Source of the DNA: a virus
Taxonomy: Duplodnaviria; Caudoviricetes
Direction: 5' to 3' (one strand)
Virus record (IMG/VR): IMGVR_UViG_3300029955_000001
Length of the DNA stretch: 64,000 nucleotides
In this document: one piece after another, positions 1-64,000 of the stretch
Numbering within the stretch: the first letter of the stretch is position 1
How the letters are laid out: each line of letters opens with the position of its first letter
Program-made: the position numbers and the translations under genes
The notes under the pieces: generated by a model
Databases searched by the model: none
What the model was told of the DNA's origin: nothing
What the model saw: only the letters and a program-made list of their open reading frames with translations

Positions 1-104
1 CTGTTGTCACTTCCTTTTACCTCTCCCTGGTAATTAATGGAGTAAGCATTACTGGTAATAGGAATTCTAAAAAAACCTTCTACTTCGATATATTTTTCGA
101 ACAT
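1..104 (-). CDS. Putative homing endonuclease, N-terminal fragment (NUMOD4-like), runs off the left edge
   Basis: Manual translation from ATG at 104, open to the edge: MFEKYIEVEGFFRIPITSNAYSINYQGEVKGSDN. Resembles the NUMOD4 pattern (F/W-x-x-IP...Y-x-I/V-x-x-x-G-x-V) of HNH homing endonucleases. Not in the ORF track. Confidence 0.55.
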   Translation of the reverse strand, partial: MFEKYIEVEGFFRIPITSNAYSINYQGEVKGSDN

Positions 105-167
105 GTTATTTACTTATGTTGTATCTACATAGTATACATATTAGAAAAGAATTTAATAATTTTACTT
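1..167 (-). mobile_element. Probable group I intron (5' part) interrupting the virion RNAP beta' gene
   Basis: The exon ends GGA GCT GAC TTT (G-A-D-F, ending in U), then AAG TAA. The DGD half of the catalytic motif is missing and a NUMOD4-like ORF follows. The intron core would lie outside the window. Confidence 0.6.
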
Positions 168-1625
168 AAAGTCAGCTCCTAGTCGTGATAATTTAGCACT
201 GTGTGGAATTGTACTATTTACAAACGCACCATCTTTAATAGGGAACTCATAAGCAGTGTGTTCAGCATCCATTGGTTCCCACTGATCATTCAGTTCTGAC
301 CGTACTTCTGATACTGTTGTTGTCTTTACAAAAGCTTTGCTAGGGTAAATACTACCAACACCAGTAACAGGATAACGTGTAATGAATATTGGAAATTTAT
401 TCAACTCAGTATAACAAGATAAATAAAGTAGTTCACAGAACGTCAATGGATGTACATCATCTTTATTTCTTTCCAATGGCAATTCGTCTATATCTTGAAT
501 TAGCTTGAAAGTGTTATCGGGTCCTTTATAAATAAGACCAAGATAGTGCCCTTCGATAATAATTGGTTTATGCCTGATAGCTTCTTCTGAGAAACTTGTA
601 AGGACTTTTTCTATTCCTTCATCTGTCATCCATTTATCGAAGTATTGTGGTTTTAAAGCTACTTCCTCACAATGTAAAGTATTAACATTGACCAGCTTAG
701 CTGGCGCTCCTACTTCTGTGAATACTTTAGATAAGAACCCATGTCGAATATGATATCGTGCTACAGGCATAATAGATTTTAATAACTGATACAACCCAAC
801 GATTGTGTTATTAAAACCTACAGTACCTGGCGCGCCTAAATAAGATACACTGGTATCCATTCCTGTAATGACATTACGTGTACCGTTCATCAAACCACGG
901 GTTGCCCATTTACCTAGTAAGAGTTTATTCTTACCTTCTAACATGGCTTTGATAGTATTGTAAATTTCGTTAAAAGTTAGTTGTAAGTTATACCGTGCTC
1001 TGTCTAGCATTTCGGCATTGGTCTTTACAGCACTTTCAGAAATTGTATTTGCTATTGTTAGTAGCTGTCGGTAAAGTTTATTGATTTCATCTTCACGTGG
1101 GCGGCCATCTGGGCCTATTTCTACATCTCGATAACCAGCAGGCATAACCAGTACTTTTGGCGTTAAAGCAACTTTCTTATATTTATTTATCATGAGAATG
1201 CTTTGTTCGCGTAACGGACTGCCGGTTTGCTCAAACTCTATATTTTCCCAATGTTCAAGGAAGAAATTGAATCCTGTTTTACCAACTAGATTATTAGATC
1301 TTTCAAAATTCTTTAGTTCTTCATTCCAGGTAACATACTCTGTACCGTTAATAATACCACCATACAAGCGTTTAAGCTTAACAACTGCTTCGTAGATTAT
1401 TGGATGAAAAATAGGTATCTTAATATCGATAAAAGAGAAACGAAATAACCGTCTGTCATCTCCTTCTTTACCAAAAATAAGTGTAGAAAACAAACCATCT
1501 GGGTTGAATAAATTACTAGAGCCATCAAAGATATCTAGCTTAGTAACAGGTCGCATATTTTGGAGTTTATTGGGTGTAAGCTCCAAAAGAGTTATGTTAA
1601 AAGGTATATCAGAACGTTGTGCCAT
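162..1625 (-). CDS. Virion RNA polymerase beta' N-terminal subunit (phiKZ gp180-like), probably exon 1
   Basis: 487 aa with beta'-like segments (LFNPDGLFSTLIFG, VLVMPAGYRD, MLEGKNKLLLGKWATR, RYPVTG), ending at LGADF, the start of the NADFDGD-type catalytic motif. Divergent from a gp181-like gene, as in phiKZ-like phages. Confidence 0.85.
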   Translation of the reverse strand: MAQRSDIPFNITLLELTPNKLQNMRPVTKLDIFDGSSNLFNPDGLFSTLIFGKEGDDRRLFRFSFIDIKIPIFHPIIYEAVVKLKRLYGGIINGTEYVTWNEELKNFERSNNLVGKTGFNFFLEHWENIEFEQTGSPLREQSILMINKYKKVALTPKVLVMPAGYRDVEIGPDGRPREDEINKLYRQLLTIANTISESAVKTNAEMLDRARYNLQLTFNEIYNTIKAMLEGKNKLLLGKWATRGLMNGTRNVITGMDTSVSYLGAPGTVGFNNTIVGLYQLLKSIMPVARYHIRHGFLSKVFTEVGAPAKLVNVNTLHCEEVALKPQYFDKWMTDEGIEKVLTSFSEEAIRHKPIIIEGHYLGLIYKGPDNTFKLIQDIDELPLERNKDDVHPLTFCELLYLSCYTELNKFPIFITRYPVTGVGSIYPSKAFVKTTTVSEVRSELNDQWEPMDAEHTAYEFPIKDGAFVNSTIPHSAKLSRLGADFK

Positions 1626-1708
1626 TAGGCTTCCTTTCTGTAATTAAAACAGATTACGCTAAAAGTATGAATAGTGACACTTAAAGCTTAACTCATTTGA
1701 GGTAATAC

Positions 1709-4700
1709 ATGGCTAATAAAACAAAGTTCGAATTAGACCAATTTGGATTCGATTCATCGTTAGATATTTCTAATCTTGATTTTAGCAAAGCACCTAAGAT
1801 TAAAAATGATCGATCGCCAACAACACATACTGCTATAGGAGTTGCGAAAGGTATAAAAAAGTCCGTTATTACTTCGGCTTTTATTACCAATGCAATTAAA
1901 GCTGCTCTTCCAAAAGGATATGGTACGGCAGCAGATTTTGTTGGAAAGTCCACAAGTGGCATTAAGAATCTATACAATGATACTGCTCGGGATATTAAAC
2001 CACTAATTAACGATATAAAACGGACAACAGATAAAGTTGTCACGGCAGCAGATTCGGCAATTCCAAAAAACATTGCTGAGAAAATAAAGAAATGGACAAA
2101 GATTGAACAGAGCGCGTATCGCAGTATGTCGCCGGAAGAACAACGCGATGCAGCTTTGCGCATGCAGCTAGGTGAGATTTTTAACTTACAAACGCAAACA
2201 ACATTAAAACAATCTGCCAGAGATACAGCTAGAGAAAACATTAAAACTGGACTAGAACATAGTAGACATAAAGATCAAATGTCGCAGCTGGACGCTATGC
2301 GGATTAGTCTTCAGCAGATAGCAAATTATCAGCAAAAAATAGATTCTGGTTTTCAGCGTAAATCTTTGGAACTACAGTTCCGCCATTACTACGTTGCAAA
2401 AGACACGTTAGAAGAAATGCGTGTTTTTAATACAAACGCAATGCTTCAGTATCAGACTATTGCAAAGAATACAGGCTTACCTGATTTTGTAAAGTTAAAG
2501 ACATCTGAACGCCTTAAAGAAGTTTTACGCAATAACTTTATTAACGCCGCTAGCGCTAAGATTGATGCAAAACGTAAAGCATTTTTTAAAGACTTTACTG
2601 ATAGTTTATTACGCCAAGCTAAAGGTAAGCTATCGGGCTTTAGCAACGGCGCTAGAGAAGGTATGGGATATGCTGATCACTTAGATCAAGCTGGTGGTAT
2701 GGCGAGTATGGCAGATAACCCGCATGAAGAACGTGGTGATATGGCAGGGACGTTTTTCGGAAGTTTATTATCTGGTTCACTAGGTACTTTTCTAGGTAAG
2801 AAAGCAAAACCACTAATAAATAAATATACTAAGGGGAAAGTTGGTAACAGCATTCATCGTGTTGGTCATAAGTTACAGTATTTTCACGACGATGCGCAAC
2901 AAGCCGCATTAGAAACAGCAAATAATTGGGACCCAAAGAAACATGGTAAAGTTCTAAATGCTGTTGCTAAGTTTCTTGGGGATGCTGTTAAGAACACAAC
3001 TATTTCATCTACGGGTTTAAAGAGCGATAATCTTAAAGACATGCAACAACCTGCTCCGTTTAGTAGGCAGATAGCAAAATCTATTACTGAAATTATCCCT
3101 GGTTATTTAGCACGCATGTTACGTGAAATGCAGATGACGCGTACAGGCAAACCATCTGAGCTTACGCATTATGATTTCACACGAAATAAATTTGTTGGGG
3201 AAACAACGCTTAGAAGAACTATTCATGAAAGCATTGTTAACAAGACCGCTGTTAAGGACATCAGAGCTAGCGCTGATAGAATAATTGATACTGTTGACAA
3301 GAATAAAAAATTATCACCAGAAGCACGTAAGCATATTGGTGAACAATTAGTTCGTAACAATATCATTAAGAATATATCGGGCACAAAACGTAATTTAACT
3401 GATGCTAAACATTTTCAAGGTAAAGCAGAGCCACATGCAGCTGCGTGGATTTCTGCTTATAACGAATATCTCGGTAACGATGAAGCTGGTCATAAAGAGA
3501 ATCATGTTCGTGAAATGTTTAGAGATGTCGGGCAACACATGGAAGATGTTCGTTCCACTGTTGAGGACTATGATACAGCTGGTTACGGTTCGCATCTTAG
3601 TAAAATGGGATTTACTAAGACCGGTGAAGACACAATCAGTGTTGCTACTCTTACGAAGAAAGAACGCGATCTTTTAATTAAGCTTGGTATTCTTTATAAG
3701 GATAGAAACTACATTAATGTTAGCGCTATTAATAGTGGTAATATTAAGTTGATTGAATCAATGGGTTTAAAAATACCTAGTGGCAACTATGTTAATTTGC
3801 AGGGAATTAGCGAGATGTACGCTAGTGGGTCTGGCGCAGATGAAGGTGATAGTGGTCCAGGTAGACGTCGTAGACGTTCTAGGGTTCCGTTTGGCCCTCG
3901 TAAACCACAAGGTCCTAGTGCTGGTTTACACGCTCCATCTTCTCATGCCGATCAGCAGTTTCAGCATAATACGCAACAACGCAATATGCAATCGAAATTC
4001 GATCATGAAACTCGAGAAGCTATGCGTCATCAAGGTAAACCGTTTGCACACCAGACTGGTAACAATCCGCTAAATAGTCCGGTTTATGAACATCATTTAA
4101 AGTTAGCAAAGGAACGTGCTAAGCAAATATCGAAAGAAAACGCGCAAGGACATTCTAACGCATCAAGGTTTGAAGCTTTCAAGAACTTTGGTAAGCGTAA
4201 GATGGCTGATTTGCATTCTTTTGCGGAACATCACCAAATTAATAATCGTGCACACGCCGCTGTTGGTGGGGTAAGGAATACCCTTGAAGACATGCTTCAT
4301 TTTGGAACGCATAAGGCATCAGAAGCTAAGACGATGTTTCACGGTGCTGTACATGAGGCACATGCTAAAGCAACAGCTTTTAAGGACTCAGTTAAAGAAG
4401 CAGATTTAAAGAATAAAGCTGCATCTCATACTGGCATGGCTAAAAATACTGCTTCAGGGTTGTTTGAAGCGGCGCATGATAAAGCGGTTGGTTGGAAAGA
4501 CAGAATCAAAGCTAAAGCAAAAGAAACAGTAACCGCAACGAAACACGCTGTTGAAGAATTAAGTAAGCACGGTATGTTCAAAAAACATATTGGGATGGCA
4601 GATTTAATTCCTGGTAAGAAAGGTAAGCCAGTATCTGCTTTAGCGTCAATCGATGCTACTCTAAAACGTATTGAGAAGAAACTTAAAGACGGCATTGGCA

Positions 4701-7700
4701 CAGGCGGTGGCACTGGTAAAGTAAAAGGTACGCACTGGTGGAATAAATCTGTGTTAGGTGCGGCCGGCGACCTAGGTATGGGCGCTGTACATCTTGCCGG
4801 ACATGCTGCTCATATGGCAAATAGTGTTGTTGGTGGTGCTTTTTCTAATGCTTGGAAAATTGGTAAGTTTGGTGTTAGTGCAACAGCTAACACACTTGGC
4901 TGGGGTAAAGACAAGCTAATGAACTTACGAGATGTCTGGGTAAAAGGAGAAGACAAACCACGTTTACTTGCTTCTAAATTAAGAAACGGTTATTACGTCG
5001 ATCAAAAGACAAGAAAACCTGTTAGAAAGTTTAAGGATATTACTGGCACGTTACTGGATGAAAACGGCGATATTGCTTTGTACGATTATGAAATACCTAG
5101 AGCTTATTTGAAAGGTAAGCTAGGAGCTGTTTTACTATCTTCTGTTGGTGCTGTATTCAAAGGTGTAAATAGTTTGGTTAACGCTTACACTGGTGTGATT
5201 GGCACTGCTGTTAAAGCAGGTATATGGACAGGTAAGAAATTATTTAGTTTAACAAAACGTCCACAAGACGTTTATTCCAGAGACGATCTTACTACGCCTA
5301 AATTAACAGCAAGAACAATGCGAGCAGGCGGTTATGTCTCAGCCGTCACTGGTAAAGTTATTAATCATCCTGGTGATATTGACGGCCCTGTAAACATGGT
5401 AGTAAATGGCAAAGTAGAGCAAGCAATGTCTGCTGCTGAGGTAGCTAGTGGTGTACTGGATAGGAATGGCAAACCAATTAAAACTGGTATTAGAAAACTA
5501 CTTGGCATAGCTGGCAGTATTATTGGTTTTGCTGGACGTCAAGCTATGTCAATTGGTAGAAGCATCAACAAGACCATTGGTCATGCTGTTACTGCTGGTA
5601 AACATGTTGTTGGTTTTGCTAAAGATACATTATTGCACGGTATTACCGGTTGGGGTAAGGATCACACTGGAACTAGCATTGGTAAAAAGGGTGCTGATAT
5701 TGGCATTAAATTACTAACAGAAATTCGCAACATATTAAAATCTAGATTACCAGAATCTAAGAAGCATATTCTTGGTGATATAGATGGAAGTGGAATTCGT
5801 GAAGGTAGTTTTCAAGATGAAGTGCGTAAAGGTTTAGTCCCAGGAGAATCTTCATTAGATGCTTACGCTAAAGCACATCCTTCTAGTGGTGGTAAAGGCG
5901 GTGTCCTTGGAATGCTTGGCGGGTTATTTGGTAAGAAAGATAAGGGTGAAGGTGGCGATGGTAAGAAAGACGAGGAAGGTCACCCAGTTCGTGATATGGT
6001 AGAAGGTGAGTTAGTTGAACGTGGTATTGAGAAAGGTGCTGGTAAGTTTGGTCGTGCTTTAAAGTGGACCAAAAACTTAGCAAAGGGAGGGGCTAGTAAA
6101 GGTCTTAAACTTCTTTCAAAAATACCTGGTTTAAGTAAGTTCGCTAAACTCGCAGCGATGTTAGGCGGTACTGCTGAAGCTGCTAATTTAGCCGGTAGTG
6201 CTTTATCAAGCACTAGTGCCGCGCCTGGTGTAATGGAAGCCGGTGGGGTTGCCAGTAAAGCGGGAATATTATCTAGAGTAGCAGGGATTGGTAAAGCTGG
6301 TTTAGGCATGGCTAAAGGCGCAATGAGTGGTATAGGTGGATTAGCAGGTAAACTACTCATGCCGTTGACTGCTCTTATGTCAGCTGGTGAAGGAATTGCT
6401 GGCGAAGCTAATGGCCAAAGAATAGATAGTATTGGTAAGGTTATCCCAAAAGGCTGGGGTATGCTTAACCCGTTTGAGTGGGCGATGAATGGCGGTCGTT
6501 ATGCTGGCAATAAAATTAATTCTGGTTTAGATAGCATTACTGGTGGTCAGGGTATAGGTAGTAAAATTTACGACTGGACGCATGGTGATGAAGCTAAGAA
6601 ACTATCAACAGCATCTACACCTGAAGCAATTGCAGCTGCTAAAGCTAGGATAGAAAAAGCCAAGATAGATAGAGCTAAAACACAAGCGGAAGCTAATGCA
6701 GCAGGTAATAATGCTTCTGGTGTTCCATCTACATCGGACGCTAATCGTTCTGTGAATTCAGCAGAAGACTTAACAAACGATGAACGTGATAAACTGACTA
6801 CAATGACGCATGGTCAGAAACTTGCGTACATGGCTTCTAAGAACACTGCTAAAACACATAAAGCTGAATCAGGGATTAATCCAGGTCCTGGGCCGATGCC
6901 TGTGTCAGCCGCCGCTTTAGCAGCACTTGCTCCTCCTAAACCTAAACCATTAACACCTGAAGAAAAAGCAGCGGCTGATAAAGCAAAAGCAGATAAAACT
7001 GCTAAAGCTAAAGCTGCTGCTGTAGCTGCCGCTCCTAAAGAAGAAGGTTTCTGGAGTAGAGTAGGCAGTAGCATATCAGAAGGAGCCAGTACCGCTTACA
7101 ATGGTGCAATTAACGCAACGGGAGCAGGGATTGATGCTGTTGCTAATGCTGACTATTCTGTAAAAGGCATAGCTAACATGGGACACCATGCTGTTGCTGG
7201 CGCTAGTAATCTGTACAAAAGCGCTGTTAGTGCAACAGCATCAGGTATTGAGAACACAGTCAATACGGTGAAGTCTGGTGTATCTGCTGTTAAAAGCGCG
7301 TATAACTCTGCTGTAGATACTGCTGCTGATGCAATGATGGCCGTAGCTGGTGCCCCTAGAAAGGCAGCAGAGGCCGCTAGAGCAACGTATAACAAAGCGA
7401 TTGCTCTCGCATCAGATGGAATGCTTGCTCTTGCCACAGGCCCTTCTATCGTAGGTAAAGCTTATAACGCTGCGGTAGATAAAACAGCAGACGCTATGTT
7501 AGTTGCTTCAGGACTTCCATCAAAAGCTGCAAAAACTGCTAGAGAGGAATATAACAAAGCAATTGCTGCTGCTGGTAGCGCGTATGGTTTTGCAGTAAGT
7601 ACTGTGAAGAGTGGGATAGCGGCTGTTGGTAAGTCCGTTTCTGGTGTCGTAAATGATGCAAAAGCCGGATGGAATGAAGTAGATGAAAACGGTAATGAAG

Positions 7701-9610
7701 TTAAAAAACCTACAACATTACCAGGTAAACCAGGAACTCATGCAATATCTACAGTAACTGGTAAACCTGTTAATAAACCATCAGTAACGCCCGCTACTGC
7801 TACAGGCGGCAATGGTGGTGGTGCTGGAGGGTCTGGTATTGGTTCTTCTGGCCCTGTTGGTGTTACAGTAGGAGATAAGAAAGGCCCTCGTGGGATTAGA
7901 AATAATAATCCTGGTAATATTAATTTTGCACATCAAGCAGGTGCAAAATTAGAAGATGGCCCAGGTGGGCGGTTTGCTGTATTTGCTACGATGGAAGAAG
8001 GTATTTCTGCTTTAGCTAGGCAGATACATCTTTTCGTTGGTCGAGGTATAAATACAGTTAATGCAATTATTAGCAAATACGCACCTCCGTCTGATAATAA
8101 CAACACTTCATCTTACATTAATTCTGTTTCTAAAAAGTTAGGCGTAACTGCTGATGACGCGTTAGATATTCATGATAACGCAATACTGAAAGGCATTATA
8201 ACAGCAATTACAACAGTTGAATGCGGGGCTGGTAAAGTCAAAGAGAAATGTATTGATGATGGTATTGCATTGTACTTTGGGAAACCAAAGACACCGTCTA
8301 CTGCTGCAAATATCCCAGACGCACCACCTCCTCCAACTGCTGCTAAACCAGCTAGTGTAATTGCTGCTGGCCCTAGTGGTGTAAATGCAGCTCCGGCTAC
8401 TGGTGCAAATAAAGTACCAGTTATATTAAAACCATCCGTACCTACATCGGTTGTATCGGGTGTTTCTTCTACTCCTGCTGCAAGTAGTGAGCCTAATGGC
8501 AAATCAGGAAACTGGGATGTTAATAAGTCACTTGCGTGCTTAAACTCAAATGCTGGCCAAAATAGTCAGGGTCGTTGTGCTGAGTTTGTAAGAAAGGCTG
8601 TAGAAGCTGGTGGGGTAACTTTAAAGAGAACTACGTCTGCAAAAGACTATGGTCCTAGTTTAGAGAAAGTAGGTTTCAAGCCTACCAATGACGGCGCGCC
8701 AAAAGCAGGTGATGTTGCTATTATTCAACCTATACCAGGCCACCAACATGGTCACGCTACAATGTTTAATGGTAGAAATTGGATATCGGATTTTATTCAG
8801 TTACACGGATATTACCCAGGTGATTCTTATCGTAAGGCAAAACCATCAGTAATATTCTACCGGCATGCTAGTATCGCTGGTGCTGGAGTAGGCGGAGCAT
8901 CGTCTAATGAAGGACCTACTGAAGCTGTTTCTAAAACTAGTGAAATGGACGATAGTAAGAAGAAGCCAAAAGTACCACCATCGACCGAATCTGGTTTACC
9001 GGTTAGTGCTAGTACAAAAACTTCTGATCAACCTGCTGTATCTGGTTCCGCTCCAGTTGTAGCCGCAATAGCTTCTTCAGCAAGTGTAAAAACTTCTGAT
9101 GAACCAGTGACTGGGAACGAAGATTCATCAGTTGGAAGAAGGAAACATGGCGGCGTGACTGTTCCAGTTAGTAATGTCACTCCTGGAATTGTATATGGTT
9201 CAAGTACTCCAGGAAGTAACAACTCGCAAACAGTAACACCTGTAACTCCAGCAACCAAAGTATTAGCTGACCAAGGTAACTTTAACAGGCAAACGATAGG
9301 TGGTTTTGCACCTCCTCGCTCTCCTGATATATTGGCTCAAGCTCAGTATCATAAAGAAGATAATAACAAGGCTTTAGGTAACGTTGGCGAAACATTAGAG
9401 AAATCTTACGAAGTTCATAAGAGTCAACTTGAAGTACTGAATAGGATAGCTGATTTAATTATGGCTAAAAGTTCAGGAAAAGGTTCTGAAGATCAAAGTA
9501 AACCTGAAACTCCGAGAGGAGGAGAAGGTGTAAATGGTGCTGTTAACAGAACGCCTCAGCCTGCATCAAGAGTTCCGGTTTCCATGGCTAAACGTGGTAA
9601 CTGGCGATAA
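1709..9610 (+). CDS. Giant tape-measure/tail lysin (phiKZ gp181-like) with lysozyme-like and CHAP-like domains
   Basis: 2633 aa, Ala/Gly-rich and helical. RGIRNNNPGNI muramidase-like motif near 7889; CAEFVRKAVEAGG...GDVAII...HGHATMFNGRNWISDF Cys/His peptidase motif near 8514-8865. Position next to the RNAP beta' gene fits. Confidence 0.85.
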   Translation: MANKTKFELDQFGFDSSLDISNLDFSKAPKIKNDRSPTTHTAIGVAKGIKKSVITSAFITNAIKAALPKGYGTAADFVGKSTSGIKNLYNDTARDIKPLINDIKRTTDKVVTAADSAIPKNIAEKIKKWTKIEQSAYRSMSPEEQRDAALRMQLGEIFNLQTQTTLKQSARDTARENIKTGLEHSRHKDQMSQLDAMRISLQQIANYQQKIDSGFQRKSLELQFRHYYVAKDTLEEMRVFNTNAMLQYQTIAKNTGLPDFVKLKTSERLKEVLRNNFINAASAKIDAKRKAFFKDFTDSLLRQAKGKLSGFSNGAREGMGYADHLDQAGGMASMADNPHEERGDMAGTFFGSLLSGSLGTFLGKKAKPLINKYTKGKVGNSIHRVGHKLQYFHDDAQQAALETANNWDPKKHGKVLNAVAKFLGDAVKNTTISSTGLKSDNLKDMQQPAPFSRQIAKSITEIIPGYLARMLREMQMTRTGKPSELTHYDFTRNKFVGETTLRRTIHESIVNKTAVKDIRASADRIIDTVDKNKKLSPEARKHIGEQLVRNNIIKNISGTKRNLTDAKHFQGKAEPHAAAWISAYNEYLGNDEAGHKENHVREMFRDVGQHMEDVRSTVEDYDTAGYGSHLSKMGFTKTGEDTISVATLTKKERDLLIKLGILYKDRNYINVSAINSGNIKLIESMGLKIPSGNYVNLQGISEMYASGSGADEGDSGPGRRRRRSRVPFGPRKPQGPSAGLHAPSSHADQQFQHNTQQRNMQSKFDHETREAMRHQGKPFAHQTGNNPLNSPVYEHHLKLAKERAKQISKENAQGHSNASRFEAFKNFGKRKMADLHSFAEHHQINNRAHAAVGGVRNTLEDMLHFGTHKASEAKTMFHGAVHEAHAKATAFKDSVKEADLKNKAASHTGMAKNTASGLFEAAHDKAVGWKDRIKAKAKETVTATKHAVEELSKHGMFKKHIGMADLIPGKKGKPVSALASIDATLKRIEKKLKDGIGTGGGTGKVKGTHWWNKSVLGAAGDLGMGAVHLAGHAAHMANSVVGGAFSNAWKIGKFGVSATANTLGWGKDKLMNLRDVWVKGEDKPRLLASKLRNGYYVDQKTRKPVRKFKDITGTLLDENGDIALYDYEIPRAYLKGKLGAVLLSSVGAVFKGVNSLVNAYTGVIGTAVKAGIWTGKKLFSLTKRPQDVYSRDDLTTPKLTARTMRAGGYVSAVTGKVINHPGDIDGPVNMVVNGKVEQAMSAAEVASGVLDRNGKPIKTGIRKLLGIAGSIIGFAGRQAMSIGRSINKTIGHAVTAGKHVVGFAKDTLLHGITGWGKDHTGTSIGKKGADIGIKLLTEIRNILKSRLPESKKHILGDIDGSGIREGSFQDEVRKGLVPGESSLDAYAKAHPSSGGKGGVLGMLGGLFGKKDKGEGGDGKKDEEGHPVRDMVEGELVERGIEKGAGKFGRALKWTKNLAKGGASKGLKLLSKIPGLSKFAKLAAMLGGTAEAANLAGSALSSTSAAPGVMEAGGVASKAGILSRVAGIGKAGLGMAKGAMSGIGGLAGKLLMPLTALMSAGEGIAGEANGQRIDSIGKVIPKGWGMLNPFEWAMNGGRYAGNKINSGLDSITGGQGIGSKIYDWTHGDEAKKLSTASTPEAIAAAKARIEKAKIDRAKTQAEANAAGNNASGVPSTSDANRSVNSAEDLTNDERDKLTTMTHGQKLAYMASKNTAKTHKAESGINPGPGPMPVSAAALAALAPPKPKPLTPEEKAAADKAKADKTAKAKAAAVAAAPKEEGFWSRVGSSISEGASTAYNGAINATGAGIDAVANADYSVKGIANMGHHAVAGASNLYKSAVSATASGIENTVNTVKSGVSAVKSAYNSAVDTAADAMMAVAGAPRKAAEAARATYNKAIALASDGMLALATGPSIVGKAYNAAVDKTADAMLVASGLPSKAAKTAREEYNKAIAAAGSAYGFAVSTVKSGIAAVGKSVSGVVNDAKAGWNEVDENGNEVKKPTTLPGKPGTHAISTVTGKPVNKPSVTPATATGGNGGGAGGSGIGSSGPVGVTVGDKKGPRGIRNNNPGNINFAHQAGAKLEDGPGGRFAVFATMEEGISALARQIHLFVGRGINTVNAIISKYAPPSDNNNTSSYINSVSKKLGVTADDALDIHDNAILKGIITAITTVECGAGKVKEKCIDDGIALYFGKPKTPSTAANIPDAPPPPTAAKPASVIAAGPSGVNAAPATGANKVPVILKPSVPTSVVSGVSSTPAASSEPNGKSGNWDVNKSLACLNSNAGQNSQGRCAEFVRKAVEAGGVTLKRTTSAKDYGPSLEKVGFKPTNDGAPKAGDVAIIQPIPGHQHGHATMFNGRNWISDFIQLHGYYPGDSYRKAKPSVIFYRHASIAGAGVGGASSNEGPTEAVSKTSEMDDSKKKPKVPPSTESGLPVSASTKTSDQPAVSGSAPVVAAIASSASVKTSDEPVTGNEDSSVGRRKHGGVTVPVSNVTPGIVYGSSTPGSNNSQTVTPVTPATKVLADQGNFNRQTIGGFAPPRSPDILAQAQYHKEDNNKALGNVGETLEKSYEVHKSQLEVLNRIADLIMAKSSGKGSEDQSKPETPRGGEGVNGAVNRTPQPASRVPVSMAKRGNWR

Positions 9611-9612
9611 GC

Positions 9613-9655
9613 TAGAGTGGTGCTGAAAGGCACCACTCTAATTATATTTTTTTGT
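9613..9655 (+). terminator. Intrinsic terminator
   Basis: TAGAGTGGTGC-tgaaag-GCACCACTCTA followed by a T-rich tract, just after the stop at 9610. Confidence 0.8.
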
Positions 9656-9672
9656 TTATATTGGAGTAAAAG

Positions 9673-11871
9673 ATGAATTTACAACCAGGTATGGTTAAAG
9701 ATAAAGATTGGATACGGCAATCTTTTTTAGTACAAGCTAAAGATTTAGATGCTGTCGATTATCAAAACAGAACATTTTCAAGCGCAAGTCTAAAATTTAC
9801 TGACACTACACCAGGTGGTAATTTCGCTATTAATCCACCTGCACAATTTACGCGTACAGCAGATCCAAAAGCTACTGCAATGTTTACTGATCCATCAGGC
9901 AGCACGTTCGAACGATACAGCATGGGATTTGCTGGAAGTAAAGGAATGGGTCGTTATTACAGTGAAGCGATTGACGATAACTCACAGTTGATACACATGC
10001 GTTTTGGTGTTCCTGATTTTAATTCGTTAACAACTTTTTTCACTGGCTTTTACAATACAGGAGCTAGTCAAATGGCTAGAACTGGTCGCGCGACTAGTAT
10101 AGCTTATACGTTAGGACAAGCAGCTGGTTTCATTGTTAGTATTTTAAGCTGGAAACTATTAGCTGTTCATTTAATAGGCGTAGCGGCTAGGTTCTTTTTA
10201 GCAAAGCCCAGTAGTAAATTTTATTATTTAAAACCAACCATGCCGTTGTATTGGAACGCAGTGCAAACGATGGTTAATCAAATTCTTGTTAATCGTGGTG
10301 TTATACCTCGCATTGGTGGTTCTGATCAATCGGCACTAGGTGGTGGTAATGGCTCTGGGGGCGGAAGCGATGCGTATCAATTCGATGCCGCTGCGATACA
10401 AACTTTAAATCAACAATTGCCGACAATATTCAAACTTGGTGGAGGCATTGACGTCTATTCATTGGCTGGTAGGGCACAACGTCTTGCACGCGCGCGCCAT
10501 AAAGAAATAGAACAAGCGCTTGACAATGGAACAGATTTACGTTTAGCCAATAACATGGGTGAGTTATCTACTTTTATTCAAGCTGCTGTGAAAAAAGAAT
10601 TAAAAATTGCTACTCCTATTTTTAAATCATATCTAGCTAGTTGGGCTGGCGGAACTGACGGGCACGGCGTTGTGCAAGCTGGTACTAATCAAGCTAGACC
10701 TGACCCGGCCAGTAGTGGTGCTGATTCAGAAAGTTTACCAGTAGCACCGTCTACTGCCGCACCAGATCCTACAAAAGCAGCCGATAACACGCAAAGTAAA
10801 CAAGCTGATGCAAATACTGCTGATGAAGGATTTATGAATTTCTTCATGAATGAACTAGATGACGGTAGTGCATTTGTTACATTCAGAGTAGATGCAACAG
10901 GTCATGTTGATAATAGCTATAGTAATCAAGTTGGAGAATCTGAATTATCGCAAAAAATAAACAGTATGTCTGCTTCGTCAAGATCTACTAGATTTAGTTT
11001 TGCTGGAGGTAACCTGGATGATGGTATTGTTGGTAAAGCAGTGGGTGAAATTGCGGGCGCTATAGGAGATTTTGCTTCGGGCGCAGCAGCTGGTTTAGGT
11101 ATCAGCGGTATAGCGGCTTTAGGAGGTTCTGCGTTTGTCGACATCCCAAAATACTGGCAACAGTCAGTAGCTTCTTTACCAAGAGCTTCTTACACGATTC
11201 AATTAAGAAGTCCTTACGGTAATCCTATATCACAAATGATTAACTTGTACATACCCCTGTGTATGCTGCTAGCTGGCGCTTTACCATTATCCACTGGTAA
11301 GCAATCTTACACTAGTCCGTTCTTATGTGAACTGTATGACAAAGGACGTTGTCAGGTTCGTCTTGGTATGATTGATTCTTTATCTATTACTCGCGGCACT
11401 GGTAATCTTGGTTTCAACACAGATGGTCATGCGATGGGTATTGATATTTCATTTTCAGTTGTAGACATGTCGTCTATAATGACAATGCCTATTTCACAAG
11501 GTTTTTCTATGACGTCATTAGCTTCTGGCGCTGTTAAATCAGCAACGGATGCAGCGGCTTCTGGTGTAACTAAAATATCAGGCGCAGGTGCTGGTATTAT
11601 CGAAGCTGGTGGTACTGCAATAGCATCTATAGGCGCTACATTCGACGATGATAACACATTCAGTGATTACATGGCTGTATTGGCTGGTATGAGTTTATCA
11701 GATCAAATTTATCAATTGAAGAAATTAAAACTTAATTTAACTCGTAACTTAGCTAACTGGAATAGTTGGAATAGCGCATCGCACTATGCTAGCTTTGCTG
11801 GTGATACGTTACCTGCTAGATTGATATCTGGTCTGTTCAAAGGCACCGCACGCGGTGGTGTTAGTAACTAA
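9673..11871 (+). CDS. Baseplate/tail structural protein (phiKZ gp182-like)
   Basis: 732 aa immediately after the gp181-like gene; motifs GGNFAINPPAQFTRTAD, GMGRYYSEAIDD, SYTSPFLCELYDKGR recalled from this family. Confidence 0.7.
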   Translation: MNLQPGMVKDKDWIRQSFLVQAKDLDAVDYQNRTFSSASLKFTDTTPGGNFAINPPAQFTRTADPKATAMFTDPSGSTFERYSMGFAGSKGMGRYYSEAIDDNSQLIHMRFGVPDFNSLTTFFTGFYNTGASQMARTGRATSIAYTLGQAAGFIVSILSWKLLAVHLIGVAARFFLAKPSSKFYYLKPTMPLYWNAVQTMVNQILVNRGVIPRIGGSDQSALGGGNGSGGGSDAYQFDAAAIQTLNQQLPTIFKLGGGIDVYSLAGRAQRLARARHKEIEQALDNGTDLRLANNMGELSTFIQAAVKKELKIATPIFKSYLASWAGGTDGHGVVQAGTNQARPDPASSGADSESLPVAPSTAAPDPTKAADNTQSKQADANTADEGFMNFFMNELDDGSAFVTFRVDATGHVDNSYSNQVGESELSQKINSMSASSRSTRFSFAGGNLDDGIVGKAVGEIAGAIGDFASGAAAGLGISGIAALGGSAFVDIPKYWQQSVASLPRASYTIQLRSPYGNPISQMINLYIPLCMLLAGALPLSTGKQSYTSPFLCELYDKGRCQVRLGMIDSLSITRGTGNLGFNTDGHAMGIDISFSVVDMSSIMTMPISQGFSMTSLASGAVKSATDAAASGVTKISGAGAGIIEAGGTAIASIGATFDDDNTFSDYMAVLAGMSLSDQIYQLKKLKLNLTRNLANWNSWNSASHYASFAGDTLPARLISGLFKGTARGGVSN

Positions 11872-11876
11872 GCGTC

Positions 11877-11914
11877 ATAGAGACCAGGATAAATCCTGGT
11901 CTCTATTTATGCCG
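11877..11914. terminator. Bidirectional hairpin between convergent genes, with TATGCCG flank
   Basis: ATAGAGACCAGGA-taaa-TCCTGGTCTCTAT, then TTATGCCG. Confidence 0.8.
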
Positions 11915-13436
11915 TTTGTGGAAGATTAGAAGAAGTTTGAGACGGTCCTGCGGGAGGAGGGCTTATGCTTCCTGTTGTCTTAATGTTGTTGTCATAAACG
12001 TCCGCGTACATTAGTTGTGGTCCAACGGATATATTTGTTCCAGCTAATACTACAGTTGCGCTTACCACAGTGGAACCATCACTAAAAGTGTAATAGACAA
12101 TAGTTTCTATATCACCATTCGATAATGTGCGAGGAGGTGGCGCAGACACATTAGCCGATGATAAAGGTTCTGTCATGCAAAGTGAACTAGTGATCATTGG
12201 TGTAGAAACATCAGGTGTTCCGTTATTTGTACTTGTTGTAGTTAATGGCACTGGCGGTGCTGTGACTAGTGTGCCGTTAACTACAGTAGTTGCACTGCCA
12301 TTATCCGATATACTTGTTGTAGTTGAAGTATACTGCATAATTGTCGGATCGGTAGAACCGCTAACATTAATATTACCAGACACGGGCGCTGTATTCGGGA
12401 ATTGATTACCTAGTAATGTGTTAACATCTGTGCTTGACGATGGGTAAGCTGCTCCTAATAATGCTAGTTGATCAGGCGTAGCTGCATCTACCGGCACTGT
12501 AAAATCTGTTGACGGTAAAGCTGGAGCAGAGGACATCGCTGAACAAGATAAACTATTTTGAAGATCAGGACTGCCATCTTGTAAAGCAGTAATGTCTCCA
12601 CCAACACCGTTAACAGGACTGTTGTATACGTTCCAATTAGGGTTTACAGCAGCATATGTTGATGTGATGTTTGCGCTATTTGATAACAAATCAGCTGTTG
12701 TAGCGTTAGGACCATTATTAAAATTTGAACTAATGTTATTTAGTACATTTGGATTCAACGACAACAATGTGCCGCCACCAACAGAATTAGCCATTGCTGT
12801 AATCGACTGCAAATCTGAACTCTGCACAGCATTTGGTAAAACATTACCTGCAATGTTTGTTAAAATACCTTTGTCACTAATTCCACATGTGAGAGCACTA
12901 AAAGAGTTTGGTATTCCAGAACCCATCGCAATTTTAAGATACCCTGATGTTACTTCAGCAATAGCCCCAGGGTCGTCAATTGAAAAAGAATCATGACAAG
13001 CATTTCCATTAATCATTGCACCAATAGCAGCTATATCACCAAATGCTGTACCGACTAAAGTTTTTGTTAAACCATTAACTGTAGCAGTTATGCCAGAGTT
13101 AGATGTTATTCCGTTAATTATAGAAGAAGCCGCGCTAGATGAAAGCTGGCTCAGTACTGATCCCATTTCCGGCATAGATGAAGCTACACGAGCTGTTAAT
13201 GTTGCTGCGCTTAATAATGCACTTGCAGCGCTTACAGCAGTAGCTGCTAATGAAGAAGCCGTGCTACTCATGCTTTTACCACCGCGTAAAGAATTAGCAA
13301 TGGTGGGATTTGTAGCTGCTGTAATAGCAGCTACATCGGTAATAGGTGTATTGTTATTTAGCGTGTATACGTCTGCTGTTGCAAGAGTATCTTTTGCGCC
13401 GCTAATAAAACTTGGCGTTGCTAAAGGATTTGACAT
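11907..13436 (-). CDS. Ser/Thr/Ala-rich probable virion structural protein
   Basis: Long ORF (track 515 aa; likely start MSNPL at 13436) with a low-complexity Pro/Thr-rich C-terminus. Confidence 0.6.
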   Translation of the reverse strand: MSNPLATPSFISGAKDTLATADVYTLNNNTPITDVAAITAATNPTIANSLRGGKSMSSTASSLAATAVSAASALLSAATLTARVASSMPEMGSVLSQLSSSAASSIINGITSNSGITATVNGLTKTLVGTAFGDIAAIGAMINGNACHDSFSIDDPGAIAEVTSGYLKIAMGSGIPNSFSALTCGISDKGILTNIAGNVLPNAVQSSDLQSITAMANSVGGGTLLSLNPNVLNNISSNFNNGPNATTADLLSNSANITSTYAAVNPNWNVYNSPVNGVGGDITALQDGSPDLQNSLSCSAMSSAPALPSTDFTVPVDAATPDQLALLGAAYPSSSTDVNTLLGNQFPNTAPVSGNINVSGSTDPTIMQYTSTTTSISDNGSATTVVNGTLVTAPPVPLTTTSTNNGTPDVSTPMITSSLCMTEPLSSANVSAPPPRTLSNGDIETIVYYTFSDGSTVVSATVVLAGTNISVGPQLMYADVYDNNIKTTGSISPPPAGPSQTSSNLPQTA

Positions 13437-13447
13437 ATTCAATTTCC

Positions 13448-13490
13448 TAAACAAAAAAAAATAGGATAGAGATATATCTCTATCCTATCA
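13448..13490 (-). terminator. Intrinsic terminator
   Basis: Palindrome ATAGGATAGAGATATATCTCTATCCTAT preceded on + by an A9 tract (U tract on -). Confidence 0.75.
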
Positions 13491-13492
13491 AT

Positions 13493-14008
13493 TTAAATTG
13501 CTATAATTAATTCTGGGTATTTTGAATAATCCACATCTTTCGGACGTTGATTTTCTTTAAACAAAATACGTAATTCTTCAAATTCTTCAATAACGCGATT
13601 ACGTTGTTTTGGCCGTATTACGATCTTGCCTGGACCCCAAAGATAATAATGTTCAAATGGAAGAGTTGATTCAATTAACAACTGCTTCATTTCTTCGTTC
13701 TGTTCGATCTTGTAATAATTCGCAGCTTTAATGCACGTTAAGAATTCTTTAAAAGTACCTCTAGTTAAATCCTTAGCATAGTTCTTTGCTTTTATACCAA
13801 CCAGACCGCGCAGCTTATCATCTTTTTCTTTTGTACCAATGTAGTGATAAAAACCTTCCATTGAATTGAATGATCCAAAATAGGGATGGATAAACGGCGA
13901 ATAGTAAAACTGAGATAGCATTTGTCCTAATTTTGTCTTACCAGTAATCCAGATATTACAAAACTCAACGCCATCTTTAGAATTGTTATCAGACTGTACA
14001 ATATTCAT
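13493..14008 (-). CDS. NADAR-like / T4 gp30.3-like protein
   Basis: MLSQFYYSPFIHPYFGSFNSMEGFYHY resembles the NADAR LSNF...PF...F-x-S-x-E motif. Confidence 0.45.
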   Translation of the reverse strand: MNIVQSDNNSKDGVEFCNIWITGKTKLGQMLSQFYYSPFIHPYFGSFNSMEGFYHYIGTKEKDDKLRGLVGIKAKNYAKDLTRGTFKEFLTCIKAANYYKIEQNEEMKQLLIESTLPFEHYYLWGPGKIVIRPKQRNRVIEEFEELRILFKENQRPKDVDYSKYPELIIAI

Positions 14009-14080
14009 TTTATCAAGCCTTATTACTATTTTATTTTTTTGTCCTAGTTTAATTAAACTAGAAAAGACGATTGTTTGTAG

Positions 14081-14554
14081 TTAATCCTCTGTTGTTTTAT
14101 CAGCTAAGATTTGAACATATGGAACAGCCTCATCTTTTTCCGGTTGTTCTAAGTTTTCTATAAACTCAGCAAAGCTTTCTCTGTTACCAAATTGTACTTC
14201 GGTAGAGTGTAATGTTGTCATACCATTACCGTGATAAGCTTTAATTACAAGATCAATTTTTATTATTTGTAGAAAACGTAATGCTTTACAAAAGACCTTC
14301 CATGTCATTTGCGGCTTGGCAAACTCTTTAGTGAGATTGCCTCGCATCGATGTTTGGTCTCTTTTATTATTAGGAATATTACGCTGTGTGTCTATGATGT
14401 AATCTTGTAAAAAACTACCAAATTTAGGAGGCATTATACCTAAGTCTAATAGCATTTTTCTAAATAAACGTGACAGCACGCCATTGGGACCACTAGTCTT
14501 TGTTATTTCTTTATCGTGAGCTAATAAGATTCTAGCCATTTTATTTCTAGCCAT
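14081..14554 (-). CDS. Hypothetical protein (phiKZ-like conserved type)
   Basis: 157 aa ORF in a minus-strand gene run. Confidence 0.7.
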   Translation of the reverse strand: MARNKMARILLAHDKEITKTSGPNGVLSRLFRKMLLDLGIMPPKFGSFLQDYIIDTQRNIPNNKRDQTSMRGNLTKEFAKPQMTWKVFCKALRFLQIIKIDLVIKAYHGNGMTTLHSTEVQFGNRESFAEFIENLEQPEKDEAVPYVQILADKTTED

Positions 14555-14609
14555 TTTTTTTATCCAGTCCGTTGGATTATTTTAAACAATAAATAATTCT
14601 TTATTGATA

Positions 14610-15170
14610 TTAAGAAACACTAACTTCAATTAACTTCTTTGTAATTTCACGTAGATTAATGAAAAGATTAGTAAGCATTCTAAGATTATACTCTGGGACG
14701 CCATATTGAGCGGTATCAGATTCCTCCATTATTTCACATAACTTAATACCAGCTTCTTTAAATATTTCTACAGCTTTTGGTACATCAACATAATAACCAT
14801 CACTAGTAATTAAAAAATGATCTAAGGTCATACTTCTTGATTCAGCTATACCCCATTCCCTAGGAATTTTTTTATCGTACTTAATGATAACAACAGCTTC
14901 TTTCAGTTTCTTAATATAGGTTTCAATATCAGGGTACAGTGGTTGTATGGTTATGCTTAAACCAACAGATACACTATAATTAGTTAATTTATTGCTATTT
15001 AATTCCTTTAGTAAAGTTTCACATAATTTTCTATTAGGAGCAAAAGGTGATTCTTTTATTATTTCCTTCTTAGGATTATTAAGACTAAATAATGATTTAA
15101 GATACTTAACTAGTTCACTAAACCACATAACATTTTCTAACCTCCAAACGTTATTCATCGTATACCTCAT
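14610..15170 (-). CDS. Hypothetical protein
   Basis: 186 aa ORF, co-oriented with its neighbours. Confidence 0.7.
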   Translation of the reverse strand: MRYTMNNVWRLENVMWFSELVKYLKSLFSLNNPKKEIIKESPFAPNRKLCETLLKELNSNKLTNYSVSVGLSITIQPLYPDIETYIKKLKEAVVIIKYDKKIPREWGIAESRSMTLDHFLITSDGYYVDVPKAVEIFKEAGIKLCEIMEESDTAQYGVPEYNLRMLTNLFINLREITKKLIEVSVS

Positions 15171-15247
15171 TATAATGATATGTTACTAAGATAATTTGCA
15201 ATAACACATAAGTATGATCACATACAACTTAATTAAAAGGATTTATC

Positions 15248-15673
15248 ATGTCACTCTCTAATAATGAAGTTATACTAGATAGCGAAGAAAGTGTACTGTC
15301 GTATACCCACGCTAAAAGACTCTTCATTGTGGAGAGTATGTTACATGAAGGTAAACTTCCAGAAGATCCTGCTGAGAAGAAAGTGCTTCTTAATGCGCTT
15401 GACGGCATGGATAAGATGGCAATTGGACGAATGCGTATTAAGATCGACGAGAAAGCCAATAAGAATATGGGGCAAGCTGCTGCTTTAGTAGCTCAGCTGT
15501 TATCATCTGGCAATATAGCGCATATGTATAATGTACCAAATGGCACAAATCGAGATGCACCGTTGTTAGGTAGTGATGTTCCAGCACCAGACATTGTCAA
15601 TGGTGAAACAGCTATTAATCCATTAGGTACGAATTACGAAGAATTTATGAATAAGATTAAAACGGAAGCATAG
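15248..15673 (+). CDS. Hypothetical protein
   Basis: 141 aa, AAGGA RBS upstream, followed by a hairpin. Confidence 0.75.
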   Translation: MSLSNNEVILDSEESVLSYTHAKRLFIVESMLHEGKLPEDPAEKKVLLNALDGMDKMAIGRMRIKIDEKANKNMGQAAALVAQLLSSGNIAHMYNVPNGTNRDAPLLGSDVPAPDIVNGETAINPLGTNYEEFMNKIKTEA

Positions 15674-15684
15674 AATTAGCTGAT

Positions 15685-15717
15685 ACGACTACGAGAAATG
15701 TTTCTTCTCGTAGTCGT
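15685..15717 (+). terminator. Hairpin after the 15248-15673 gene
   Basis: ACGACTACGAGAA-atgtttc-TTCTCGTAGTCGT. Confidence 0.6.
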
Positions 15718-15799
15718 TCGATCTCGGTAACGCATCGTCAGTTCCTATGTGACCTTTTCAACCATTGCATAGTTGATATTAGAACGTGGCTGCTTTATT

Positions 15800-15856
15800 C
15801 CCTATATCAGATTACCCTGTGTTACTAGGATAGTCTGATATGGGTAATATATGCCG
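15800..15856. terminator. Imperfect hairpin with TATGCCG flank
   Basis: CCCTATATCAGATTA...TAGTCTGATATGGG, then TATGCCG at 15850-15856, just past the stop at 15861. Confidence 0.55.
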
Positions 15857-15860
15857 TCTT

Positions 15861-16571
15861 CTAATTCGGTTTGAGGATACTGAAATGTGAAACGTCGATG
15901 AGAGTTAGACTTATAAGTGGCGAAGCCAGCACCTCTAACGCCTTGAAGGGGTGTGTAGTTTCTTTCATAGTCTTCTTCAACTCTGCATCAGTTGGTGTTT
16001 TAACGAAGTATATAGCTGGTACAAGCAAAGTTACAGTTGGAAGCTGTGTTGCCTTAAATGCTTCACCTTGCATGTTCATCCATTCTTCGTAATCGTATTT
16101 TATTATAATCGCATACGTTTTACAATGCACGGGTGTGAGATCTTTGGTAGGTATAGATACCAACTCCACAGGAGCTAAGCCATCTAACCATACAGAAATT
16201 ACTTTACCAAATTCTTCCATCTCCTCACCGGATAAAATATACGGATGAGTATTAACTACAATCTTTAAACCATCGTGATATGGTCGTGTGATTGCTTGTT
16301 CCGCCATAACACTCACTAGGTGTCGTAGTAAGCTTATCGCGTTTGTTACAACAGAATGTTTCAGTGTGGTAACATCGCGATTTTTATACAACTCTTTATA
16401 CAAGTCTAAATCAATTCCCTCAAAATCATCACTAAGACGTTTTTGATAGTTTTCATCGACCGATAATTTTTCAGCAATATTCTGATCCAAAATTGCGATA
16501 GTGCCAAGTCTTGTATCTAGCAGAACATCTAAGTCTACGTAGATAGTTTCTAGTTTCTTACTATTGGGCAT
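15861..16571 (-). CDS. Conserved phage protein, possible HAD-like fold
   Basis: 236 aa; N-terminal IYVDLDVLLDT resembles HAD motif I (hhhDxD). Confidence 0.55.
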   Translation of the reverse strand: MPNSKKLETIYVDLDVLLDTRLGTIAILDQNIAEKLSVDENYQKRLSDDFEGIDLDLYKELYKNRDVTTLKHSVVTNAISLLRHLVSVMAEQAITRPYHDGLKIVVNTHPYILSGEEMEEFGKVISVWLDGLAPVELVSIPTKDLTPVHCKTYAIIIKYDYEEWMNMQGEAFKATQLPTVTLLVPAIYFVKTPTDAELKKTMKETTHPFKALEVLASPLISLTLIDVSHFSILKPN

Positions 16572-16649
16572 TGTAAGTCACGTGATCAGATTGTTTAACA
16601 GTCCATAAAGCTTTTGCTTTGATAGACGCTCTTGGTATTTTTGTTTCTA

Positions 16650-17147
16650 TTATTTCGGTTTCTTTGGTAAAGCAGGTATATCGAAATTAACATATATCTG
16701 CAACATCAATAAACAAATGAGCCAACGATTGTTGTACAAAAGCATTGACCCCATTTCTTCTGTCATAAGGCGTTCAGATATTTGTCTTGGAATAACTGAA
16801 TTAGCTATATCTACATTATCACCTACGCGCAATACAGATACGCCTCTTGCTATATTTCCAGCAAGCCCTAATACCTGTTCATCGTTATTGCCCCAACGAG
16901 AAAAGAATACAGAAGACAATGTCAAAACAAAATCACGAACAATTTCATTCATGAAAACAAGTTCTACAATGTGAGGTAGCCCTTCCTCAGTAATCATCAT
17001 GTAAGGCTTTTCTTTCAAAACAATATGTGTTACAAATTCTTTTACAGATTTACTTGACTCTGTTAGATAGTTGCTCAGAACATGGTTAAGTGACTGCGTA
17101 AATACAGTAGCTGCTTCTTCCATGTCAGTAGTATTAAGATTAGCCAT
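16650..17147 (-). CDS. Hypothetical protein
   Basis: 165 aa ORF directly downstream of the RNAP beta-C gene. Confidence 0.7.
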   Translation of the reverse strand: MANLNTTDMEEAATVFTQSLNHVLSNYLTESSKSVKEFVTHIVLKEKPYMMITEEGLPHIVELVFMNEIVRDFVLTLSSVFFSRWGNNDEQVLGLAGNIARGVSVLRVGDNVDIANSVIPRQISERLMTEEMGSMLLYNNRWLICLLMLQIYVNFDIPALPKKPK

Positions 17148-17153
17148 AGTTAT

Positions 17154-17843
17154 TTAAATTGTGGTCGAAAGATGCATTGATGTTAGAAGAGTTTTTAATG
17201 TTTCCGTACTCCTAACCTTACTATCGGCATGTGACATATTTGCTAAACTTACCCCGCCTGTCTTTGATATAGAAGCATTCATTAAATCGAATCCTTTTAT
17301 ATCTCCGCCCCGATATTTCAACATTTCTACTAAGTTATTATCCAGATTCATTGCCGCCATAATCTGAGTTTCTGGATAAGATATCTTACTACCTTTAGAC
17401 TTACCTGTAGGTTGGCCAGTAAAGTCGTCAATTGATTTATTATCCTCAGGGATAGAAATCTTCTTGACCAATAACTGTGCTTGACGTTTCAAAGGTAAGT
17501 CTACAATCAAGTATTTAACAGGGGAAAGATACCTCGGAATATCTGTATCTCCAGACATCCAAATTCTTTCGAAAAAATTATGACCTAGTTCTTCAGCTAA
17601 ATCTAAATTATTATTAACAGTTAGTCGGCTTGATCCAAAGTTAGGAGAAATGATTGCTAATTTAATGGCCCCTTCATCTAGCTTTGTCATAAAGTCGTGG
17701 AACTGAGTATCGTCCATTGACGCAAAGAGATTGATATATGTCTGTTGATTCTCTGTAACTTTATTATTTTCTTCTGGCAGAATTTTACCAATCCATTCGA
17801 TAATAAAATCTTCAGCAGCTTTACGATTTGTTTTACCCGTCAT
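17154..17843 (-). CDS. Virion RNA polymerase beta C-terminal subunit (phiKZ gp149-like)
   Basis: SIDDFTGQPTGKSKGSKISYPETQIMAAMNLDNNLVEMLKYRGGD parallels the bacterial beta region I ([43 protein letters not shown]). Confidence 0.75.
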   Translation of the reverse strand: MTGKTNRKAAEDFIIEWIGKILPEENNKVTENQQTYINLFASMDDTQFHDFMTKLDEGAIKLAIISPNFGSSRLTVNNNLDLAEELGHNFFERIWMSGDTDIPRYLSPVKYLIVDLPLKRQAQLLVKKISIPEDNKSIDDFTGQPTGKSKGSKISYPETQIMAAMNLDNNLVEMLKYRGGDIKGFDLMNASISKTGGVSLANMSHADSKVRSTETLKTLLTSMHLSTTI

Positions 17844-17890
17844 GCTATTCTCCGTTAATGATCTCTATACAATCCATCAAACGGAATTAA

Positions 17891-18175
17891 TTAATCTGGA
17901 TTCTTCATTCGTTTAGGATAGTTTTTAGCGAAGTTTATAAAATCAACAACTCTACTCTTAACTATTGCAATAAATGTTTCTGATTGTAGACTATCAGCAT
18001 AATAGTTAATAGTCGCAGCAGCAAGCTTATCCTTAGCTCTAAATATAAACAATGGTTCGTCTACTGGTATTCCTATTCCTGTTCCTGCGTTTATTAAAAA
18101 CGCATCAGTAATTTGACCATCGGTATTAACATTAACCGTAATATCGTATTTAGGATCTTGTGTCTTGAAACGCAT
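17891..18175 (-). CDS. Small hypothetical protein
   Basis: 94 aa with DEPLFIFRAKDKLA, a motif seen in small phage proteins. Confidence 0.7.
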   Translation of the reverse strand: MRFKTQDPKYDITVNVNTDGQITDAFLINAGTGIGIPVDEPLFIFRAKDKLAAATINYYADSLQSETFIAIVKSRVVDFINFAKNYPKRMKNPD

Positions 18176-18177
18176 AT

Positions 18178-18600
18178 CTATTCCTCAACGTCTATTAAAA
18201 CAACAGTAACATGTTCTTCGCCATGCGCTTTATTGAAAATGTCAATCATGTTCCATGTACCTCTAGACTTAGAATCCCAAAACGTAATTAAGTCTGTAGC
18301 CACTTTATTCATTTTCATATTCCTAACATACCCAGCGCTCTTACCAATATCCCAGTCAGCTGGAAACTCAGCCCATGGTAGACGATGCTCTATACACCAT
18401 CTAATAATCATGTCGTCAGCCCCAGTCCTAGCCTTACCTGAAATAAAGATAATTGACTTATCACCAAACTTTTTTACGAATTCAAACATTCTTTTCGAGA
18501 AACGTTCGTAGTCGTTATAGTACCGGCTACCCGCAACAATCAATCGAATTTCAAAATCATTTATTGCGGAGTGAGGGGAAGGTTGTGGCGAATAATACAA
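18178..18600 (-). CDS. SLOG family (YspA/DUF2493-like) protein
   Basis: LIVAGSR...IISGKARTGAD...FPADW...SAGYVRN...ITFWDSKSRGT is the typical signature. Confidence 0.8.
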   Translation of the reverse strand: MYYSPQPSPHSAINDFEIRLIVAGSRYYNDYERFSKRMFEFVKKFGDKSIIFISGKARTGADDMIIRWCIEHRLPWAEFPADWDIGKSAGYVRNMKMNKVATDLITFWDSKSRGTWNMIDIFNKAHGEEHVTVVLIDVEE

Positions 18601-18911
18601 GGGACTACTCCTTGTTCGAATAATTCGACCCAGCGTTTAATCTCGCCAGTGTCAACTAATTGATAACGAATATCAAGCGTGTCTTCGATCTTATTAATAT
18701 CTAGCTCGCCAAGAATCTGATGCCAAGCACGATTGATAAGGAAACGCTGAATATCAAGTGTGCGTGGGTTAAACGCATCTGGGTTCAATCTAGATGTCCA
18801 AGCTTCTGGATTCGGATGATTGTGTTTAATAAGTATTTTTGTAACAACGTCCACCAGATCAGGAGGCGTAGCTTCAGAAGTGTTATTATTCTCTACATTA
18901 TTCGTTGTCAT
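18561..18911 (-). CDS. Hypothetical protein
   Basis: 116 aa ORF. Confidence 0.65.
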   Translation of the reverse strand: MTTNNVENNNTSEATPPDLVDVVTKILIKHNHPNPEAWTSRLNPDAFNPRTLDIQRFLINRAWHQILGELDINKIEDTLDIRYQLVDTGEIKRWVELFEQGVVPCIIRHNLPLTPQ

Positions 18912-18944
18912 GGTATTTTTTTCCTAGAACTTATATTAGGACTA

Positions 18945-19316
18945 CTAATCATTGTTAAAACATTTATTTTTTGGAAGAGCTAATGCAGCTGGATGCATTG
19001 GTAAAGCATGTATTTCGTTTTGGTGTTTCATATACCGTTTAATCTTAGGAAGCTTTACTTGCCTAGCTTCTTCAATTGCAGTCGCATCTAAATCACCAGC
19101 GTCCACCATGATCTGTAGAGCCGCTAGAAAGTCACCGATCTCTCTTTCTAGATCAGATTTATTATCCCATCTAAGATTTTCAAAACTAGGTTGTAGACCG
19201 TGTATAGCTATCTTGCCAATCTTTTGTTGAAGCTGTCCTAGTTCTTGCTGAATCTCACCAGTCTCTTCAGACATCTTACCAAAACGTTCTAGTTGCCCAG
19301 GCGTCATGTTATTCAT
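18945..19316 (-). CDS. MazG-like nucleotide pyrophosphohydrolase
   Basis: KMSEETGEIQQ...LEREIGDFLAAL, the EExxE...EIGD all-alpha NTP-PPase motif. Confidence 0.75.
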   Translation of the reverse strand: MNNMTPGQLERFGKMSEETGEIQQELGQLQQKIGKIAIHGLQPSFENLRWDNKSDLEREIGDFLAALQIMVDAGDLDATAIEEARQVKLPKIKRYMKHQNEIHALPMHPAALALPKNKCFNND

Positions 19317-19322
19317 AATAGG

Positions 19323-19678
19323 TTACTCCGCGTAAAGAGATTTAACACTTTCTTCGTTTTTTATTTGTTGCTTATCGTTAGGTGTCTTAAGTCTACGATC
19401 AATAGCAACTGGTATATCGGAGACACGCATATTTATAATTTCCATCTTTCTTAGCTGTTCTGGCCAAGGAGATTTAATGAAACGACCATCTTCCATCTCT
19501 TCTTGGCCAGAACCGATATACGTCCATCAGGTGTTCTGTACATATATGCTGGTTCGCGTGTTTTCTCAATAGTGTATTCATTAGGAAGACCAGTAATTAC
19601 ATAAACACCATTATTTTTAAAGTGACGTACTTCATCACCTATAGAAAAATAATTGGGTATGTAATATTTTTTAAAATT
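19323..19678 (-). pseudogene. Frameshifted DUF1653-like small gene
   Basis: Frame 1 gives ..IGDEVRHFKNNGVYVITG..EKTREPAYMYRTPDGRISV; a shifted frame continues GQEEMEDGRFIKSPW...LYAE*. Break at about 19509-19510; no in-frame ATG after the upstream TAA. Confidence 0.5.
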
Positions 19679-19775
19679 TTACTACGTTTATTTTTAAAGT
19701 AGAAGATTAATGCGCAAATAAATATAAGTGCGCACTCCAGTGTAATTAAACCACAAATACGAACGTCTTCATTCA

Positions 19776-21242
19776 TTATTCTTCCTCGAATATAAATTCT
19801 TCTTTAATTGTTTTCTTATCAGCGTTTAACCAGTATGGAAAATACAAACCTTTTCGCATTCTTAATAGATCCTTTACGCTTAAGAACGGGATAGGATGTT
19901 TATCGTTATTGATAGTCCACCACCCTCTTGTATTTGATAGGATTAGTTTCCAATCAAACCCTATCTTTGTTAAGTCTTCGTATAGTTCTTTTGGCGTGCA
20001 AAGAATATCACGATCCATCGTCCGCCAGAGTTGATCCATTTGGCACATCTGTGAAGTTATTTCCAAAGCGCGACGCAACATTGGATCGTTGTCAATCTTA
20101 CCACGAATAGTAGTTCTAGACAACTTTACATCTGGAAGTAATTCTAACGAATAAGAATGATCCTTAGGTCCGCCAGTGAAGCCGTAACGATCTTCTTCTT
20201 TGATGTAGTGAAATTCTGACAGACTAGGTAAGATACCTTCTGCTTGAGAAACGATTAGGCGAATTTCAATTCCAGACACACCAGCTTTACCACGTAAATT
20301 CTTAATCTTGATAACATTTAAGTCCGTATCAAAACGCATGTCGTCTTCAGAATCATGCGGATACTCAGGGCCTTTTGTTCCGTCGTTTATCAATGGCGTG
20401 GCATTAAAGATGTGCCAGCAGTTATGTGTATTTGTTGTAAATTTCTTTGTTGTTCCCATGATCTTATCACCACCTTTTAAGTGGGTCAAAGTTCTCACAG
20501 GAATTTCTTTACCAGGACCAGCTGACTGCATCATGGTTTCTTTACCAAGATGTGCTGTCATAAGCAGATAGTTATACGCTTCAGCATTCAAACGTGCTGC
20601 TTCCATCAAGAATCGCAACTTTGCTAAACCTTGACGCATGTGAAGTGTATTTGCTCCAGATTCACCTAGACTATTCTTATCCTGCATGTCAATGACATCA
20701 TCTGTTTCGAAATCAGTAAAACTATCGACTTCAGTAAACGTAGGCTGTATAATGTAAAGTGGACCTTTATGATCACGATTCCAAAACGGTGTTAGCACTT
20801 GTAGTTTTGATGCGTTCTTAATCTTTCTTGCAAGAAATTCTTTTTGTACGTCGTACCATGCATTACCTGAGTATTTTACTTTACCAGTTAATGTTACGCG
20901 TTTTGTTTCGAAAACATCAATTCCACCAAATTCAGGAATTCGATCAGCAATAGTTTGCACGTGATCTTCTTCAATACTTTCTTCTGTATCGTAAATGCTG
21001 CCTGTTGAACCAGCCATGCGGGCCACACATGTGAGGAACTGAAAACGTTCAAATGTTGATTTAAACATGTTGCCATAACCAACAGTACCTGTCGTGGTAG
21101 CGACACCACCATTTAAGATATACTCACCATAGCGACCCTCTACGAAGTTACCAGTGGGAATATCTAATAACGCCCCTACATTTATTTTAATCTTAACAAC
21201 TTCGGATGGTTCGAATGTTTGTGTCAATAAACTGTGATCCAC
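19776..21242 (-). CDS. RecA/UvsX-like recombinase (phiKZ gp152-like)
   Basis: 488 aa; divergent Walker A GYGNMFKST, YDTEES, Walker B-like TEVDSFT, IKIKNLRGKAG. Confidence 0.8.
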   Translation of the reverse strand: MDHSLLTQTFEPSEVVKIKINVGALLDIPTGNFVEGRYGEYILNGGVATTTGTVGYGNMFKSTFERFQFLTCVARMAGSTGSIYDTEESIEEDHVQTIADRIPEFGGIDVFETKRVTLTGKVKYSGNAWYDVQKEFLARKIKNASKLQVLTPFWNRDHKGPLYIIQPTFTEVDSFTDFETDDVIDMQDKNSLGESGANTLHMRQGLAKLRFLMEAARLNAEAYNYLLMTAHLGKETMMQSAGPGKEIPVRTLTHLKGGDKIMGTTKKFTTNTHNCWHIFNATPLINDGTKGPEYPHDSEDDMRFDTDLNVIKIKNLRGKAGVSGIEIRLIVSQAEGILPSLSEFHYIKEEDRYGFTGGPKDHSYSLELLPDVKLSRTTIRGKIDNDPMLRRALEITSQMCQMDQLWRTMDRDILCTPKELYEDLTKIGFDWKLILSNTRGWWTINNDKHPIPFLSVKDLLRMRKGLYFPYWLNADKKTIKEEFIFEEE

Positions 21243-21262
21243 GTGTTGCTCCTAGTTATTTA

Positions 21263-21541
21263 TTAAATACTTACTTGATGAAATAGATCTTCGAATATAT
21301 TCGAAGGCATGCAGATCATCCATTTATCTTTTATTCTTACAACATAATCACCAACTTTTGGTTTATGTTTATCAATGAATGTTTGTTTTACCATCAAAGT
21401 TTCATTTGTTCTTTTAGCAAAACTAATTCTAGTTGTTCGCTCGTTATCTAATCTTCCTGTCTGAAGTAACTCGGAAATTTTAAGAGCTTCTACAGTTCCT
21501 ATGCCTATGTACGTAGACCATGGTAAAATTATTTCTTCCAC
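21263..21541 (-). CDS. Hypothetical protein
   Basis: 92 aa; KHKPKVGDYVVRIKD motif. Confidence 0.65.
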   Translation of the reverse strand: MEEIILPWSTYIGIGTVEALKISELLQTGRLDNERTTRISFAKRTNETLMVKQTFIDKHKPKVGDYVVRIKDKWMICMPSNIFEDLFHQVSI

Positions 21542-21625
21542 GATTATTCCTTCATTATTTAGAGAGATAGATAGTTATACTCAAAGTATTGATATGACCA
21601 GTAATTTTATGATGACATTCACCAA

Positions 21626-22459
21626 ATGGACAAAACAATGACCGATACACTATTAGTAGAAAAAAACCAGATTGCTCAGGAGTTCCTTAACACCACAGAC
21701 GTCCAAGCTATCTTCAGAAACTTTTTTCCAGTAATAAAAGGGTTCCTTACAAATTTTCACGAGACTATTAGCCCAGAAGCCCCAGCAGTGGCATTAACAG
21801 CGTCTCAGTTCATCTTCTTTAAAGAACTGAGTAAACACTCTTATACAGACGTGTCGCATCTAGCAGCCTATGTTCCAGAGGGTTTAAACGTATCGTATTT
21901 AAAGTACGCTAAAGAACTACAAGAATCAGCCGAACACGCTGCAAACATTTTATATGGTGTTTTATCAAGTTATTCAATTTTCTTGAGTTCACTCATTACA
22001 AATCAAGATCAGAAACTAGATACAACTTCTTTCATTCCCGTTTATAAAAAACTAGAAGCAGAACGTGAAAAAATGAATAAAGATATTGGTGGTTGTTTTA
22101 CTACCGGTTCAACGAAGAGTGAATTAACGATTGGCGACGTTGTTGAACGAAATGCCGATTGGTTAAAAGTATTTGAACAGACTCATGTTCTCACTAAACT
22201 AATTAATAATGTCGACCGTAAAGCGTTGAATAAAAAGATTACTGAATGTATTGAATTGCTTGATGCTGTAAAAGAAAAAATGAAACGTAGTGAATTAGAT
22301 AACATCTCTAAAGAAACATCTAATAATTTAGCTGAAGGCGCCTATCAAATAGCGAATGAATTAGAATTTTTCTCTGTTACTTATTTCAAAGTTATTGGGT
22401 TAACTAACTCTATCAATACTACTATTGCTCATTTTTTCAAAGTATGTAATAATTTTTAA
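21626..22459 (+). CDS. Probable virion (head) structural protein
   Basis: 277 aa helical ORF between the recombinase and RNase H genes, a position occupied by a virion protein in phiKZ-like phages. Confidence 0.55.
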   Translation: MDKTMTDTLLVEKNQIAQEFLNTTDVQAIFRNFFPVIKGFLTNFHETISPEAPAVALTASQFIFFKELSKHSYTDVSHLAAYVPEGLNVSYLKYAKELQESAEHAANILYGVLSSYSIFLSSLITNQDQKLDTTSFIPVYKKLEAEREKMNKDIGGCFTTGSTKSELTIGDVVERNADWLKVFEQTHVLTKLINNVDRKALNKKITECIELLDAVKEKMKRSELDNISKETSNNLAEGAYQIANELEFFSVTYFKVIGLTNSINTTIAHFFKVCNNF

Positions 22460-22461
22460 TA

Positions 22462-22521
22462 CGGCATAAAAAATGTACCTACACAATACGATAGATTTGT
22501 ATTGTGTAGGTACATATGCCG
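22462..22521. terminator. Bidirectional hairpin flanked by CGGCATA/TATGCCG
   Basis: CGGCATA-aaa-ATGTACCTACACAATAC-gatagattt-GTATTGTGTAGGTACAT-ATGCCG between convergent stops. Confidence 0.85.
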
Positions 22522-22524
22522 TTA

Positions 22525-24045
22525 TTACTTAATAGTTTTATCTGTCGATATTAATCGGAGATTAGCGTAGCAATTACCCCATATGCCTTTGTCAGGTCCT
22601 GCTTCGATTACTGTAGCGTAACGAAATACTTTTGCATCTTCTAACCATGTCACAAGTGTTACTTTAGGATTACGTTCTTCTAATCGTTTTAACGCATTAC
22701 GATCAAGTACGTCTTGTCCCAAAGTTAATGTGATAGGCGCGGACTTTATAGTACCGTCTACTGATTTATAATTAGCATCAATTTTTAACGCAGCAAATCC
22801 AACAGTATATTCTGGTTTAAGTTTTAGAATTTCTGTTACTTCGTTATTCTTACTAGTCTTAGTAGTTACTTCATAAAGAACAGGTGTTAAGTCTGTTGTA
22901 ACGATTTCGGCATCTTTACTAAGATATTTTGTAAGAATTACAGATAAATTACCAATAGTATCAACTACACGCATAGCCGTCTTAACAGGCGATAATTCGT
23001 GCGTTAAAGGTTCTTTATCTAGACAGTATAAATCGAGTGCATATGGATTAGGTCTGACCATTGCAATCGAGCCGTGCTTTGCAAGTTCTTTATGTACATC
23101 AGGTTTAAACAACTGATCAACACGCAACATGATTAGTGTGTCTATATTACCAGACATTGCTGATTGATGTGCACGGATCATTTCGATAACAGGATCAGGA
23201 GTCTCTAACTTTACAACAGCGTGAGCGCCATCGCTAACACGCTTCCCGATCATATCGTCGTCTTTACCATGTTCGCCAAGATAATATTCACCAGGCTCAA
23301 TGAACTCACTAAATGTATTGAAATACATTCGCCGATTATTTAAAAACGGATGTCTTTCTGGGGAATATTTCCAATATCCGTCCGCTGCTGATGTGGTGAC
23401 ATCATTACGAAACACATGTGCTTTGGAATACATTACACCGAGTGTAGCGAGTTTATCAGCTAAAAAGTTACCTAGATATCCTTCTGAGGCAACGTCGTCG
23501 GTATGAGCAGACACCCAGTCTACTTTAACCTTAACACCTTTACTAACTAAACGATCTCGTATTTCAACAAGAGTTTTCCAGTATTCTACATTAGCAGGTG
23601 GTTGGCCATCGTTCTTCAACCAACCATTCTTTTTCCAGCTTTCTGCCCAACTAGCTAAACCCTTACACACGTGCTCGCTGTCGGTAAATATTTGTATTTC
23701 ACTTAATACAAATTGTTCGGCATATATAAGACCTTGGGTCGTCGCTGTTAATTCTGCAATGTTATTTGTAACTTCATCGTTAAAAGAACCACAACCATCA
23801 AGATAACTAATAGGCGTTACTTCTGGTAAATATTCTTTTGGTTTATTTGCTTTGTTCTCAGAAGATATGGACTTTAATACATAACCTTTTGATGTTAAAA
23901 CAAAATCCGAATTACCAGATCCTTTTTTAGGAACAGCAGTTGAATACAGATAACCATGTATACCCCAACCACCAAATCCTCTTGATGGTCGACAACCGCC
24001 ATCTGTGAAAATAACTATTCCTTGTTCCATGCTTTCTTTCTCCAT
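22525..24045 (-). CDS. rnhA: Ribonuclease HI-like protein (phiKZ gp155-like)
   Basis: IFTDGGC, TNNIAELTA, IFTDSEHV, WKKNGW, WVSAH, GNFLADKLA: full RNase HI catalytic set, plus a long C-terminal extension. Confidence 0.9.
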   Translation of the reverse strand: MEKESMEQGIVIFTDGGCRPSRGFGGWGIHGYLYSTAVPKKGSGNSDFVLTSKGYVLKSISSENKANKPKEYLPEVTPISYLDGCGSFNDEVTNNIAELTATTQGLIYAEQFVLSEIQIFTDSEHVCKGLASWAESWKKNGWLKNDGQPPANVEYWKTLVEIRDRLVSKGVKVKVDWVSAHTDDVASEGYLGNFLADKLATLGVMYSKAHVFRNDVTTSAADGYWKYSPERHPFLNNRRMYFNTFSEFIEPGEYYLGEHGKDDDMIGKRVSDGAHAVVKLETPDPVIEMIRAHQSAMSGNIDTLIMLRVDQLFKPDVHKELAKHGSIAMVRPNPYALDLYCLDKEPLTHELSPVKTAMRVVDTIGNLSVILTKYLSKDAEIVTTDLTPVLYEVTTKTSKNNEVTEILKLKPEYTVGFAALKIDANYKSVDGTIKSAPITLTLGQDVLDRNALKRLEERNPKVTLVTWLEDAKVFRYATVIEAGPDKGIWGNCYANLRLISTDKTIK

Positions 24046-24096
24046 AACTAAATGTTATTCTACAATATTACTGAAACAGGTAAAAAAGAATAGTTA

Positions 24097-24366
24097 TTAT
24101 TTAGATAATAATTTATAACAATTAACTTTTGTGATAACTAATAAATCTTTATACTTTTTATTTATATCGATATAATCTTTTGATATCTGAAATACTCTTG
24201 GAATTAAGAAAACGTTAATTGAAATTGAAGATACCACAATGCAAAATAATATCAATCGAATTTTCTCTGTTCTAAATGCATCGTTAATTGATTTATTACG
24301 AAGAATTACTTCTCTTAAAAAATTCCAAACAGGCTTTATGAGTATGTCTAGTATGATAGTAAACAT
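24097..24366 (-). CDS. Small membrane protein
   Basis: 89 aa with one hydrophobic segment (LILFCIVVSSISINVFLI). Confidence 0.55.
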   Translation of the reverse strand: MFTIILDILIKPVWNFLREVILRNKSINDAFRTEKIRLILFCIVVSSISINVFLIPRVFQISKDYIDINKKYKDLLVITKVNCYKLLSK

Positions 24367-24434
24367 TTTTTATCTTTCGACTTATTTTATAGTCCATCGG
24401 CTTTAATTTAATAACTAACACGCAGGAGAACCTG

Positions 24435-25769
24435 ATGTATGTCTTAAAAGGATTCGTTACAAACTCTGCGTTTACCAATAACGCTATTCCAAATATTACC
24501 GGAGAAACACCAGGTTCGGTATCTACAATTGGTGAGATATCCACTCTCTCTCTTACTTATGCGCAGCAAAAAGGATATTACTTTCCATCGACTGGACCGA
24601 CAGATTTAAGTTTAATTACGTTTACTAGTGCATTGAATGGTGTGCCGCAATTACTAACATCTGATATTAGTGATCATGTGTTGACGGTAGCACAAACACT
24701 GTTCAGTTACATGCATACAACCGGTCAGATCATGTCTGACACACTGTTGTTATATTTGCTTGGTCAATTCAGTGCTACAGCAAATAATTTTCAATGCGGT
24801 ACTATTATAAGTGATGGTGCTAACTGGGCACCTGAATGGCTATCGTGGACAAATACTTCGCTAACAGAACTTTCTGCTGGAAACGAGATTAAGGTTTGGT
24901 TTGTAGATGTGAGTTTTAGGAATGAATACGACGGCAGTCAAATCGTTGTAGTTCCACCTACGCTAGTATTGGATAATTTCTTTAATCCAAGCTCGATGGT
25001 AGCTACGATGCTGAGCGCTATCACGCCTGTAATGGTAATGAGCGCTATTCAAACTGCTAAAAATGGTTGTCCTGAAACTGTCGTTACTTGTGAAACATTT
25101 AACTATATTGATCCATTAAATTCAGCTAATGTTATTCCGACAAACTGGTATATGTTGATTTATGGTTCTGCTGGCAACAATGTTGATTCAATGGCAGATG
25201 CGTTGATAGCATACATTTTAGCAAACAGTACTCATACTGAAGCTGATTGGATTAAGGTTCTTCCTGACTTATTTAACAGAACTGAATTTGTTCTTGTGCC
25301 GTTATGGGATAATTATTCTATTCCTAACAGAACATTACAAGCTGGTATTTATTCGCCTATTGCAAGTATGACGAATTCTTTAGCATTACTCACGCAAGTA
25401 GAGCCTAGTTATCCTTCGGCTCATATTGATGAGTACGCTACACTGATGAGTTTCCCATACAAGTCAATGCAGATTGCATCTATTGGTAGTCCTAACAATA
25501 AGGATGCTTGGTATCAGATTAACAATGTAATGCCGGATGTCATTAATGTTTCTTCTACAAGTACTGACTTTAGCAGAATGAGTGCTACTACTCAAGCTTG
25601 GGCTACGATGATAGCTAACATGTTAGTCATCGCAGAAACAATGACAACTGATACTACAATACCACGTACGATGACAGCGCTTACTCGTAACGGGATCTTG
25701 TATTTAGTTCAGAATTATAACAACATCGATTATCTTGTAGCCGTGAAGTCCAACTTCCCGTTACCTTAA
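24435..25769 (+). CDS. Virion structural protein (phiKZ-like conserved)
   Basis: 444 aa; MYVLKGF...GELS-type N-terminus, PDLFNRTEFVLVPLW, GIYSP. Confidence 0.65.
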   Translation: MYVLKGFVTNSAFTNNAIPNITGETPGSVSTIGEISTLSLTYAQQKGYYFPSTGPTDLSLITFTSALNGVPQLLTSDISDHVLTVAQTLFSYMHTTGQIMSDTLLLYLLGQFSATANNFQCGTIISDGANWAPEWLSWTNTSLTELSAGNEIKVWFVDVSFRNEYDGSQIVVVPPTLVLDNFFNPSSMVATMLSAITPVMVMSAIQTAKNGCPETVVTCETFNYIDPLNSANVIPTNWYMLIYGSAGNNVDSMADALIAYILANSTHTEADWIKVLPDLFNRTEFVLVPLWDNYSIPNRTLQAGIYSPIASMTNSLALLTQVEPSYPSAHIDEYATLMSFPYKSMQIASIGSPNNKDAWYQINNVMPDVINVSSTSTDFSRMSATTQAWATMIANMLVIAETMTTDTTIPRTMTALTRNGILYLVQNYNNIDYLVAVKSNFPLP

Positions 25770-25796
25770 ACCGCACGTTAATAGAAAGTTTTAATC

Positions 25797-28265
25797 ATGA
25801 ATAAATTCGCACGAGTTGGATTAGTGTTGGCTATGGAAGAAGCAAAAGTTAAAAAGCCTATCGATGAAAAGAAAATTCATAAAGGTAAGTTTCATGAATG
25901 GTTAGGTAAAGATAAAGACGAACCTATCACCGATGCTGATATTGAAAAGGGTTTGGCGTCCGATGACCCTGAAGTTCGTAAGATGGCGAACTTTGCAAAG
26001 AATGCTCGTAAGTGGAAACATAAGAAAGCTAAAGTAGCTGCTGAAGCAATAGCACAAGAAGGTATCACAGGCGGAGCAGCTGTAGGCGCACTTGTTGGAT
26101 TAGTTGGTGGTGGTCCTGCTGGTATAATTCCTGGAGCTGTCATAGGCAGCATAGCAGGTTGTGTGGATGGTGGTAAGGATCGTGAGCTACAAAAAGATAT
26201 TACTAAGCCAAAGACGCATCGCGGTATTGTTAATGAGAGTGCTGTTATTGAAGGTGACTTGGCTAGCTCAGATAAGACAAGCACGCTGAATACCGAATCT
26301 TTAGGAAAAACTACACTCACTGCTACAGGTCTATCTGGTGGTCCGACTAAGGAAAAAACTTTTACAACTGAGCAACCAGATAAACCTGAAGCTAAGGAAA
26401 TTCCTGCCCCAGCTAAAGCAAAAGCTAATCCTTCTTTAGAAGAGATTACTCTGACGCTGGAAGACTTGGAAGAGTTTGAACTTGATGGCGGAAGTTATTT
26501 AGAAGAGCCAGAGGAATTAGAAGCTGGTACTTCGCCAATTAATAGCGAGACTACTCCTGCTGTTACGGATGGCAATGCTCCTGATGCTAATGGAAATGAA
26601 CCAGGTCATACCGTTACTTTCACCAATCAACAAGTGATGGCACATGGTAAGGCAACTATTACTAAATTAGTTACTGATTTAGTGAATACGCCTTTGAACC
26701 CAGATGCGCCTGTGGAAGAAGATCTAACAATCACTGGTCCTGTTGAAGATATAAATCCTTCTGAGAAGTCTGTCGCAGAATGTATGGAAGCATTAGTATC
26801 GTTAGAGTCTATTGCTAACGTTCTTCGTAAGTCTGTTCGTGAAGGTGGTGTGAACCGCGCAGGTGCTGAAATCTTAGCTATTACGACACAGGACCAGTTT
26901 TCAAAAATGGGCATCAGTACTAAAAACAGAATGCCTGCATTGGAATCATTCGATAGCTTTGGGCCGCGTATCAGTTCCACACAGATGGCTTTGGAAGGAA
27001 TCGTCTCTGGTGCAAAAGAGATTCTTGTTAAGCTATGGGAATGGATTAAGAAAGCTGTTGAATGGATTAAGGGTTTCTTTAAGAAAGCTGAAGTTCAGAA
27101 TGCGCAGACAATCGCTCGTGCAAATGAGATTAAACCATTCTTGGATAAGTTGTTTGAAATAGAACGCGATATTACCGATAAGCATTTTAATAGTGATGCG
27201 GTATTTGCCGAAGGCAGAGCAGCTGCTAATAATGGTAAGAGTGTTCGCTCTAATCCTTACATCGATGGTGGGGAATATCATCACAGTTGGCACGCTGGTA
27301 ACGATTTCGGTAAAGCTGGATCAGAAACTGTTTTCGGTAACAAGATGAAGAATGCTGCTCCTGGTTATAAGGATGCGCAACTAAACAGAGATAAACTGAA
27401 GAAACCATTATCTGAGGATGAAGTCAATAAAACAATGGACGCGACTACATCTGGCGAATCAATCTCTCATGAAGACGCTGCTGGTTTTGAAATGAATTCT
27501 GACTCTATCTCTGATCCTGGATTATTTTCTTCTTTACAAATCGGTGGTACATTACCGAACTTTGCTACTGCGTTAAGAAGCTATCACAGCATTTCTGATT
27601 CAGTTTTAAAAGACAATGACGCACCAATCAAACATGAGGCACAAACGTTGGTTGATAGTTTTGAAAAAGGTAATTTTAATAACTTGTCAGAAACATTCAA
27701 GTTACCTAGATTTACTTTTAAACCAATGCATCCTGCACACAATGATTTAGATATGTCTTTGCCAGAAGGCGTTATAAAGATTGAAACTGATCGCATGTTT
27801 GGTAACGTAGCTTTAGCTGGAATTGTTCCTACTAGTGATTTAGCAGGGGAACAGGCAATTAAAGCATTGACAGCTGCTAAAGTATTCTTGGAAAAAGATC
27901 AAGCTGAAGGTGGGCATAAAGCCACTGATTTGAAAATACTGACAAAAGAAGAATGCAGAGCAGCGTTTGATACTGTGATGCAAATTTCTTCATGTGTAAC
28001 GTCGGTACAGGATCTTGCACTGTTCTCAGAAGACTTGAAGAATAAGTTGATCAAAGCTAATCAGCGAATTATAGCCAATGGTGCCGACGATACACAGGAC
28101 GCAAATGATGAAAACAAACATAAGGAGGTCAATAGTATTGTCGCAATCAATCGCGGCATTATTAAACTATTGGATCAACCTGGTTTGTCGTATGTCGGCT
28201 ACGCTATAAAAACAAACAATGCTCTCCTCACGTATATTGAGAAGTCAATACAAGCAATGAACTAA
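25797..28265 (+). CDS. Head/inner-body protein of the phiKZ gp93/gp162-like paralog family, with propeptide
   Basis: 822 aa; repeated S/A-x-E protease-type sites (AMEE, SLEE, SLES, ALES, ALEG), acidic propeptide, then W-rich LWEWIKKAVEWIK. Confidence 0.7.
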   Translation: MNKFARVGLVLAMEEAKVKKPIDEKKIHKGKFHEWLGKDKDEPITDADIEKGLASDDPEVRKMANFAKNARKWKHKKAKVAAEAIAQEGITGGAAVGALVGLVGGGPAGIIPGAVIGSIAGCVDGGKDRELQKDITKPKTHRGIVNESAVIEGDLASSDKTSTLNTESLGKTTLTATGLSGGPTKEKTFTTEQPDKPEAKEIPAPAKAKANPSLEEITLTLEDLEEFELDGGSYLEEPEELEAGTSPINSETTPAVTDGNAPDANGNEPGHTVTFTNQQVMAHGKATITKLVTDLVNTPLNPDAPVEEDLTITGPVEDINPSEKSVAECMEALVSLESIANVLRKSVREGGVNRAGAEILAITTQDQFSKMGISTKNRMPALESFDSFGPRISSTQMALEGIVSGAKEILVKLWEWIKKAVEWIKGFFKKAEVQNAQTIARANEIKPFLDKLFEIERDITDKHFNSDAVFAEGRAAANNGKSVRSNPYIDGGEYHHSWHAGNDFGKAGSETVFGNKMKNAAPGYKDAQLNRDKLKKPLSEDEVNKTMDATTSGESISHEDAAGFEMNSDSISDPGLFSSLQIGGTLPNFATALRSYHSISDSVLKDNDAPIKHEAQTLVDSFEKGNFNNLSETFKLPRFTFKPMHPAHNDLDMSLPEGVIKIETDRMFGNVALAGIVPTSDLAGEQAIKALTAAKVFLEKDQAEGGHKATDLKILTKEECRAAFDTVMQISSCVTSVQDLALFSEDLKNKLIKANQRIIANGADDTQDANDENKHKEVNSIVAINRGIIKLLDQPGLSYVGYAIKTNNALLTYIEKSIQAMN

Positions 28266-28277
28266 AGGAAATAAGTT

Positions 28278-30683
28278 ATGGCTGGTTTTATTCCACCAGT
28301 GGGAACAAAGGGACTTTGGACGTTACTGGCACCATTCAATGCTAGTCTACTTCCAAATGTCTCTTATACCTGTATTGCTATACGAAATATATCTGACGTA
28401 ATAGCGGCAGGTGGTGACCCGCAAGCATTGTTTTATACACCAGCTGGTTTATCGGCTGATGTATACGAAGCCGATTTAGCGAGTGATGTATCTATTCTTA
28501 CATTGCAAAATCCATCAGGATTAGTTGTTTATGTACCAACAACTTATCTAACAAGTTATCCAGATGCTGGTGGAGTCCCATATAAGACAATTATTTTGGC
28601 AGTAAACTTAGGACCAGTTCCAGAGTCATTGAATTTATCCTATTTACAATCGAAAATAGCAGACAGTGTCCAGGAGATTATAGGTGTAAAACCGGCTATT
28701 ACTCCAGTAGGAGCAAGCGCTACAGTTATTATACCTAATGCCCAAGACAGTGCTATTGTTGCAGCACGAGCGGCTATCGTCGGGACTGTTACTACTGATT
28801 ATGCAAAATATCTTACTGCTCAAAATCAGTTAAATGCTGCTTTGCAAAAGATAGGTATTCTTGAGAATTACATCAAAAGAACACCGATGCTTCCACTGCC
28901 GCCATTCGTCACTATTACTGATATAGCGCCAGTCTCAGGTGGTTCTTTGTCGTTGTATAATCAAGCGATTACGCTAACAGCAGCTACAACACAAGGTAGT
29001 ATTGAAGTTATAGCCTATAGCTTAGATAATGGAAATACATGGAGTAATTTTTTAATTACACCAGCACAATCTATTACTAACACATGGCCTCTTGTTTTGC
29101 CTGTCGGTACTAGCACAATTAAGTTGAAAGCTACAGATACAAACGGTGCAGTTTCAGCTATAGAAACGATAGTAGTACTAGTTGAAGCTACTGATGTTGT
29201 TTGGATGATGAATACGACTAGCACGGGATCTACTATTACTTTATCAAATGGTCCGATAAACACAGCAATTACTTTATCGGGCACGTATGAACCAAGTAAC
29301 ACTGCTGTCAGTAATCTAGCAATAGGAACAACGGACAATAATGGTAATCTAATTACTTCTGTTGTTCCTATGACATTTAACACTGATCTTTATTTTGATT
29401 ATGTTTTAAAAGCACCAAACAACGTACTTATCAACAGCGGTATCATGACGCCGATTGGTAATGTAGCGGTCCCGCCTGCTTTACCTGCCACAGTTCCTGT
29501 GGTTACTACAGTAACATTGAATTCATCGAATACTGAATGGATAGCCCCTGCAAATATAACGATGATAACAACAGCCGTTGGTAAGGGTTCAGATGGCACT
29601 CCTACGCTTGCTGGAACGGCGTCTGTTGCGTTTGGGAACACATTCCCAGGCGGGGCTATAAACACAGCGGCTTCGTCAGTAACGTTTAGTGATATCTATG
29701 TTATCCCTGGAAACGACTATCCTGTTTCTATTCCAGTCGGAGGATCACTTGAGCTTACATACAGCACAAATGTAGGTTCGGTAATACCAACTGTTATATC
29801 GGTAGCTTTAACGTCTGCTGCAACAACATGGACACCGCCAACTGGGGTTACTAATTTATTATCCGTTAGTGGATTTGGCACTGCTGCTGTACCGGTATAT
29901 ACGGAAGAAACTACGTCATTTACGATTGCTACTCCTATTACCATTAGTACATATCCATACGGTCCTGGCATATCGACGGGTGTTCTAACAAATCCTGTTA
30001 TAGGTGATGGTGGTTCGGCGTATGTAAATAGTCCTAGTTCAAATACTACTGTTGTTACGCAGCCTACGATAGTGCAAAATCCTGGACAATTGTTTTCTTA
30101 TGCTGCTCCAGCATTAAGCGGTATAACTATAACAGGTACTGTTGCAGATGGAACGTATACCCTTTCTGGTCAGACGTCAGTAGGTGTGTTGTTAATACCT
30201 ATTATTTCTGTAACAGTAGCGGCAGGTGTTGCTACTGCTGTTACTGTTGTAGACGCAGGTTCTGCTTTATATCAAGATTCACCAGAGGTTTGTACGTGGT
30301 CGTCCGGTAGCAACGCAATTAACGTTTCTCTTACATCTAGTATAGTTACTAATTTATTACCGAATGGTTTTTGGTCAATTACAATTAGTGGTGGGTTGTT
30401 TACATGCACTACGGGTACTCCTAATGTTGCTGCAAATTGGGGCGGTGGCGCTTATGGCAATATTCACGATATATCCTCTTCTTTAGTAGGTGTAGTAACA
30501 TCTAATGTATTGACTAGTTATACACCAGGTGTAGCGGCAACTGCTATCGGAGAAAGTTTTCCAGGTGGGACAGGTGCTGTATTGCCAACGACTGTCTTTA
30601 ATAATGTTTCTGTTATTCCAGGCCAAGCTTATCCTGTTGACATACCCACTGGTGGTTCGGTTACTGTTAGGTATTTGTCCTAA
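28278..30683 (+). CDS. Virion structural protein with long beta-rich (fibre/decoration-like) extension
   Basis: 801 aa; about 200 aa N-terminal domain ending in a coiled coil, then Thr/Val/Gly-rich Ig-like regions and two FPGG...IPG..YP modules. Confidence 0.65.
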   Translation: MAGFIPPVGTKGLWTLLAPFNASLLPNVSYTCIAIRNISDVIAAGGDPQALFYTPAGLSADVYEADLASDVSILTLQNPSGLVVYVPTTYLTSYPDAGGVPYKTIILAVNLGPVPESLNLSYLQSKIADSVQEIIGVKPAITPVGASATVIIPNAQDSAIVAARAAIVGTVTTDYAKYLTAQNQLNAALQKIGILENYIKRTPMLPLPPFVTITDIAPVSGGSLSLYNQAITLTAATTQGSIEVIAYSLDNGNTWSNFLITPAQSITNTWPLVLPVGTSTIKLKATDTNGAVSAIETIVVLVEATDVVWMMNTTSTGSTITLSNGPINTAITLSGTYEPSNTAVSNLAIGTTDNNGNLITSVVPMTFNTDLYFDYVLKAPNNVLINSGIMTPIGNVAVPPALPATVPVVTTVTLNSSNTEWIAPANITMITTAVGKGSDGTPTLAGTASVAFGNTFPGGAINTAASSVTFSDIYVIPGNDYPVSIPVGGSLELTYSTNVGSVIPTVISVALTSAATTWTPPTGVTNLLSVSGFGTAAVPVYTEETTSFTIATPITISTYPYGPGISTGVLTNPVIGDGGSAYVNSPSSNTTVVTQPTIVQNPGQLFSYAAPALSGITITGTVADGTYTLSGQTSVGVLLIPIISVTVAAGVATAVTVVDAGSALYQDSPEVCTWSSGSNAINVSLTSSIVTNLLPNGFWSITISGGLFTCTTGTPNVAANWGGGAYGNIHDISSSLVGVVTSNVLTSYTPGVAATAIGESFPGGTGAVLPTTVFNNVSVIPGQAYPVDIPTGGSVTVRYLS

Positions 30684-30700
30684 ATATAAGAGAGGTTTAA

Positions 30701-31126
30701 ATGAAGAAGATACGACCAGGTTTAGTAGAGGCAATGGAGGATAATGCTGTTGCTCCAAATAACGAAATAGAAATAGAAGTTCCAGAACTAGAGAAGGACA
30801 AGAATGCTGCTATTTTATTTTCTAAAAATAAAGCATTGGAAGAAATTAAAATTTTCTCAGAAGTAAAACAGTCCTTAGAATCACTCACAGAAGACTTGTT
30901 AAAAACTGCTGCTAAAGGTGGTTTGGATAGAACCGGAAGCGAAGTATTGTATATTACCCTAGAAAACTTATATGAAAGAGCGGGAGTTAGTACAGAAGGT
31001 GTGCGACCTGCTTTAGAATCATTTAATGCGCCTGGTGTAAGAATTGGTTCTACGTTATTTGCAGCTGAACGCATAACAGAAAAGATTAAAGAGATATCAG
31101 GTAAGATTACTGATCTTCAGAAATAA
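30701..31126 (+). CDS. Short paralog of the head-protein propeptide region
   Basis: SLESLTEDLLKTAAKGGLDRTGSEVL...RPALESF aligns by eye with SLESIANVLRKSVREGGVNRAGAEIL...MPALESF of the 822 aa protein. Confidence 0.7.
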   Translation: MKKIRPGLVEAMEDNAVAPNNEIEIEVPELEKDKNAAILFSKNKALEEIKIFSEVKQSLESLTEDLLKTAAKGGLDRTGSEVLYITLENLYERAGVSTEGVRPALESFNAPGVRIGSTLFAAERITEKIKEISGKITDLQK

Positions 31127-31127
31127 A

Positions 31128-31190
31128 CAGCATAAAGCCTATACATTTCTCTAAGGTTTATCCAAAGGGAAATGTATAGGTAATATGCTG
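31128..31190. terminator. Bidirectional hairpin flanked by CAGCATA/TATGCTG
   Basis: AAACAGCATA..CCTATACATTTC...GAAATGTATAGG..TATGCTGTTT between convergent stops. Confidence 0.8.
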
Positions 31191-31192
31191 TT

Positions 31193-31456
31193 TTAAGATG
31201 TTCCTGTTGTATTTGGACTACCGCTAATTATTGTAGCCCCACAACCTGCTTTATCTCCAACGTGAATAACAGATTTTCCATTACTTTTTAAAGTAGATGA
31301 TGAGGTAACAGATGTTGTTCCGTGACCCGGTATAGGGCAGGTGTGTTGATCGATGTTAACGCAAACCATTATTCCGTTTACTTTGAAATGTCCACTAGCA
31401 CTAGTCATGAAACCACCATGATCGCTAGAATCATTTAATCGTACAATTTCCGTCAT
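31193..31456 (-). CDS. PAAR-domain spike tip protein
   Basis: HTCPIPGHG...GKSVIHVGDKAGCGATIISGS; adjacent to the spike gene. Confidence 0.9.
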   Translation of the reverse strand: MTEIVRLNDSSDHGGFMTSASGHFKVNGIMVCVNIDQHTCPIPGHGTTSVTSSSTLKSNGKSVIHVGDKAGCGATIISGSPNTTGTS

Positions 31457-31464
31457 GTTAACTC

Positions 31465-32190
31465 CTAATTAATGTTAGTGTTCGGAGAAGTAATATTAAT
31501 AGCAGAACCTGCCGTTATGTTAATTGTCCCTGGTGCGTTAATGGTAATGTTTGGTCCTTGAATATTAACTAATGATCCGTTTTTATTAATCATTTCTAAC
31601 TGGCTATTTACCGAATTTAAACTAAATGTATTGCCAACATCATCTTGAATCTGAATGAAACCTGTCTTAGCATTAACTTGTATATCGTATCCAAAAGGTT
31701 CACCATTCGCTTTTGATGTATGTAAGTGAGCTATACCCTCATGTGTTGATATTTCAGTAAAATAGCTATTCTCACCTGTAGTGCTAGCACCTTCGTCTTG
31801 TGTCCCACTGTACGCATGAACAACTGTTTCCAGTTTACGTAAATTAAGATCAAAACTATATTCTTGCCAGTAATATTTATCCTGATCAGCAAAACGATAA
31901 ATCATCACTGTTTCACCACGTCGTACATCTGGCGCAGTCTGTCTGTTTGAATCGCCTAGTGGTATCCATGTAGCAGAAATTGTATTAGTTTGATTTATAC
32001 TAATGTGGTACGGTGTGCCGTCTGCTTTTTGTGATTTTGTAGTGGTTGTTGTTACTTGACTTGTCAGTTGTCCATCTGACATTGGGCTATCTTCAATGGG
32101 CGTGCATTCTATTACTTTTGAATTAAGTGCTTTGTTAGCAGCAACAATTCCTAGTGAATAAAACTTCATTCCACTATTTTTGGTTTCCAT
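31465..32190 (-). CDS. Central tail spike (phiKZ gp164-like)
   Basis: 241 aa; OB-like N-terminus (DVRRGETVMIYRFAD) and C-terminal beta-helix repeats (ITINAPGTINITAGSAINITSP); upstream of PAAR. Confidence 0.8.
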   Translation of the reverse strand: METKNSGMKFYSLGIVAANKALNSKVIECTPIEDSPMSDGQLTSQVTTTTTKSQKADGTPYHISINQTNTISATWIPLGDSNRQTAPDVRRGETVMIYRFADQDKYYWQEYSFDLNLRKLETVVHAYSGTQDEGASTTGENSYFTEISTHEGIAHLHTSKANGEPFGYDIQVNAKTGFIQIQDDVGNTFSLNSVNSQLEMINKNGSLVNIQGPNITINAPGTINITAGSAINITSPNTNIN

Positions 32191-32260
32191 TTTCTGTCCT
32201 ATGAATATTTTTTACAAGAGCGGTGTATTGTTTGAAGAATTAATAGAGAGGCATCGTTAG

Positions 32261-34813
32261 ATGAAGATTATATCAGTGGAACTCATAGGCTTTAAAAGAA
32301 TAGCTCTTAACGGAGTTACACATTTTCAAATGAAGATGTCTGAAGTTATACAGTTAATACTCGGTACGAATGGTTCAGGTAAGTCTTCTTTACTAAGTGA
32401 GCTTTCCCCTCTCCCAGGTGAAAATTCAGACTATACGCGCGATGGGTTAAAAAATATTAACATTACCGATAATGGTAATAGTTATATTTTAACGAGTAAA
32501 TTCAATCCTAAACAAGAACATAGTTTTTTTAAAAATGGCGAGAATCTAAATGTAGGCGGGACAATAACTGTTCAGAAAGAACTTGTTAAACAAGAGTTTG
32601 GTATAACTCCACAAATACGCGATTTGTTAGTTGGGTTTGAAACATTCCATGACATGTCGGCGTCTAAACGTAGAGAGTGGTTTACATTACTTAGCCCTAT
32701 TAATTACGACTATGCTTTAGGTGTATTCAATAAACTGAAAGCACATAATTCATATATTGCAGGTGCATTAAAACATGCTAAGAAACGATTGGTAACTGAG
32801 AGTGGTAAAGTTATTTCTATAATTGAAGAAGAGAAGTTACGAAAGGATATTGATTTTACAAATAATGAACTTACTCTTCTTTACGAACACAAAGCTCCTG
32901 TAGAACGCCCTATTAAGTCGTACAGAGAACAACAACACGACGGAATGGAAGAACTATCAAGGCTCAGTAATAAACTTCTTAGGATGCGTTTAATAGCTCC
33001 GTATGGTGCTCACTCTTACGGTGTTAATCCAACACACGGACAAGAACGTGATGATTGGTTTGAACTTATTCAACCAAGCTTCACATCAATGATAGATATT
33101 GATAACTTTATAAACACGATTAAAAATGAAATTTCTGTAAAAGAAACATTGATTAGTAAAGAAGTATCCGAACATGCGAAGATTGATGAAACTGTTAAGA
33201 TATTAATCAAGACAGGAGAAGAAGGTGTTAGCGCTCTGCGTGAAAAGATTATGGCGATAGAAGAAGCAAGAGATTATATCTTAAGTAATAGAAAATTGCC
33301 TATTGAATGTGCTGATCCTGTAAACGCTCTTTCATCTTTAAACGTTATTTATGATCTATTGCAAACAACATTTTCTTCTATTCCTGAAAATGAAGATAAG
33401 AAGTATAGCATCTCGCGTTTAACAGAACTGCGACAAACTCTTATTCGTTTAAAAGACATTAACGTTATTCGTAAAGCAGAACATGTTCGGCTTTCTGTTC
33501 AAAAGACACATCTTGAAACGCATAAATCAAATGGTGATTCTGTATGCCCTAAATGTAATCATCGCTGGATAGCTGGTTTTAGTGATGATGCTTATGAAAA
33601 AATAGTTACTGCTGTAGCTGAAAAAGAATATGAGTTAGAAAAAGAAGAAAAAGAAATAAACGAGATTACAGAAAACATTGAAAGTATCCAAGAATATAGC
33701 GATATCTACAGAGATTTCTCTCGTTGTGTTTCTGAATGGAAATCTTTAAAACCATTTTGGGATTATCTTTTAGATGGGGAGTATGTTACTCGTAGTCCTA
33801 GGAAAGCATTAAGTATTCTAAATACATTTAAAGATGATTTAGAATTAGCTGTTACTAGTAAACAGTATGAAAAGGATGCTGTCTCTGTTTACGAATTAAT
33901 ACGCGCTGCTGAACAAGTAGGTAGCGCTAACCTTACGGACTCGCGCATTAAGTTAGAAGAATGTAATTCAGTAATTAGTAATCTCACATCTGAATTAGTC
34001 AAACTGAAGTCAACATTAACTGAATATGTACAATACCGTCGTCAGTTAGCTGAAGCAAATGATCTTGGTGAACGCATTAATGTTTTAACTATTTTGATGG
34101 AAAATACCACATCAGAAATGATTGAAATGATGCGTAGAGATACAGTAGAGCACTGTATTCGACAATTGCAACATTCAATTAGTTTGAAGCAAGAGGCATT
34201 GTCTGCTGCTATTTTACAAAAAGAAATTGTAGCTGATTTAGAAGATCAAGTAGCGAAACTCACTGTTGAAGATGATACAGTGAAACTAATGATCAAGTGT
34301 CTATCGCCAACAGATGGTTTAATCGCAGAAGGATTATTTGGGTTTATCCATAACTTTGTTGGACAAATGAATAACCTTATTCGAAAGGTATGGACTTATC
34401 CTTTGTTAATTCAAGACTGCGGGTTATCTGGGGATACAGGAACTGAGTTAGATTATAAGTTTCCTCTCATGGTGCAGAGTAAAGATAATGTTGTTCCTGA
34501 TGTAAAACTAGGTAGCGATGGGATGGTGGAGATTATTGATCTTGCTTTTAAAGTTGTAGCTATGCGGTACTTAGGTCTTTCAGAGAGTCCTTTAGTGATT
34601 GACGAATTCGGACGTTGTTTGGATGAACAGCACCGAACAGCGTCGATGAACATAGTTAAAACTTTAATGGATACGCAACCATTTACACAATTATTTATGG
34701 TGTCACACTACGAGAGTTTTCATGGAGCTTTTACAAATGCAGAAATATGCGTTCTAGATAAATCAAATATAACAATACCATCAATTTATAATCTACATGT
34801 ATCGATATCATAG
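32261..34813 (+). CDS. sbcC: SbcC/Rad50-like SMC ATPase (phiKZ gp165-like)
   Basis: Walker A GTNGSGKSS, long coiled coil, CPKC zinc hook, signature-like GSDGMVE, Walker B LVIDEFG, SHY. Confidence 0.9.
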   Translation: MKIISVELIGFKRIALNGVTHFQMKMSEVIQLILGTNGSGKSSLLSELSPLPGENSDYTRDGLKNINITDNGNSYILTSKFNPKQEHSFFKNGENLNVGGTITVQKELVKQEFGITPQIRDLLVGFETFHDMSASKRREWFTLLSPINYDYALGVFNKLKAHNSYIAGALKHAKKRLVTESGKVISIIEEEKLRKDIDFTNNELTLLYEHKAPVERPIKSYREQQHDGMEELSRLSNKLLRMRLIAPYGAHSYGVNPTHGQERDDWFELIQPSFTSMIDIDNFINTIKNEISVKETLISKEVSEHAKIDETVKILIKTGEEGVSALREKIMAIEEARDYILSNRKLPIECADPVNALSSLNVIYDLLQTTFSSIPENEDKKYSISRLTELRQTLIRLKDINVIRKAEHVRLSVQKTHLETHKSNGDSVCPKCNHRWIAGFSDDAYEKIVTAVAEKEYELEKEEKEINEITENIESIQEYSDIYRDFSRCVSEWKSLKPFWDYLLDGEYVTRSPRKALSILNTFKDDLELAVTSKQYEKDAVSVYELIRAAEQVGSANLTDSRIKLEECNSVISNLTSELVKLKSTLTEYVQYRRQLAEANDLGERINVLTILMENTTSEMIEMMRRDTVEHCIRQLQHSISLKQEALSAAILQKEIVADLEDQVAKLTVEDDTVKLMIKCLSPTDGLIAEGLFGFIHNFVGQMNNLIRKVWTYPLLIQDCGLSGDTGTELDYKFPLMVQSKDNVVPDVKLGSDGMVEIIDLAFKVVAMRYLGLSESPLVIDEFGRCLDEQHRTASMNIVKTLMDTQPFTQLFMVSHYESFHGAFTNAEICVLDKSNITIPSIYNLHVSIS

Positions 34814-34824
34814 AGGAGAACAAT

Positions 34825-35022
34825 ATGAGCTTAAGTGATTTGAAGAACATATCTACAATAGGCAAGCGTTTAGACGATCTTGAGAAAAGTAACCAAGATC
34901 TAAAATATAGAGTAAAATATCTCGAACAAGAAGTTCAGAGATTAGAAAGTGTTAAAATGAATAGCTCTGAACGTTCTGTTATTATAGCCGAGGCTGGAAA
35001 CTACGCATATGCGATATCGTAA
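34825..35022 (+). CDS. Small coiled-coil protein
   Basis: 65 aa, AGGAG RBS. Confidence 0.7.
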   Translation: MSLSDLKNISTIGKRLDDLEKSNQDLKYRVKYLEQEVQRLESVKMNSSERSVIIAEAGNYAYAIS

Positions 35023-35039
35023 TAACTAATGAGGCTAAT

Positions 35040-35243
35040 ATGAAAATTGTAATCCAAGAAATCACTCCAATCAATCCGTTGAAAACAAAAACAAAACATT
35101 ATCAAATTGTTTTCTATGGTAGAAATAAAAAGAAATTACCGATACCTAACGTATTAAGTTTATCCGGCTATGAGCTGGCTGACGCAACCCGTGTCGCAAA
35201 TGAATGGGCTGAAGCATTAGGTGTTCCCGTTGTACATGAATAA
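35040..35243 (+). CDS. Hypothetical protein
   Basis: 67 aa, GAGG RBS. Confidence 0.7.
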   Translation: MKIVIQEITPINPLKTKTKHYQIVFYGRNKKKLPIPNVLSLSGYELADATRVANEWAEALGVPVVHE

Positions 35244-35254
35244 AGGAATGTGTT

Positions 35255-35905
35255 ATGAAAGCATTAGCTGATAAACTGAATAGAATAGAAAGTATTGGTA
35301 TTTTACTTCAACAAGAAATTGCTGAATTAAAAGAAATTATTATGGGTCCTAAACCTATTGTTGAAACATACGACGTTATAGTGGTGGATGGTGTCCCTGT
35401 ATCGGCTAAGAGCACACCGCCTGCTATTTCATCTGAAGAGAAACAATTAATTGACGATGTTATCGAATTCAAAAATACAGAGAACGATATACGAGAAGGT
35501 CTATTTAAACAGATAAGGGGTAAAGACAGTATTATTAATATGTTTTTATCGCCTACTGTTATTAATGGCGGTAGAGGTTTTATTCGACCAATCCCAGCTT
35601 TCATGCAATATGAAGAAGATATATCTTTTTTAAATCCTGATCGATTAATGGTGTTTCCAGCAGGCTTCTACATGAATCGCGTTACGAGAGAAATACAATT
35701 GTTAATCTTTACGCGTTCGTGCATTGTTTGTATTGATAACTTACCTGGAATAGAAGGTAATGTTCGTTTTATGATAGCAGATAGATCCGGTTATAAAACA
35801 AATGAATTATACAAAGAAGCATCAAGTGAAGATTTGATTTTACTTATCTCTCAATTAGAAGAGAGTTTTAAAGAATTAATGTCACAGTGCGATTTCACGT
35901 CATAA
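35255..35905 (+). CDS. Hypothetical protein
   Basis: 216 aa, AAGGA RBS. Confidence 0.7.
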   Translation: MKALADKLNRIESIGILLQQEIAELKEIIMGPKPIVETYDVIVVDGVPVSAKSTPPAISSEEKQLIDDVIEFKNTENDIREGLFKQIRGKDSIINMFLSPTVINGGRGFIRPIPAFMQYEEDISFLNPDRLMVFPAGFYMNRVTREIQLLIFTRSCIVCIDNLPGIEGNVRFMIADRSGYKTNELYKEASSEDLILLISQLEESFKELMSQCDFTS

Positions 35906-35951
35906 CAGCATATAGACCATACCGAGATAATAATCGGTATGGTCTATGCCG
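35906..35951. terminator. Bidirectional hairpin flanked by CAGCATA/TATGCCG
   Basis: CAGCATA-TAGACCATACCGA-gataataa-TCGGTATGGTCTA-TGCCG, abutting both stop codons. Confidence 0.8.
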
Positions 35952-37190
35952 CTATATGTTATCTGATCCAATTTCTATAAAATACGCAGAACTCTGGTTA
36001 ACCGGTGTAAATGGCACTAAAGCATTTGATACACTATTTTGTTCAAACAAATTAACTGTGTCGTATAACATGTTGTGTCGTAATGAATCGTGACAATTAA
36101 GACTCCATTGTCTATCCTCATACGTTGACCAGTAATTTGCAATTTTACCAACACCAACGATTAACGGATACTGCGGCTCAATATAAGAAATAAACATATC
36201 AGGCATCTTTGTTTTTCGTACATCTAAACGATTTACAAAGATGTTCGGATTATCCATAACCACAAAGAACGATTGCGATAAAGTCAAATAAGCAGTTATG
36301 TTTGCATCACTATAAAAATCTGCTACCCCTACTTGTTCATTATTTCGTTTTGTTGATTCTAACGGTAGTGAAGATAAATCAATGTATTTCTTTGATTCGT
36401 AATAACGATCCAAAAATGGAAGATTAATAAAGTTAATACAAATCGTATCTGTTCCAACTGGAAAGAATGTTCTATTATCTAAGACATGTAAATAACCGCC
36501 CAATACTAACATAACTGTTTTATTAGTAATGTCAGTTCCTAGGTTAACAATACAGTGCTGGGATAAACTTTGTCTGGTGTTTTGTTTATAGACCATATTG
36601 CTTGTAATCGGTATGAACGTTAGATTACCAATACCGTTAAAGCTATAGATGCCAATTTGATTTTGCTTAGATATCTCACATGACTTCATGCCATCAACAA
36701 CATATACACCAGTCCCGTCTGTGTCTGTCAAATGAAAAAACCCATTTACATTTACTAAACATTTTTGATAAAACAATCGATAGTCTGTGTTTTCTCTAGT
36801 AAGAAAAAGAGAAGTTTTATCACTAGGCACAACAGGTGCTGTTACTGAATCAGGAAGTCGCATTGGTGTAATCGCGTAACCTGCTTTGAAAGCATCTGCA
36901 TAATGTGCGTAACTTGGGTTTAGAACAGGTAAAGTATTTGATGTAACCAGCGAAGAATTACCAATGCTTGCTAGATATTGAACAAATGTAATTGTTTGAC
37001 CATCATTACCTGCTGGTAGATTAACGAAGTCAAATGCCACCGGCGCTGTTAAGTACGGGTTCGTTAACGTAGCTATTATTCTAGAATAGGTAGAAAATAA
37101 CATATCGATAGGAATGCTGCTGATATCTACACTTGTCCAGCGTTCATCCCCTTTTAATGATTTGGCTATAGCCGAGACTAATGTATACAT
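35952..37190 (-). CDS. Virion structural protein (phiKZ-like baseplate/tail type)
   Basis: 412 aa; CLVNVNGFFHLT, VMLVLGGYLH, YLTLSQSFFVV motifs recalled from this family. Confidence 0.65.
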   Translation of the reverse strand: MYTLVSAIAKSLKGDERWTSVDISSIPIDMLFSTYSRIIATLTNPYLTAPVAFDFVNLPAGNDGQTITFVQYLASIGNSSLVTSNTLPVLNPSYAHYADAFKAGYAITPMRLPDSVTAPVVPSDKTSLFLTRENTDYRLFYQKCLVNVNGFFHLTDTDGTGVYVVDGMKSCEISKQNQIGIYSFNGIGNLTFIPITSNMVYKQNTRQSLSQHCIVNLGTDITNKTVMLVLGGYLHVLDNRTFFPVGTDTICINFINLPFLDRYYESKKYIDLSSLPLESTKRNNEQVGVADFYSDANITAYLTLSQSFFVVMDNPNIFVNRLDVRKTKMPDMFISYIEPQYPLIVGVGKIANYWSTYEDRQWSLNCHDSLRHNMLYDTVNLFEQNSVSNALVPFTPVNQSSAYFIEIGSDNI

Positions 37191-37277
37191 TGTTATTCCT
37201 TTATTTAAACATCGGCACTAAATATTATAGACTGAAGACTTAATCCATAAAATAACCGCTTTACCTGTGGAGGGCAC

Positions 37278-38141
37278 ATGCCATCAACAACACCTGTTAC
37301 GTATCCGTTTGATCCTACAGGTACGCTCGCGTCAAACCTGATAACTGGTGAACAGCAGATTTTGAAGTTACCAACCTTCGAAAATTTTCATTTCCTAGTT
37401 CCTAACTTAGCACCTTATTTTGCGTCGACATTGCAAGTAAGTATCAAATTACTAGATGGCACAGTACAGCCACTAAACGAAGGTATTGATTATTACTGTA
37501 CAAATCTATTCAAAGCGGCATCGATGGCTTGTGAGAAGCCAATTTATGGTTCTGTTAGTTTTCTTGATCTATCCTTATCCGGTATCGTTACTTTTAACTA
37601 CCAAACAATAGGTGGCAACTGGACACTTAACCAACAACAAATTGCGCAGATTATTAGTAATGTATTGCAGAACCCGCGTGTGACTTATTGGGATCAAGTA
37701 ACAGAATATCCTGCTTTATTTCCACCACTTGCCCACGCGTTTGACTTAGTAGATTTAACAGGAGCGGCAGAGTTATACACAGCGTTAATGGCTATAGAAG
37801 CGGCTATCGCTTCTAAAACATACGATGTAACATTATTGAACCAAGCGATCAATACTGCCAATTCTGCCAATGTAATCGCCAACGAAGCAATAGTCAGAGC
37901 AGATGCTGCGTACGCTGCGTCAAACGCACTAGATCCGACTGCGGCGGCTGCTACTTTGGTTGCGTTGCAAACAGCTATTGCCACAGCAGAGGGCACGTTA
38001 CCCGTTACGTTAACAGCAACAGTCAATAACGCTCTATCAGTAGCTAACGCAGCAATGCTGGCGGTAACTGCTTTAGAAACAAACGGAACAAGTTCGAACG
38101 GTATATCTGACGATGTACTCCTTTTCATGGGGCAAAATTAA
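37278..38141 (+). CDS. Tail-fibre-associated protein (phiKZ gp131-family N-terminus)
   Basis: YPFDPTGTLASNLITGE...APYF...GIDYY...KPIYGSVSF...YQTIGG...WDQV; paralogous to the N-terminus of the 1477 aa fibre. Confidence 0.7.
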   Translation: MPSTTPVTYPFDPTGTLASNLITGEQQILKLPTFENFHFLVPNLAPYFASTLQVSIKLLDGTVQPLNEGIDYYCTNLFKAASMACEKPIYGSVSFLDLSLSGIVTFNYQTIGGNWTLNQQQIAQIISNVLQNPRVTYWDQVTEYPALFPPLAHAFDLVDLTGAAELYTALMAIEAAIASKTYDVTLLNQAINTANSANVIANEAIVRADAAYAASNALDPTAAAATLVALQTAIATAEGTLPVTLTATVNNALSVANAAMLAVTALETNGTSSNGISDDVLLFMGQN

Positions 38142-39785
38142 ATGAACACATCTGTAAAAACAAACCAAAGTGTGTCTGTAAATACAACCGCACTAGGCGT
38201 AGTTGTTCCTCCAGGCCCTACTGTTTTAACAGCGAACATCATAGCAGCTGAAGCTATTAAAGCAGGTGATATCGTTGTAATTGGTAGCGATGGACTTGGA
38301 CATTACGCATTACCACCAGATGCACCAGGCGCTATGTTTAGACCAATTATTCAGCCATCGCCGATCAATGTTGCCAATGGTATTCAAGAAACAATAATAC
38401 TTGCTCCATCTGCCGCTAATACAAGTAATCACATAGGTGAGAAATCTATCCTATTACCAAATGGAAATGTAGTTTTTATTTATACAGCTGGTGGTAATAC
38501 TCAAGCATCTGTTGTTTCCCTAAATGGTAGTTTAGTTGGTAGTCAAATACTAGGGGCAAATGATGGAATAGATTTTAGTGTGGATGCTGTTTTACTTAGC
38601 AATGGAAACATAGCTGCGTTTTTCCATGTAGCGCCATCTTCAGCTTTAGCAATGGCAGTCATTGATAAAAATGCAAACTTTGTTTTACAAACAGCCATTA
38701 TCGAAACAAGTACAGGCGGTGGTGCAATTTCAGCCGATGTAATGATTGACGGTAATCTGATCGTTGCGTATACCGATGGGCAGAATCGTAGCCCAAAAAT
38801 TCAAATTCGCACGGCTTCTGGTGGTGTAGTTACCGCTGGGTTTATTCCAAATACATCCTCTGCTCCAGTTGCTAATAACACATCTGTTTCTGTTAACGCA
38901 CTTAAAGCTGGTGGCTTTAGTTTAGTCTACGCAACAACCGATGGTACGAATGGGCAAGTATATGCTTGTGTTTTCAGCGGCATTGGTTCAGCGCTATCAA
39001 ATAACATTCAAGTAGGGCAACCGCAAACAGGCAGTACTATTGGAGCATTTGTTAAAAGCGTTGCTTTGCCAGATGGTGGATTTGCTGTTGTTGCGTATGG
39101 CGGGAATGGTCCTGGTTTTGCATTGAATATTTTTAACAATAATGCACAACCACAAGGAGCCAACATTGTACTTGATGCTTACGATGGTAACGACTCGGTT
39201 AATCGCGCCGGAATAACTGTTCTTGAAAATGGGAACATTGCGGTTATTTGGCGTGTGTTTGGAAATGCATATGGGGCTGTTTATACCACAGCTGGCTTAC
39301 CTATTGTTCAGAAAACATCTTTCGGTGCTTTTAGTTCTTCTGTTGCAATAACAACTATTCCACGTGGCGGTGCCGCAGTAGCATTACAAGGCGCATCTGA
39401 ATTATTTATTGGTGCGTTAGATAATAATCTATCTGGAAACTTTACAGCAGCACTGCCTGCGGGATTACAGAATTCCATTCCATTAATTCAACCTATTGCA
39501 GCTGCTATCTATACATCAGCTACTGGTCTAATTGCAGGCACTGTTTCTAGTAACGTTACTGTTGGTATATTTGCATCGTATAAAATTGACCAAGCTACTC
39601 CTATTGGAGTGGCAACAACTGCTACTGGCGCTAACCAAGATCTCACAGTGCAAACAGCCGGTGTTGCAACGGTACGACTTAGCTTTGGTCAACCTTATTC
39701 TCTTGACGCAAATAACAACACTCCGCCCGGACAGAAAATGTCAGTTATCGGAAACACTGCTATTCTTAAAGGAATTCAGCAATGA
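38142..39785 (+). CDS. Beta-propeller-like tail/receptor-binding protein
   Basis: 547 aa with about 7 repeats of V/L-x-x-L-x-(N/D)G-x-h-h-h; translationally coupled to both neighbours. Confidence 0.6.
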   Translation: MNTSVKTNQSVSVNTTALGVVVPPGPTVLTANIIAAEAIKAGDIVVIGSDGLGHYALPPDAPGAMFRPIIQPSPINVANGIQETIILAPSAANTSNHIGEKSILLPNGNVVFIYTAGGNTQASVVSLNGSLVGSQILGANDGIDFSVDAVLLSNGNIAAFFHVAPSSALAMAVIDKNANFVLQTAIIETSTGGGAISADVMIDGNLIVAYTDGQNRSPKIQIRTASGGVVTAGFIPNTSSAPVANNTSVSVNALKAGGFSLVYATTDGTNGQVYACVFSGIGSALSNNIQVGQPQTGSTIGAFVKSVALPDGGFAVVAYGGNGPGFALNIFNNNAQPQGANIVLDAYDGNDSVNRAGITVLENGNIAVIWRVFGNAYGAVYTTAGLPIVQKTSFGAFSSSVAITTIPRGGAAVALQGASELFIGALDNNLSGNFTAALPAGLQNSIPLIQPIAAAIYTSATGLIAGTVSSNVTVGIFASYKIDQATPIGVATTATGANQDLTVQTAGVATVRLSFGQPYSLDANNNTPPGQKMSVIGNTAILKGIQQ

Positions 39786-40207
39786 ATTATTTTTTAAATT
39801 CTGGGACATCGACAGTATTTGCTGGTACAACTGTGCCGACATACGACTCTACTAAAAAAGTTTGGGTTACTGATGTTGGTAGTTTTGTTGATGTAACAGG
39901 GAAAAATTATTCGATTGGTTCGAATGATTTAACTCCATTACCAACACCAGTAACAGTAACACCTGCGCAATTTTTAGCATTGTGGACACCTGCTGAATTA
40001 GCAGCAATTCAAACTCTAGAAGCAACTAGTCCTACAGTGAAAAATTTATTTACAGTAATTGCTACAGGTGCTGCAAATATCGACATGTCTCAGTTGTCTG
40101 TTAAAGCAGCTATAAGAAAAACTTTATTCTTATTGCCTGTCGGAATTATTACTGCAGAAAATCAGATTGCTCGTTTCGCAAAGATTCTGTCAGGAACACC
40201 AGCTTAA
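39782..40207 (+). CDS. Tail-fibre assembly/chaperone-like protein
   Basis: 141 aa; VTPAQFLALWTPAELAAI helix typical of small fibre-associated proteins; ATGA overlap. Confidence 0.5.
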   Translation: MNYFLNSGTSTVFAGTTVPTYDSTKKVWVTDVGSFVDVTGKNYSIGSNDLTPLPTPVTVTPAQFLALWTPAELAAIQTLEATSPTVKNLFTVIATGAANIDMSQLSVKAAIRKTLFLLPVGIITAENQIARFAKILSGTPA

Positions 40208-40210
40208 AGA

Positions 40211-40245
40211 GAAGACTAATACCCAGTTACTTGGGTATTAGTTTT
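40211..40245 (+). terminator. Hairpin/terminator
   Basis: AGACTAATACCCAG-ttac-TTGGGTATTAGTTT. Confidence 0.6.
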
Positions 40246-40275
40246 ATTCACTTGTAAATACAGGTAGGAAAATAA

Positions 40276-43200
40276 ATGTCAACACCACTTGTTCTTAAAT
40301 ATCCAATTGATCCGACTGGAACTAATCCTGCTAATTTAGTACAGGGTGAAGTTCAGACGTTGATCCCAAGACCAATACGTGCGGCAGCAACAGATTACGG
40401 TGCATTTTATTCTGCTTCCTTGATTGTTACCGACACAGCAAACAATACTATTTTAACTTCTGCTCAGTATTACCCAGCAGAAATGTACAAAATTCCAACG
40501 GAGATGTACGGTAAGGAAGTATGTGCAATTATCATTATCACTGATCCAACAGTTAGTAATTCAATATCGTTACAATACCAAGCAGTTGGGGGCATTTTTA
40601 GCACAAGTACTGAAGCTATAGTGCAGATGTTAAATGCAGCTCAATTAGATAACAGACCAATTACTTGGCCTAACATTGAACAGAAACCAACTGAATTTGT
40701 TCCTACTCTGCACACACACAGCACAGATGATTTCTATGGAATGGAATATGTCACGTTTGCACTGGAGCGTGTACGGCAAGCTATTTTACAAGGTGATGAT
40801 GTATCACATGATCAAATTTATGCGTATATTGATAAGAACATCGCTGCTGTATCAGCTGCTCAAGTATCCGCTATTAACGCAGCAATGGCTTTGCATTTAG
40901 CAGCAGCTAATCCGCATCCGCAGTATGTATTGATCGCTGATGAAAATATATATCCTCTTGTAAGAACGCCTACGAATGAAGTCCCTGTCAGTGGGGCGAT
41001 TGGTGTTAACCCCGAGCTAACGTTGACGGGTAATGAATACTATTCGTTATACGGAGTGTCCCAAGGCGCGTCTGAGTTTCGTTTATCGGTTAATGCTGGA
41101 TGTGTTTCTCCTTTTATCTTTGACGCTGTATTAGGGGCTGTAAACACTTATAATTATTCAGGGGTTCTTTCTTCTGAAACTGTTTATTACTGGCAAGTTC
41201 GGTATCAAGATTCAGAAGGCGTGTGGTCTGCTTGGTCTACTGTTACATCGTTTACAAGTGCTGTTATTGGTGTAAATACACCAATAATTAATTCTATAAC
41301 AAATGGTGCGGTAGGTGTAAGCTTAACACCTATTTTAACAAATAGTGCTTTCTCATCAACTGGCATTGTCGATACTCAGACTTCGAGTGTTTTCCAAATA
41401 TGGACTAACAATTCAGCAATCGGTGTTCCTGTTTGGTCTGATACAGTGAACAGTGGTAATTTAAATTCTGTTAGTGTGTCTGGCGGGACGTTGCAAATAA
41501 CAACCACTTATTACGCTAGATCACAACAAGTGGGGGCGTTGCTAGGTGCGTCTAATTGGTCGTCGTGGGTAGCTTTTACAACGGCTTCTACGGGAATTAC
41601 AACGCCGTCGATAATAACCCCCGCAAATGACGCGATAGATGTGTCTATCACGCCAACTATCACAGCTTCGGCCTTTACCCCTTTTGGTGGAACGGATACG
41701 CAAGCTTCGACTAATTGGGAAATATGGACATTGGGAAGTACGTTAACTCCTGTGGTTCGAACGTTTACAGCAAGTGGTACGTTTACGCCACCTAGTGACG
41801 TTATGTCCGTGACTAGTGTTTCTGGATATGGCGCGGCAGCTGTAGCAAATACAACAACACCGGTTACCTATACGTCAGGGGCTGCTTCTACTGCATTTGG
41901 TTTCGCATTCCCAGGCGGTGTAAATGCTACTGCTCCTGTTACTACAACAGAAAATACAGTCGCTGTTATTCCTGGCTATTCGTATCCTATTATAGTGCCA
42001 ACTGGTGGTATTGTTACAATAAACTATTCTACTATTGTTCCTGCGTTAGTATGGTCATCTGAAAATAATACAACTAACCATACATCGATTACACTGCCGG
42101 TAAATAGTATTGTTGCCGATACATTATATCAGATTCGTGTTCAATATACTGGTGTGCTGCACGGTTCATCTGCGTGGTCTGCATGGAGTTATTTTACTGC
42201 TGGTTCACAGGGTGTAAACACTCCGTCTATTACATCGCCAGTTATTGATTCGACAGGTGTGTCTACATCGCCTACATTATTGGCTAGTGCGTTTTCTGTA
42301 TTTGGCGGAGCTGACACGCAAGCATCAGCTAGTTGGGAAATATGGACTGCTGGCACCGCTGTACCGCATACGCAAGCATTTACTGCGAATGGTACTTGGA
42401 CAGCTCCTACTGGTGTGTCTAATTTAACTAGTATTGTTGGCCATGGCGCAGCATCTACGCCAATTAGCGGTATTATTGGTTATGGCCCGTCTTACTATCA
42501 GATAGGCTATAATAGTCTTATTGGTGGTTACAACTATACTTCTACACCAACTATTACACAAACTAGTGGCAGCATTCAAAGCGGCGCTGGTGGTGGAGTT
42601 ACTATACTCCCATTATATTCATATACTTCACCAATCGCGGTTGTGCACGGAACAGTGCCGGATGGAACTTACACCGCGATTGGGACTAACATTAGTGCCA
42701 ATGACGTAACTTCGCCAGTAATGACCGCCGTTGTATCTGGAAATATCGTTACATCAGTAACAGTAACGCCTGGGCTTACAATAGAGGGATCTCAAGAAGA
42801 TGCATTTGCACTGTGGAATATAACTTTTGACATAGGTAATTACTTACAGGGGTTCGCAAGCGCTAATGTAAATACTGGAACTTATTACGCAACTGCAACA
42901 ATTGCTCAAGGCGTAGCAAACAGCGCAACAGCTATTACGTATCAGGTATCTGGGGGCGGAGGCAGTACATTTACGATTAGTTCTACACCTGTACTTACAG
43001 CTGGAAATGCTGAATACGGCACTGTTGGCTATACCGCTGGCGCCAACGCTACTGCTGTCGGTAATACATTTCTTGGTGCCACCGGTTCTGCTGCCCCGGT
43101 TGTCGTTACAGATACAAACGTTGCTGTTGTTCCCGGAACAAGTTATCCTATTGTTGTTCCTACTGGCGCTAGTGTAACAATCAATTGGAGTACAGGTACT

Positions 43201-44709
43201 GCTGGCGCATTAGCATGGTCGGCTGAAGGCGATACGGCTGATAAGACATCTATAACTGTTCCTTCTGGGACATTAAGTAGTTTGTCATCTTACGTAGCTC
43301 GTGTTAAATACACTGGCAATATGTACGGTACTTCAGCATGGTCCACTTGGGATGGGTTTACTACAGGTAACGAAGGTGTTAATACACCTACTATTATATC
43401 GCCAGCAAATAGTTCATCTGTTTCAACGTCAACGTTAACATTGACAGGAAGTACATTTTCTGCATACGGAACAACAGACACACACGCTTCAACTAATTGG
43501 GAGCTATGGTCTGTAGCTACAACACCTGTGTTATTATGGTCATATGAACTTGACACTGTTAATCTAACGTCAATTACAGTACCTAGTAGTTACTTAACTG
43601 ACGGTGTATCGTATCAAGCTCGTATACAGTACACTGGTGCTGCAGCTGGTTCTTCTGAATGGTCTGCGTGGGATGTGTTCACAATGGCTTGGCCTGTCGG
43701 TCCTACAGTTATAGGTGAATCATGGGGTGGCGGTTACTTCATGGGGAATGTTACTGTTGGCGCAGCAAATATGGCAATCATCCTAGCACCAAAAACATCT
43801 GGTGAACATTCTGGAGAAATACTATATACGTCAAATGGTCCTTCGCCATCTGGGGCTTATTCTACTACTGATTCGGTGGCAGATACAGCTGCATGGGCGT
43901 CATTAGGCGCTGGTTCTCCTGCTGCTATATTTGTAAGTGCTTTAACAATTGGCGGGTATAGTGATTGGCAAATACCGTCATCGGCGGTATGGGACCTAGT
44001 TACGGCAAATGCGAATCCAACTACAACTACGTCTGCATTGTATATTACCGGCGGACAAGAAGTAATTGAAAATGCGTGGTATTGGTCTTCGACAGCATAC
44101 GACGACATTAGTACAAACTCTGTTTATGTTAATGCTGTACCTGCTGTAGCAGCACACACGATACCAGCTACTGCTGCTATACCGTCTTACACCACAGGGG
44201 CTGCACCAAGTTATACCATACCAGCGGTTCCTTCAACGCCATCGTCACCAGGCACCCCGATATACCAAACCATATCTGGCGGCACTGGTTTCTTTAGCAT
44301 GTCAGAGACTGGAAACACTTTACCTAGTAATTACGGCCAATGCCCAGCAGGGCAAGCTTTGCTCAGTGAATATGACCAAACATCCACAGATCATGGATGG
44401 GTGTGGTCTTGTCAGATTCAAGATAGGGTTATTACCGGCTATGTTCCAGGAACTGCTGTAGCGCAAATACCAGCAGTTCCGGCTGTATTTGTACCTGCTG
44501 TTCCAGGGACTGTGCATCCTGCTGTACCGGCACAGCCTGCTCAATATATCGCCGCAACACCAGCTGTACCTGGTCATTGGGATACGTCAACTTATACAAC
44601 GTACGACGCCTATGCGTTTAACTATAGTAACTCTACTATGCAGTTACCAAAGCCAACGAACACGGCGTTATACGTGAGAGCAGTTAGGTTAGTTCCTGTT
44701 GGATCGTAA
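40276..44709 (+). CDS. Long tail fibre: gp131-like anchor, FN3-like repeats, C-terminal Lcl/DUF1566-like domain
   Basis: 1477 aa; N-terminal YPIDPTGTNPANLV; about 5 repeats TP-x-I-x-x-P...WEIW...Y-x-x-R-x-x-YTG...WS-x-W-x-x-FT; C-terminal GGYSDWQIPS...WYWSST...YVRAVR. Confidence 0.8.
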   Translation: MSTPLVLKYPIDPTGTNPANLVQGEVQTLIPRPIRAAATDYGAFYSASLIVTDTANNTILTSAQYYPAEMYKIPTEMYGKEVCAIIIITDPTVSNSISLQYQAVGGIFSTSTEAIVQMLNAAQLDNRPITWPNIEQKPTEFVPTLHTHSTDDFYGMEYVTFALERVRQAILQGDDVSHDQIYAYIDKNIAAVSAAQVSAINAAMALHLAAANPHPQYVLIADENIYPLVRTPTNEVPVSGAIGVNPELTLTGNEYYSLYGVSQGASEFRLSVNAGCVSPFIFDAVLGAVNTYNYSGVLSSETVYYWQVRYQDSEGVWSAWSTVTSFTSAVIGVNTPIINSITNGAVGVSLTPILTNSAFSSTGIVDTQTSSVFQIWTNNSAIGVPVWSDTVNSGNLNSVSVSGGTLQITTTYYARSQQVGALLGASNWSSWVAFTTASTGITTPSIITPANDAIDVSITPTITASAFTPFGGTDTQASTNWEIWTLGSTLTPVVRTFTASGTFTPPSDVMSVTSVSGYGAAAVANTTTPVTYTSGAASTAFGFAFPGGVNATAPVTTTENTVAVIPGYSYPIIVPTGGIVTINYSTIVPALVWSSENNTTNHTSITLPVNSIVADTLYQIRVQYTGVLHGSSAWSAWSYFTAGSQGVNTPSITSPVIDSTGVSTSPTLLASAFSVFGGADTQASASWEIWTAGTAVPHTQAFTANGTWTAPTGVSNLTSIVGHGAASTPISGIIGYGPSYYQIGYNSLIGGYNYTSTPTITQTSGSIQSGAGGGVTILPLYSYTSPIAVVHGTVPDGTYTAIGTNISANDVTSPVMTAVVSGNIVTSVTVTPGLTIEGSQEDAFALWNITFDIGNYLQGFASANVNTGTYYATATIAQGVANSATAITYQVSGGGGSTFTISSTPVLTAGNAEYGTVGYTAGANATAVGNTFLGATGSAAPVVVTDTNVAVVPGTSYPIVVPTGASVTINWSTGTAGALAWSAEGDTADKTSITVPSGTLSSLSSYVARVKYTGNMYGTSAWSTWDGFTTGNEGVNTPTIISPANSSSVSTSTLTLTGSTFSAYGTTDTHASTNWELWSVATTPVLLWSYELDTVNLTSITVPSSYLTDGVSYQARIQYTGAAAGSSEWSAWDVFTMAWPVGPTVIGESWGGGYFMGNVTVGAANMAIILAPKTSGEHSGEILYTSNGPSPSGAYSTTDSVADTAAWASLGAGSPAAIFVSALTIGGYSDWQIPSSAVWDLVTANANPTTTTSALYITGGQEVIENAWYWSSTAYDDISTNSVYVNAVPAVAAHTIPATAAIPSYTTGAAPSYTIPAVPSTPSSPGTPIYQTISGGTGFFSMSETGNTLPSNYGQCPAGQALLSEYDQTSTDHGWVWSCQIQDRVITGYVPGTAVAQIPAVPAVFVPAVPGTVHPAVPAQPAQYIAATPAVPGHWDTSTYTTYDAYAFNYSNSTMQLPKPTNTALYVRAVRLVPVGS

Positions 44710-44797
44710 TTTACAAGCCATATTGTGAAGATTGACGTGAGAATTAAAAACACTCACGTCATTTCTAATAACTCTCTATCTCTCTAGGTAAATAAAA

Positions 44798-45223
44798 ATG
44801 ACACAACCAACGCCAATCGTAGTAAATGGTCCTTCTGTAAAAGGATCTTTAGGCATGTCAAGTGTAAGCGAAAAATGTGCTTTACCTGATGGTGTATATG
44901 TTCCTCTTTTTACTGCTCCATCAGGATGTGCTGATGTAGTTGTAAACTATCGTATTGTCTCAAATGACATCACTACTGATACTACTGTTCGTGCTGCTAT
45001 TTGCAATTCTGGTTACGTAGCGGGCACTGCTCCTAGTCCAGCAGATTGGATTCAACCAGGTAATTTTAAGATTGGGCCAAGTGGCGTTACAGTAGGTATT
45101 ATGGAAGATACATCTGTAGTTATGGGTCCTGGTGAAGTGCTTGTTGTATGGGCGTCTAACGGAACAAGTAGTGCGTTTATTGCCACTGCTAGAGTACATG
45201 GCTTCCAAAAAGCGACTTCTTAA
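44798..45223 (+). CDS. Small beta-rich virion-associated protein
   Basis: 141 aa in the tail-fibre operon. Confidence 0.6.
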   Translation: MTQPTPIVVNGPSVKGSLGMSSVSEKCALPDGVYVPLFTAPSGCADVVVNYRIVSNDITTDTTVRAAICNSGYVAGTAPSPADWIQPGNFKIGPSGVTVGIMEDTSVVMGPGEVLVVWASNGTSSAFIATARVHGFQKATS

Positions 45224-45240
45224 TTTAGAAAGGACTTAGC

Positions 45241-45864
45241 ATGTCACAGTCTTATGGTAACGCGCGTTACGGTCAACAGGCTACTGCCATCGCGGTAACA
45301 GCTGCTGCGACGGTAGCCGCTAACGCAATGACTTTAGCAAATTCATTTTCTTCTCAATTAACTAATGTCGAAGCTAGTCTAGCGGCAGCTATCGTAACTA
45401 TCAATAACACAGGAACGATGGTAGCAGAAGAAACTAGTAGAGCAGAATCAGTAGAAACAATACTGCAACAGGATATAAATAACATTGTACTAAGTTCTGG
45501 CGGAATCGTTACATTACCATACACTATTCCATTCTCATGTTTTGATCCAATCATGGTAACATCGATATTAGATGGTACAATTGTAACTGAACAAGTTACA
45601 TTACCAGTGAACTTAACAGGATCGTTTGGTAAGTGCGGCATTGCTCCAGTGACTTCTAATTCTCAATTCGATATATTGATAAATGGAACCACTGTTGGCG
45701 AAGTTCTATTTAGCCCCGGCTCAACAAACGCTACATTTACTTTTGCAGCACAACAAGTATTAAATCCTGGAGATTTAATTATTCTTCAAGTGAGTAGCGG
45801 TGTATTTGATACCAGTCTAGAAAATGTGTTTATAACATTAACTGGTACTTATACCTCAGCTTAA
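45241..45864 (+). CDS. Coiled-coil plus beta-sandwich virion-associated protein
   Basis: 207 aa in the tail-fibre operon. Confidence 0.6.
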   Translation: MSQSYGNARYGQQATAIAVTAAATVAANAMTLANSFSSQLTNVEASLAAAIVTINNTGTMVAEETSRAESVETILQQDINNIVLSSGGIVTLPYTIPFSCFDPIMVTSILDGTIVTEQVTLPVNLTGSFGKCGIAPVTSNSQFDILINGTTVGEVLFSPGSTNATFTFAAQQVLNPGDLIILQVSSGVFDTSLENVFITLTGTYTSA

Positions 45865-45965
45865 AATATTAATTTTTTTATATATCACACATGAATAGTG
45901 TGCGATGCAAATCACTTATTTTAGTGGTTTATTATTTTCTCAACAACTTACTAAGGATGTTAAAA

Positions 45966-46256
45966 ATGACTACACCTTTTCCGATTAAACGAAATGTTCT
46001 GCGTATGATTCATTGGTTGATTATAGCAGCATTGTTTTATTTTGTTGCTTATTGCTTATCAATCGACGAAGAGCTTCGTCAGCTTTCTACAATCTCTTGG
46101 AAACTCGGCAATGTAACTGTAGGCGGTTATGTGGGCTATTGGCTAGATAGGCATTTGTTCCAAACAAGGATAGATGACACTAGCCCGCCACTGTTACAGA
46201 TCAGGAGAGCCGTGATTGTGGCAGCTAGTATCTTTGCTGTATCGACAGGATTGTAA
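45966..46256 (+). CDS. Putative 2/3-transmembrane holin
   Basis: WKLGNVTVGGYVGYWLDRHLF and RRAVIVAASIFAVSTGL match the Holin_2-3 family signature; precedes the endolysin by 1 nt. Likely start ATG at 45966. Confidence 0.8.
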   Translation: MTTPFPIKRNVLRMIHWLIIAALFYFVAYCLSIDEELRQLSTISWKLGNVTVGGYVGYWLDRHLFQTRIDDTSPPLLQIRRAVIVAASIFAVSTGL

Positions 46257-46257
46257 A

Positions 46258-46965
46258 ATGAAACGCATCCTCTTATGTTTAGATAAGTGGGCGACTATTA
46301 TTTACGGGATTTTAATAGCTATTGTTTTATTGTTCGTTGTTGCGAATAGCGTATCTGCTGCTATCATCAATACACATAAACCAATAGTTAAACAATCAGT
46401 CCCACGGACCCCTGTAATTATGCTGCAATATAGAGCTGCGTTAACAAGAGAAGCACAGTTTGTTTACGGCATAAACGCACCTATCCCTATGTTCGCTGGT
46501 CAGATATGGCAAGAGTCCGGCGGTAAAGCAAATGCAAAGGCATGGGATTTAGGAATGGGGTTAGGACAATTCGAACCGGGCACAGCAAAAGAAATAGTGA
46601 AGTTGTATCCTGAATTAGGACCATCTGACCCTTTCAATCCTGTATGGTCAATACGGGCTTTGGTAAGATATGATGATTGGATATACAAGCGCGTTAAAGG
46701 CGTTAATGCATGTGAGGTGTGGGGTGGTAGCTTAGATGGCTACAACGCAGGTCTGGGGTATGTTCAGAAAGCTCAGAGAGCATCTCCTGATCCTACTGTC
46801 TGGTTTACTAAGACCGAATATGTGCCTACAGGCCAAACAGCCAAGAATAAAGAATACAGTCGTGTCTACCCACGAATTATTCTTTTTAAACACCAAGCTA
46901 TGTTTTCTACTTGGGGAGCATTAACGTGTTTACCGTATGTTCCAGTTGGTAAAAATTCTTTTTAA
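46258..46965 (+). CDS. SLT-type lytic transglycosylase (endolysin) with N-terminal TM segment
   Basis: QIWQESGG (catalytic Glu), GLGQFEPGTA, GYNAGLG; hydrophobic N-terminus could be a signal-anchor (SAR-like). Confidence 0.85.
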   Translation: MKRILLCLDKWATIIYGILIAIVLLFVVANSVSAAIINTHKPIVKQSVPRTPVIMLQYRAALTREAQFVYGINAPIPMFAGQIWQESGGKANAKAWDLGMGLGQFEPGTAKEIVKLYPELGPSDPFNPVWSIRALVRYDDWIYKRVKGVNACEVWGGSLDGYNAGLGYVQKAQRASPDPTVWFTKTEYVPTGQTAKNKEYSRVYPRIILFKHQAMFSTWGALTCLPYVPVGKNSF

Positions 46966-46985
46966 TTTTTATGTTGGTTTGAATA

Positions 46986-47037
46986 AACAAAAAAAATAGG
47001 CATAAAGTCAGAGAGAAAACTCTCTGACTTTATGCCG
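46986..47037. terminator. Bidirectional terminator with GGCATA/TATGCCG arms
   Basis: A-tract, then GGCATAAAGTCAGAGAG-aaaa-CTCTCTGACTTTATGCC. Confidence 0.85.
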
Positions 47038-47049
47038 TACAGTTAACTT

Positions 47050-47460
47050 CTAATCTCTCAGTTTTAAACCTTTATCAGCTAACGCTCTCTTTATTTGCTC
47101 AACGTCAACGTTGGATATGCGAGGCAGCTCTTTCAATAGCGATTCAGTTAGTAATGCTACATCGCCCACTGTATTAATACCAGATTTAATTAAATTATCT
47201 TCTAGTAAACGCGGTAGCCATAACATCACAACTGATTGGGTTAGTAGTGGTGTATTGATATTTTGTTCTGCTGTTACTTTTGCATTCCTATTAAAAAGAG
47301 ATTCGGCTTCTTCAAGATGCTTCCATGATTCTCTCATATGCCTTAAAACAATTTCTTCCCTTTCAATAGCAGTTGTTGATATTGATTCACCAGGGGTTAA
47401 TTGCGCCATTACTTGGTAATACGCTGCCTTAGCTAATAGTACAGCTATTTTATCATTCAT
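47050..47460 (-). CDS. Protein with RNAP alpha-CTD-like C-terminal domain (paralog 1)
   Basis: WLPRLLEDNLIKSGINTVGDVALLTESLLKELPRISNVDVEQIKRALADKGLKL matches the RpoA CTD pattern. Confidence 0.75.
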   Translation of the reverse strand: MNDKIAVLLAKAAYYQVMAQLTPGESISTTAIEREEIVLRHMRESWKHLEEAESLFNRNAKVTAEQNINTPLLTQSVVMLWLPRLLEDNLIKSGINTVGDVALLTESLLKELPRISNVDVEQIKRALADKGLKLRD

Positions 47461-47665
47461 GATTATCCTCTTTCTCTTTTTGTGTCTTATTTAATTTATC
47501 AAGTAACGCACTAGCATTACGTGTTAAAAGTTCTTCTGGTGTAGGTGGTTTATCAGTTAGAAATGTATCGTCGTAATATAGTTCTTTTCTACGAAATGGT
47601 AAATATAAAAATAGAAGTAATAAAATAACAAAAACAACAATCAAAAAGATCGTAAACGTATCCAA
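47453..47665 (-). CDS. Small membrane protein
   Basis: 70 aa, N-terminal TM helix. Confidence 0.7.
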   Translation of the reverse strand: MDTFTIFLIVVFVILLLLFLYLPFRRKELYYDDTFLTDKPPTPEELLTRNASALLDKLNKTQKEKEDNHE

Positions 47666-47667
47666 TT

Positions 47668-48000
47668 TTAAATACCCCTTTTTGCAATAACAATATAAGC
47701 CACCACGTCGTTTGCCTTCGGTTCCTTACCGTCCCATCTCCATCGGAAGTAATGAGCACTCAGACACTTCTCATCACCGTCTCTACGCTTAATCAATACA
47801 CGCGTATTCTTACTCACTGGTGAATCGCCCATTCCTAACCAGCATAACCATTCCCTATCTCCTTTTTTAACTTTCTTATGTTGAACAGGTATTAATAATT
47901 CTTTCAACGATGTCATCTCTTCCACCGTTATACCACAGCTCTCTAATTTTTTAATTAACGCAGTGGCTGCTGTTCTAATAAGCTCTGCTCTTGTTACCAC
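47668..48000 (-). CDS. Hypothetical protein
   Basis: 110 aa, AGGAG RBS; W-rich C-terminal domain (FRWRW...DVVAY). Confidence 0.7.
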   Translation of the reverse strand: MVTRAELIRTAATALIKKLESCGITVEEMTSLKELLIPVQHKKVKKGDREWLCWLGMGDSPVSKNTRVLIKRRDGDEKCLSAHYFRWRWDGKEPKANDVVAYIVIAKRGI

Positions 48001-48084
48001 AATACTCTCCTTTTAAATAAAGTATAAAAAATACATATCTGAAAAATGTATCTATGTATTTTTCTACTCTATCAATAATTACTA

Positions 48085-48137
48085 TGTAACACTACGCTAC
48101 TACTGGAACCTTCCCTAATCCCAGTAGTAGCGTAGAT
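48085..48137. terminator. Hairpin
   Basis: TACGCTACTACTGG-loop-CCAGTAGTAGCGTA just past the stop at 48144. Confidence 0.65.
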
Positions 48138-48143
48138 TCTCAT

Positions 48144-48581
48144 CTATGCCGGAAATGAATCAGGTCTTTTCCAATTAGGTAACTTCATCCCTAGCTTCAA
48201 ATTGTGTTCTGCTAGTGCTTTAGTAATTGTTAAAACATAAAGTGAATCCTCGCTTGTTGTATTTAATAACTTAGCCAGTGAATGTTTAGTCATCTGAACT
48301 AATTCACCAATGTAACTTACGTTATTAATAAACAATTTATTTTCTGTTTCTTTTGGCAATCCCAACACATTAACAGATAGACTGTAGTAACATGGTTCAG
48401 CTTTAGGAACACCCATCCAATCCAAGTATTTATCAGCAGCATTGAATAATTGTTCTGCTAAATCAAACTGCGCGTATGCTAAAACAGTCTCTTTACGTTC
48501 GTAAAGAATTCTACCTTTTTCAAAATGATATTTCGCTCTATCTACTAGCAATTGAAAACGTGCATTCATTTCCATTCTCAT
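48144..48581 (-). CDS. Protein with RNAP alpha-CTD-like C-terminal domain (paralog 2)
   Basis: LPKETENKLFINNVSYIGELVQMT...LAEHNLKLGMKLPNWKRP versus E. coli RpoA [24 protein letters not shown]...LASRGLSLGMRLENWPP. Confidence 0.8.
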   Translation of the reverse strand: MRMEMNARFQLLVDRAKYHFEKGRILYERKETVLAYAQFDLAEQLFNAADKYLDWMGVPKAEPCYYSLSVNVLGLPKETENKLFINNVSYIGELVQMTKHSLAKLLNTTSEDSLYVLTITKALAEHNLKLGMKLPNWKRPDSFPA

Positions 48582-48650
48582 TTATTTAAAAAACAATTAC
48601 ACTATAACTATATCAAAGTAATTATATATGTCTGAATTATTTTGTATTAA

Positions 48651-48850
48651 CGGCATAATAGCTAGGTAGTTATACCTAGCTAAATATAAAGTAAAATACA
48701 AAGTCAAAAGACAAGAAGTGAGATATTGCTTTAAAGCAATATCTAGGTAATAGACACAACTGGACACCTAGGGCGCAGCCTCCGTCTGACGCAGACCGGA
48801 TGGTCACGATACATCCCTGCTCGTGACAAATGATACTCCTTGCCTGTAAA
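48651..48850. ncRNA. Candidate structured RNA / multi-hairpin intergenic element
   Basis: Hairpin 48659-48682, perfect palindrome 48721-48744, and GC-rich stems CCGTCTG/CAGACCGG and GTCACGA/TCGTGAC in an AT-rich gap. Confidence 0.3.
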
Positions 48851-48946
48851 AAAAAAATATATTTTATTTCATTACACAACAAAACGGAATATAGCCTCTC
48901 TATACCATCCAAGTAAGTGGACAGTACAAAGAGACTAGATATTATT

Positions 48947-49261
48947 TTAAACGTCTTGTGGGGTCGGTAAACGTGGTACACGGCGACGTTCTTTATACTT
49001 CACAGTCACCTTCTCTATCTCTACACTAGGTCCAGCGATACGCATCAATCTCCAGTCATCACTGGTAGATATATCCACCAGACCATGTGTTTCAAACGCA
49101 CTCGTTCGTATTCGCTCTCGATATTGGCAAAACCATACTACTCTACCATCTTCTGTGGGTATTTGTTTAATAACCTCACAAATCTTATCCTGATTTTCCT
49201 TATAGACAGGATGAACCAACATAGCGATATCCCCTACTCCCACATTCACGTTATTCTCCAA
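48947..49261 (-). CDS. Hypothetical protein
   Basis: 104 aa with an SH3/KOW-like start (VGVGDIAMLV). Confidence 0.7.
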   Translation of the reverse strand: MENNVNVGVGDIAMLVHPVYKENQDKICEVIKQIPTEDGRVVWFCQYRERIRTSAFETHGLVDISTSDDWRLMRIAGPSVEIEKVTVKYKERRRVPRLPTPQDV

Positions 49262-49606
49262 TTAAAGTTTATACGATGGATCAAAATCAGGTAACTCAAT
49301 TAGCTTACCTGCTAATTCATGTTCACAATCTGAAAGGTATTGTATTTTACCATCTGTAACAATACAGTGACACTGAGAGCGTTCTACTTTAGGGCCATCT
49401 GGATTATCCCAATCCACAGGTTCAGAATACGTTTCATGAAAAGAAGGAGTAAATGTAGGAAGAAAAGGATTATAGTTGAACGTCCAGTGAGGGCCTTTTG
49501 TAAAAACTGTTTTTAACAGCATTACGTGAGCGCACTGACATCCAGGGCACCAATACGCAATACAACCACCTTCCAATAATCTTAATTTACTACCGATCAT
49601 GTTCAT
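49262..49606 (-). CDS. DUF6527-like Cys/His metal-binding protein
   Basis: CPGCQCAH...WTFN...TFTPS...CHCIVTDGKIQYLSDCEHELAG. Confidence 0.75.
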   Translation of the reverse strand: MNMIGSKLRLLEGGCIAYWCPGCQCAHVMLLKTVFTKGPHWTFNYNPFLPTFTPSFHETYSEPVDWDNPDGPKVERSQCHCIVTDGKIQYLSDCEHELAGKLIELPDFDPSYKL

Positions 49607-50265
49607 TATTTTTTACCTAGATAGGTATTCTTTATTCGGAATATATTCTCGTACAGTTCTGTAACTTTCTTTTCTTCAGCTTCAGTACGTTCGCCGAATG
49701 GAGAAACGATTAAATCCGTTATTTCAATAGGAAAGTTAGGGATAGTAGCTTCTCTGCTAGAAACTTCCAAATCTATTTTTATCCATGGAGAATAATGGTT
49801 CTTTCCATCTTCATCAGTCTTAATAATAAAGACATCGAACTCCCAAGTTAAATCCGTACCAGGAGCAGGGAAGAAATAACGATCTTTTTTCATACCGCTA
49901 TCTGATAGTATTTTAAACTGAACAAAGTTTTGTTCTGTTGTAGGAATGCTAATCTCAAACCTATCCCCATCTGCGTTAGCGGTTGTTTTCGTAGTCAATA
50001 CATATTCAGGTAGCGAATCACCTTTTATAGTCTTACGAATACGGATAGTTCCTTTTCCAGCATTCTTTTCAGATTTAGGAATCTTAAGTTCCCACTGTTC
50101 TTGTTGCTCGAAATTCTCAGCTTTCTTTAGATCGTCAAAGTTAACTAAACGACCATAGTACACATGTTCTATTTCTTTATTAACTTTACCATCAGCAACT
50201 TCTTCTAACGACGGTGCGTTAGTCTTTATGCTTTCTAGTGCTTGTTTTAAAAAACTAGTTCTCAT
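49606..50265 (-). CDS. CYTH-like (triphosphate tunnel) protein
   Basis: EIEHVYY, IRIRKT, YVLTTKT, FEISIP, KKDRYFF, WEFDVF, KIDLEV. Confidence 0.65.
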   Translation of the reverse strand: MRTSFLKQALESIKTNAPSLEEVADGKVNKEIEHVYYGRLVNFDDLKKAENFEQQEQWELKIPKSEKNAGKGTIRIRKTIKGDSLPEYVLTTKTTANADGDRFEISIPTTEQNFVQFKILSDSGMKKDRYFFPAPGTDLTWEFDVFIIKTDEDGKNHYSPWIKIDLEVSSREATIPNFPIEITDLIVSPFGERTEAEEKKVTELYENIFRIKNTYLGKK

Positions 50266-50273
50266 GATTGTTC

Positions 50274-50591
50274 CTATTCTGGTTTTATGAAAAAGTAAAG
50301 AAAAGGAAACAGAAATAATAGAAGATTAAATTCTTTTCTCTTTTTAATTGGTTTCGGAATAACACCATAAACACGTCTTTCAATTCCGTCTATCGGAATA
50401 GCTTTAAACGCTTGCACAGCCTCGCACATTGCCCAGTAGACTTTCCCTGAAGCTACCCAGCCTTTCCCTGAATGCATCTCTTCAATAGTGATTCCGAATG
50501 GATGTATAGTCCTGCATCTATCTTTACATTCTTTTGAACAGACTTCATTTTCGCAAAGCATTGTTATTTCCTTACTTATCTGGAGGATCAA
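50274..50591 (-). CDS. Hypothetical protein
   Basis: 105 aa, Cys-rich N-terminus, hydrophobic C-terminus. Confidence 0.55.
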   Translation of the reverse strand: MILQISKEITMLCENEVCSKECKDRCRTIHPFGITIEEMHSGKGWVASGKVYWAMCEAVQAFKAIPIDGIERRVYGVIPKPIKKRKEFNLLLFLFPFLYFFIKPE

Positions 50592-51012
50592 GAATTACTT
50601 TTACTATTTCACTTACTGTTTCAACTACATCTTTAGTGACAGCAATGAGATCGCTCTTATCTGTAGCTTTAATAAAGGCGTAAGCGAACAATACCACAAT
50701 CGCTGCGGTTGTTACTAGTGCCACGGTCACAAACGTTTTAATAAGATAATTACGTAAACGTCTATCTTCTAATTCTAAAATAGAAAATTGATCTTCTTTA
50801 CGATTACCTTTAAACTTATTGTAAAATGTTTCCTGATCAGCTGGGGATAGTTTCTCAAATGCTTTATGAATATCTTCAATCTTAGCATTTTTGTTAATTA
50901 CTACGAGATCGTTATCAGGACTACTAGCAATATCATTGTAATGAGTAACAACATCTTCAATATTAGCGTGTGGCCGTGTGGTGCGTCTTCTTTCGTCTTT
51001 ATTAAAAAACAT
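50572..51012 (-). CDS. Membrane-anchored protein
   Basis: 146 aa with a TM helix near the C-terminus; directly downstream of the spanins. Confidence 0.7.
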   Translation of the reverse strand: MFFNKDERRRTTRPHANIEDVVTHYNDIASSPDNDLVVINKNAKIEDIHKAFEKLSPADQETFYNKFKGNRKEDQFSILELEDRRLRNYLIKTFVTVALVTTAAIVVLFAYAFIKATDKSDLIAVTKDVVETVSEIVKVILDPPDK

Positions 51013-51023
51013 TAAAAGCTCCC

Positions 51024-51344
51024 CTATGGAGTACTTGGCTGACTATAAATAGCTTGTTGCTGTTTTACCCAAGCACGTAGTTGTGATAAACGGTGATTGC
51101 ATTCAAGTGTGTTTTTTGTCTGAGTATTAAATTTCGTTGACAGTATAGCTACTCGTTCACGTTCTGATGCTGCCATGAATGCAGTCATATTTGGCGGCGG
51201 TTCTACTAGACAATTCAAGATCAAGTTATCTGGTGGCGGAACTAATGTAGGACGGTCTACAATGACTTGTTTTGGAGATGTAGTTGCGCATGCTGTTAAA
51301 AATAAAACAGACGTTAATAAAACTACTTTAAGAATGGCTTTCAT
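51024..51344 (-). CDS. Outer-membrane lipoprotein, o-spanin (Rz1-like)
   Basis: Signal peptide with lipobox LTA|C19, Pro-rich PTLVPPPDNLILNC. Confidence 0.75.
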   Translation of the reverse strand: MKAILKVVLLTSVLFLTACATTSPKQVIVDRPTLVPPPDNLILNCLVEPPPNMTAFMAASERERVAILSTKFNTQTKNTLECNHRLSQLRAWVKQQQAIYSQPSTP

Positions 51345-51365
51345 AATAATTCCTTTTTAATTTGA

Positions 51366-51944
51366 TTAAAATAATTTCTCAACAGCATCTTTTTCGATAG
51401 CGGTGGTATCTGGTAGATTAATATCCGGAATAGTTATGGTTGGTATTAGCGTCTTAAAACTATTAAATGATGGTTCACTAGTTGACGGCGCTGGGTCATT
51501 GGCAACCGGAGTGGTTTGAACAGGACAACTTAAATTTACCGTCGACGCATCTCCGCAGTAAACCTGCCACATCCCATCTAACTGAACAGCTGCCGTTGCG
51601 TCATCTAAAGCTTTCTCGCTAGCGATAGTAACTGGTCTGCCTTGAGCTTTATCCTCAATCGCTTGTACCTTCTGGTCTATGCCAGATTGAATAGAAGAAA
51701 TCTTTGAATCAGTTTCAGTATTTTGTTGTGCTACAATTGTGTTTGCGGCAGTTGTTACAGCGTCAGATTTTGCTGTGATTGCTGCTGTTTCTTTCTGATC
51801 GGCAATCACAGCTTGTGAGACAGCATTTTGTTGAGCCAGAGCAATGTTCTTAACTTTTGTTTCGTGGTAATCCCAAGCACAATAACCGGCAATGCTAATT
51901 ACTACAGCAAAGATAGCTAATCGAATATCAAGCATTATGTCCAT
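51366..51944 (-). CDS. Inner-membrane i-spanin (Rz-like)
   Basis: N-terminal TM helix plus Ala/Gln coiled coil, upstream of the lipoprotein. Confidence 0.7.
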   Translation of the reverse strand: MDIMLDIRLAIFAVVISIAGYCAWDYHETKVKNIALAQQNAVSQAVIADQKETAAITAKSDAVTTAANTIVAQQNTETDSKISSIQSGIDQKVQAIEDKAQGRPVTIASEKALDDATAAVQLDGMWQVYCGDASTVNLSCPVQTTPVANDPAPSTSEPSFNSFKTLIPTITIPDINLPDTTAIEKDAVEKLF

Positions 51945-51958
51945 TATTTACTCCAAGT

Positions 51959-52531
51959 TTAAATATAAAATCTGTAACGACAATAAACGACAGCGAGCGC
52001 GTCTATAGAGTGTTCATCTAATTCTTCAATAGGGATGTGACCGTCGTATGCTATTTCATCTTTCATTTCAATAAGCTTATTACGCATAGCGTCTTTAGCA
52101 CCTGCACCATGAACACCTACTGCGTTCTTAACCGAACTAGGCGGAGTCATCTCGAGTACGTGCCAAAAAGAATATCGATTTACAGCTGATCTAATAGCAG
52201 ACACAACTTCTGTTAACGCAATTCCTGCTTGTGGGAATTTTTGGTTCACAAAAGGAGCTTCGGAATTAATAGATAAAGGACGAAGTCTATTAAACAAATT
52301 AAGAAGATACTCTTCAATAGCGGATATTCTAGCTGTACGAAAATCATAGAGTTGTTCTGCCCATGATTCTTTCCCAGCTAACTTAGCGGCATTAATAGAC
52401 CATGCTTCTGTAGAGACAATTTGCATTGTCTCTACATTGATTCGCATGACACCTATGCCGAGCATTGTTGATCCAGGGTCAATGCCTACTAATATCGCTA
52501 TAGAAGATGAATTACTAGGCATTGTAAGCAT
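51959..52531 (-). CDS. ruvC: RuvC-like Holliday junction resolvase
   Basis: LVGIDPG, INSEAPF, PPSSVKNAVG, EHSIDALAV. Confidence 0.85.
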   Translation of the reverse strand: MLTMPSNSSSIAILVGIDPGSTMLGIGVMRINVETMQIVSTEAWSINAAKLAGKESWAEQLYDFRTARISAIEEYLLNLFNRLRPLSINSEAPFVNQKFPQAGIALTEVVSAIRSAVNRYSFWHVLEMTPPSSVKNAVGVHGAGAKDAMRNKLIEMKDEIAYDGHIPIEELDEHSIDALAVVYCRYRFYI

Positions 52532-52554
52532 AGTGTAATTTATAAAAAATAATG

Positions 52555-53403
52555 TTACGATAACGTTAATAACGGTTCAGTAGCGCCAACATCTAGAAGG
52601 AGGGTGATGGCGTTGTTGGAATACTGAACTGGGTAGAATGTATTAATGAATGAAACAATCTGGACAGCAATTGCTTCATTAAAACTAATTTGTGTGTTGT
52701 TAACAGCCGGAGAAGACACAACAGCATCTATCCCAGAACACAACCCAACCTCACTAATAATAGCTGCATTTGGATCGTTATATTTGACATTAGCTACATT
52801 AATTAATTCTGTAATGTCTGCCGCTCCTAATAACAAACTTAATTGCGCAGAAGCAGCAGCGTAATTACCAGTCGTTAAATTAACACCACTGCTTGATAAG
52901 ACAGGCGGTGTTGGATTAAGGTTAGAGTTATTAGCAACAAATGGAGTAACCGTAGTAACGCCACTAGCCACATTGATCAGTTCCATTGCAGCAATCACGT
53001 CCGTCAGTACCATACGACGCAAGTAGTAAGCAACGTACGCAGCGCCGTTATACTGTTCTATACGACGTAATCCATATAGTGCTTGTTCGGCTGTGGTTAT
53101 GTCGTTTGCAATAGGCCGTAGTACAAAAGGTAAATGATTGTACAATGCTGCATCTGTTGCGATGTGTTGAATAGGAGTAGGTATCGCAATCCCATTTGCA
53201 TCTACTGAAAAAGTATGTCCACCATTACCAATTGTCCAATAACCAAGTGATGGCAGGACACCAGCTGCTGGGTACACACCACTTTGAATATTAAACTTTT
53301 CATTTAACGTGGTAAGCGGCATGCATGCCCAATTAGATAATTTCATCAGTAATGCTGTTTGCAAATACGAACCGTAAAGAGTACGGCAAATTGGTTGTGT
53401 CAT
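52555..53403 (-). CDS. Virion structural (baseplate/tail) protein, phiKZ-like
   Basis: 282 aa; TTLNEKFNI, YWTIGNGGH, LYNHLPFVLR, AIISEVGLCSG, GATEPL. Confidence 0.65.
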   Translation of the reverse strand: MTQPICRTLYGSYLQTALLMKLSNWACMPLTTLNEKFNIQSGVYPAAGVLPSLGYWTIGNGGHTFSVDANGIAIPTPIQHIATDAALYNHLPFVLRPIANDITTAEQALYGLRRIEQYNGAAYVAYYLRRMVLTDVIAAMELINVASGVTTVTPFVANNSNLNPTPPVLSSSGVNLTTGNYAAASAQLSLLLGAADITELINVANVKYNDPNAAIISEVGLCSGIDAVVSSPAVNNTQISFNEAIAVQIVSFINTFYPVQYSNNAITLLLDVGATEPLLTLS

Positions 53404-53480
53404 TTTATATTCCTAAATTGTTAAATTAAATTAATTACTAAACACAGTCACAGTATTGCGTATGTTGAGGAAAATAGTTA

Positions 53481-55760
53481 CTAAGTTTGGTATACTCCAA
53501 ATATATTTAAAAAGTCATTTTGTTGGAATGGCGTAAGCGCTAAGAATGTATCAATCCCAGGAACAGAAATAACACCATTAGGCACAGTTGGCAAGTTCAA
53601 AACATAAGCCCCGACAGGTGCTGTGTTTAGATATATCTGTTGAACATTATTAATAATAGTTTCTATAGCAGGAGCACCTAAATCGTATTGTGTGGTATTA
53701 GAAAAACCACTAGTTATTAGATTAGATAAGCTTGCTAAATTAACATCATAACTTAATGTTTCAGAAACAGAACATTTTGAACTAATTACACCAGTTACCA
53801 TATCGGGCAATTGTTGTTCACCAATTACTTCGCCATATCCGTTACCTACACGTACAGTCGTCCAGTCAGTTTCCTCAACAGCTGTATTATTGGTCTGAGT
53901 GATGAACTGAATACCGTAACTACTAAGTTGCGCTAGCATTGCTACCATCGCTTCTTGTATCTGTTGTAATGTAGTTGTTGTAATGTTTGCTAAACCTGTG
54001 GATTGATTCAACAACGATGTATAAAGCGTGCCTAAATTACTAATACTAAGACCAGTAATATTAATGTTTTTAGAAGCGAACCACTCAGCGTAAGTTTGCC
54101 CATTAGGAACCATTGTACAAACATTATCGCTATAGATACGATTACACAAACCAGCCACCATTGCGCGGGCATCTTTATGTTCTTGATACGCTGTTAAATT
54201 ACGTTGCAGCTGAGACGAGTTATAAATCTTTTGACACGTAGAATAGAACGCGCTAGTTGATATGATCGTGCCAATTGTTGGTTGTAGTGAAACTGCCAAT
54301 TGAGCAGTAGCTTCAGTTACTAGACTTGGGTCTACCACAGACATTAAATCAGACACTGGGTCAACACCAGGATTAAATCTCTGTACTCTATTAGCAAACA
54401 TTTGCGGGATAGTGGTCAATGGAATACCAATAGAGCCACAGAAACAGTACCATGCAAATATATAGGCATCTTTTACTGTTAGAGCGTAAGTTTCTCCTGT
54501 AACTGGATTGTTTACATTAACAACTGCCACATAGTTACCATTGCAAGCTAGCCATAACCAATGGTTTACTAATATACTACTGAGTGTGATTGGCGAACTA
54601 TTTGTATAGTCAATTACCGTTGACTCCAATACCTTTGTAAGTAAAGTATTGTATTTTGAATTCTGCATTGCTGCCTGAATGTTAGTTTCTTGCGTAGTTT
54701 GATACGTAAGATTACCAGGAGCTAGCGGTTGCTCTAAATTCATAACTTGATCTAATGTAAACGATGTTTGATCGTCAGCGCTAACTAGACCGTTTACAGA
54801 AGTTTTAATAAATACTAAATCTGGATACAACTGATTTGGTTGATTTATTAAATCATGTTTCATTGTAAACTTAGACAAAGGTAAACCACGCTCTGTCATG
54901 ATATGTTCAACAATCCAATCAAAGGTAGCTTGTTTACCTGAATTGCGTTCTATGTATGCGATGTTTCTATAGAAAAATAATGTTTGACTAAGTGTCATTA
55001 AATCTATATATTGATCTAAGAACCCATGACTGGCAAGATACATCTTTACATGAAAGCTATGTGCTTCATTTGTTTTGCAGGCACGTAATCGTGCGTTAAT
55101 AACTGCTGGAACTAAATTCAAATACATAATTCCAAGAGAAACAGCAGGGTACAATGTATCGCTAATTCCGAACTGTGTGTTATACCAACGAGCTTTGTAA
55201 CCATTAATCCATTTTTGTAATTTTGGTATTAAGGTATACTCATTGTCTTCGACTAGACTTGGCGGGTATCCTAGTATTGTTCCATCAGCTGCTGTAATTG
55301 CTGTGTTAATATCAACAGGATACAATATACCCATAATTAGCAATACTTGATCGGGATAGCGAGAAACAAGTTGCTGGTAGTTATATGTACCATATGCATA
55401 GCCTGCGGCAGTTGCTGTGTTTACTGCAAGATTAGCTACTGTGAAATTAATGACATTCAATGTATCTAGCGACACCACTGTCATCATCGTGTCGACAGGG
55501 TGGTACTGACCAGCTAGATTCATGTAATATTTCCACGTAGTGGGGTCAGCTGTGTTAACTGTTCCGTTTTGTGGTGGATCAGTAACAAATGTATTTAACG
55601 ACATAGCTGAGTCATTACTTTTAATAATGATCGACGCAGCTAAAGCTGTGACACTATTAATATAAACATCATATTCGTTCACAGCAGAAGCCAAACCAGG
55701 TAATGCTGATGTGGTAGCATTACTATTTGAACCAGGTGGTACTAAAGATACAATGCTCAT
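53481..55760 (-). CDS. Virion structural protein (phiKZ gp128-like), divergent from the portal
   Basis: 759 aa; WKYYMNLAGQYH, RYPDQVLLIMGILYPVDI, NSGKQATFDWI. Confidence 0.65.
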   Translation of the reverse strand: MSIVSLVPPGSNSNATTSALPGLASAVNEYDVYINSVTALAASIIIKSNDSAMSLNTFVTDPPQNGTVNTADPTTWKYYMNLAGQYHPVDTMMTVVSLDTLNVINFTVANLAVNTATAAGYAYGTYNYQQLVSRYPDQVLLIMGILYPVDINTAITAADGTILGYPPSLVEDNEYTLIPKLQKWINGYKARWYNTQFGISDTLYPAVSLGIMYLNLVPAVINARLRACKTNEAHSFHVKMYLASHGFLDQYIDLMTLSQTLFFYRNIAYIERNSGKQATFDWIVEHIMTERGLPLSKFTMKHDLINQPNQLYPDLVFIKTSVNGLVSADDQTSFTLDQVMNLEQPLAPGNLTYQTTQETNIQAAMQNSKYNTLLTKVLESTVIDYTNSSPITLSSILVNHWLWLACNGNYVAVVNVNNPVTGETYALTVKDAYIFAWYCFCGSIGIPLTTIPQMFANRVQRFNPGVDPVSDLMSVVDPSLVTEATAQLAVSLQPTIGTIISTSAFYSTCQKIYNSSQLQRNLTAYQEHKDARAMVAGLCNRIYSDNVCTMVPNGQTYAEWFASKNINITGLSISNLGTLYTSLLNQSTGLANITTTTLQQIQEAMVAMLAQLSSYGIQFITQTNNTAVEETDWTTVRVGNGYGEVIGEQQLPDMVTGVISSKCSVSETLSYDVNLASLSNLITSGFSNTTQYDLGAPAIETIINNVQQIYLNTAPVGAYVLNLPTVPNGVISVPGIDTFLALTPFQQNDFLNIFGVYQT

Positions 55761-55830
55761 TTGGTTACCTATTAAGACATTTTTTACGACATCGTAACAT
55801 CGTATAGTTTAAAACTACAAAGGCAGTGAC

Positions 55831-58827
55831 ATGGCAAAAGATAATGATTCTTTCATGAAGATGGTGCGGGCTGCTGGTTCCGGCAAAAGAGTTCCTGTAA
55901 TATCACTAGTACGTCAGGACCCAAATTTGGCCGCAGTAATTTCCAAGCTCGTTTCCGGTGTTCAAAAACCTATTTACGATAACTATGGCAATCGTGAACC
56001 TATGTCACCGAATGTTGGTGCGTTAAAGAACATCGCGCAACATACAGCACAAAGTATAACCGACTCTAAAACAACAATGCAGATATTCCCAGATATGGAA
56101 TTATCTGCACAGATTTTAATCAGTTCTATTTTATCGCCAAAAGACATGATGGCAACAGATTTGTCTTTCTGGGTAACAGAAGGTCTTATTTCGCCAGATG
56201 TTACCGCATCGATGGTTACACGTACTACTTCATATTTTGAACAAGACTATAAAATAAAGCCGCTATTGCAGAAAATGCTTAGGGCAATGCTGTTTGAAGA
56301 AGGGTCTTACCCTGTTGCTGTCATACCAGAAAATACTCTCGACCACATCATTAACGGTCAGAATAATATCACTTTGGAAAGTCTTAGTGAGACTATTACA
56401 AGAGATGGTTCTATCGTCCCAATTGGTCTATTAGGCCCGTCAATTAAGACCGCGCCAACACCAGTGCGTAATGGTACAGTGATGTCGTTAGAATCATTTA
56501 ACGATTATCAACCAGATCGTAATGTAGACGGACGTATTACGTTTGAAGGTATTTTAAGTAAATCCGTATCCGATCATTTTGTTTCTGTTACTGATAATTA
56601 TAATTTGTTGAAGATACCACAAATTAATCAGAAGATTCGAGAACAACGTATTGTTAACGCCATTGGCAGTAAAGCAATGGAATCAATAGGCGGAAGAAAT
56701 CAGTTTGGGCAAAACTTTAATCCGCCTAAAGTAAAGAAATTAAATGATCGTGATGTAACTGGTTTAGTTTATAAAGAACGTAATTTTCAATACAAACCAA
56801 TTTCAGCATTAAAAACTCAAGAGCAACTGAATCGACGTACTGTTGGCAATCCATTGATTTTGCATTTACCTGCTGAGTCAATTATTCCAGTATATGTTCC
56901 TGGTTGCGTTGAGCAACAAGTTGGTTTCTTTGTGTTAATTGATGGCGATGGTAATCCATTATCTACTGTTGACAATGCTGACTACTATCAACAGTTATCT
57001 GCGCAATTAAATTCGAATGGTAGTTTTACATCGGCTATGTTGACACGTGTGAAAAGCATGATGTCTGGTTTTGATGTTACGAATCGCGAGCATCTTGATT
57101 ATAGTGCGCGTGCTTATGGTGAATTGGTCGAGCAAGACTTGCTGGCACGACTGCGTAATGGTGTATATGGTAACGGCGTAGCATTGGCGAAGAAAGAAGA
57201 AATCTATCGCATTATGCTAGCACGTACGTTGCAGAAACAACACACTCAATTATTGTTTATTCCAATTGAGTTAATGACTTATTTTGCGTTTAGATATAAC
57301 TCAGCAGGTATTGGTGTCTCGCTGTTAGAGGGTATGAAGGTACTGAACAGTCTTCGCGCTATGTTGTTGTTTGCAAACGTAATGGCTTCATTAAAGAATT
57401 CCATTGGCCGGACAGAAGTGAAATTAAAACTGGATGAATCTGATCCATCACCTCAGAAGACAATTGAAATTGCGATGCATGAAATTATTCGCTCACGTCA
57501 ACATTTCTTTCCACTAGGGATTAATAGCCCAACTGATTTAGTCGATTGGTTGCAGAAATCCGGTTTTGAATTCACTTTCGAAGGTCATCCTGGTATACCA
57601 GATGTGAGTATTGATTTTGGTGAAAAGAGTACTAACTTTGTTAAACCAGATACAGAGTTGGAAGAGAACTTACGAAAACGCTCTATTATGTCAGTTGGCC
57701 TTAGTCCAGCTACTGTAGATGCTACGTTCGAAGCAGAGTTCGCCAGTAGTGTTGTTACAAATAACATTTTGTTAGCGAAACGTGTATTACAAATTCAAGA
57801 AGAGTTTACACCACAACTGAGTGCTCATATGCGTAAATGCATGCTGAATTCAGAAGAACTCATTAATGATTTACGTGATATATTAATGGCTAACTATAAA
57901 AAGTTAAATGTAGAAGTATTAGATAACATGGAGCATCACCATCATTCTTTTAATGCTAAGAAAGCGAATGACGATGACGTAAGTGACGAGACAAAGCAGT
58001 ATGTTGTTAATAAGTTTTTACATGAATACATCATGAATTTTAATGTGAGTTTGCCAAAACCAAACTCAGTCACATTAGAGAACCAATTAACAGCACTCGA
58101 AACTTACACTAAGGTTCTTGATATTACACTTGAGGCATGGATAAGTGAGAAGTTCTTTACTGCGGACGTAGGCGGTGAAGTAGCTAATCAAGTAATCACT
58201 GTTAAGGAAATATTAAAAGCTTATTTCATTCGCCAGTGGATGAATGAAAATGGTGTGATGCCTGAACTGAGTAAGTTAACTAATACAGGGGATGATAGTA
58301 AACCTGAATTGGATGTATTCAAAATTCAAGCAGCACATATGGAAGGGTTAACGAAATCATTAACTAAACTAATGGTGCAAGTTGAAACAAGTAAAGCTGC
58401 TAGTAACGCAATCATGGATAAGTTAACTGTTAGCGGTAGTAGTAGTAACGCTGCTGGTGGTGGCGGGTCATCCGATGATTTTGGTGGTGGTAGTAGCGAT
58501 TTAGGAAGTGGTGATTTATCTAGTGGCAATATAGATCAGATGGGCAGCGAGCCACCTGATCTAGGCGGAATGCCTGAAGGCGAAGAAACAGGTGATGAAA
58601 CTGGCGCAGGTGGTGAATCAGAAACTGAAACTCCTACTGAAATGCCAAATGAGCCTAGCCCAGAAACTGGTAATGAAACTAAAGAACCAGAGCAACAAGA
58701 AAGTCAAGAAGAAGAAACACCTGAAGATAAGAAGCAACGCGAAGAGGAAGAGGCATTAGCTAAAAAGAAAGCTGATGAAGAAACGCAAGCTAAGAAAGAA
58801 ACTGAAAACAAACCTCCTAGTGTTTAA
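55831..58827 (+). CDS. Portal protein (phiKZ gp129-like)
   Basis: 998 aa; QIFPDMELSAQILISSILSPKDM, LHLPAESIIPVYVPG, FFVLIDGDG; acidic/Gly-rich disordered tail. Confidence 0.8.
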   Translation: MAKDNDSFMKMVRAAGSGKRVPVISLVRQDPNLAAVISKLVSGVQKPIYDNYGNREPMSPNVGALKNIAQHTAQSITDSKTTMQIFPDMELSAQILISSILSPKDMMATDLSFWVTEGLISPDVTASMVTRTTSYFEQDYKIKPLLQKMLRAMLFEEGSYPVAVIPENTLDHIINGQNNITLESLSETITRDGSIVPIGLLGPSIKTAPTPVRNGTVMSLESFNDYQPDRNVDGRITFEGILSKSVSDHFVSVTDNYNLLKIPQINQKIREQRIVNAIGSKAMESIGGRNQFGQNFNPPKVKKLNDRDVTGLVYKERNFQYKPISALKTQEQLNRRTVGNPLILHLPAESIIPVYVPGCVEQQVGFFVLIDGDGNPLSTVDNADYYQQLSAQLNSNGSFTSAMLTRVKSMMSGFDVTNREHLDYSARAYGELVEQDLLARLRNGVYGNGVALAKKEEIYRIMLARTLQKQHTQLLFIPIELMTYFAFRYNSAGIGVSLLEGMKVLNSLRAMLLFANVMASLKNSIGRTEVKLKLDESDPSPQKTIEIAMHEIIRSRQHFFPLGINSPTDLVDWLQKSGFEFTFEGHPGIPDVSIDFGEKSTNFVKPDTELEENLRKRSIMSVGLSPATVDATFEAEFASSVVTNNILLAKRVLQIQEEFTPQLSAHMRKCMLNSEELINDLRDILMANYKKLNVEVLDNMEHHHHSFNAKKANDDDVSDETKQYVVNKFLHEYIMNFNVSLPKPNSVTLENQLTALETYTKVLDITLEAWISEKFFTADVGGEVANQVITVKEILKAYFIRQWMNENGVMPELSKLTNTGDDSKPELDVFKIQAAHMEGLTKSLTKLMVQVETSKAASNAIMDKLTVSGSSSNAAGGGGSSDDFGGGSSDLGSGDLSSGNIDQMGSEPPDLGGMPEGEETGDETGAGGESETETPTEMPNEPSPETGNETKEPEQQESQEEETPEDKKQREEEEALAKKKADEETQAKKETENKPPSV

Positions 58828-58833
58828 TGTTTT

Positions 58834-58894
58834 AAACAAAAAAAATAGTAGGCATACGGCCAGATAGGTTTTTATCCTATCTGGCCGTATGCCG
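58834..58894. terminator. Bidirectional terminator with GGCATA/TATGCCG arms
   Basis: A-tract, then GGCATACGGCCAGATAGG-loop-CCTATCTGGCCGTATGCC. Confidence 0.85.
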
Positions 58895-58904
58895 TATAAC
58901 TTAC

Positions 58905-59072
58905 TTAATGTGGCTTTGTAGTTCCTAGTTTCTCTACTACAACACCGCCAACTCGCATAGTGTTACTTTCTTGCTTTACTTCTGTACCTGTTTCAACGGG
59001 AGCGTTGGTTTGGGTATTTGTGTTTTGTTGAGTATTCATTTTAGTATCAGTTTTTACGTGCTTGTTCGTCAA
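58905..59072 (-). CDS. Small ORF missed by the track (44-55 aa)
   Basis: GGAGG RBS 5 nt before TTG at 59072 (ATG at 59039); MNTQQNTNTQTNAPVETGTEVKQESNTMRVGGVVVEKLGTTKPH*. Confidence 0.5.
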   Translation of the reverse strand: MTNKHVKTDTKMNTQQNTNTQTNAPVETGTEVKQESNTMRVGGVVVEKLGTTKPH

Positions 59073-59098
59073 AATTTCCTCCTACGTCTACTGTGTTT

Positions 59099-59902
59099 TT
59101 AGCACACAGGTTTATTTAATACAAGATCTTTAACATCAATAAAAATACTGCCAACGAGGTCGTCACGCCCGATGATAATACGTTGTGTTTTAGGATCACA
59201 CACAACACCAAAAGCAACACCACTAAAAACAATGTTAACACCTTGCATTATTCTAGTGTTGACACCTTTATCTACTTCTTTGTTACTGCTCGGCTTCGTA
59301 ATAATATCTTTTACTTCAATATTAGAAACAATATCGTAAAAGAAATAGTTGTTAACCACTTTCTTTTGAAGTCTATTATCTGCTACTAAAGATTCTAAAA
59401 TTTCTTTTACATCAGCAATGGAAATACCAGGAATAAAATTTTTCACTATTGGAACTTCCACCACACCTTTATATATATCCTCAAATGTAATACTGGTTAT
59501 TGTGTCAGAATAAAGAGTAAATATAGCGGTTATTATTATTGCAGCTGTAATTTCGGGTGACATTGTCAGTTTACCTTCTGTTTTTGTTTTAGATACACCG
59601 CGAACAGAATTTGTTTTTTTCTCTTTTGGTTCAGACAGGATGTAACAAAGAAGATCGTCTATAGTAAGTTTATCTACTTGTTCTTTAATAACAGCTTCGT
59701 TTAACACATACCGAAAACTGTTAATAGGAAGGGCTTTGTCCATATCGTCGGATTTCTTAACTTGTTTATTGTTAAGAATGATCTGTATAGCTTGATCTCG
59801 GATAACAGATACAGGCAAAGGTGTTCTTGTATTTCCTCTCAATACGCGGCCTACGGCATCGCGAATAATTGTTGTAATTGTTTCTTTAGGCATAATGTCC
59901 AT
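59099..59902 (-). CDS. Hypothetical protein, possible winged-helix DNA-binding
   Basis: 267 aa; ADVKEILESLVADNRLQKKVVNNYFFY resembles a wHTH wing. Confidence 0.6.
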   Translation of the reverse strand: MDIMPKETITTIIRDAVGRVLRGNTRTPLPVSVIRDQAIQIILNNKQVKKSDDMDKALPINSFRYVLNEAVIKEQVDKLTIDDLLCYILSEPKEKKTNSVRGVSKTKTEGKLTMSPEITAAIIITAIFTLYSDTITSITFEDIYKGVVEVPIVKNFIPGISIADVKEILESLVADNRLQKKVVNNYFFYDIVSNIEVKDIITKPSSNKEVDKGVNTRIMQGVNIVFSGVAFGVVCDPKTQRIIIGRDDLVGSIFIDVKDLVLNKPVC

Positions 59903-59929
59903 TGTTTAATTAGTAATGTTTCGTTATAT

Positions 59930-59964
59930 CGGCATAAATGAGTGGGTTTTTATACCCACTCATT
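59930..59964. terminator. Hairpin with CGGCATA flank
   Basis: CGGCATA-AATGAGTGGGT-loop-ACCCACTCATT between tandem minus-strand genes. Confidence 0.7.
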
Positions 59965-59971
59965 ATTTACG

Positions 59972-60388
59972 TTAAATTTTATCTATTTGCGCAGCAGGAC
60001 CAAAATGTTCTTTAGCTATTTGATAGATATCGTCTAAGGTTATTCTTACACCTCGTTTATCCCAGCCTATAGCAAGTGCTCCCCCGCTGACATATCTGAG
60101 TTTCTCATGTCCGATTTCAAACAGTATTGCTACTTGTCCTGTTTCCAATAAGTCAGGTATTTCAGCAACCCAATCACGGTTTTTATTATCTTCAGTTTCG
60201 TCCTCTGGTTCTACAATGAAGTTTGGGAGACCTCCAGTGTCTGTCCCATTGACAATAAAACCAAACATACCGCGTTCTTTATATTCAGAAAGATCTAGCC
60301 CAGGCACGCTGTTGACCCATGCCTTAAATGCTTCTGGATCTTTTACCTTAAAGTAATTACTACACGCATATGCTTCCCAGTTCGCCAT
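59972..60388 (-). CDS. Hypothetical phage protein
   Basis: Likely start MANWEAYACSNYFKVKD at 60388; GHEKLRYVSG motif. Confidence 0.7.
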   Translation of the reverse strand: MANWEAYACSNYFKVKDPEAFKAWVNSVPGLDLSEYKERGMFGFIVNGTDTGGLPNFIVEPEDETEDNKNRDWVAEIPDLLETGQVAILFEIGHEKLRYVSGGALAIGWDKRGVRITLDDIYQIAKEHFGPAAQIDKI

Positions 60389-60389
60389 A

Positions 60390-60764
60390 CTAATCCTCCA
60401 TTGTTTCCATTGCATCAATCTGATTCAAAGTTTCAGCAAGTGAAATAGGATCAGATATACCAAGGTTGTTTTCTTCTTCATCGTCTTCTAGGTTGTCACC
60501 AATAGAGTCAATATCTGGAGATGTTTCCACTTCATTAATTGTGATAGGTTGTTCGAATAAATCCGGGCGATTAATACGGACCATGTCAATGATAGTTTTT
60601 GGCTCACACGGGGCTATTGGCTCACCATGTGAACCTACGATAACAACATTGACAAAGCCTGACTTTACCAAAGATCTATTGATGATGTTACTAACCAAAG
60701 TTTTACCAGTGTTAGCTTCACCAGCCACGGTGATCTGAATTCCAGGCATAGATTCATCAGTCAT
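60390..60764 (-). CDS. Small protein with P-loop-like motif and acidic tail
   Basis: Likely start MTDESM at 60764 (AAGGA RBS); IQITVAGEANTGKT. Confidence 0.6.
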   Translation of the reverse strand: MTDESMPGIQITVAGEANTGKTLVSNIINRSLVKSGFVNVVIVGSHGEPIAPCEPKTIIDMVRINRPDLFEQPITINEVETSPDIDSIGDNLEDDEEENNLGISDPISLAETLNQIDAMETMED

Positions 60765-60781
60765 TTGTTTTCCTTTTAAAA

Positions 60782-61052
60782 TTAATTTTTTGTTATCCGG
60801 AGTTTCAACGCGAGATATTGTTCTTCTACCCATCTCCAATATCCTTAATCAGTACTACACGTTAGAAATTCTTCTATCCAAACTTCTTTCAAGTGTATCG
60901 GGTGTTCAGCCTTATCATGTTTTTGCATATTTTGTTTGCAATTCATGTGCTGATAATTTATCATCACCAAAATCTTCCTGTATTTCGATAATGACATCAC
61001 CTTGAGCAATATAACCTGGCGGTGTGTTTTTATTGCATAAGTTAATAACCAT
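60782..61052 (-). pseudogene. Disrupted small phage gene (EHP...W...GYW-x-WV type)
   Basis: MVINL...LSAHELQTKYAK, a shift in an A5 run, then HDKAEHPIHLKEVWIEEFLTCSTD*GYWRWVEEQ...: one frameshift plus one in-frame TAA. Confidence 0.5.
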
Positions 61053-61065
61053 ATCTACCTTTCGG

Positions 61066-61102
61066 GAATATTAGCTGCTAGATAATCTAGCAGCTAATAT
61101 AT
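61066..61102 (-). terminator. Hairpin after the 625 aa gene
   Basis: ATATTAGCTGCTAGA-taa-TCTAGCAGCTAATAT. Confidence 0.7.
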
Positions 61103-62980
61103 TTACATGATCAACTTCAACATATAAGCATCGTCTCCAATACTACCTTTCGTTGCTTCCAGAATGCGACCGTCTTTTGTTTTTAACAAGTGGCGACGAT
61201 ACGCAACACCATCTTTCGTTGTTTGTGCTTCTGTATCAGCAAACATACTTACCAGCAAGCTATGCAGAATAGGATTTCCATCTGGCCCTTCTTTCTTTAC
61301 AAGACTAGCAATGTCGTCTTGAAGTTTTATTTCTAACTCGTCATACAAACATTGAACAAAAGTCAAACTATATTTACCGCCAATATAAACAACATCAGCA
61401 ACACACCGACCTTCTTTGGTTTCGCCATCCATATGACTTAGCGTAACAGTGTAAGCTTCATCAAGATCTAACATTTTTAAAGTAGACGTTATTTGAGACT
61501 GTTGATCTTTCAGGAAAGCTTCTGCAATCCTATCGCCAAATTTAGTCTTAATAATAACAATAACGCCTTCTATATCTTCGATGAAATCGTCTATCGTCAA
61601 TCTAGGAATGCAGACTTTCTGTTTCAATAAACGATTGATAAGTTCCGTTATCTCTCGCTTACACAAGTTAAGTAGTTCAGGATGAACCTCATCTTTGAAA
61701 GCAATGATCTTATCCCGCACGCTGATAAATGTTTTTGAATTACTAATATTGCGGATAAATTCTCGATCACTTTGTGAGCAAATAACAGGTTTATAGATAA
61801 ACGCATAACAACGATAAATCGCCGGAATAACTATCTTGTCGCCAAACAAAGATGCATCGTATCGGCACAGACCAGCAGTTAACCATGCTGCTTCTTCTGA
61901 AATTTCAAGAAGTATCTTTTGATTAATTTTAGTTGTTACTACAGGCATTTCTTTTTCTTCTTCAGCAATTGCAATTACTTCATTATTTACTTCTTGGACA
62001 CCGACATGAATACGTTGCATTGCGCTTGCAGCAGCACTTATTCCTAAACCAGTTGGTACTATTCCAGAACTGTTATCAGTGGAATGACTTGCGTAATCCA
62101 TGTTGACATCCTTTTTATTATTAATGAAAGGTGTAATAACACCATTGACATTGGCGATTTGCAGTTCGTATAAATTTGGGTTATACGCTGGGAGATACCA
62201 ATGTTGCTTATTAGGAACCCACAGAACTTTCGAAGCAGTCTTACTTTGTTCTTGTGTTGCTACTGTGTTATTAATAGGTTCGTATACTCTAGCGATGTCG
62301 GTATTTTCAGCTGTTCTTGCCCCACCATAAACACGATTTTCAGTTGAGCCAAAAATCTGTGCCATCTGTATAGGAGGTCGCTGATTGCCACCGCCACCAT
62401 TTACAGACACATGACCTCCTTGTCGATTTGAACTGGGAAATACCGGCGCGCCATTGCCATAGTTATTAACTTGTTGGTTATTGTAACCGCCAATATTGAA
62501 ACCAGGCTTTGGTCGTATTTCTGCTAGCAATGCGTCAAGGTTATTAATAACGCGTTGTATAGCTTCGGCACTATTTGGGTTAACCATACCTTGCAACGGT
62601 TGGAATGTACGAATATTGTCCGCGCAGGCCATCTCGACCATCTTTGGAATAATATCAGCAATAGCTTGCTCCAAACTGGGATATCCGTTATTTCGCATAT
62701 GGAAGTCGATCACTTCCATTGTGAGTAAAACAAGTGTTTCATAATCTTTATTATAGAAACCATTCTGAGCATACTGATTAAACATGAACATTCGAAGCTT
62801 GTTCATACCAGCTGCGTTCTGAATTTCTATCGCAATAGCTGATGCAACCAATGGCAACATTTGCATTAGTTCTTGAGGATATTGTGGGCACTGTGGTACA
62901 TAAGGTGGGTTACCAAAAACCAATGGCATAGGCTGCACTGTCATTTGATCTGGATTAAAAGGCAACGGCGTGTTGTACAT
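61103..62980 (-). CDS. Conserved phiKZ-like protein downstream of the nvRNAP beta gene
   Basis: 625 aa; Pro/Gln-rich N-terminus, NRMRMFMFNQY-like helix, Gly/Asn linker. Confidence 0.7.
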   Translation of the reverse strand: MYNTPLPFNPDQMTVQPMPLVFGNPPYVPQCPQYPQELMQMLPLVASAIAIEIQNAAGMNKLRMFMFNQYAQNGFYNKDYETLVLLTMEVIDFHMRNNGYPSLEQAIADIIPKMVEMACADNIRTFQPLQGMVNPNSAEAIQRVINNLDALLAEIRPKPGFNIGGYNNQQVNNYGNGAPVFPSSNRQGGHVSVNGGGGNQRPPIQMAQIFGSTENRVYGGARTAENTDIARVYEPINNTVATQEQSKTASKVLWVPNKQHWYLPAYNPNLYELQIANVNGVITPFINNKKDVNMDYASHSTDNSSGIVPTGLGISAAASAMQRIHVGVQEVNNEVIAIAEEEKEMPVVTTKINQKILLEISEEAAWLTAGLCRYDASLFGDKIVIPAIYRCYAFIYKPVICSQSDREFIRNISNSKTFISVRDKIIAFKDEVHPELLNLCKREITELINRLLKQKVCIPRLTIDDFIEDIEGVIVIIKTKFGDRIAEAFLKDQQSQITSTLKMLDLDEAYTVTLSHMDGETKEGRCVADVVYIGGKYSLTFVQCLYDELEIKLQDDIASLVKKEGPDGNPILHSLLVSMFADTEAQTTKDGVAYRRHLLKTKDGRILEATKGSIGDDAYMLKLIM

Positions 62981-63112
62981 GAAGATCTTCCTTTGTAATT
63001 GATAGACTAGGCGTCCCTAGTTTATTTTTATTTTTCACACCCTTAACTACTTACCAGGGTAGTGATATATATTTATATTACTTTTGACTCTTATGTTAAT
63101 CAAGAGTTATTT

Positions 63113-64000
63113 CTATCGCCGCAACATTTCCTGAATACCGTCGAGCAGCTTAATATATTTTGGATTACGCTCCACTACGTTCTTAGAGTCATATTGAAGA
63201 TAAAAGTTTATACGACTGCGTCCCGATGGTTCACTTTTAGGCATATTTGAATATCCACCAATTTCAGCCACACTAACATGCATTCGTTTTGACGGATCGT
63301 TTAAGACAGCTCGATCTTTACGATTACTTGTGCGTGTAGAATCTCGCTGAGGTACGAGTATAGATGTTATCTTCAAAGCTTTATTATCGCCCGGATTAGA
63401 GATATTTGTTACTTCTCCATGATTCTTTGTCATTGAATAAATCAAACCTAAACGTAATGTTTGATTCATTGTGGCGATGACTTCTTTTGCTGAGATTTCT
63501 TTCTTAGCCGCTGCTTTCAATTTAAAATGCAATTTAAAGATAGCGCTCGTGATCTCATACAGCACGTGATATAGAACATTCAACTCTTTGTCGTACATTG
63601 AATTCACTTTATCAGTTGCGTTCAACAGCCAGTCGTTAAAGTGTTCTATGATGACAGCAAATAATTGATAGATATCCTCAACTGGAACACCAATCTCTTC
63701 CATCTTCTTTACCACAATTCCATCGATATATTCATCCAGTGAATCAATATGGTCTTTAATATCATCGTTCAACTTACCATGATGAATATTAGCAGACCAA
63801 AGAATGACTCCCATTGCAATATTCCACATCCTCTTTTCACCAGAACCACCAATGAATTGCGGCTGAATACTTGTAGGGAAATGATCAATGATGTAAAACA
63901 AACCACCTAACATATTTCTTACCATTGGAGTCATCTCTTCTTTACGAATAGCCACATTAACTGTGGATGGTTCGTAATAAGCTCTCCCAAATCCTTTTGG
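63113..64000 (-). CDS. Non-virion RNA polymerase beta N-terminal subunit (phiKZ gp123-like), C-terminal part
   Basis: The frame stays open to base 64000 (PKGFGRAYYEPSTVNVAIRKE), so the track's GTG start is internal. HIDSLDEYID, SMYDKELNVLYHVLY, PGDNKALKITS, DPSKRMHVS, PKSEPSGR. Confidence 0.7.
   Translation of the reverse strand, partial: PKGFGRAYYEPSTVNVAIRKEEMTPMVRNMLGGLFYIIDHFPTSIQPQFIGGSGEKRMWNIAMGVILWSANIHHGKLNDDIKDHIDSLDEYIDGIVVKKMEEIGVPVEDIYQLFAVIIEHFNDWLLNATDKVNSMYDKELNVLYHVLYEITSAIFKLHFKLKAAAKKEISAKEVIATMNQTLRLGLIYSMTKNHGEVTNISNPGDNKALKITSILVPQRDSTRTSNRKDRAVLNDPSKRMHVSVAEIGGYSNMPKSEPSGRSRINFYLQYDSKNVVERNPKYIKLLDGIQEMLRR

Follow-up and report, generated by a model that had tools for sequence, protein, structure and literature searches.

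We conclude with high confidence that a presumably mobile group I intron of 1789 nt (intron 1) interrupts the gene encoding the N-terminal half of the virion RNA polymerase beta-prime subunit in a peat jumbo phage that is phiKZ-like (chimallivirus) and uncultivated, and that this intron carries an HNH endonuclease ORF and is excised to restore the active-site motif GADFDGD; it has a putative role in homing or interference. It is inserted within the Mg-binding motif, where it follows base 2 of the Phe codon (GAC TT|T GAT GGC GAT). The DNA analysed, referred to as the window, is a stretch of 64,000 nt from the virus record IMGVR_UViG_3300029955_000001; sites beyond its left edge are given as positions in G000:C1.

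The preliminary description of this DNA had reported that an ORF breaks off in the catalytic motif, that its exon would end in U and that a new ORF begins 63 nt further on, and all three observations hold. The first ORF (487 aa, window 1625..162) terminates ...SRLGADFK-stop, with the stop codon TAA at window 164..162 (-) and the Phe codon of GADFK at window 170..168 (-); because this codon is TTT, an exon ending there has U as its last base. The second ORF has its ATG at window 104..102, 63 nt past the Phe codon and 57 nt beyond the stop codon of the 487-aa ORF, and passes the left edge of the window. All features of the broken gene and the intron ORF lie on the minus strand, and exon 1 spans codons 1-485 plus bases 1 and 2 of Phe486, its 3' end reading ...GGA GCT GAC TT. 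A sequencing error as the cause of the break was ruled out because contigs of an independent DNA run (records 26 and 27) are collinear across both intron ends. The features of the locus, in the window and to the left of it, are as follows.

1709..9610, plus strand: gene for a phiKZ gp181-like virion protein of 2633 aa with a cell-wall hydrolase region (PHROG phrog_3201 and phrog_873)
169..1625, minus strand: exon 1 of the phiKZ gp180 homolog, which encodes the N-terminal beta-prime subunit of the virion RNA polymerase (ORF, PHROG and alignment)
168..169, minus strand: 5' splice site, U169 being the last exon base and U168 the first intron base
105..168, minus strand: intron 5' leader, 64 nt (from folding the intron without its ORF and from motif positions)
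1..104, minus strand: intron ORF as far as the window edge, comprising its initial 34 codons plus 2 bases, with 1200 nt more past the left edge
G000:C1 13744..13325, minus strand, left of the window: ribozyme core of intron 1, with the guide at 13739..13731, P2-P9.1 and the terminal G13325
G000:C1 13324..13156, minus strand, left of the window: exon 2 including the stop codon, (F)DGDTVSS...LTDG, 56 residues

The identification of the gene as virion RNA polymerase beta prime was borne out by its neighbourhood as well as its sequence, in that the phiKZ gp180 homolog adjoins a gp181-like gene, transcribed divergently from it, and a gp178-like beta gene. Exon 1 matches PHROG phrog_2986, 'RNA polymerase beta subunit', with an E value of 6e-185 and is 60% identical to gp41 of Burkholderia phage FLC9; tblastn matches to the beta-prime N-terminal subunit were found in 314 phage records. 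The order gp181-like / gp180-like / gp178-like is common to this locus, FLC9, RSF1 and phiKZ, and it is the position of the gp181-like gene that marks the locus as that of the virion polymerase. Packaging of the beta-prime subunit in the virion is predicted by homology only; the record of phiKZ gp180 carries the note 'structural head protein'.

Extension of the record leftward, as had been proposed, revealed the second exon, DGDTVSS..., preceded by a terminal G. The exon sequence begins (T)GATGGCGAT, and the intron before it ends ...UGUAAG, with its terminal G at G000:C1 13325. In keeping with the earlier suggestion that splicing restores the active site, the spliced product reads GADFDGDT and aligns with intron-less homologs, the joined exons specifying a protein of 542 aa that can be aligned end to end with FLC9 gp41 and RSF1 ORF041.

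An Infernal search located a group I core downstream of the endonuclease ORF and upstream of exon 2, matching the full Rfam model RF00028 (positions 1-253) with 51.9 bits and an E value of 3.7e-11, a score only just above the gathering cut-off of 50 bits; a whole-genome Rfam search returned the identical match. The guide AUCAGAGUC directly follows the intron ORF and is complementary to both exon ends, pairing with the last five bases of exon 1, GACUU (U-G at the cut), and the first four of exon 2, UGAU. This pairing with the junction GACUU|UGAU comprises 9 bp, including one U-G pair, with a free energy of -11.5 kcal/mol, and is the sole such site in intron 1, in the canonical place (chance rate about 0.9% per 40 nt). 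Two considerations put the cut after TT: the rule of a terminal G and the U-G pair formed with the guide. Furthermore, P10 displays a compensatory change in L014 and L016: exon 2 begins with C there, and the guide of their orthologous introns has AUCG versus AUCA.

The fold extends to the endonuclease ORF itself. Window 158..145 (UAUUAAAUUCUUUU) forms the 5' strand of a 14-bp helix that extends P1, and it pairs 1.3 kb downstream with the final codons of the endonuclease ORF, so that this stem shuts a 1.3-kb P1 loop containing the ORF. Compensatory change was found in 25 of the 80 predicted core pairs, including pairs of P2, P3, P6 and P8, in a small sample of three orthologous introns; P7 gives no covariation information because it is invariant among them. 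Under the general RF00028 model, two hairpins, UCCGCAAGGA and GACCGAUC..GAUCCGUC, lie in the segment from the 5' strand of P7 to P3'. Introns of subgroup IA, which are typical of phages, have extra P7.1/P7.2 helices. The core is 37-59% identical to the other introns examined, a level too low to show that its RNA part and that of the phiKZ intron share an ancestor. We infer that splicing of intron 1 is self-catalysed and guanosine-initiated.

Peat metatranscriptomes provided the spliced junction that had been called for as a check. Contigs of two runs (X11 and X14) skip exactly 1789 nt, joining 15113/15114 to 13323/13324 (G000:C1) with a 1-nt ambiguity, and the shorter sides of these joints measure 29 nt and 72 nt, respectively. 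This evidence consists of assembled contigs, not raw reads, and the joints are flagged 'between: not known'. Contigs of DNA run X5, the single DNA run used as a control, retain intron 1. The next gene, encoding the polymerase beta subunit, is broken by three more group I introns, all of which are spliced with exact joints in the RNA contigs and are not joined in contigs of the DNA run.

The precise junction in RNA bears on whether the gene is instead naturally split at GADF, with a free-standing HNH gene lying between two separately translated pieces. Such an arrangement would be in line with the division of jumbo-phage beta and beta-prime genes into separate subunits (PMC7598289) and with one transcriptome study in which no splicing was seen for predicted phiKZ introns (PMC10914365). 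However, exon 2 has no start codon, its in-frame start being Asp, and a split at this point would part the three Mg-binding aspartates, while a full group I core and a matching guide are present in the intervening RNA. With the exact exon-exon joint in RNA contigs added to these observations, a natural split is extremely improbable.

RNA contigs of intron 1 also contain a back-joint (13746->13324), and part of the excised intron RNA is seen as a 423-nt circle of the ribozyme core. Back-joints from the terminal G to a site just past the ORF were found for both intron 1 and beta-I2, and because they are products of RNA circularisation, they do not derive from any DNA allele. The circularisation cut in the excised intron falls exactly before the stop codon of the endonuclease ORF, and, on a speculative reading, the ORF RNA would thereby lose its stop codon and endonuclease production might cease once splicing has taken place.

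DNA can be present in libraries made from RNA, and the contigs show neither strand nor level; in addition, intron presence varies among phiKZ relatives. The joint might, then, represent carried-over DNA of an intron-less strain, the gene being simply disrupted in the present genome. This explanation is very improbable, since four introns are jointed exactly in RNA runs and none in the DNA run, the back-joints of introns 1 and beta-I2 are circularisation products, and a ribozyme core, guide and covariation are present. Furthermore, four broken virion polymerase exons would make a phage inviable, whereas this one recurs in about 20 peat runs. With a single DNA run as control, and because contigs drop rare variants, contamination of the RNA libraries by an intron-less DNA allele of low frequency is conceivable, although it leaves the circle junctions unexplained.

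The ORF of intron 1 comprises 434 codons (G000:C1 15049..13745) within the P1 loop. The HNH part of its earlier classification was confirmed by profile searches, which matched Pfam HNH_3 (E 5.8e-11, 42.3 bits versus a cut-off of 24.8) and NUMOD1 (E 3.7e-9), along with a weak match to I-HmuI_NUMOD-like, whereas the NUMOD4 part was not: Pfam NUMOD4 gave no match even at E<=10, and the resemblance is visual only. The modules run from an N-terminal HNH-like unit that is missing the catalytic His, through an intact HNH, to three NUMOD1-like helix-turn-helix modules. Residues H169, N189, H190, N202 and H214 of the second HNH module are invariant in 28 homologs; the Pfam HNH_3 match of the first HNH-like module is weak and sub-threshold. 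The two modules may have arisen by duplication, as suggested only by this weak match and a repeated secondary-structure pattern in the structural model; residues 1-115 gave no significant BLAST match to residues 116-225 (E 0.23).

The AlphaFold model of the 434-aa protein has a pLDDT of 89.8, and Foldseek returned a sole significant PDB match, I-HmuI (1U3E; E 2.3e-9, probability 1.00, whole target covered). A sequence search of the PDB with the endonuclease gave no match, so that I-HmuI was found by fold search alone. I-HmuI is a strand-specific nicking enzyme. The I-HmuI-like protein of intron 1 would nick intron-less alleles near the DFDGD codons and thereby drive homing, and it may also damage co-infecting relatives, on the model of PhiPA3 gp210, which is reported to do so and to confer a measured competitive advantage (PMC11620839). 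We infer its role against intron-less alleles solely by analogy with PhiPA3 gp210. A megablast search of the locus against the phage collection gave no match, and scans of viral_contigs and metagenome_contigs with exon 1 returned only distant relatives (44% and 42% identity), with no intron-less close relative among them; the 42% relative in metagenome_contigs (L011) is intron-less. No intron-less allele of this phage was found in these scans.

Whether the endonuclease benefits the phage was weighed against a reading in which the intron splices but is a selfish or decaying homing element, its enzyme being without benefit and the intron kept because imprecise loss would destroy the active site. 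Doubt about a beneficial role is raised by decay in the locus, which is evident because the endonuclease ORF of a neighbouring beta-gene intron is interrupted at codon 19 by an in-frame TAA and the fourth intron of the locus has no ORF. The sub-threshold match of the first HNH-like module and the failure to find an intron-less close relative on which the enzyme could act are in agreement with this doubt. On the other hand, the 434-aa ORF is intact and its second-HNH residues are invariant; homologs of 46-72% identity hold the same position in other phages, and therefore purifying selection is suggested. Moreover, the endonuclease of the third intron of the locus is 49.5% identical to PhiPA3 gp210, the enzyme with the measured advantage, and occupies the same DD| site. 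A selfish element is possible but doubtful as a full account of intron 1, and the putative homing or interference role is preferred.

A broader interpretation, which is unlikely though worth stating, is that the 15 nt encoding DFDGD are a contested landing site and that the four introns of the locus serve jointly as a multi-site weapon aimed, in co-infecting relatives, at the genes of the virion polymerase. Insertions are found at the Asp/Phe boundary (phiKZ and Escherichia phage Goslar), after base 2 of the Phe codon (the peat phage and its peat and soil relatives) and after the motif (Vibrio phage VP4B). The DFDGD codons would thus have been invaded at three or more bonds by introns with an ORF in the P1 loop, and the guide sequences may have been retargeted in step with the insertion site. 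The locus, next to which lies a near equivalent of PhiPA3's gp210 'weapon' intron, is a natural candidate for joint action of several intron endonucleases in phage competition.

For annotation, the gene needs a joined CDS, as gene callers otherwise give a subunit that is missing two of the three catalytic aspartates and an orphan 55-aa piece; in the phiKZ reference record, gp180 still ends at GAD. Group I splicing in jumbo-phage polymerase genes has rarely been documented, and in this locus all four introns are spliced in peat metatranscriptome contigs.

An endonuclease-bearing intron in this motif is already known from phiKZ gp180/gp179 and from Goslar, 2 nt upstream of the present site. Introns in phiKZ gp180 have been cited (PMC11512511) and drawn (Fig. 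7 of PMC5105663). In phiKZ (PHIKZ180, PHIKZ179), the gene, its neighbours gp181 and gp178 and the motif are the same as here; annotated gp180 terminates ...LGAD-stop, an unannotated exon FDGDTVSF... follows 1.4 kb downstream, and the intron has an Rfam group I match of 92 bits. Its HNH ORF, gp179, is collinear with the 434-aa ORF from residue 1, with 34% identity across residues 1-303 (E 9e-59), and the phiKZ intron likewise has its ORF in the P1 loop, its guide after the ORF and a CGAAAU loop in P2. The two differ in that the phiKZ splice site lies between the Asp and Phe codons (GAT|TTC), its guide is AAGUCC, unlike AUCAGAGUC, the ribozyme cores are only about 44% identical and gp179 is shorter (357 aa). 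Furthermore, splicing is visible in the RNA contigs of the peat phage, in contrast to phiKZ, for whose predicted introns none was seen in a long-read transcriptome study (PMC10914365).

In Goslar, the gene for the N-terminal beta-prime subunit breaks off at GGD|FDGD, the insertion separating the Asp and Phe codons, like that of phiKZ and unlike that of the peat phage. A gp179-like ORF (Goslar_00230) comes next and then a group I core scoring 67.7 bits; the intron is already annotated in the record (Intron_gpI, Goslar_00229), the exon join not being given. In VP4B, the corresponding gene is annotated in two pieces with a group I core of 51.2 bits between them; the insertion follows the complete motif (exon 1 ...GGDYDGD-stop) and, unlike that of the peat phage, has no endonuclease ORF. 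Aeromonas phage AhC3_1, in which exon 1 ends GGDFDGK-stop, was considered as a fourth insertion position and rejected, as it gave no Rfam match and its exon 2 could not be delimited. The AR9 transcriptome paper mentions an intron only in gene g189.

The PhiPA3 gp210 intron (gp211/209) likewise combines a group I intron and an HNH nicking endonuclease in the active-site motif of a chimallivirus virion polymerase (Birkholz et al. 2024, PMC11620839), in the beta gene rather than the beta-prime gene; the DFDGD-intron endonuclease is about 31% identical to the gp210 type and has an extra N-terminal module. I-HmuI, from an intron within Bacillus phage SPO1's gene for DNA polymerase, shares the endonuclease fold of the 434-aa protein and belongs to another host gene and another phage group; it has 174 aa and one HNH module, versus 434 aa and a second, degenerate module in the peat phage protein. 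Alongside these systems, the present intron is one more member of the family in this motif, and the known working of such elements is unchanged.

Next to the gp181-like gene and on the minus strand of the window, an ORF of 487 codons (1625..162) ends ...SRLGADFK-TAA, and the next minus-strand ORF starts with an ATG at window position 104, 63 nt past the Phe codon, just as the preliminary description reported without naming the strand. The longer ORF matched PHROG family phrog_2986 (E 6e-185; profile positions 5-485 of 539) and, by tblastn, 314 jumbo-phage records, headed by Burkholderia phage FLC9 (60% identity) and then Ralstonia phages RP12, RSF1 and RSL2; several of the matches are annotated as virion RNA polymerase beta-prime subunit. 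The gene order here is that of FLC9, RSF1 and phiKZ, where the gene is flanked by a divergently transcribed giant gp181-like cell-wall hydrolase gene and a large beta-subunit gene. By this homology and shared gene order, the interrupted gene corresponds to phiKZ gp180, which encodes the N-terminal portion of beta prime in the virion enzyme, and its product is predicted by homology to be packaged in the virion. The window spans bases 14946-78945 of a single 165,072-base virus record. Most of the interrupting feature lies outside it, beyond its left edge, in L001, which comprises record bases 1-17000 (subtracting 14945 from an L001 coordinate gives the window coordinate):

Window 1709-9610, plus strand: gp181-like protein gene, 2633 aa (PHROG matches)
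L001 15113..13325, minus strand: DFDGD intron, 1789 nt (exon joining, Rfam)
L001 15049..13745, minus strand: intron endonuclease ORF, 434 codons (ORF extended left of the window)

The N-terminal region of the gp181-like protein matches a "tail fiber" PHROG and its C-terminal region matches endolysin and transglycosylase PHROGs.

Leftward extension revealed the second exon that had been predicted, with T GAT GGC GAT at its start and a G directly before it. Exon 1 ends ...GAC TT at L001 15114 (window 169), and exon 2 begins straight after the G at L001 13325, reading T GAT GGC GAT ACT... and staying open for 56 codons. Their joining restores the catalytic motif in a 542-aa protein that reads ...LGADFDGDTVSS... 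and aligns over its full length with the uninterrupted FLC9 gp41 (542 aa) and RSF1 ORF041 (538 aa). Between the endonuclease ORF and exon 2, the 420 nt past the ORF match the full length of the Rfam group I intron model (RF00028) with 51.9 bits (E 3.7e-11), the cut-off being 50 bits.

About 20 public runs from peat and permafrost, including eight metatranscriptomes, contain the locus stretch, and recurrence of the phage in such runs spans 2019 to 2025. The comparison with L001 5400-16700 covered contigs from three RNA runs plus a single DNA run; the RNA evidence, consisting of assembled contigs, reports presence only, not amount or strand, and a single DNA run serves as control. Two peat metatranscriptomes (X11 and X14) each yielded one contig that skips exactly 1789 nt, from 13323/13324 to 15113/15114, the shorter sides of the joints being 29 and 72 nt and the 1-nt ambiguity arising because the bases on both sides are T. 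Contigs of the DNA run (X5) are continuous through both splice sites. The beta-prime gene is interrupted in DNA, and RNA is joined at the predicted bond. Together, the exon join, the Rfam match and the RNA contigs support the earlier interpretation: the DFDGD codons of the virion polymerase gene harbour a genuine group I intron that carries an endonuclease ORF and is spliced.

The predicted ribozyme places its guide, AUCAGAGUC, at L001 13739..13731, 6 nt past the ORF stop codon. The guide can form nine consecutive pairs with the joined exons GACUU/UGAU (slash, junction), among them the U-G pair that group I introns need at the 5' splice site. The DFDGD intron has just one such pairing site, and about 0.9% of 40-nt stretches in random sequence of the same composition would contain one by chance. 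Intron positions 11-24 (window 158..145) form a 14-nt pairing with the 3'-terminal 14 nt of the ORF region, so that the ORF is looped out of an extended P1 helix. In order 3' of the guide come P2, P3 (AUCUC with GAGAU), P4-P6 with a large insert in P5, and P7 (GACUAU with AUAGUC), and the downstream part comprises P8, P9, P9.1 (a hairpin of 10 bp) and the terminal G. In the predicted fold, P7 and P3' are separated by two additional hairpins, placed as those of subgroup IA would be.

An identical endonuclease protein is encoded on ten contigs, the longest of 287,693 bases; thus the full genome is probably near 288 kb and the 165,072-base record, linear by IMG/VR class, a fragment, consistent with its 58% completeness by CheckV. 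The nearest relatives of the endonuclease (72%, 53%, 48% and 46% identity) all belong to other uncultivated phages and share its context, each preceded by a 485-491-aa exon-1 ORF, followed by the beta gene and accompanied by a gp181-like neighbour. At the three readable loci the endings of the exon-1 ORFs are GADF-stop, SADFKEC-stop and GADFPKD...-stop, and in all three GGAGUCC lies just 3' of the endonuclease stop. Exon 2 begins with C (Phe codon TT/C) at two loci of other uncultivated phages, L014 and L016, where the guide has AUCG, whereas the guide of the studied phage has AUCA, opposite U; this difference is a compensatory change in P10. When three ribozymes were aligned with a consensus fold, 25 of 80 pairs were retained through changes on both sides, and this covariation among only three sequences lends the fold modest independent support.

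X11 and X14 also contain a back-joint, 13746 to 13324 (1-nt ambiguity), which on the RNA strand connects terminal G13325 to U13747, where the ORF stop codon begins, and matches the product expected if a group I intron circularised at an internal site. The second intron of the beta gene has a like back-joint in RNA contigs (L001 6944-7302, minus strand, terminal G to just past the ORF), in a contig of high depth (166). The back-joints of both introns appear to represent ribozyme-core circles, of 423 and 359 nt, respectively. Release of the 423-nt circle (L001 13325-13747, minus strand) from the ORF-bearing 5' segment would be predicted to leave that segment without a stop, because the circle is cut exactly before the stop codon.

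The preliminary description had named HNH and NUMOD4 as domains to look for in the intron ORF; Pfam gave the former as HNH_3 (42.3 bits, residues 168-212), along with NUMOD1 and a weak I-HmuI_NUMOD-like match, but gave no NUMOD4 match in the protein. The sole significant PDB match of a structure model built on 28 homologues (mean pLDDT 89.8) was the nicking homing endonuclease I-HmuI (1U3E, E 2.3e-9), and collinearity with phiKZ gp179 begins at the first residue of the protein (34% identity, E 9e-59, 303 residues aligned). In the model, three helix-turn-helix modules follow a strand-helix pattern that occurs twice, in residues 1-105 and again in 115-215. The first of these units, which is without the His of the HNH motif, scores only 18.3 bits, and direct BLAST between the two units gave no significant match; H169, N189, H190, N202 and H214 of the second are invariant among the 28 homologues. 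A tandem HNH endonuclease with a dead first module is likely.

The whole record contains exactly four RF00028 matches, all in the beta-prime and beta genes, and comparison with FLC9 gp40 divides the beta gene into four exons:

L001 5463-13150, minus strand: beta gene, left of the window, 1525 aa once joined
L001 13150..11345, 10023..8380, 6943..6029 and 5675..5466, minus strand: beta exons (against FLC9 gp40)
L001 11344..10024, minus strand: first beta intron; Rfam 55 bits; site RGD/LPIRK; RNA skip 1321 nt
L001 10434-11294, minus strand: nuclease ORF of first beta intron, called as 159 aa; ATG at 11294; TAA 11240..11238
L001 8379..6944, minus strand: second beta intron; Rfam 92.5 bits; site SDRDD/PKRVNF; RNA skip 1436 nt
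L001 7317-8312, minus strand: HNH ORF of second beta intron, 331 aa; 49.5% identical to PhiPA3 gp210 over 97% of length
L001 6028..5676, minus strand: third beta intron, without ORF; Rfam 56.6 bits; site GVGD/KGVF; RNA skip 353 nt

All three introns are spliced exactly at the exon borders in RNA contigs. The sites of the second and third lie in what we take, from E. coli beta, to be conserved active-centre motifs. The first carries a nuclease of a different type, whose longer frame is open upstream to the ATG save for one TAA, at codon 19, and encodes Cys/His-rich repeats in its upstream part; it could be a decaying, read-through or re-initiated gene. The DD/ site of the second is that described for the intron of PhiPA3 gp210, an intron endonuclease experimentally shown to interfere with phiKZ (PMC11620839).

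By analogy with its family, splicing of the DFDGD intron would be self-catalysed and the ORF product would nick intron-less alleles near the DFDGD codons, whereupon repair from the intron-bearing copy would spread the intron. The endonuclease may also cut the yield of co-infecting relatives, as PhiPA3 gp210 suggests. More speculatively, because the ORF sits inside P1, ribosomes on it would open the P1 extension, so that translation could hinder splicing and vice versa.

Introns in phiKZ gp180 are mentioned in PMC11512511, citing Mesyanzhinov 2002 and Ceyssens 2014, and drawn in Fig. 7 of PMC5105663; splicing was not seen in one long-read study (PMC10914365). In the phiKZ reference record, annotated gp180 stops after ...LGAD and is followed by gp179 and a 500-nt unannotated gap, within which lie a group I core (92 bits) and the open frame FDGDTVSFNAVYSEEAI...:

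L004 (phiKZ locus; NC_004629, 183328-191233) 3446-4888: unannotated exon 2 (FDGDTVSF...KQRD, 53 codons) and group I core between gp179 and gp178

In phiKZ the guide is AAGUCC, located where the gp179 ORF ends, and its pairing partner is GGAU/UU; the CGAAAU loop of phiKZ P2 is identical to the P2 loop here. Of the 314 homologous records, 60 were sampled at even spacing, and the gene is broken at the motif or close to it in five of them (phiKZ, Goslar, PDCC-1, VP4B and AhC3_1). The insertion bond varies by lineage: in phiKZ and Goslar it separates the Asp codon from the Phe codon, in the studied phage, L014 and L016 it follows the second base of the Phe codon, and in VP4B it follows the complete DYDGD motif. 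In Photobacterium phage PDCC-1 (L007 4880-6640), exon 1 stops after ...LGGD, VVDNKQ opens the second annotated piece, and the 3' intron end is near-identical to that of VP4B. YDGD codons were absent across L007 and the intervening group I match reached only 38.7 bits, pointing either to a deletion or error in the record or to an unusual join. An "Intron_gpI" feature is annotated at the corresponding place in the Goslar record. The DFDGD intron is not a new kind of intron but belongs to one already known from phiKZ gp180 and Goslar.

Follow-up and report, generated by a model that had tools for sequence, protein, structure and literature searches.

Layout of the fibre gene

The window analysed here is a 64,000-nucleotide stretch of a Caudoviricetes record in IMG/VR (IMGVR_UViG_3300029955_000001). 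Immediately upstream of the holin and endolysin genes, it carries a gene that encodes a 1477-aa protein, P0001. This gene and its parts were delimited as follows.

40276..44709, + strand: gene of the fibre-like virion protein P0001, 1477 aa (ORF list and translation)
40276..40938, + strand: N-terminal anchor domain, aa 1-221 (phrog_2163, E 8.4e-61)
40939..41586, + strand: FN3-like repeats 1 and 2, intact, aa 222-437 (repeat alignment, PF25788)
41587..41742, + strand: N half of the repeat 3 FN3, strands A to C, aa 438-489 (AF2 model, solved FN3 chains)
41743..42036, + strand: module M3, compact and all-beta, in the C-C' loop of repeat 3, aa 490-587 (AF2, phmmer)
42037..42204, + strand: C half of the repeat 3 FN3, strands C' to G, aa 588-643 (AF2 model, structure searches)
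42205..42360, + strand: N half of the repeat 4 FN3, aa 644-695 (AF2 model)
42361..42474, + strand: N element of module M4, FTANGTWTAP...GHGAAS, aa 696-733 (AF2, alignment to the family N element)
42475..43017, + strand: third-level insert INS, an orphan at the variable site of M4, aa 734-914 (pLDDT 33-53)
43018..43197, + strand: C element of module M4, ...FLGATG...VVPGTSYPIVVPTGASVTINWST, aa 915-974 (AF2, identity to the M3 C element)
43198..43368, + strand: C half of the repeat 4 FN3, aa 975-1031 (AF2 model)
43369..43689, + strand: FN3-like repeat 5, intact, aa 1032-1138 (MAFFT alignment of repeats, FN3 profile)
43690..44709, + strand: C-terminal Lcl_C/DUF1566-like tip, aa 1139-1477 (PF07603, phrog_4245, comparison with P0004)

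Judged from its sequence, P0001 is a fibre-like protein from the virion of an uncultured jumbo phage, built of an anchor, five FN3-like beads, and a lectin-like tip. It was labelled a tail fibre because of the homology of its N-terminal domain and the synteny of its gene. This anchor domain, annotated in phrog_2163 as "virion structural protein," is common to jumbo-phage virion/fibre proteins and to a paralogue at 37278-38141, and the cultured jumbo-phage relatives found by tblastn are annotated in GenBank as virion structural protein, YomR, or short tail fiber protein. A total of 195 phage records matched P0001 by tblastn, every match lying within aa 1-187. Megablast of the gene against cultured phages gave 0 matches, the locus search with full-length P0001 gave 0 relatives, no alleles were found at 90% identity or above, and the gene contained no notable DNA tandem repeats. 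FN3 strings are usually monomeric, and classical tail fibres are trimeric; the homo-trimer prediction with three copies of M3 scored 0.29, the mark being 0.42, and speaks neither for nor against a trimer.

The source record is 58% complete, and the tblastn self-search covered a genome of 165 kb. Nine independent contigs from several samples, including one of 287,693 bp, encoded an identical 1477-aa P0001, which rules out an assembly chimera.

The tip matched PF07603 (Lcl_C / DUF1566) at 22.5 bits (E 1.5e-4), under the curated cut-off of 34.9 bits, and phrog_4245 at E 1.2e-14. Its motifs occurred in the order GGxxxG...DWxxPS...YWSST...VRAVR, the same as in a compact copy in P0004, the syntenic orthologue of P0001. 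Because of this agreement, the tip is probably a divergent Lcl_C / DUF1566 member interrupted by an insert, which apparently comprises about 150 aa and precedes the final YVRAVRLVP.

Two FN3 repeats opened at one loop

When the five repeats (aa 222-329, 330-437, 438-643, 644-1031, and 1032-1138) were aligned with MAFFT, all of the extra sequence fell in one gap, between W-E-I-W-T and L-x-W-S. This alignment and tblastn confirmed the preliminary description, which had placed the inserts at that gap, and the modules that it had located at 41761-42032 and 42376-43195 correspond to aa 496-586 and aa 701-974. P0001 matched Pfam PF25788 (Ig_Rha78A_N) in three stretches at 51.3 bits (cut-off, 27.4). 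By tblastn, the intact repeat 5 matched the halves of repeat 3 and of repeat 4 separately, with 49-54% identity and E values of 1e-13 to 3e-9, and each half of the split repeats covered just half of the FN3 profile.

AF2 modelled repeat 3 at a pLDDT of 96.3 and a pTM of 0.72, and solved FN3 chains aligned over model residues 1..206, the two halves closing as one seven-strand FN3 sandwich. A domain within a domain was modelled in both repeats 3 and 4. Because the AF2 input alignments held 12 intact FN3 rows, this closure was partly homology-guided. According to the models, then, the flanks of both inserts close into single FN3 domains, and the simple linear string that the preliminary description had named as the refuting outcome was not obtained. 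One level deeper, the N and C elements of M4 were confidently modelled together (pLDDT 85-98) around an insert of pLDDT 33-53. As an arrangement of segments, the three-level nest of FN3, module, and insert is real, the insert being a putative domain.

The orthologue P0004 matched PF25788 at 54.8 bits. Its third FN3 is intact, and the C-C' loop of its fourth FN3 holds a different cargo, an Lcl_C-like (lectin-like) domain. The preliminary description had supposed a fixed insertion site, and P0004, by opening the same loop for a different domain, bears this out. Among about 72 FN3 repeats surveyed, all three inserts found were at the C-C' loop, which thus appears from these alignments as a recurrent insertion site of FN3 beads. 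Repeats 3 and 4 of P0001 are 60% and 58% identical to the third FN3 of P0004 and 53% identical to each other; being slightly nearer to it than to one another, they leave the order of insertion between two histories, in which the module may have been inserted once and then duplicated or may have been inserted twice.

The same loop is enlarged in the insulin and IGF-1 receptors, whose insert domain lies in the C-C' loop of FnIII-2. In the structure search, 93 residues of the IGF1R chain 6vwj_B aligned to the model over chain residues 580-796 (rank 37). The likeness is confined to a large insertion in that loop, whereas the receptor insert is largely disordered, has a cleavage site, is not autonomous, and belongs to unrelated biology.

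The nested module and its variable site

The AF2 model of M3 reached pLDDT 94-98 with about 10 strands, and in the repeat 4 model the N and C elements of M4 reached 87-95 and 85-98, respectively. In the tblastn search of the 165-kb genome, M3 and M4 shared 58% identity over 57 aa in their C parts (E 9e-14) and 48% over 31 aa in their N parts (E 8.5e-5). Exhaustive phmmer with M3 retrieved 79 representatives at E<1e-3, nearly all of them 100-268 aa long and ending in the module; tblastn with M3 and P0016 against 50,697 phage records gave 0 matches. These searches place the module in a family of about 75 clusters that is unannotated and carries neither a Pfam nor a PHROG name. Its signature consists of an N element, FTxxGTWxAP...SGxGAxG, and a C element, FGxTFPGG...V(T/I)PGxxYxxxxPxGGxxTIxY, also given as FGxTFPGG...VTPGxSYxIVVPxGGSITITY. 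In 40 of 40 IMG/VR loci, the module match stopped 0-7 residues before the stop codon. In four of four loci examined for context, the stand-alone module gene followed a tail-fibre-like gene, and in three it lay directly before the lysis genes.

A further pair of modules, beyond those covered by the preliminary description, occurs un-nested in another virion protein of the window, P0014 (801 aa; gene at 28278-30683).

29505..30680, + strand: un-nested module pair at the C terminus of P0014 (tblastn, alignment)

P0014 is unlinked to P0001, and its N terminus matched DUF7194 (PF23824) at E 3.8e-53. The pair is terminal and comprises the compact Ma (aa 410-505) and the insert-bearing Mb (aa 506-801), whose insert is 213 aa long. 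M3, M4, Ma, and Mb have in common the invariant or near-invariant glycines, proline, and tyrosine of the family signature.

The small proteins with a C-terminal module, the linear tandem array of modules in P0094, and the un-nested pair of P0014 together establish that the module is an autonomous, all-beta unit of about 98 aa. Structure searches with VIA, Foldseek PDB, BFVD, and Atlas, with queries including the FN3, returned FN3 matches or insignificant rows. The best Foldseek PDB match had an E value of 0.011, and hence tied the module to no lectin or receptor-binding fold already known; the family profile searched against PDB sequences reached E 1.3 at best.

Inserts at the variable site of the module ranged from 5 to 213 aa across the family. 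Among 77 sequences, 73 had 72-213 aa there and four, including M3, were compact, so that by this alignment an insert is the family norm and the compact copy the exception. Most members carry a conserved insert of about 80 aa with a Y-C...C-Y pair, and in P0093 the site is filled by about 450 aa rich in glycine. The insert of about 190 aa that the preliminary description had recognized in repeat 4 is indeed present within the module, but, given its counterparts in 73 of the 77 relatives, it is not a special event.

Two doubts bear on the reality of the levels. That there is no nesting, P0001 being either half-domains and modules in linear succession (a simple linear string was the a priori possibility raised by the preliminary description) or a product of mis-assembly, is highly improbable in view of the confident FN3 closure in both split repeats, the half-profile matches of their halves, and the recovery of the identical protein on nine contigs from several samples. 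More weight, though still a minority share, goes to the reading that only two levels are true and that the stretch of about 180 aa in the repeat 4 module is a spacer, either flexible or degenerate, with no third fold. Consistent with a spacer, INS had a pLDDT of 33-53 over aa 740-911, is rich in Thr, Ser, and Gly, and found no relatives in Pfam, PHROG, or PDB (phmmer gave chance matches only); every match in the Atlas feature search was below 0.9 and unnamed, and a word-indexed database search among proteins of 106-340 aa retrieved none. The alignment, however, had no depth at INS, and low pLDDT would be expected there in any case. Moreover, INS shows the hydrophobic/polar alternation of beta strands, two of which were predicted at aa 815-831; its sole relative, the insert of the second P0014 module, shares with it a 54-aa core (37% identity, E 2e-4); and the Y-C...C-Y insert is conserved at the same site in most family members. 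These observations argue for a third level, of which, judging from the model, a part could be disordered.

Possible position and role of the modules

We propose, at a probability of about 0.7 for the whole explanation, that P0001 is an anchor-stalk-tip fibre in which split FN3 domains carry modules that serve in host binding. Two consecutive beads act as split domains, in which the chain exits the FN3 after strand C, builds the module of about 98 aa with both ends adjacent, and re-enters the FN3 at strand C'. The module derives from the unnamed family, whose small proteins are encoded last in phage tail-fibre loci, and that of repeat 4 takes the orphan insert of about 180 aa at its built-in variable site. 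From the FN3 topology, the modules putatively project to the side of the shaft; held out near the bead-bead junctions, they would provide lateral binding sites besides the tip, and the C-C' loop would permit cargo to be swapped between related phages. The modules are accordingly putative extra host-surface binding units, probably for glycans, an adhesin role suggested by the Gp38 adhesin domain (PF05268, E 2.3e-11) in which P0004 terminates and by the ligand-binding split domains of RTX adhesins.

The nest could also be real and its modules structural, stiffening the bead-bead junctions, making fibre-fibre or fibre-baseplate contacts, or acting as nodes of oligomerisation or assembly. Such a role would fit a module for which no known binding fold or site was found by the searches above, and whose conserved residues, being mostly glycines and prolines, suggest a scaffold. 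In FN3 topology and the strand order of the model, the C-C' loop lies at the pole beside the following domain, and the stand-alone members are placed where tail-fibre assembly proteins are often encoded. Yet the module has a hypervariable insert at a fixed site and lies C-terminally in virion proteins, as receptor-binding tips typically do; the orthologue P0004 has a lectin-like domain in the same loop; and the precedents among RTX adhesins are ligand binders. We therefore consider a structural role unlikely and prefer host binding by laterally displayed modules.

The closest parallel to this proposed arrangement is found in RTX adhesins, which contain Ig-like "split domains" in Aeromonas hydrophila AhLap, V. 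cholerae FrhA, and Marinomonas MpIBP (PMC12077191, PMC10865825). The domains budding from them are ligand binders, and a three-level case, beta-roll, vWFA, and insert, has been described (PMC12077191). In both systems, a stalk beta-sandwich is interrupted by a domain that leaves the fibre axis and has its N and C ends side by side. The RTX proteins, however, are bacterial, type-I-secreted adhesins whose extender domains are stiffened by calcium, whereas P0001 is a phage virion fibre in which a PF25788-type FN3 is split open at its C-C' loop, the cargo being an unnamed phage module with putative binding. The nested design itself is already known from bacterial adhesins. A phage fibre would here use the means that bacterial fibrillar adhesins employ to keep binding domains away from the axis, and the insertion is confined to a single FN3 loop, which carries other cargo in a related phage. 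Among phages, siphophage tail proteins offer a parallel: in the "evolved Dit" and other cases of inserted carbohydrate-binding modules (PMC6669499), an extra host-binding module likewise enters a structural domain, in frame, at one of its loops. There, by contrast, the parent is the Dit galectin-like arm, the cargo a BppA-type CBM, and the hosts Gram-positive; second-level nesting is not described in PMC6669499.

A last comparison concerns the receptor-binding unit, TNF-like plus glycine-rich, of phage fibres such as Pam3 gp24 and S16 gp38 (PF21722, PF12810; PMC9608196), likewise a small beta core of the fibre tip, with strands broken by a distal portion that varies and is in some cases rich in glycine. 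PF21722, the sole Pfam family that hit more than one member, gave hits in three of 77, all below threshold (best E, 0.0016), and a language-model search scored 0.86 to a PF21722 cluster. M3 and M4, unlike those tips, have no glycine-rich lattices and gave 0 matches to either family at E<=10, as did their own genome (curated cut-offs, 24.3 bits for PF21722, Gly_rich_2, and 24.5 bits for PF12810, ALK_LTK_GRD). Both gp24 and ALK were absent from the family-profile matches in PDB, and no TNF or ALK entry was among the top 50 of Foldseek PDB, FN3 matches filling the structure lists. We treat the possible kinship as a lead only.

A broader and rather doubtful extension is that phages have a new, portable type of adhesin whose core is the module of about 98 aa, perhaps a pared-down relative of TNF-like or glycine-rich tips and able to work free-standing, in tandem, at chain ends, or grafted into a stalk, and that the C-C' loop is a general cassette-swapping site for lateral receptor binding and host-range shift in jumbo phages. 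About 75 clusters and 40 IMG/VR loci define this unannotated tail-fibre-locus family with its fixed hypervariable site, whose members are candidate receptor-binding units. If binding proves true, the FN3 loop and the variable site of the module would be two defined positions at which fibre specificity could be read or, in laboratory phage-host pairs, engineered.

Interrupted FN3-like repeats in the fibre-like protein P0001

The entire nested architecture is carried by a single ORF (40276-44709, +) encoding P0001, a fibre-like virion protein of 1477 aa. The parent IMG/VR virus record is 165,072 bp long with a GC content of 37.6% and a CheckV completeness of 58%. An identical P0001 protein was found on nine contigs from several samples, the longest being 287,693 bp; the gene is thus genuine and not an assembly chimera, and its jumbo phage recurs across samples. 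Residues 1-221 matched phrog_2163, 'virion structural protein' (E 8.4e-61), and tblastn found this N-terminal domain in 195 phage records. Among the matches listed, the carriers were jumbo phages of 218-322 kb, including Burkholderia FLC9, Ralstonia RP12 and Serratia 2050HW, and in some annotations the gene that matches is named YomR or, alternatively, short tail fibre. Two features lie near the P0001 gene:

37278-38141, +, adjacent 287-aa paralogue with the N-terminal domain of P0001 (phrog_2163, E 2.8e-46)
45891-46965, +, holin (phrog_1528) and endolysin (phrog_669), immediately 3' of the fibre operon

The paralogue, which also had weaker matches to tail and tail-fibre PHROGs, suggests that several fibres may dock via one common N-terminal domain. 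Holin and endolysin begin 1.2 kb downstream of the P0001 gene, and the order fibre, holin, endolysin recurs beside P0004, the P0001 orthologue, and several stand-alone module genes.

MAFFT aligned five P0001 segments (aa 222-329, 330-437, 438-643, 644-1031 and 1032-1138) as one FN3-like repeat type of ~107 aa, which corresponds to Pfam PF25788 (Ig_Rha78A_N; 51.3 bits versus a cut-off of 27.4). The whole surplus length of repeats 3 and 4 sits in one gap, between W-E-I-W-T and L-x-W-S, and the N and C halves of both repeats were each matched separately by the intact repeat 5 (49-54% identity, E 1e-13 to 3e-9). The modules filling the gap, M3 in repeat 3 and M4 in repeat 4, are 58% identical over 57 aa in their C elements (E 9e-14) and 48% identical over 31 aa in their N elements.

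Repeats 3 and 4 were then folded separately with alignments combining intact FN3 repeats and module-family sequences, which were checked column by column. In the repeat 3 model (mean pLDDT 96.3, pTM 0.72), strands A, A', B and C (C at residues 39-48) are followed by the module, with ~10 strands at residues 53-150, and then by C' (153-161), E, F and G. The flanks closed into single FN3 domains in the models of both repeats, a closure that is partly homology-guided owing to 12 intact FN3 rows in the folding alignment and that was also backed by a recheck of Foldseek matches and an ESM Atlas search (rmsd 1.3-2.6 over 95-115 residues). Thus, the MAFFT gap, the split FN3 matches and the closed models confirmed the nesting of a domain within an FN3 repeat claimed in the preliminary description, whose module coordinates proved accurate; a plain linear string of domains, which would have refuted it, is not what the models show. 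In the predicted fold, the module enters FN3 at its C-C' hairpin. Because in FN3 topology this hairpin is located at the pole that faces the following domain, we reasonably infer that the module projects away from the stalk axis.

The inserted module and its variable site

Searches of Pfam and PHROGs with the module gave no match, and by sequence the family is unannotated. Exhaustive phmmer (query aa 490-592, 1.84 billion representatives) retrieved 79 proteins at E<1e-3, nearly all of them small (100-268 aa) and sharing one plan: a short leader precedes an N element (FTxNxTWxAP...SGxGAxG), and beyond a variable middle comes a C element (TTGASATAFGxTFPGG...VTPGxSYxIVVPxGGSITITYYQ) with which the protein ends. 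Furthermore, a second, independent IMG/VR scan yielded 40 module loci with ORFs of 174-414 aa, and in all 40 the match ended 0-7 residues before the stop codon. The module gene lay 3' of a gene with tail-fibre-like N-terminal similarity in all four contexts examined, three of which had a lysozyme, holin or endolysin gene within ~1 kb after it. No copy was detectable among 50,697 cultured-phage records. Three module-bearing proteins are listed here:

28278-30683, +, P0014, unlinked 801-aa virion protein with a DUF7194 N-terminus and a terminal module pair
L006:4101-7382, P0094, 1093 aa, in which two FN3-like repeats are followed by a linear tandem of at least three compact modules and then by FG-GAP repeats
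P0093, 546 aa, with a glycine-rich stretch of ~450 aa separating the module N and C elements

The N-terminal domain of P0014 is DUF7194 (PF23824, E 3.8e-53; phrog_3241), and its C-terminus carries the compact Ma (aa 410-505) directly followed by the insert-bearing Mb (aa 506-801), a tandem that is un-nested and lacks any FN3. As this pair occurs without FN3, it shows that the module folds on its own, outside the FN3 frame. Pairwise identities among M3, M4, Ma and Mb were 38-59%. The P0014 gene is flanked by genes for an 822-aa (25797-28265, +) and a 141-aa protein (30701-31126, +), both matching internal-head-protein PHROGs (phrog_2497 and phrog_6807).

N-to-C element spacing was measured across 77 aligned module sequences. 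It was 5-12 aa in four (M3, Ma and the relatives P0070 and P0077), 72-94 aa in 50 and 115-140 aa in 20, with the longest in the relative P0092 (168 aa), M4 (194 aa) and Mb (213 aa). By this length spread, carrying an insert at the variable site is the rule in the family, and compact copies are exceptional. The further insert described in repeat 4 is thus no special event: it corresponds to the variable site built into the module, unusually large here. In the repeat 4 model, the N (aa 696-733) and C (aa 915-974) elements were confidently placed together; the insert (aa 740-911), where the alignment has no depth, had pLDDT 33-53. Its sole relative was a 54-aa core in the Mb insert (37% identity, E 2e-4); searches of Pfam, PHROGs, the sequences in PDB and, for proteins of 106-340 aa, the word-indexed database gave none. 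Given the low pLDDT and the absence of relatives save this core, the third nesting level is real as sequence topology and putative as a folded domain. In the stand-alone proteins of the family alignment, the common class of ~80-aa inserts has a conserved P..YC ... CY pair, which suggests a putative disulfide-stapled subdomain at the variable site.

A weak, below-threshold lead links the module to glycine-rich/TNF-like fibre-tip units (Pam3 gp24, ALK-like; PMC9608196). Alone among Pfam families, PF21722 was matched by more than one module-family member, namely 3 of the 77 (best E 0.0016, below threshold), P0070 fell near a PF21722 cluster in a language-model search (score 0.86, below threshold), and the variable site of P0093 is filled with glycine-rich sequence. 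Profile search, however, found no PF21722 match in M3, M4 or their own genome. Because all matches were below threshold and the own copies had none, the module was not assigned to PF21722.

Re-use of the C-C' loop and a putative host-binding role

Two further features are listed here:

L003:2085-6089, P0004, 1334 aa, closest homologue and positional orthologue of P0001, in a related metagenomic phage
43690-44709, +, Lcl_C/DUF1566-like tip of P0001, seemingly interrupted itself

At P0004, genes for proteins of 520 and 149 aa precede the fibre gene, and genes for proteins of 137 and 157 aa, a holin and an SLT lysin follow it; at P0001 the corresponding order is 547 and 141 aa, the fibre, 141 and 207 aa, holin and lysin. 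Of the four FN3-like repeats in P0004, the last is split by an Lcl_C-like domain; beyond it lie another such domain and, at the C-terminus, a Gp38 adhesin domain (PF05268, E 2.3e-11). Its third FN3, which is intact, is the closest relative of P0001 repeats 3 (60%) and 4 (58%). The fourth, closest to the intact P0001 repeat 5 (50%), is interrupted, precisely at the site used in P0001, by an Lcl_C/DUF1566-like domain of ~170 aa resembling the P0001 tip. Only three of ~72 FN3-like repeats in 13 proteins are interrupted (P0001 repeats 3 and 4 and the P0004 fourth), and all three are opened at the C-C' loop, which supports this loop as a probable permissive, re-used insertion site. Of the fixed hotspot proposed from the sequence, this survey supports re-use of the loop, with other cargo in P0004.

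The module is a putative host-binding unit, because it occurs at virion-protein chain ends and in tail-fibre loci, and has a fixed hypervariable site, and because the same loop in P0004 holds a lectin-like domain. A precedent also argues for this role: Ig-like 'split domains' of RTX adhesins hold ligand-binding domains, whose termini are adjacent, off the fibre axis, with one three-level nested case described (PMC12077191). Carbohydrate-binding modules inserted in siphophage Dit and tail proteins provide a second precedent for the nested module (PMC6669499). The P0001 nest is real and is best seen as a phage version of the split-domain principle; the principle was already known, and what is distinct here is its use by a phage, with a specific FN3 loop receiving the insert and an unannotated family supplying the inserted modules.

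As for the P0001 tip, ~150-170 aa separate YWSST from the final YVRAVRLVP, versus ~40 aa in the compact P0004 copy; by alignment, the tip seems to hold what would be one more nested insertion within P0001, with Pro/Ala/Val-rich runs around a small two-Cys core.

What the first reader, a model, noticed from the sequence alone, without database searches (positions are those of the whole stretch)
43699..44709. Lcl/DUF1566 tip domain with a ~170 aa stalk-and-knob insertion at its variable site
Seen: between WYWSST and AYAF...YVRAVR, which are normally close together, lie two Pro/Ala/Val runs (AVPAVAAHTIPATAAIP... and ...IPAVPAVFVPAVPGTVHPAVPAQP...) flanking a small core with two Cys (GQCPAG...WVWSCQIQ). 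Established: this C-type-lectin-like fold is a common DGR target and its ligand site lies in this C-terminal part. Inference: the two runs pair into an extended stalk presenting a disulfide knob, diversifying binding by insertion instead of by DGR mutagenesis.
Basis: partly seen in the sequence, partly recalled or inferred. Interest (0 to 1): 0.7.

Follow-up and report, generated by a model that had tools for sequence, protein, structure and literature searches.

The report
Phage fibre tip with stalk-and-knob
The last 336 residues of a giant peat phage's long fibre form a lectin-like tip from which a two-limbed stalk carries a small two-cysteine knob, a design shared by a family of uncultured phage fibres; this phage alone lengthens both limbs by about 40 proline/alanine/valine residues.

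Summary
In the 1477-aa fibre gene (40276-44709), 171 residues lie between WYWSST and AYAF. They comprise two uncharged Pro/Ala/Val runs flanking a 64-aa core with two Cys.

The flanks fold as an Lcl C-terminal/DUF1566 C-type-lectin-like domain (AF2 pLDDT above 90; best solved match Legionella Lcl-CTD 8q4e, Z 12.9).

At least 34 other protein clusters carry the same insert (PIY motif, two near-invariant Cys, V-x-GY-x-PG motif) at this hairpin. Most of those checked are fibres with the same N-terminal anchor. Canonical relatives have only about 8-15 residues there.

Across that subfamily the two limbs joining knob to core keep coupled lengths (16/14, 14/12, 23/21), while the knob loops vary freely. 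That argues the limbs pair.

This phage follows the rule at an extreme, 55/55. Each limb gained a run of about 40 aa that no relative has.

AF2 models the knob moderately (pLDDT 70-88) and the runs poorly (47-60). Pairing of the runs is therefore inferred, not shown.

No RT or template repeat lies in the 165-kb record. Independent peat and permafrost metagenomes hold the identical sequence.

Verdict: a new variant of a known kind, of moderate interest.

The parts
40276..44709 (+). Whole fibre gene, 1477 aa (P0001). It has an N-terminal virion-attachment domain, FN3/Ig-like repeats with nested modules, and a C-terminal tip.
   Evidence: ORF list and translation. phrog_2163 'virion structural protein' on residues 4-214, E 8e-61. 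Ig_Rha78A_N repeats. The syntenic ortholog P0046 is 56% identical over the first 500 aa.
43699..44076 (+). N-terminal part of the Lcl_C-like core (P0002 1-126), with the invariant D89-W90-x-x-P93 motif.
   Evidence: AF2 pLDDT 86-98. Lcl_C profile positions 28-96 match P0002 76-145. Invariant columns in alignment A1. 8q4e Z 12.9.
44077..44130 (+). Ascending core strand and ribbon base (P0002 127-144, WYWSSTAYDDISTNSVYV).
   Evidence: Predicted strand E127-144. Y128, W129 and S131 are nearly invariant or invariant.
44131..44253 (+). Ascending Pro/Ala/Val run (P0002 145-185). About 39 residues have no counterpart in any relative.
   Evidence: Alignments A1 and A2: relatives have 1 residue in these 39 columns, P0046 has 6. 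51% P+A+V and no charged residue. pLDDT 47-64, no regular secondary structure.
44254..44445 (+). Knob (P0002 186-249): TPIY strand, loop with Cys215, short strand, then the W-x-W-S-Cys238 strand ending in VITGYVPG.
   Evidence: Strands E186-202, E221-227 and E233-249; pLDDT 70-78 in the whole-domain model and 68-88 when folded alone. P of PIY is invariant; both Cys and Y of GY are at least 90% conserved in 26 sequences. No solved fold matches, best Z 3.8.
44446..44574 (+). Descending Pro/Ala/Val run (P0002 250-292). About 41 residues have no counterpart in any relative.
   Evidence: Alignments A1 and A2: relatives have 1-3 residues in these 41 columns, P0046 has 6. 67% P+A+V, no charged residue, Pro mostly 3 apart. 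pLDDT 50-60.
44575..44622 (+). Descending ribbon base and core strand (P0002 293-308, HWDTSTYTTYDAYAFN).
   Evidence: Predicted strand E293-308. In this fold it is the partner of E127-144.
44623..44709 (+). C-terminal core strands with YVRAVRLV (R327 and R330 invariant) and the stop codon.
   Evidence: pLDDT 87-97. Invariant R327 and R330. The same VRAVR motif ends Lcl-CTD.

Best explanation
This is the distal, probably receptor-binding, tip of a long fibre of an uncultured phiKZ-like jumbo phage from peat. The tip is an Lcl C-terminal/DUF1566 C-type-lectin-like domain. Its hairpin after the YWSS strand has been drawn out into a two-limbed stalk. The stalk carries a beta-knob of about 65 aa, probably stapled by one disulfide (Cys215-Cys238).

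The stalk-plus-knob is a module of a whole subfamily of phage fibre tips. In that subfamily the limbs are a short paired ribbon of fixed, coupled length, and the knob loops are the hypervariable part. The knob loops are the likely specificity surface.

In this phage each limb has additionally acquired an uncharged Pro/Ala/Val run of about 40 aa at the same height of the ribbon. I infer that the two runs lie side by side as an extended, largely polyproline-II-like stalk. If fully extended this would push the knob up to roughly 12 nm further from the lectin-like core, for example to reach a receptor under a capsule, S-layer or slime.

Binding variety in this lineage comes from swapping and resizing of the knob and stalk, not from a diversity-generating retroelement.

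Shown: the fold of the flanks, the family-wide insert, coupled limb lengths, uniqueness of the runs, and absence of an RT or template repeat in the record. Inferred: pairing and extension of the runs, the disulfide, receptor binding by the knob, and the trimeric state.
For: Fold of the flanks:
- AF2 core pLDDT is above 90.
- The best of 48,161 solved chains is Lcl-CTD 8q4e: Z 12.9, rmsd 3.1, 120 of 131 residues aligned, spanning model residues 1-332. Next come Bd2740 CTD, C-type lectin-like domains, intimin/invasin, TvpA and Mtd.
- ESM Atlas Lcl_C clusters align 146-169 residues at rmsd 1.3-2.4.
- 32 of 46 aligned relatives hit Pfam Lcl_C, best E 4e-16.

Family-wide insert:
- 25 of the top 150 representatives and 9 more from a second search carry the PIY, Cys, Cys and V-x-GY-x-PG insert. 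Most other related domain copies have the short hairpin.
- The full-length carriers that were scanned share the phrog_2163 fibre N-terminus.

Coupled limbs:
- Limb-length pairs are 16/14 in 23 sequences, 14/12 in 6, 17/14 in 2, 16/13 in 2, 23/21 in 1 (the positional ortholog P0046) and 55/55 here.
- Knob segments vary 19-53, 21-54 and 9-25 residues.
- Core identity is 0.42 against 0.22 for the Cys-Cys loop.

The runs:
- They are absent from every relative.
- They have no charged residue in 84 positions and Pro mostly at spacing 3.
- One beta-bridge continues the ribbon into the runs, residue 147 with 290.

Knob: it folds with pLDDT 68-88 even without the core.

Reality and stability: identical sequence in independent metagenomes, with no indels.

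No DGR: no RVT_1 hit and no second copy of the 3' 660 bp in the 165-kb record.

Context: the gene ends a fibre operon just before the holin and SLT endolysin genes.

Literature: Lcl-CTD and Bd2740 are trimeric fibre tips of this fold (PMC11162425, PMC10769870).
Against: - AF2 gives the two runs pLDDT 47-60 and no regular secondary structure. No relative covers those columns, so the model is blind there either way.
- Model coordinates and PAE were not available, so pairing could not be read from the model.
- Odd Pro spacings (3, 5) rule out a regular two-stranded beta ribbon. Long paired polyproline-II rods without Gly have little precedent.
- The length-coupling rule rests on few independent events: about three matched indels. 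The 14/12 sequences may be one clade.
- The two Cys are absent in P0114, and one is missing in P0059, so the staple is not obligatory.
- Phage fibres fold in the reducing cytoplasm.
- In the ortholog P0046 a GP38 adhesin domain follows this domain. There the knob domain is not the most distal element.
- No binding data exist and the host is unknown.
Confidence: 0.55

Rival explanations
1. The two Pro/Ala/Val runs are unpaired, flexible or elastic tethers. The knob then dangles on a double leash and samples a large volume (fly-casting) rather than sitting on a defined stalk.
For: pLDDT is 47-60 and there is no secondary structure in both AF2 runs. The composition is low-complexity Pro/Ala/Val, as in known extended linkers (my own knowledge of E2 lipoyl linkers and elastin-like segments). 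No homolog constrains the runs.
Against: Equal added lengths (+39 and +41) at matching heights of a ribbon whose limb lengths are otherwise strictly coupled. There is a complete lack of charged residues and few polar ones, with many Val/Ile/Phe; that is unusual for solvent-exposed free linkers. A beta-bridge at 147/290 extends the ribbon into the runs.
Confidence: 0.27
2. The runs are selectively neutral low-complexity expansions (replication slippage in a tolerant surface hairpin) with no role in reach or binding.
For: Short shared DNA words between the limbs, such as ATACCAGCRGTTCC and TGTACCTGCTGT. Only this lineage has the runs.
Against: No tandem repeat was detected. DNA similarity between the limbs is not above codon-shuffled controls (p about 0.11). 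Two independent neutral expansions would not be expected to match in length. There is no length polymorphism in four independent metagenomes.
Confidence: 0.08
3. The ribbon-and-knob is not the receptor contact. Instead it is a docking or assembly element for a separate adhesin or chaperone, as gp37 tips hold gp38 in T2-type phages.
For: In the syntenic ortholog P0046 a GP38 domain (PF05268, E 2e-11) follows the knob-bearing domain. In locus L005 a stand-alone knob-bearing Lcl_C gene is followed by a GP38-family gene. Two small genes of unknown function follow the fibre gene here (44798-45864).
Against: No GP38 match in this 165-kb record, although the control genomes were silent too. The knob loops are hypervariable in length and sequence, as expected of a specificity surface rather than a conserved docking site.
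Confidence: 0.1
4. The region is a DGR variable region, or a remnant of one, whose RT lies in the unsequenced part of the genome.
For: DUF1566 motifs overlap variable regions in 14% of surveyed DGRs (PMC5758913). The record is only about 58% complete.
Against: No RVT_1 match and no template-like second copy in 165 kb. DGR cassettes normally lie next to their target. Contigs from four independent runs show two single-base differences, neither at an adenine, and no hypervariable patch.
Confidence: 0.02

Closest known systems
Legionella pneumophila Lcl C-terminal domain (PDB 8q4e; Pfam PF07603 Lcl_C / DUF1566; PMC11162425)
   Same: Same fold: Z 12.9, 120 of 131 residues aligned. Same motifs: DW-x-[ILV]-P, W-S-S and a terminal VRAVR. 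It sits at the end of a fibre (collagen stalk in Lcl, FN3-like shaft here). Lcl residues S370-N373, in the hairpin right after W-S-S, contact chondroitin sulphate; that is the site of the insert here.
   Different: Lcl has 2-3 residues in that hairpin, whereas this protein has 171. Pfam's Lcl_C model scores only 22 bits (cut-off 34.9), because the insert splits the domain. The trimer state was not established here. Lcl is a bacterial adhesin, not a virion protein.
Knob-bearing Lcl_C tips of uncultured jumbo-phage fibres (P0003, P0013, P0046, P0142 and about 30 others; no name or paper found)
   Same: Same insert at the same hairpin: PIY motif, two Cys and V-x-GY-x-PG. Where tested, the same phrog_2163 N-terminal anchor (10 scanned; two short proteins lack it). 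P0046 lies in the same gene order before the holin and SLT genes.
   Different: Their limbs are 14-23 and 12-21 residues; here both are 55. None has the Pro/Ala/Val runs. Tip identity is only 30-38%.
DGR variable proteins with a C-type-lectin fold (Bordetella phage Mtd 1yu0, Treponema TvpA 2y3c, Legionella LdtA class 'd' DUF1566 targets; PMC5758913)
   Same: Same fold class (Z 6.7-6.9). Variation is concentrated in the C-terminal part of the fold. Mtd is a trimeric phage fibre tip.
   Different: No RT, no template repeat and no adenine-directed variation were found here. Variation here is by insertion and length change of a protruding module, not by point substitutions on a flat face.
Bovine ultralong CDR H3 'stalk and knob' (PMC5994613, PMC8602281)
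   Same: Works alike in outline. A two-stranded stalk drawn from a binding loop of a stable scaffold presents a small disulfide-stapled mini-domain. Stalk length matters, and the knob carries the diversity.
   Different: Unrelated scaffold (Ig versus C-type-lectin-like). Cow knobs have several disulfides and 40-70 residues in total. Here there is one putative disulfide, and the stalk extension is Pro/Ala/Val-rich rather than a regular beta ribbon. This is an analogy only.
Bdellovibrio bacteriovorus MAT fibre Bd2740 C-terminal domain (PDB 8oks; PMC10769870)
   Same: A trimeric fibre ending in a calcium-independent C-type-lectin-like tip, with its ligand pockets facing away from the fibre (Z 10.2).
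   Different: No hairpin insertion. It is a bacterial predator fibre, not a phage fibre.

Membership tests
Pfam PF07603 Lcl_C (DUF1566) | Match to the family HMM above the gathering score (34.9 bits) | tested here: not met
   22.0 bits, E 2e-4. Only profile positions 28-96 match, on P0002 76-145; the 171-aa insert cuts off the last strands. I therefore describe it as an insert-bearing divergent relative of the family, not as a Pfam-threshold member.
Pfam PF07603 Lcl_C (DUF1566) | Sequence homology to proteins that themselves pass the family model | tested here: met
   phmmer gives 704 hits, 136 at E <= 1e-10. 32 of 46 aligned relatives match Lcl_C, best E 4e-16. Many hits carry precomputed PF07603.
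Pfam PF07603 Lcl_C (DUF1566) | Fold of Lcl-CTD (C-type-lectin-like) formed by both flanks together | tested here: met
   8q4e_A: Z 12.9, rmsd 3.1, 120 of 131 aligned over model 1-332. Atlas Lcl_C clusters give TM 0.79-0.85 normalised by the match.
Pfam PF07603 Lcl_C (DUF1566) | Conserved motifs D-W-x-[ILV]-P, Y-W-[ST]-S and C-terminal R-x-[VI]-R | tested here: met
   D89, W90, P93, S131, R327 and R330 are invariant in 46 sequences. The same motifs align to Lcl.
Trimeric fibre-tip C-type-lectin-like domains (Lcl-CTD, Bd2740, Mtd) | Homotrimer | tested here: inconclusive
   The three-copy prediction gave no verdict. Trimerisation is assumed only from the relatives' published structures.
DGR variable protein | Reverse transcriptase encoded nearby | tested here: not met
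   No RVT_1 match in the 165-kb record, while the controls rang. The record is about 58% complete.
DGR variable protein | Template repeat: a second, adenine-mismatched copy of the 3' end of the gene | tested here: not met
   A search with 44050-44709 against the record finds only itself and a 14-nt chance word.
DGR variable protein | Adenine-directed hypervariation in populations | tested here: inconclusive
   Contigs of four runs show only 43761 C>G and 44474 C>A, in one low-depth run. Contigs drop rare variants.
Calcium-dependent C-type lectin CRD | EPN/QPD and WND calcium/sugar motifs, and the conserved CRD disulfides | tested here: not met
   Direct reading of P0002: no EPN, QPD or WND, and the only Cys are the two in the knob. 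The matches to CRDs are fold-level only (Z 6-8).
Stalk-and-knob display (bovine ultralong CDR H3 type), functional analogy only | Paired ascending and descending stalk strands | tested here: inconclusive
   Coupled limb lengths across 35 sequences support pairing. The AF2 ribbon base E127-144 with E293-308 and the bridge 147/290 agree. The 40-aa runs themselves are modelled without confidence.
Stalk-and-knob display (bovine ultralong CDR H3 type), functional analogy only | Disulfide-stapled knob | not testable with these tools
   The two Cys are at least 90% conserved, but no coordinates or chemistry were available.

The most novel reading that the evidence does not exclude
Phage fibres have independently evolved a length-tunable 'stalk-and-knob' display like that of cow ultralong antibodies. 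[quoted passage not shown] In this phage the stalk is extended by a previously undescribed structural element: two antiparallel, uncharged Pro/Ala/Val rods of about 40 residues that pair, or bundle six-fold in the trimer, without glycine. That would make a probe of about 12 nm able to reach receptors beneath a capsule or S-layer.
Probability: 0.25. Interest if true: 0.7.

Novelty: new variant of a known kind. Interest (0 to 1): 0.5.

Why it matters
Receptor-binding tips decide phage host range. The C-type-lectin fold is the classic scaffold for massive variation by retroelements.

Here the same hairpin is used in a different way. A whole, unnamed subfamily of jumbo-phage fibres carries a protruding ribbon and knob whose loops vary freely while the two limbs keep register. 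One member stretches the limbs to 55/55 residues.

If the stalk reading holds, it gives a natural, modular mini-binder on a spacer of adjustable length. That is of interest for engineering phage host range in laboratory systems and for protein display. It would also help in understanding how phages reach receptors buried under surface layers.

The coupled-length rule can be tested on sequence data alone.

Tried and rejected
- Foldseek of the whole model against the PDB gave nothing significant. The top rows were long-hairpin pore formers with rmsd above 25 Å. VIA-align was needed to find Lcl-CTD.
- A profile of A1 against PDB sequences gave only a sub-threshold hit to 8q4e (E 0.065).
- The knob folded alone found no solved fold, best Z 3.8. 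This does not show that the fold is new.
- The three-copy complex prediction of residues 5-336 returned 'no answer'. It is not used as evidence either way.
- Cultured-phage search: only Pseudomonas phage Medea1 DUF1566 proteins matched, and only the first 100 residues.
- The word-indexed search with the insert profile was crowded out and returned 4 proteins.
- P0004, the only 100% hit, is a substring of this same protein and not an independent relative.
- Test of whether one limb is a copy of the other: DNA similarity is not above codon-shuffled controls (p about 0.11), protein similarity is marginal (p about 0.02), and there is no tandem repeat. The origin of the runs is left open.
- No GP38 match in this record, but the control genomes were silent too, so absence is not shown.
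- Parts of the stretch lacked contig cover in runs X11 and X13. That says nothing about absence.
Full report
**What is there.** The window lies in a 165-kb IMG/VR virus record, linear and about 58% complete. Earlier notes of this scan describe it as a phiKZ-like jumbo phage from peat. ORF 40276-44709 (+) encodes a 1477-aa protein, P0001. Its first 214 residues match phrog_2163 'virion structural protein', E 8e-61. Related PHROGs hit by relatives that share this N-terminus are annotated tail or tail-fibre proteins. The middle holds FN3/Ig-like repeats. The gene is followed by two small ORFs, a holin and an SLT endolysin. The finding concerns the last 336 residues, P0002 (43699-44706).

**Observation check.** All quoted strings are present at the stated places.
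- WYWSST is P0002 127-132, AYAF is 304-307 and YVRAVR is 325-330, so 171 residues lie between WYWSST and AYAF.
- Run 1 (145-185) is 51% Pro+Ala+Val. Run 2 (250-292) is 67%. Neither has a single charged residue, and Pro is mostly three residues apart in run 2. The protein as a whole is 27% P+A+V.
- Between the runs lie 64 residues holding two of the protein's four Cys, Cys215 and Cys238.
- The stretch is real. Contigs of independent peat and permafrost metagenomes (X4: 43961-45251; X8: 43090-44410 and 44397-45171) cover it with no differences and no indels.

**The flanks form an Lcl-type fold.**
- Pfam's Lcl_C model matches only P0002 76-145 (22 bits, below the 34.9 cut-off), because the insert removes the last strands from reach.
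- An exhaustive phmmer search of 1.84 billion representatives gave 704 hits, 136 at E <= 1e-10. Of 46 aligned relatives, 32 hit Lcl_C, best E 4e-16.
- D89, W90, P93, S131, R327 and R330 are invariant.
- AF2 with this alignment gives pLDDT 86-98 for residues 1-140 and 87-97 for 300-336.
- Against 48,161 solved chains the best match is the Legionella Lcl C-terminal domain 8q4e (Z 12.9, rmsd 3.1, 120 of 131 residues, model range 1-332). It is followed by a Bacteroides fimbrial protein, the Bdellovibrio fibre tip Bd2740, many C-type lectin-like domains, intimin/invasin, TvpA and Mtd.
- ESM Atlas clusters annotated Lcl_C, many of them viral, align 146-169 residues at rmsd 1.3-2.4. BFVD gives DUF1566 phage proteins.
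DUF1566-type motifs overlap the variable region in 14% of surveyed DGRs (PMC5758913). In Lcl the hairpin right after W-S-S (S370-N373) contacts chondroitin sulphate, and Lcl-CTD is a trimer (PMC11162425).

**The knob is a subfamily trait, not an invention of this protein.**
- Among the top 150 representatives, most related domain copies have 20-60 residues between YWSS and RxVR. About 25 have 100-190.
- Aligned, those 25 share with the query a D/T-P-I-Y motif, two Cys and a V-(I/V)-G-Y-(T)-P-G motif. In A2 the P and Y of PIY are invariant, and both Cys and the Y of GY are at least 90% conserved.
- A further search added nine more carriers.
- Ten carriers were scanned against PHROGs. The eight longer ones begin with the same phrog_2163 anchor; two short proteins hit only the tip family.
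- P0046 is the positional ortholog. It has the same gene order, up to the holin (one contig also shows the SLT), and is 56% identical over the first 500 residues.
- No paper in the held library describes this insert.

**What is specific to this phage.** In both alignments the query has 39 and 41 residues in columns where the other carriers have 1 and 1-3 residues, and P0046 has 6 and 6. The novelty is therefore two runs of about 40 aa, one on each limb. No other cluster among 1.84 billion representatives aligns over them. The only 100% hit, P0004, is a substring of this same protein.

**Do the limbs pair?** I counted residues between near-invariant anchors: ascending limb from the S of YWSS to the P of PIY, descending limb from the Y of GY to the A of AY.

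| Ascending / descending limb | Sequences |
|---|---|
| 16/14 | 23 |
| 14/12 | 6 |
| 17/14 | 2 |
| 16/13 | 2 |
| 23/21 (P0046) | 1 |
| 55/55 (query) | 1 |

- These counts come from an independent L-INS-i realignment of 35 sequences.
- Without the query, the correlation is r = 0.99 and Spearman 0.88.
- In the same sequences the knob segments vary widely: PIY to Cys1 19-53, Cys1 to Cys2 21-54, Cys2 to GY 9-25.
- The Cys-Cys loop is the least conserved part, with mean pairwise identity 0.22 against 0.42 for the core.
- Coupled limb lengths with free knob loops are what a register-keeping two-stranded stalk carrying a variable head would give. The query obeys the rule, with +39 and +41 inserted at matching heights.
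- Caveat: this amounts to about three independent matched events, and the 14/12 group may be one clade.

**What the models say.**
- In the whole-domain model, long strands E127-144 and E293-308 form the ribbon base, and a further bridge joins residues 147 and 290.
- The knob has strands E186-202, E221-227 and E233-249 at pLDDT 70-78. The two runs have pLDDT 47-60 and no regular structure.
- Folded without the core, the knob keeps the same strands at pLDDT 68-88 and the runs stay unconfident.
The pairing of the runs is also not demonstrated.
- I had no access to coordinates or PAE, and no homolog informs those columns.
- The Pro spacings include many odd values, which excludes a regular beta ribbon. 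Period-3 Pro fits polyproline-II. About 40 residues at roughly 3.1 Å each would add up to about 12 nm (my inference).
- The absence of charge and the abundance of Val/Ile/Phe argue that the runs pack against something, either each other or the equivalent runs of other subunits in a trimer (inference).
- The knob matches no solved fold (best Z 3.8). That shows little for so small a domain.

**No sign of a DGR.** The record holds no RVT_1 match, while control genomes rang. It holds no second copy of 44050-44709. Four independent runs show only two single-base differences, in one low-depth run: 43761 C>G and 44474 C>A. By my reading of the frame, the latter would change Ala259 of P0002 to Glu. 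There were no indels. The missing 40% of the genome remains unsearched.

**Mechanism proposed.** The fibre's C-terminal Lcl-like domain is the distal tip. By analogy with Lcl, Bd2740 and Mtd it is probably trimeric (PMC11162425, PMC10769870). From the hairpin that carries ligand contacts in Lcl, a paired stalk projects a small beta-knob. The knob's hypervariable loops, probably held by a Cys215-Cys238 bridge formed after lysis, contact the host receptor. In this phage the stalk is lengthened about 3.5-fold by two Pro/Ala/Val runs, giving a longer reach. Diversity in the lineage arises by exchange and resizing of knob and stalk.

**Rivals.**
- The runs are unpaired flexible tethers (0.27).
- The runs are neutral slippage products (0.08). 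No tandem repeat was found, and the limbs are no more alike in DNA than codon-shuffled controls.
- The module docks a separate adhesin (0.10). This is prompted by the GP38 domain after the knob domain in P0046 and by a GP38-family gene next to a stand-alone knob gene in L005.
- It is a DGR target with a distant RT (0.02).

**Verdict.** This is an insert-bearing relative of the Lcl_C/DUF1566 family. It belongs to an undescribed knob-bearing subfamily of jumbo-phage fibre tips and is its most extreme member. It is a new variant of a known kind, with interest 0.5.

Noticed in passing
L004:2085-6089 (P0046) and L005:2382-4069: The syntenic ortholog of this fibre carries a GP38 adhesin domain (PF05268) after its knob-bearing Lcl domain. 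In another contig a stand-alone knob-bearing Lcl_C gene is followed directly by a GP38-family gene. This suggests a recurrent partnership of the two modules.
   Followed up: partly
window 37278-39785: A 287-aa ORF with the same phrog_2163 N-terminal anchor as the 1477-aa fibre (E 3e-46) is followed without a gap by a 547-aa ORF of no known family. This may be a second fibre, split into two genes or read through.
   Followed up: no
proteins P0003+P0142, P0035+P0156+P0164, P0005+P0007, P0006+P0131: Knob-bearing fibre proteins share identical longest-contig lengths in groups of two or three. Related jumbo phages therefore probably carry several paralogous knob fibres each. This record has only one Lcl_C match.
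   Followed up: no
window 44474 (and 43761): One low-depth contig of run X11 reads C>A at 44474. By my reading of the frame this would change Ala259 to Glu inside the otherwise charge-free descending run. It may be a sequencing error.
   Followed up: no
window 44798-45864: Two small ORFs (141 and 207 aa) lie between the fibre gene and the holin. Neither has a Pfam match, and only a weak match to a PHROG of unknown function was found for the second. ORFs of similar size (137 and 157 aa) sit in the same place after the ortholog P0046. They are candidate fibre chaperones or accessory adhesins.
   Followed up: partly
P0003 (1355 aa, 223-kb contig): This relative strings four Lcl-like domains in one fibre. 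Some have large insertions at a different site, between DW-x-IP and YWSS, so more than one loop of this fold tolerates big inserts.
   Followed up: no

Follow-up and report, generated by a model that had tools for sequence, protein, structure and literature searches.

The alpha subunit's C-terminal domain (alpha-CTD) is a hub that links numerous bacterial activators, as well as UP elements and NusA, to RNA polymerase (RNAP). The known phage attack on this domain is enzymatic: Alt and ModA of phage T4 ADP-ribosylate alpha at R265, and neutralisation of the alpha-CTD is an established phage tactic (PMC5312081; PMC9638938). Free copies of the alpha-CTD are common in phage genomes, and annotated examples comprise the uncultured Caudovirales protein BFVD A0A6J5QDR9 and proteins of Rhodococcus phage Finch, Mycobacterium phage Mithril, Bacillus phage Goe8 (Goe8_c00050) and Microbacterium phage Mazun (gp26). 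These stand-alone proteins of about 125-140 aa join non-alpha N-terminal helices to an alpha-CTD fold, and no study of small phage alpha-CTD proteins was found in the literature searched. The fold is also used outside RNAP in bacterial proteins made of tandem alpha-CTD-like repeats (for example P0007 and P0008, with 6-11 repeats), where R265 and K298 are often replaced.

Here we describe two paralogous genes, P0001 and P0002, that encode proteins of the short phage architecture. They lie on the minus strand of a 64,000-nt stretch of viral DNA (the window), which corresponds to positions 14946-78945 of a 165-kb IMG/VR record; near-identical contigs of up to about 288 kb derive from peat and permafrost metagenomes. 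The genes of the window include those for a phiKZ-type internal head protein, virion genes, DUF7193/7194/7208 and pieces of multisubunit RNAP (phrog_2986, phrog_3233). Because of these phiKZ-type genes, and since the nearest deposited relative, Burkholderia phage FLC9, reaches just 51% identity in one conserved protein, the source is a divergent phiKZ-like jumbo phage. The Pfam domains of the alpha N-terminal region (PF01193, PF01000) gave no match across the 165-kb record, and this, together with the presence of phrog_2986 and phrog_3233, bears out the earlier statement that the phage brings its own alpha-less RNAPs. Phages of the phiKZ type do not require the host RNAP.

Both open frames were confirmed on the minus strand as they had been described. 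P0001 encodes 136 aa (47050..47460), and P0002 is a 145-aa ORF (48144..48581) whose probable start is at 48569, giving a 141-aa protein that begins MNARF, because MN opens all four homologues and the public gene call also begins at this fifth codon. P0001 is the last member of a three-gene unit on the minus strand, which probably begins with a 110-aa gene (phrog_9174; 47668..48000) and continues with a 70-aa gene (47453..47665) whose product bears a single N-terminal hydrophobic stretch and whose stop is overlapped by the start of P0001 (ATGAATGA). The unit is closed right after P0001 by a strong intrinsic terminator with a 17-bp stem and a T run (46999..47036, minus strand). The lysis genes, on the plus strand, face the minus-strand gene string that ends with P0001. 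Upstream of P0002, a 101-aa ORF produced by a crude gene call (48676-48981) is probably spurious, as it overlaps the end of the upstream gene and a spacer (48680-48947) devoid of RNA-library contigs. On at least 22 contigs, drawn from several samples of peat and permafrost, the ORFs of P0001 and P0002 are intact and P0002 is letter-identical. No PHROGs family was found for either protein, and Rfam gave no match within the window.

Each gene is accompanied by putative expression signals. A promoter-like motif of 30 nt with the core TCAGACATATATAAT lies on the minus strand at 48618..48647, and 37 nt separate it from the P0002 ORF downstream. Its consensus is about TTCCAGAATATTTCAGACATATAT[A/T/C]AC, and the 165-kb record holds five strong copies, 5/5 intergenic and 5/5 on the minus strand; four stand before small genes and one stands before P0002, and a degenerate copy precedes the 110-aa gene of the P0001 unit. 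The 3′ half of the motif merges with ATATATCAC, which occurs exactly at 16 sites, 11 of them within the intergenic 11% of the record. The motif resembles the AT-rich consensus AAATATATATTAT of the early promoters of jumbo phage AR9, which are served by the virion RNAP (PMC5312081). On account of this resemblance we infer that the TCAGACATATAT motif upstream of P0002 acts as an early, virion-RNAP-type promoter and that P0002 is expressed early. Right after the P0002 stop there is an RNA hairpin without a U tract (48084..48143, minus strand), with a 19-bp main stem at 48092-48135, a folding energy of -32.8 kcal/mol and a z of -6.9; it possibly marks where a monocistronic transcript of P0002 ends or is processed. 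RNA-library contigs from four peat libraries of three studies cover both genes and their neighbours and leave the spacer 48680-48947 uncovered. This is compatible with transcription of both genes, and DNA carry-over may contribute to it.

P0001 and P0002 align end to end with 26% identity (BLASTP, single comparison, E 3e-7), and the related N-terminal strings to which the preliminary description had pointed (EREEIVL.. and ERKETVL..) lie inside this full-length alignment. PF03118 is the top Pfam match for both proteins, with scores of 18.3 bits for P0001 and 16.9 bits for P0002 that fall below the curated cut-off of 23.8 bits; membership of this family follows by transitive homology through two relatives presented below, P0013 (53.4 bits) and P0052 (31.1 bits). 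P0002 aligns with solved RpoA alpha-CTDs at E 1e-4 (HMMER alignment), and its LGMKLPNW pairs with LGMRLENW of E. coli, so that the LGMxLxNW string read in the second protein is indeed retained. The family profile, run against 5.8 billion proteins, retrieves RpoA fragments at E 3e-7.

The structural evidence points the same way. The AF2 model of P0001, computed from a 25-row alignment that has genuine alpha-CTDs among its rows (a caveat for its fold matches), comprises an N-terminal helical hairpin (residues 1-66, nt 47263-47460) with helices at 3-19 and 28-65, a linker of low confidence (residues 63-68) and an alpha-CTD fold (residues 72-136, nt 47053-47247) with a pLDDT of 80-86. The best 50 PDB matches of the model are all alpha-CTDs, superposed over about 65 residues with an rmsd of 0.8-1.1 A and a TM by target of 0.76-0.93. 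A generic helix-hairpin-helix (HhH) fold was rejected, every top fold match of the model being an alpha-CTD, and the fold proposed beforehand is thus the alpha-CTD specifically. In P0002 the hairpin occupies about nt 48402-48569 and the alpha-CTD fold residues 69-138 (nt 48168-48377), with the LGMKLPNW tail at its C-terminus. The single-sequence AF2 model of P0002 had a poor C-domain (pLDDT about 30) and was set aside; the ESM Atlas model of this protein independently matched alpha-CTD clusters with a TM by matched row of up to 0.73. The C-terminal domains of both proteins are homologous to the RNAP alpha-CTD and have the same fold.

The comparison with the alpha-CTD of RNAP (E. coli RpoA 249-329; PDB 3K4G, 1LB2, 3N97; PF03118) shows both the likeness and its limits. 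P0001 and P0002 share its two-HhH fold, the P0001 model superposing over 65 residues with an rmsd of about 1 A at a sequence identity of about 30%, and like it they carry the domain on a flexible linker; P0002 has in addition the proteobacterial-type LGM+L.NW tail. However, the RNAP domain is tethered to the alpha N-terminal domain (PF01000/PF01193), whereas P0001 and P0002 carry an orphan hairpin instead, and R265, G296, K298, E261 and V287/E288 are replaced in them. Of the features that mark a functional RpoA alpha-CTD, the 265 determinant, the 261 determinant and the alpha N-domain are therefore all missing from the two phage proteins.

The replacements were mapped on the E. coli alpha-CTD with an HMMER alignment and with MAFFT alignments. 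Where E. coli has R265, N268, C269, N294, G296, K298 and S299, P0001 has L, D, N, R, S, V and D, with an R at 264 and the loop RISNVD; P0002 has E, N, K, N, T, D/E and S, with K297 changed to S and three extra residues inserted into the second hairpin; its loop is NTTSEDS. The exchange of R265 for L or E and the two altered loops had previously been read by eye and were confirmed by the alignments, and the accompanying claim that UP-element contact residues are lost is sustained, since neither protein retains R265, G296 or K298. Among 12 metagenomic RpoA fragments, R265, N268, C269 and G296 are invariant (12/12), N294 and S299 are kept in 11/12 and K298 in 10/12. Other viral alpha-CTD ORFs were sampled from IMG/VR with a peptide pattern lying outside these positions, although their confirmation used tblastn with P0013, which is canonical; in these 30 distinct ORFs R265 is kept in 29 (the remaining one has K) and G296 in all 30. 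The loss of the DNA-contact residues is thus real and unusual among viral copies. As the residues that hold the UP element are replaced by neutral or acidic ones, P0001 and P0002 should not bind DNA as alpha does. The two paralogs have P263 and E267 in common and are both basic at 264 and acidic at 298/299, and these shared derived residues suggest that the former DNA face was remodelled before the duplication and then retained.

An exhaustive HMMER search with P0001 in 1.8 billion representatives yielded P0013 and P0017 as well as the tandem-repeat bacterial proteins. P0013, encoded on another contig, is a full-length homologue of 145 aa that is 35-37% identical to P0001 (two measures) and aligns to P0002 at E 2e-9; it keeps R265, C269, N294, G296, R298 and S299 as well as an acidic residue at 261. 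P0017, from a related phiKZ-like contig of another jumbo phage, is a homologue of the N-domain only, with 65 aa that form the hairpin alone. The same phage that encodes P0001 and P0002 has a third alpha-CTD protein, P0052 (200 aa), about 32 kb before the start of the window, in which the alpha-CTD is fused to an MJ1673-like N-domain and R265, N268, N294, G296, R297 and K298 are kept. Judged from these sequences, the N-domain hairpin is the most conserved element of the P0001/P0002 family, and it is an orphan with no detectable relatives outside it: word-indexed searches of 5.8 billion proteins with the family profile, the N-domain profile and P0002 returned only the family's own four clusters and RpoA fragments, and the N-domain had no match in the ESM Atlas search. 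The idea that the hairpin might be a GreA/DksA-like secondary-channel coiled coil was set aside, given its unequal helices (17 and 38 residues) and the absence of a sequence signal. The prediction of a complex of two copies of the P0001 hairpin scored 0.02, which speaks neither for nor against self-association.

In 50,697 deposited phage genomes no match was found for the locus, P0001 or P0002 (blastn/tblastn), and pattern scans of IMG/VR with P0001 and P0002 found no relatives; tblastn of P0013 in the deposited phages detected mostly host rpoA in mislabelled records, along with the alpha-CTD proteins of Goe8 and Mazun. The core proteins of the phage, on the other hand, match 303 phiKZ-like records, so the P0001 and P0002 genes are accessory. 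Full-length structural alignments with stand-alone alpha-CTD proteins of phages were obtained in BFVD, where entries from uncultured Caudovirales bear the name 'RNA polymerase, alpha subunit, C-terminal', but the N-domains of these phage proteins have no detectable sequence relation to that of P0001 and P0002, and whereas the sampled viral copies keep R265, N294 and G296, our two proteins lack R265 and G296. They also differ in being a paralog pair in a jumbo phage with its own RNAPs. P0001 and P0002 are thus new among phage alpha-CTD proteins, being duplicated, present in a phage that brings RNAPs and stripped of the DNA contacts. The tandem-repeat bacterial proteins are the best matches of P0001 outside the family (E 1e-14 to 1e-10), but they are long and cellular, lack the helical hairpin and in some cases have signal-peptide-like N-termini. 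With T4 Alt and ModA there is possibly a functional analogy only, in the early neutralisation of alpha-CTD-dependent host transcription (PMC5312081; PMC9638938); those proteins are enzymes that modify host alpha and have no sequence or structural relation to P0001 and P0002.

The surfaces outside the DNA face have changed as well. Following the published definitions of the 261, 265 and 287 determinants (PMC1874639), the 261 determinant, which contacts sigma region 4 through D259 and E261, reads M and W in P0001 and V and G in P0002, and position 261 is E or D in 12/12 RpoA fragments. In the 287 determinant, the target of CRP AR1, T285, E286, V287 and E288 correspond to T, E, S and L in P0001, which ends before position 317; P0002 has T, K, H, S, G, K and L at T285, E286, V287, E288, G315, R317 and L318. 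E288 is invariant in the RpoA fragments. The 287 patch is partly kept, as judged against E. coli residues, which may not be those of the host.

The explanation that we tentatively prefer, short of regarding it as probable, is that P0001 and P0002 are early, DNA-blind adaptors of alpha-CTD fold that act by protein-protein contact, most likely on the host transcription apparatus. Their origin would lie in a phage gene that joined the orphan N-terminal hairpin to a captured RNAP alpha-CTD and was later duplicated. The hairpin may be the conserved docking or assembly module of the family, and the flexibly tethered alpha-CTD-like domain may serve as the adaptor for protein-protein contacts. Both proteins would be made early from a virion-RNAP-type promoter, and the most likely target would be either the RNAP of the host or a partner that normally reads the alpha-CTD. 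The two proteins would bind through remodelled surfaces and would not copy the classical 261, 265 and 287 surfaces as true decoys do. Several points stand against this explanation. None of the patches used by known alpha-CTD partners is kept intact, which leaves mimicry of alpha hypothetical; phages of the phiKZ type manage without host RNAP, so that a target in host transcription is not required; and the canonical DNA face of P0013, together with the hairpin-only P0017, would allow the conserved function to sit in the hairpin and to be unrelated to alpha partners.

In a second explanation, somewhat unlikely in our judgement, the role is internal to the phage: the hairpin would dock on a phage complex, such as one of the alpha-less RNAPs or a component of replication or of the nucleus, and the alpha-CTD-like domain would be a flexible arm that recruits for processes of the phage and not of the host. 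The phage RNAPs do lack alpha, conservation is highest in the N-domain, which stands alone in a related jumbo phage, the same phage has built the alpha-CTD into a third protein that is an unrelated fusion (P0052), and the classical host-partner patches are not kept intact, all of which agrees with such a role. Yet the family is missing from all deposited phiKZ-like genomes, and the conserved phage RNAPs therefore work without it; furthermore, neither co-variation nor a conserved neighbourhood ties the family to the RNAP genes.

A more literal mimicry had been put forward in the preliminary description, in which the two proteins are decoys that sequester host factors. In a related reading, which we regard as unlikely, a nucleus-forming jumbo phage that manages without host RNAP would make two DNA-blind alpha-CTD look-alikes early, which bind a host activator, sigma region 4 or RNAP and shut down or redirect host transcription. 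The decoy proposal is partly weakened. A decoy must keep the surface that its target reads, and the 261 and 287 patches have diverged along with the DNA face. The proposal held that NusA and SoxS/MarA would be reached through surfaces other than the DNA-binding one, and on this point it does not stand: SoxS and MarA contact the 265 determinant (PMC9638938), and NusA-AR2 contacts the alpha-CTD at its UP-element site (title of Schweimer et al. 2011, as cited in PMC6614797), so that these three partners use exactly the face that was lost. The decoy reading is further weakened by P0013 and P0052, which keep the DNA face, the loss consequently not being a trait of the family, and by the existence of a relative with the N-domain only (P0017).

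In a further explanation, which we consider improbable, the remodelled and partly acidic face would bind and inactivate a protein of the host, for example a nuclease or a sensor, in counter-defence or in another form of takeover that does not pass through transcription. The character of the genes, which are small and accessory, belong to a jumbo phage and probably have an early promoter, fits this idea, as do the acidification of the former DNA-binding face and the fusion of the third alpha-CTD copy (P0052) to an MJ1673-like domain. However, no similarity to known anti-defence proteins was seen in the searches made, which lay outside PADLOC, and the idea rests on the class of the genes only. 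It is also quite improbable that P0001 and P0002 are small DNA- or RNA-binding regulators which retain nucleic-acid binding through other residues, such as R/K264 and further lysines, and which would thus resemble the majority of phage alpha-CTD proteins. The DNA contacts are kept in P0013, in P0052 and in 29-30 of the 30 other viral copies, and both paralogs are basic at 264, beside the lost R265; but the second hairpin has no glycine and carries D/E at K298/S299, and P0002 combines the 3-residue insertion with an E at 265. Finally, that the genes are decaying duplicates, the alpha-CTD part having drifted under relaxed selection with no function of its own, would agree with the divergence of all three classical determinants and with the entire loss of the domain in the P0017 relative, but is very improbable in view of the intact ORFs, the letter-identity of P0002 on at least 22 contigs, a hydrophobic core and fold preserved enough for a confident model, and the regulatory signals that each gene has of its own.

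P0001 and P0002 represent a natural separation-of-function variant of the alpha-CTD, with the fold kept and the DNA contacts removed, and P0013 and P0052, which keep the contacts, provide a ready comparison set for the binding and function of phage alpha-CTDs. If the two proteins serve the alpha-less polymerases of the phage, they would show how such enzymes acquire regulatory arms. If host transcription is their target, as in the adaptor explanation that we prefer, they would constitute a new class of host-takeover proteins. Should the host-binding look-alike reading be true, they would be the first viral proteins shown to mimic the C-terminal domain of alpha, and this would hint at what the many unstudied alpha-CTD proteins of phages do.

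A promoter-like motif of about 30 nt, TTCCAGAATATTTCAGACATATAT[A/T/C]AC, lies on the minus strand at window 48618-48647. Further copies were found in the 165-kb phage record at window-relative positions 96754, 80069, 120288 and 82557, all on the minus strand, together with weaker copies at 143858, 138921, 92361, 66610 and 144984. Across the record the motif is confined to intergenic DNA and occurs on the minus strand every time, and small ORFs begin just downstream of most copies. Its 3′ half, ATATATCAC, has 16 exact sites, 11 of them intergenic. The motif is similar to the early consensus of the jumbo phage AR9 and probably represents the promoter class of one phage RNAP.

Directly 3′ of the stop codon of P0002, one of the two paralogous alpha-CTD proteins, a stem-loop with a perfect 19-bp stem (window 48084-48143, minus strand; -32.8 kcal/mol, z -6.9) is present without a U tract; it could serve a phage RNAP as terminator or as processing site. 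A gene for a DUF6527 protein (PF20137, BubE in the precomputed table; window 49262-49606, minus strand) belongs to the minus-strand string that contains P0002 and stands two genes (~680 nt) upstream of the P0002 gene. Lysis genes flank the P0001/P0002 locus on both sides: a holin-like gene (96-121 aa) within 45891-46965 and an SLT-domain transglycosylase gene (46216-46965), both on the plus strand, and, on the opposite strand, a LysC/Rz1-like spanin candidate at 51024-51344. The transglycosylase gene has the deepest coverage by RNA-library contigs.

The same phage encodes a third alpha-CTD-bearing protein, P0052 (200 aa; L025:20621-21223, plus strand), about 32 kb before the window start in the 288-kb contigs. 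Its N-domain is MJ1673-like (PF27247, precomputed table), and the alpha-CTD fused to it retains R265, N268, N294, G296, R297 and K298 but is missing the last helix. In a related phiKZ-like contig, P0017 (65 aa; L014:6001-6198, plus strand) comprises the N-terminal hairpin only and shares 47% identity with the N-domain of P0001. Downstream of its gene this contig has no alpha-CTD remnant, and the hairpin can therefore stand alone.

A stand-alone alpha-CTD protein of 133 aa, P0042 (L019:1513-1914, plus strand), is encoded next to a ScpA gene on a contig that looks bacterial. The P0042 tail, LGMKLPDWKSPVS, very closely resembles the P0002 tail, LGMKLPNWKRPDS, a likeness that may point to the lineage that was the source of the captured phage alpha-CTD. 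A recurrent 332-aa viral protein, HTH-like in its N-terminal region, similar to sigma region 4 in the middle and carrying a C-terminal alpha-CTD whose DNA-contact residues are intact, occurs on dozens of viral contigs of 50-130 kb (L036, L041-L072; IMG/VR), many from IMG/VR sample 3300045988. The bacterial proteins P0007, P0008, P0011 and P0028 consist of alpha-CTD-like repeats arranged in tandem, 6-11 per protein, and the N-termini of several of them resemble signal peptides. In these proteins the alpha-CTD fold serves outside RNAP, a use that is apparently unstudied.
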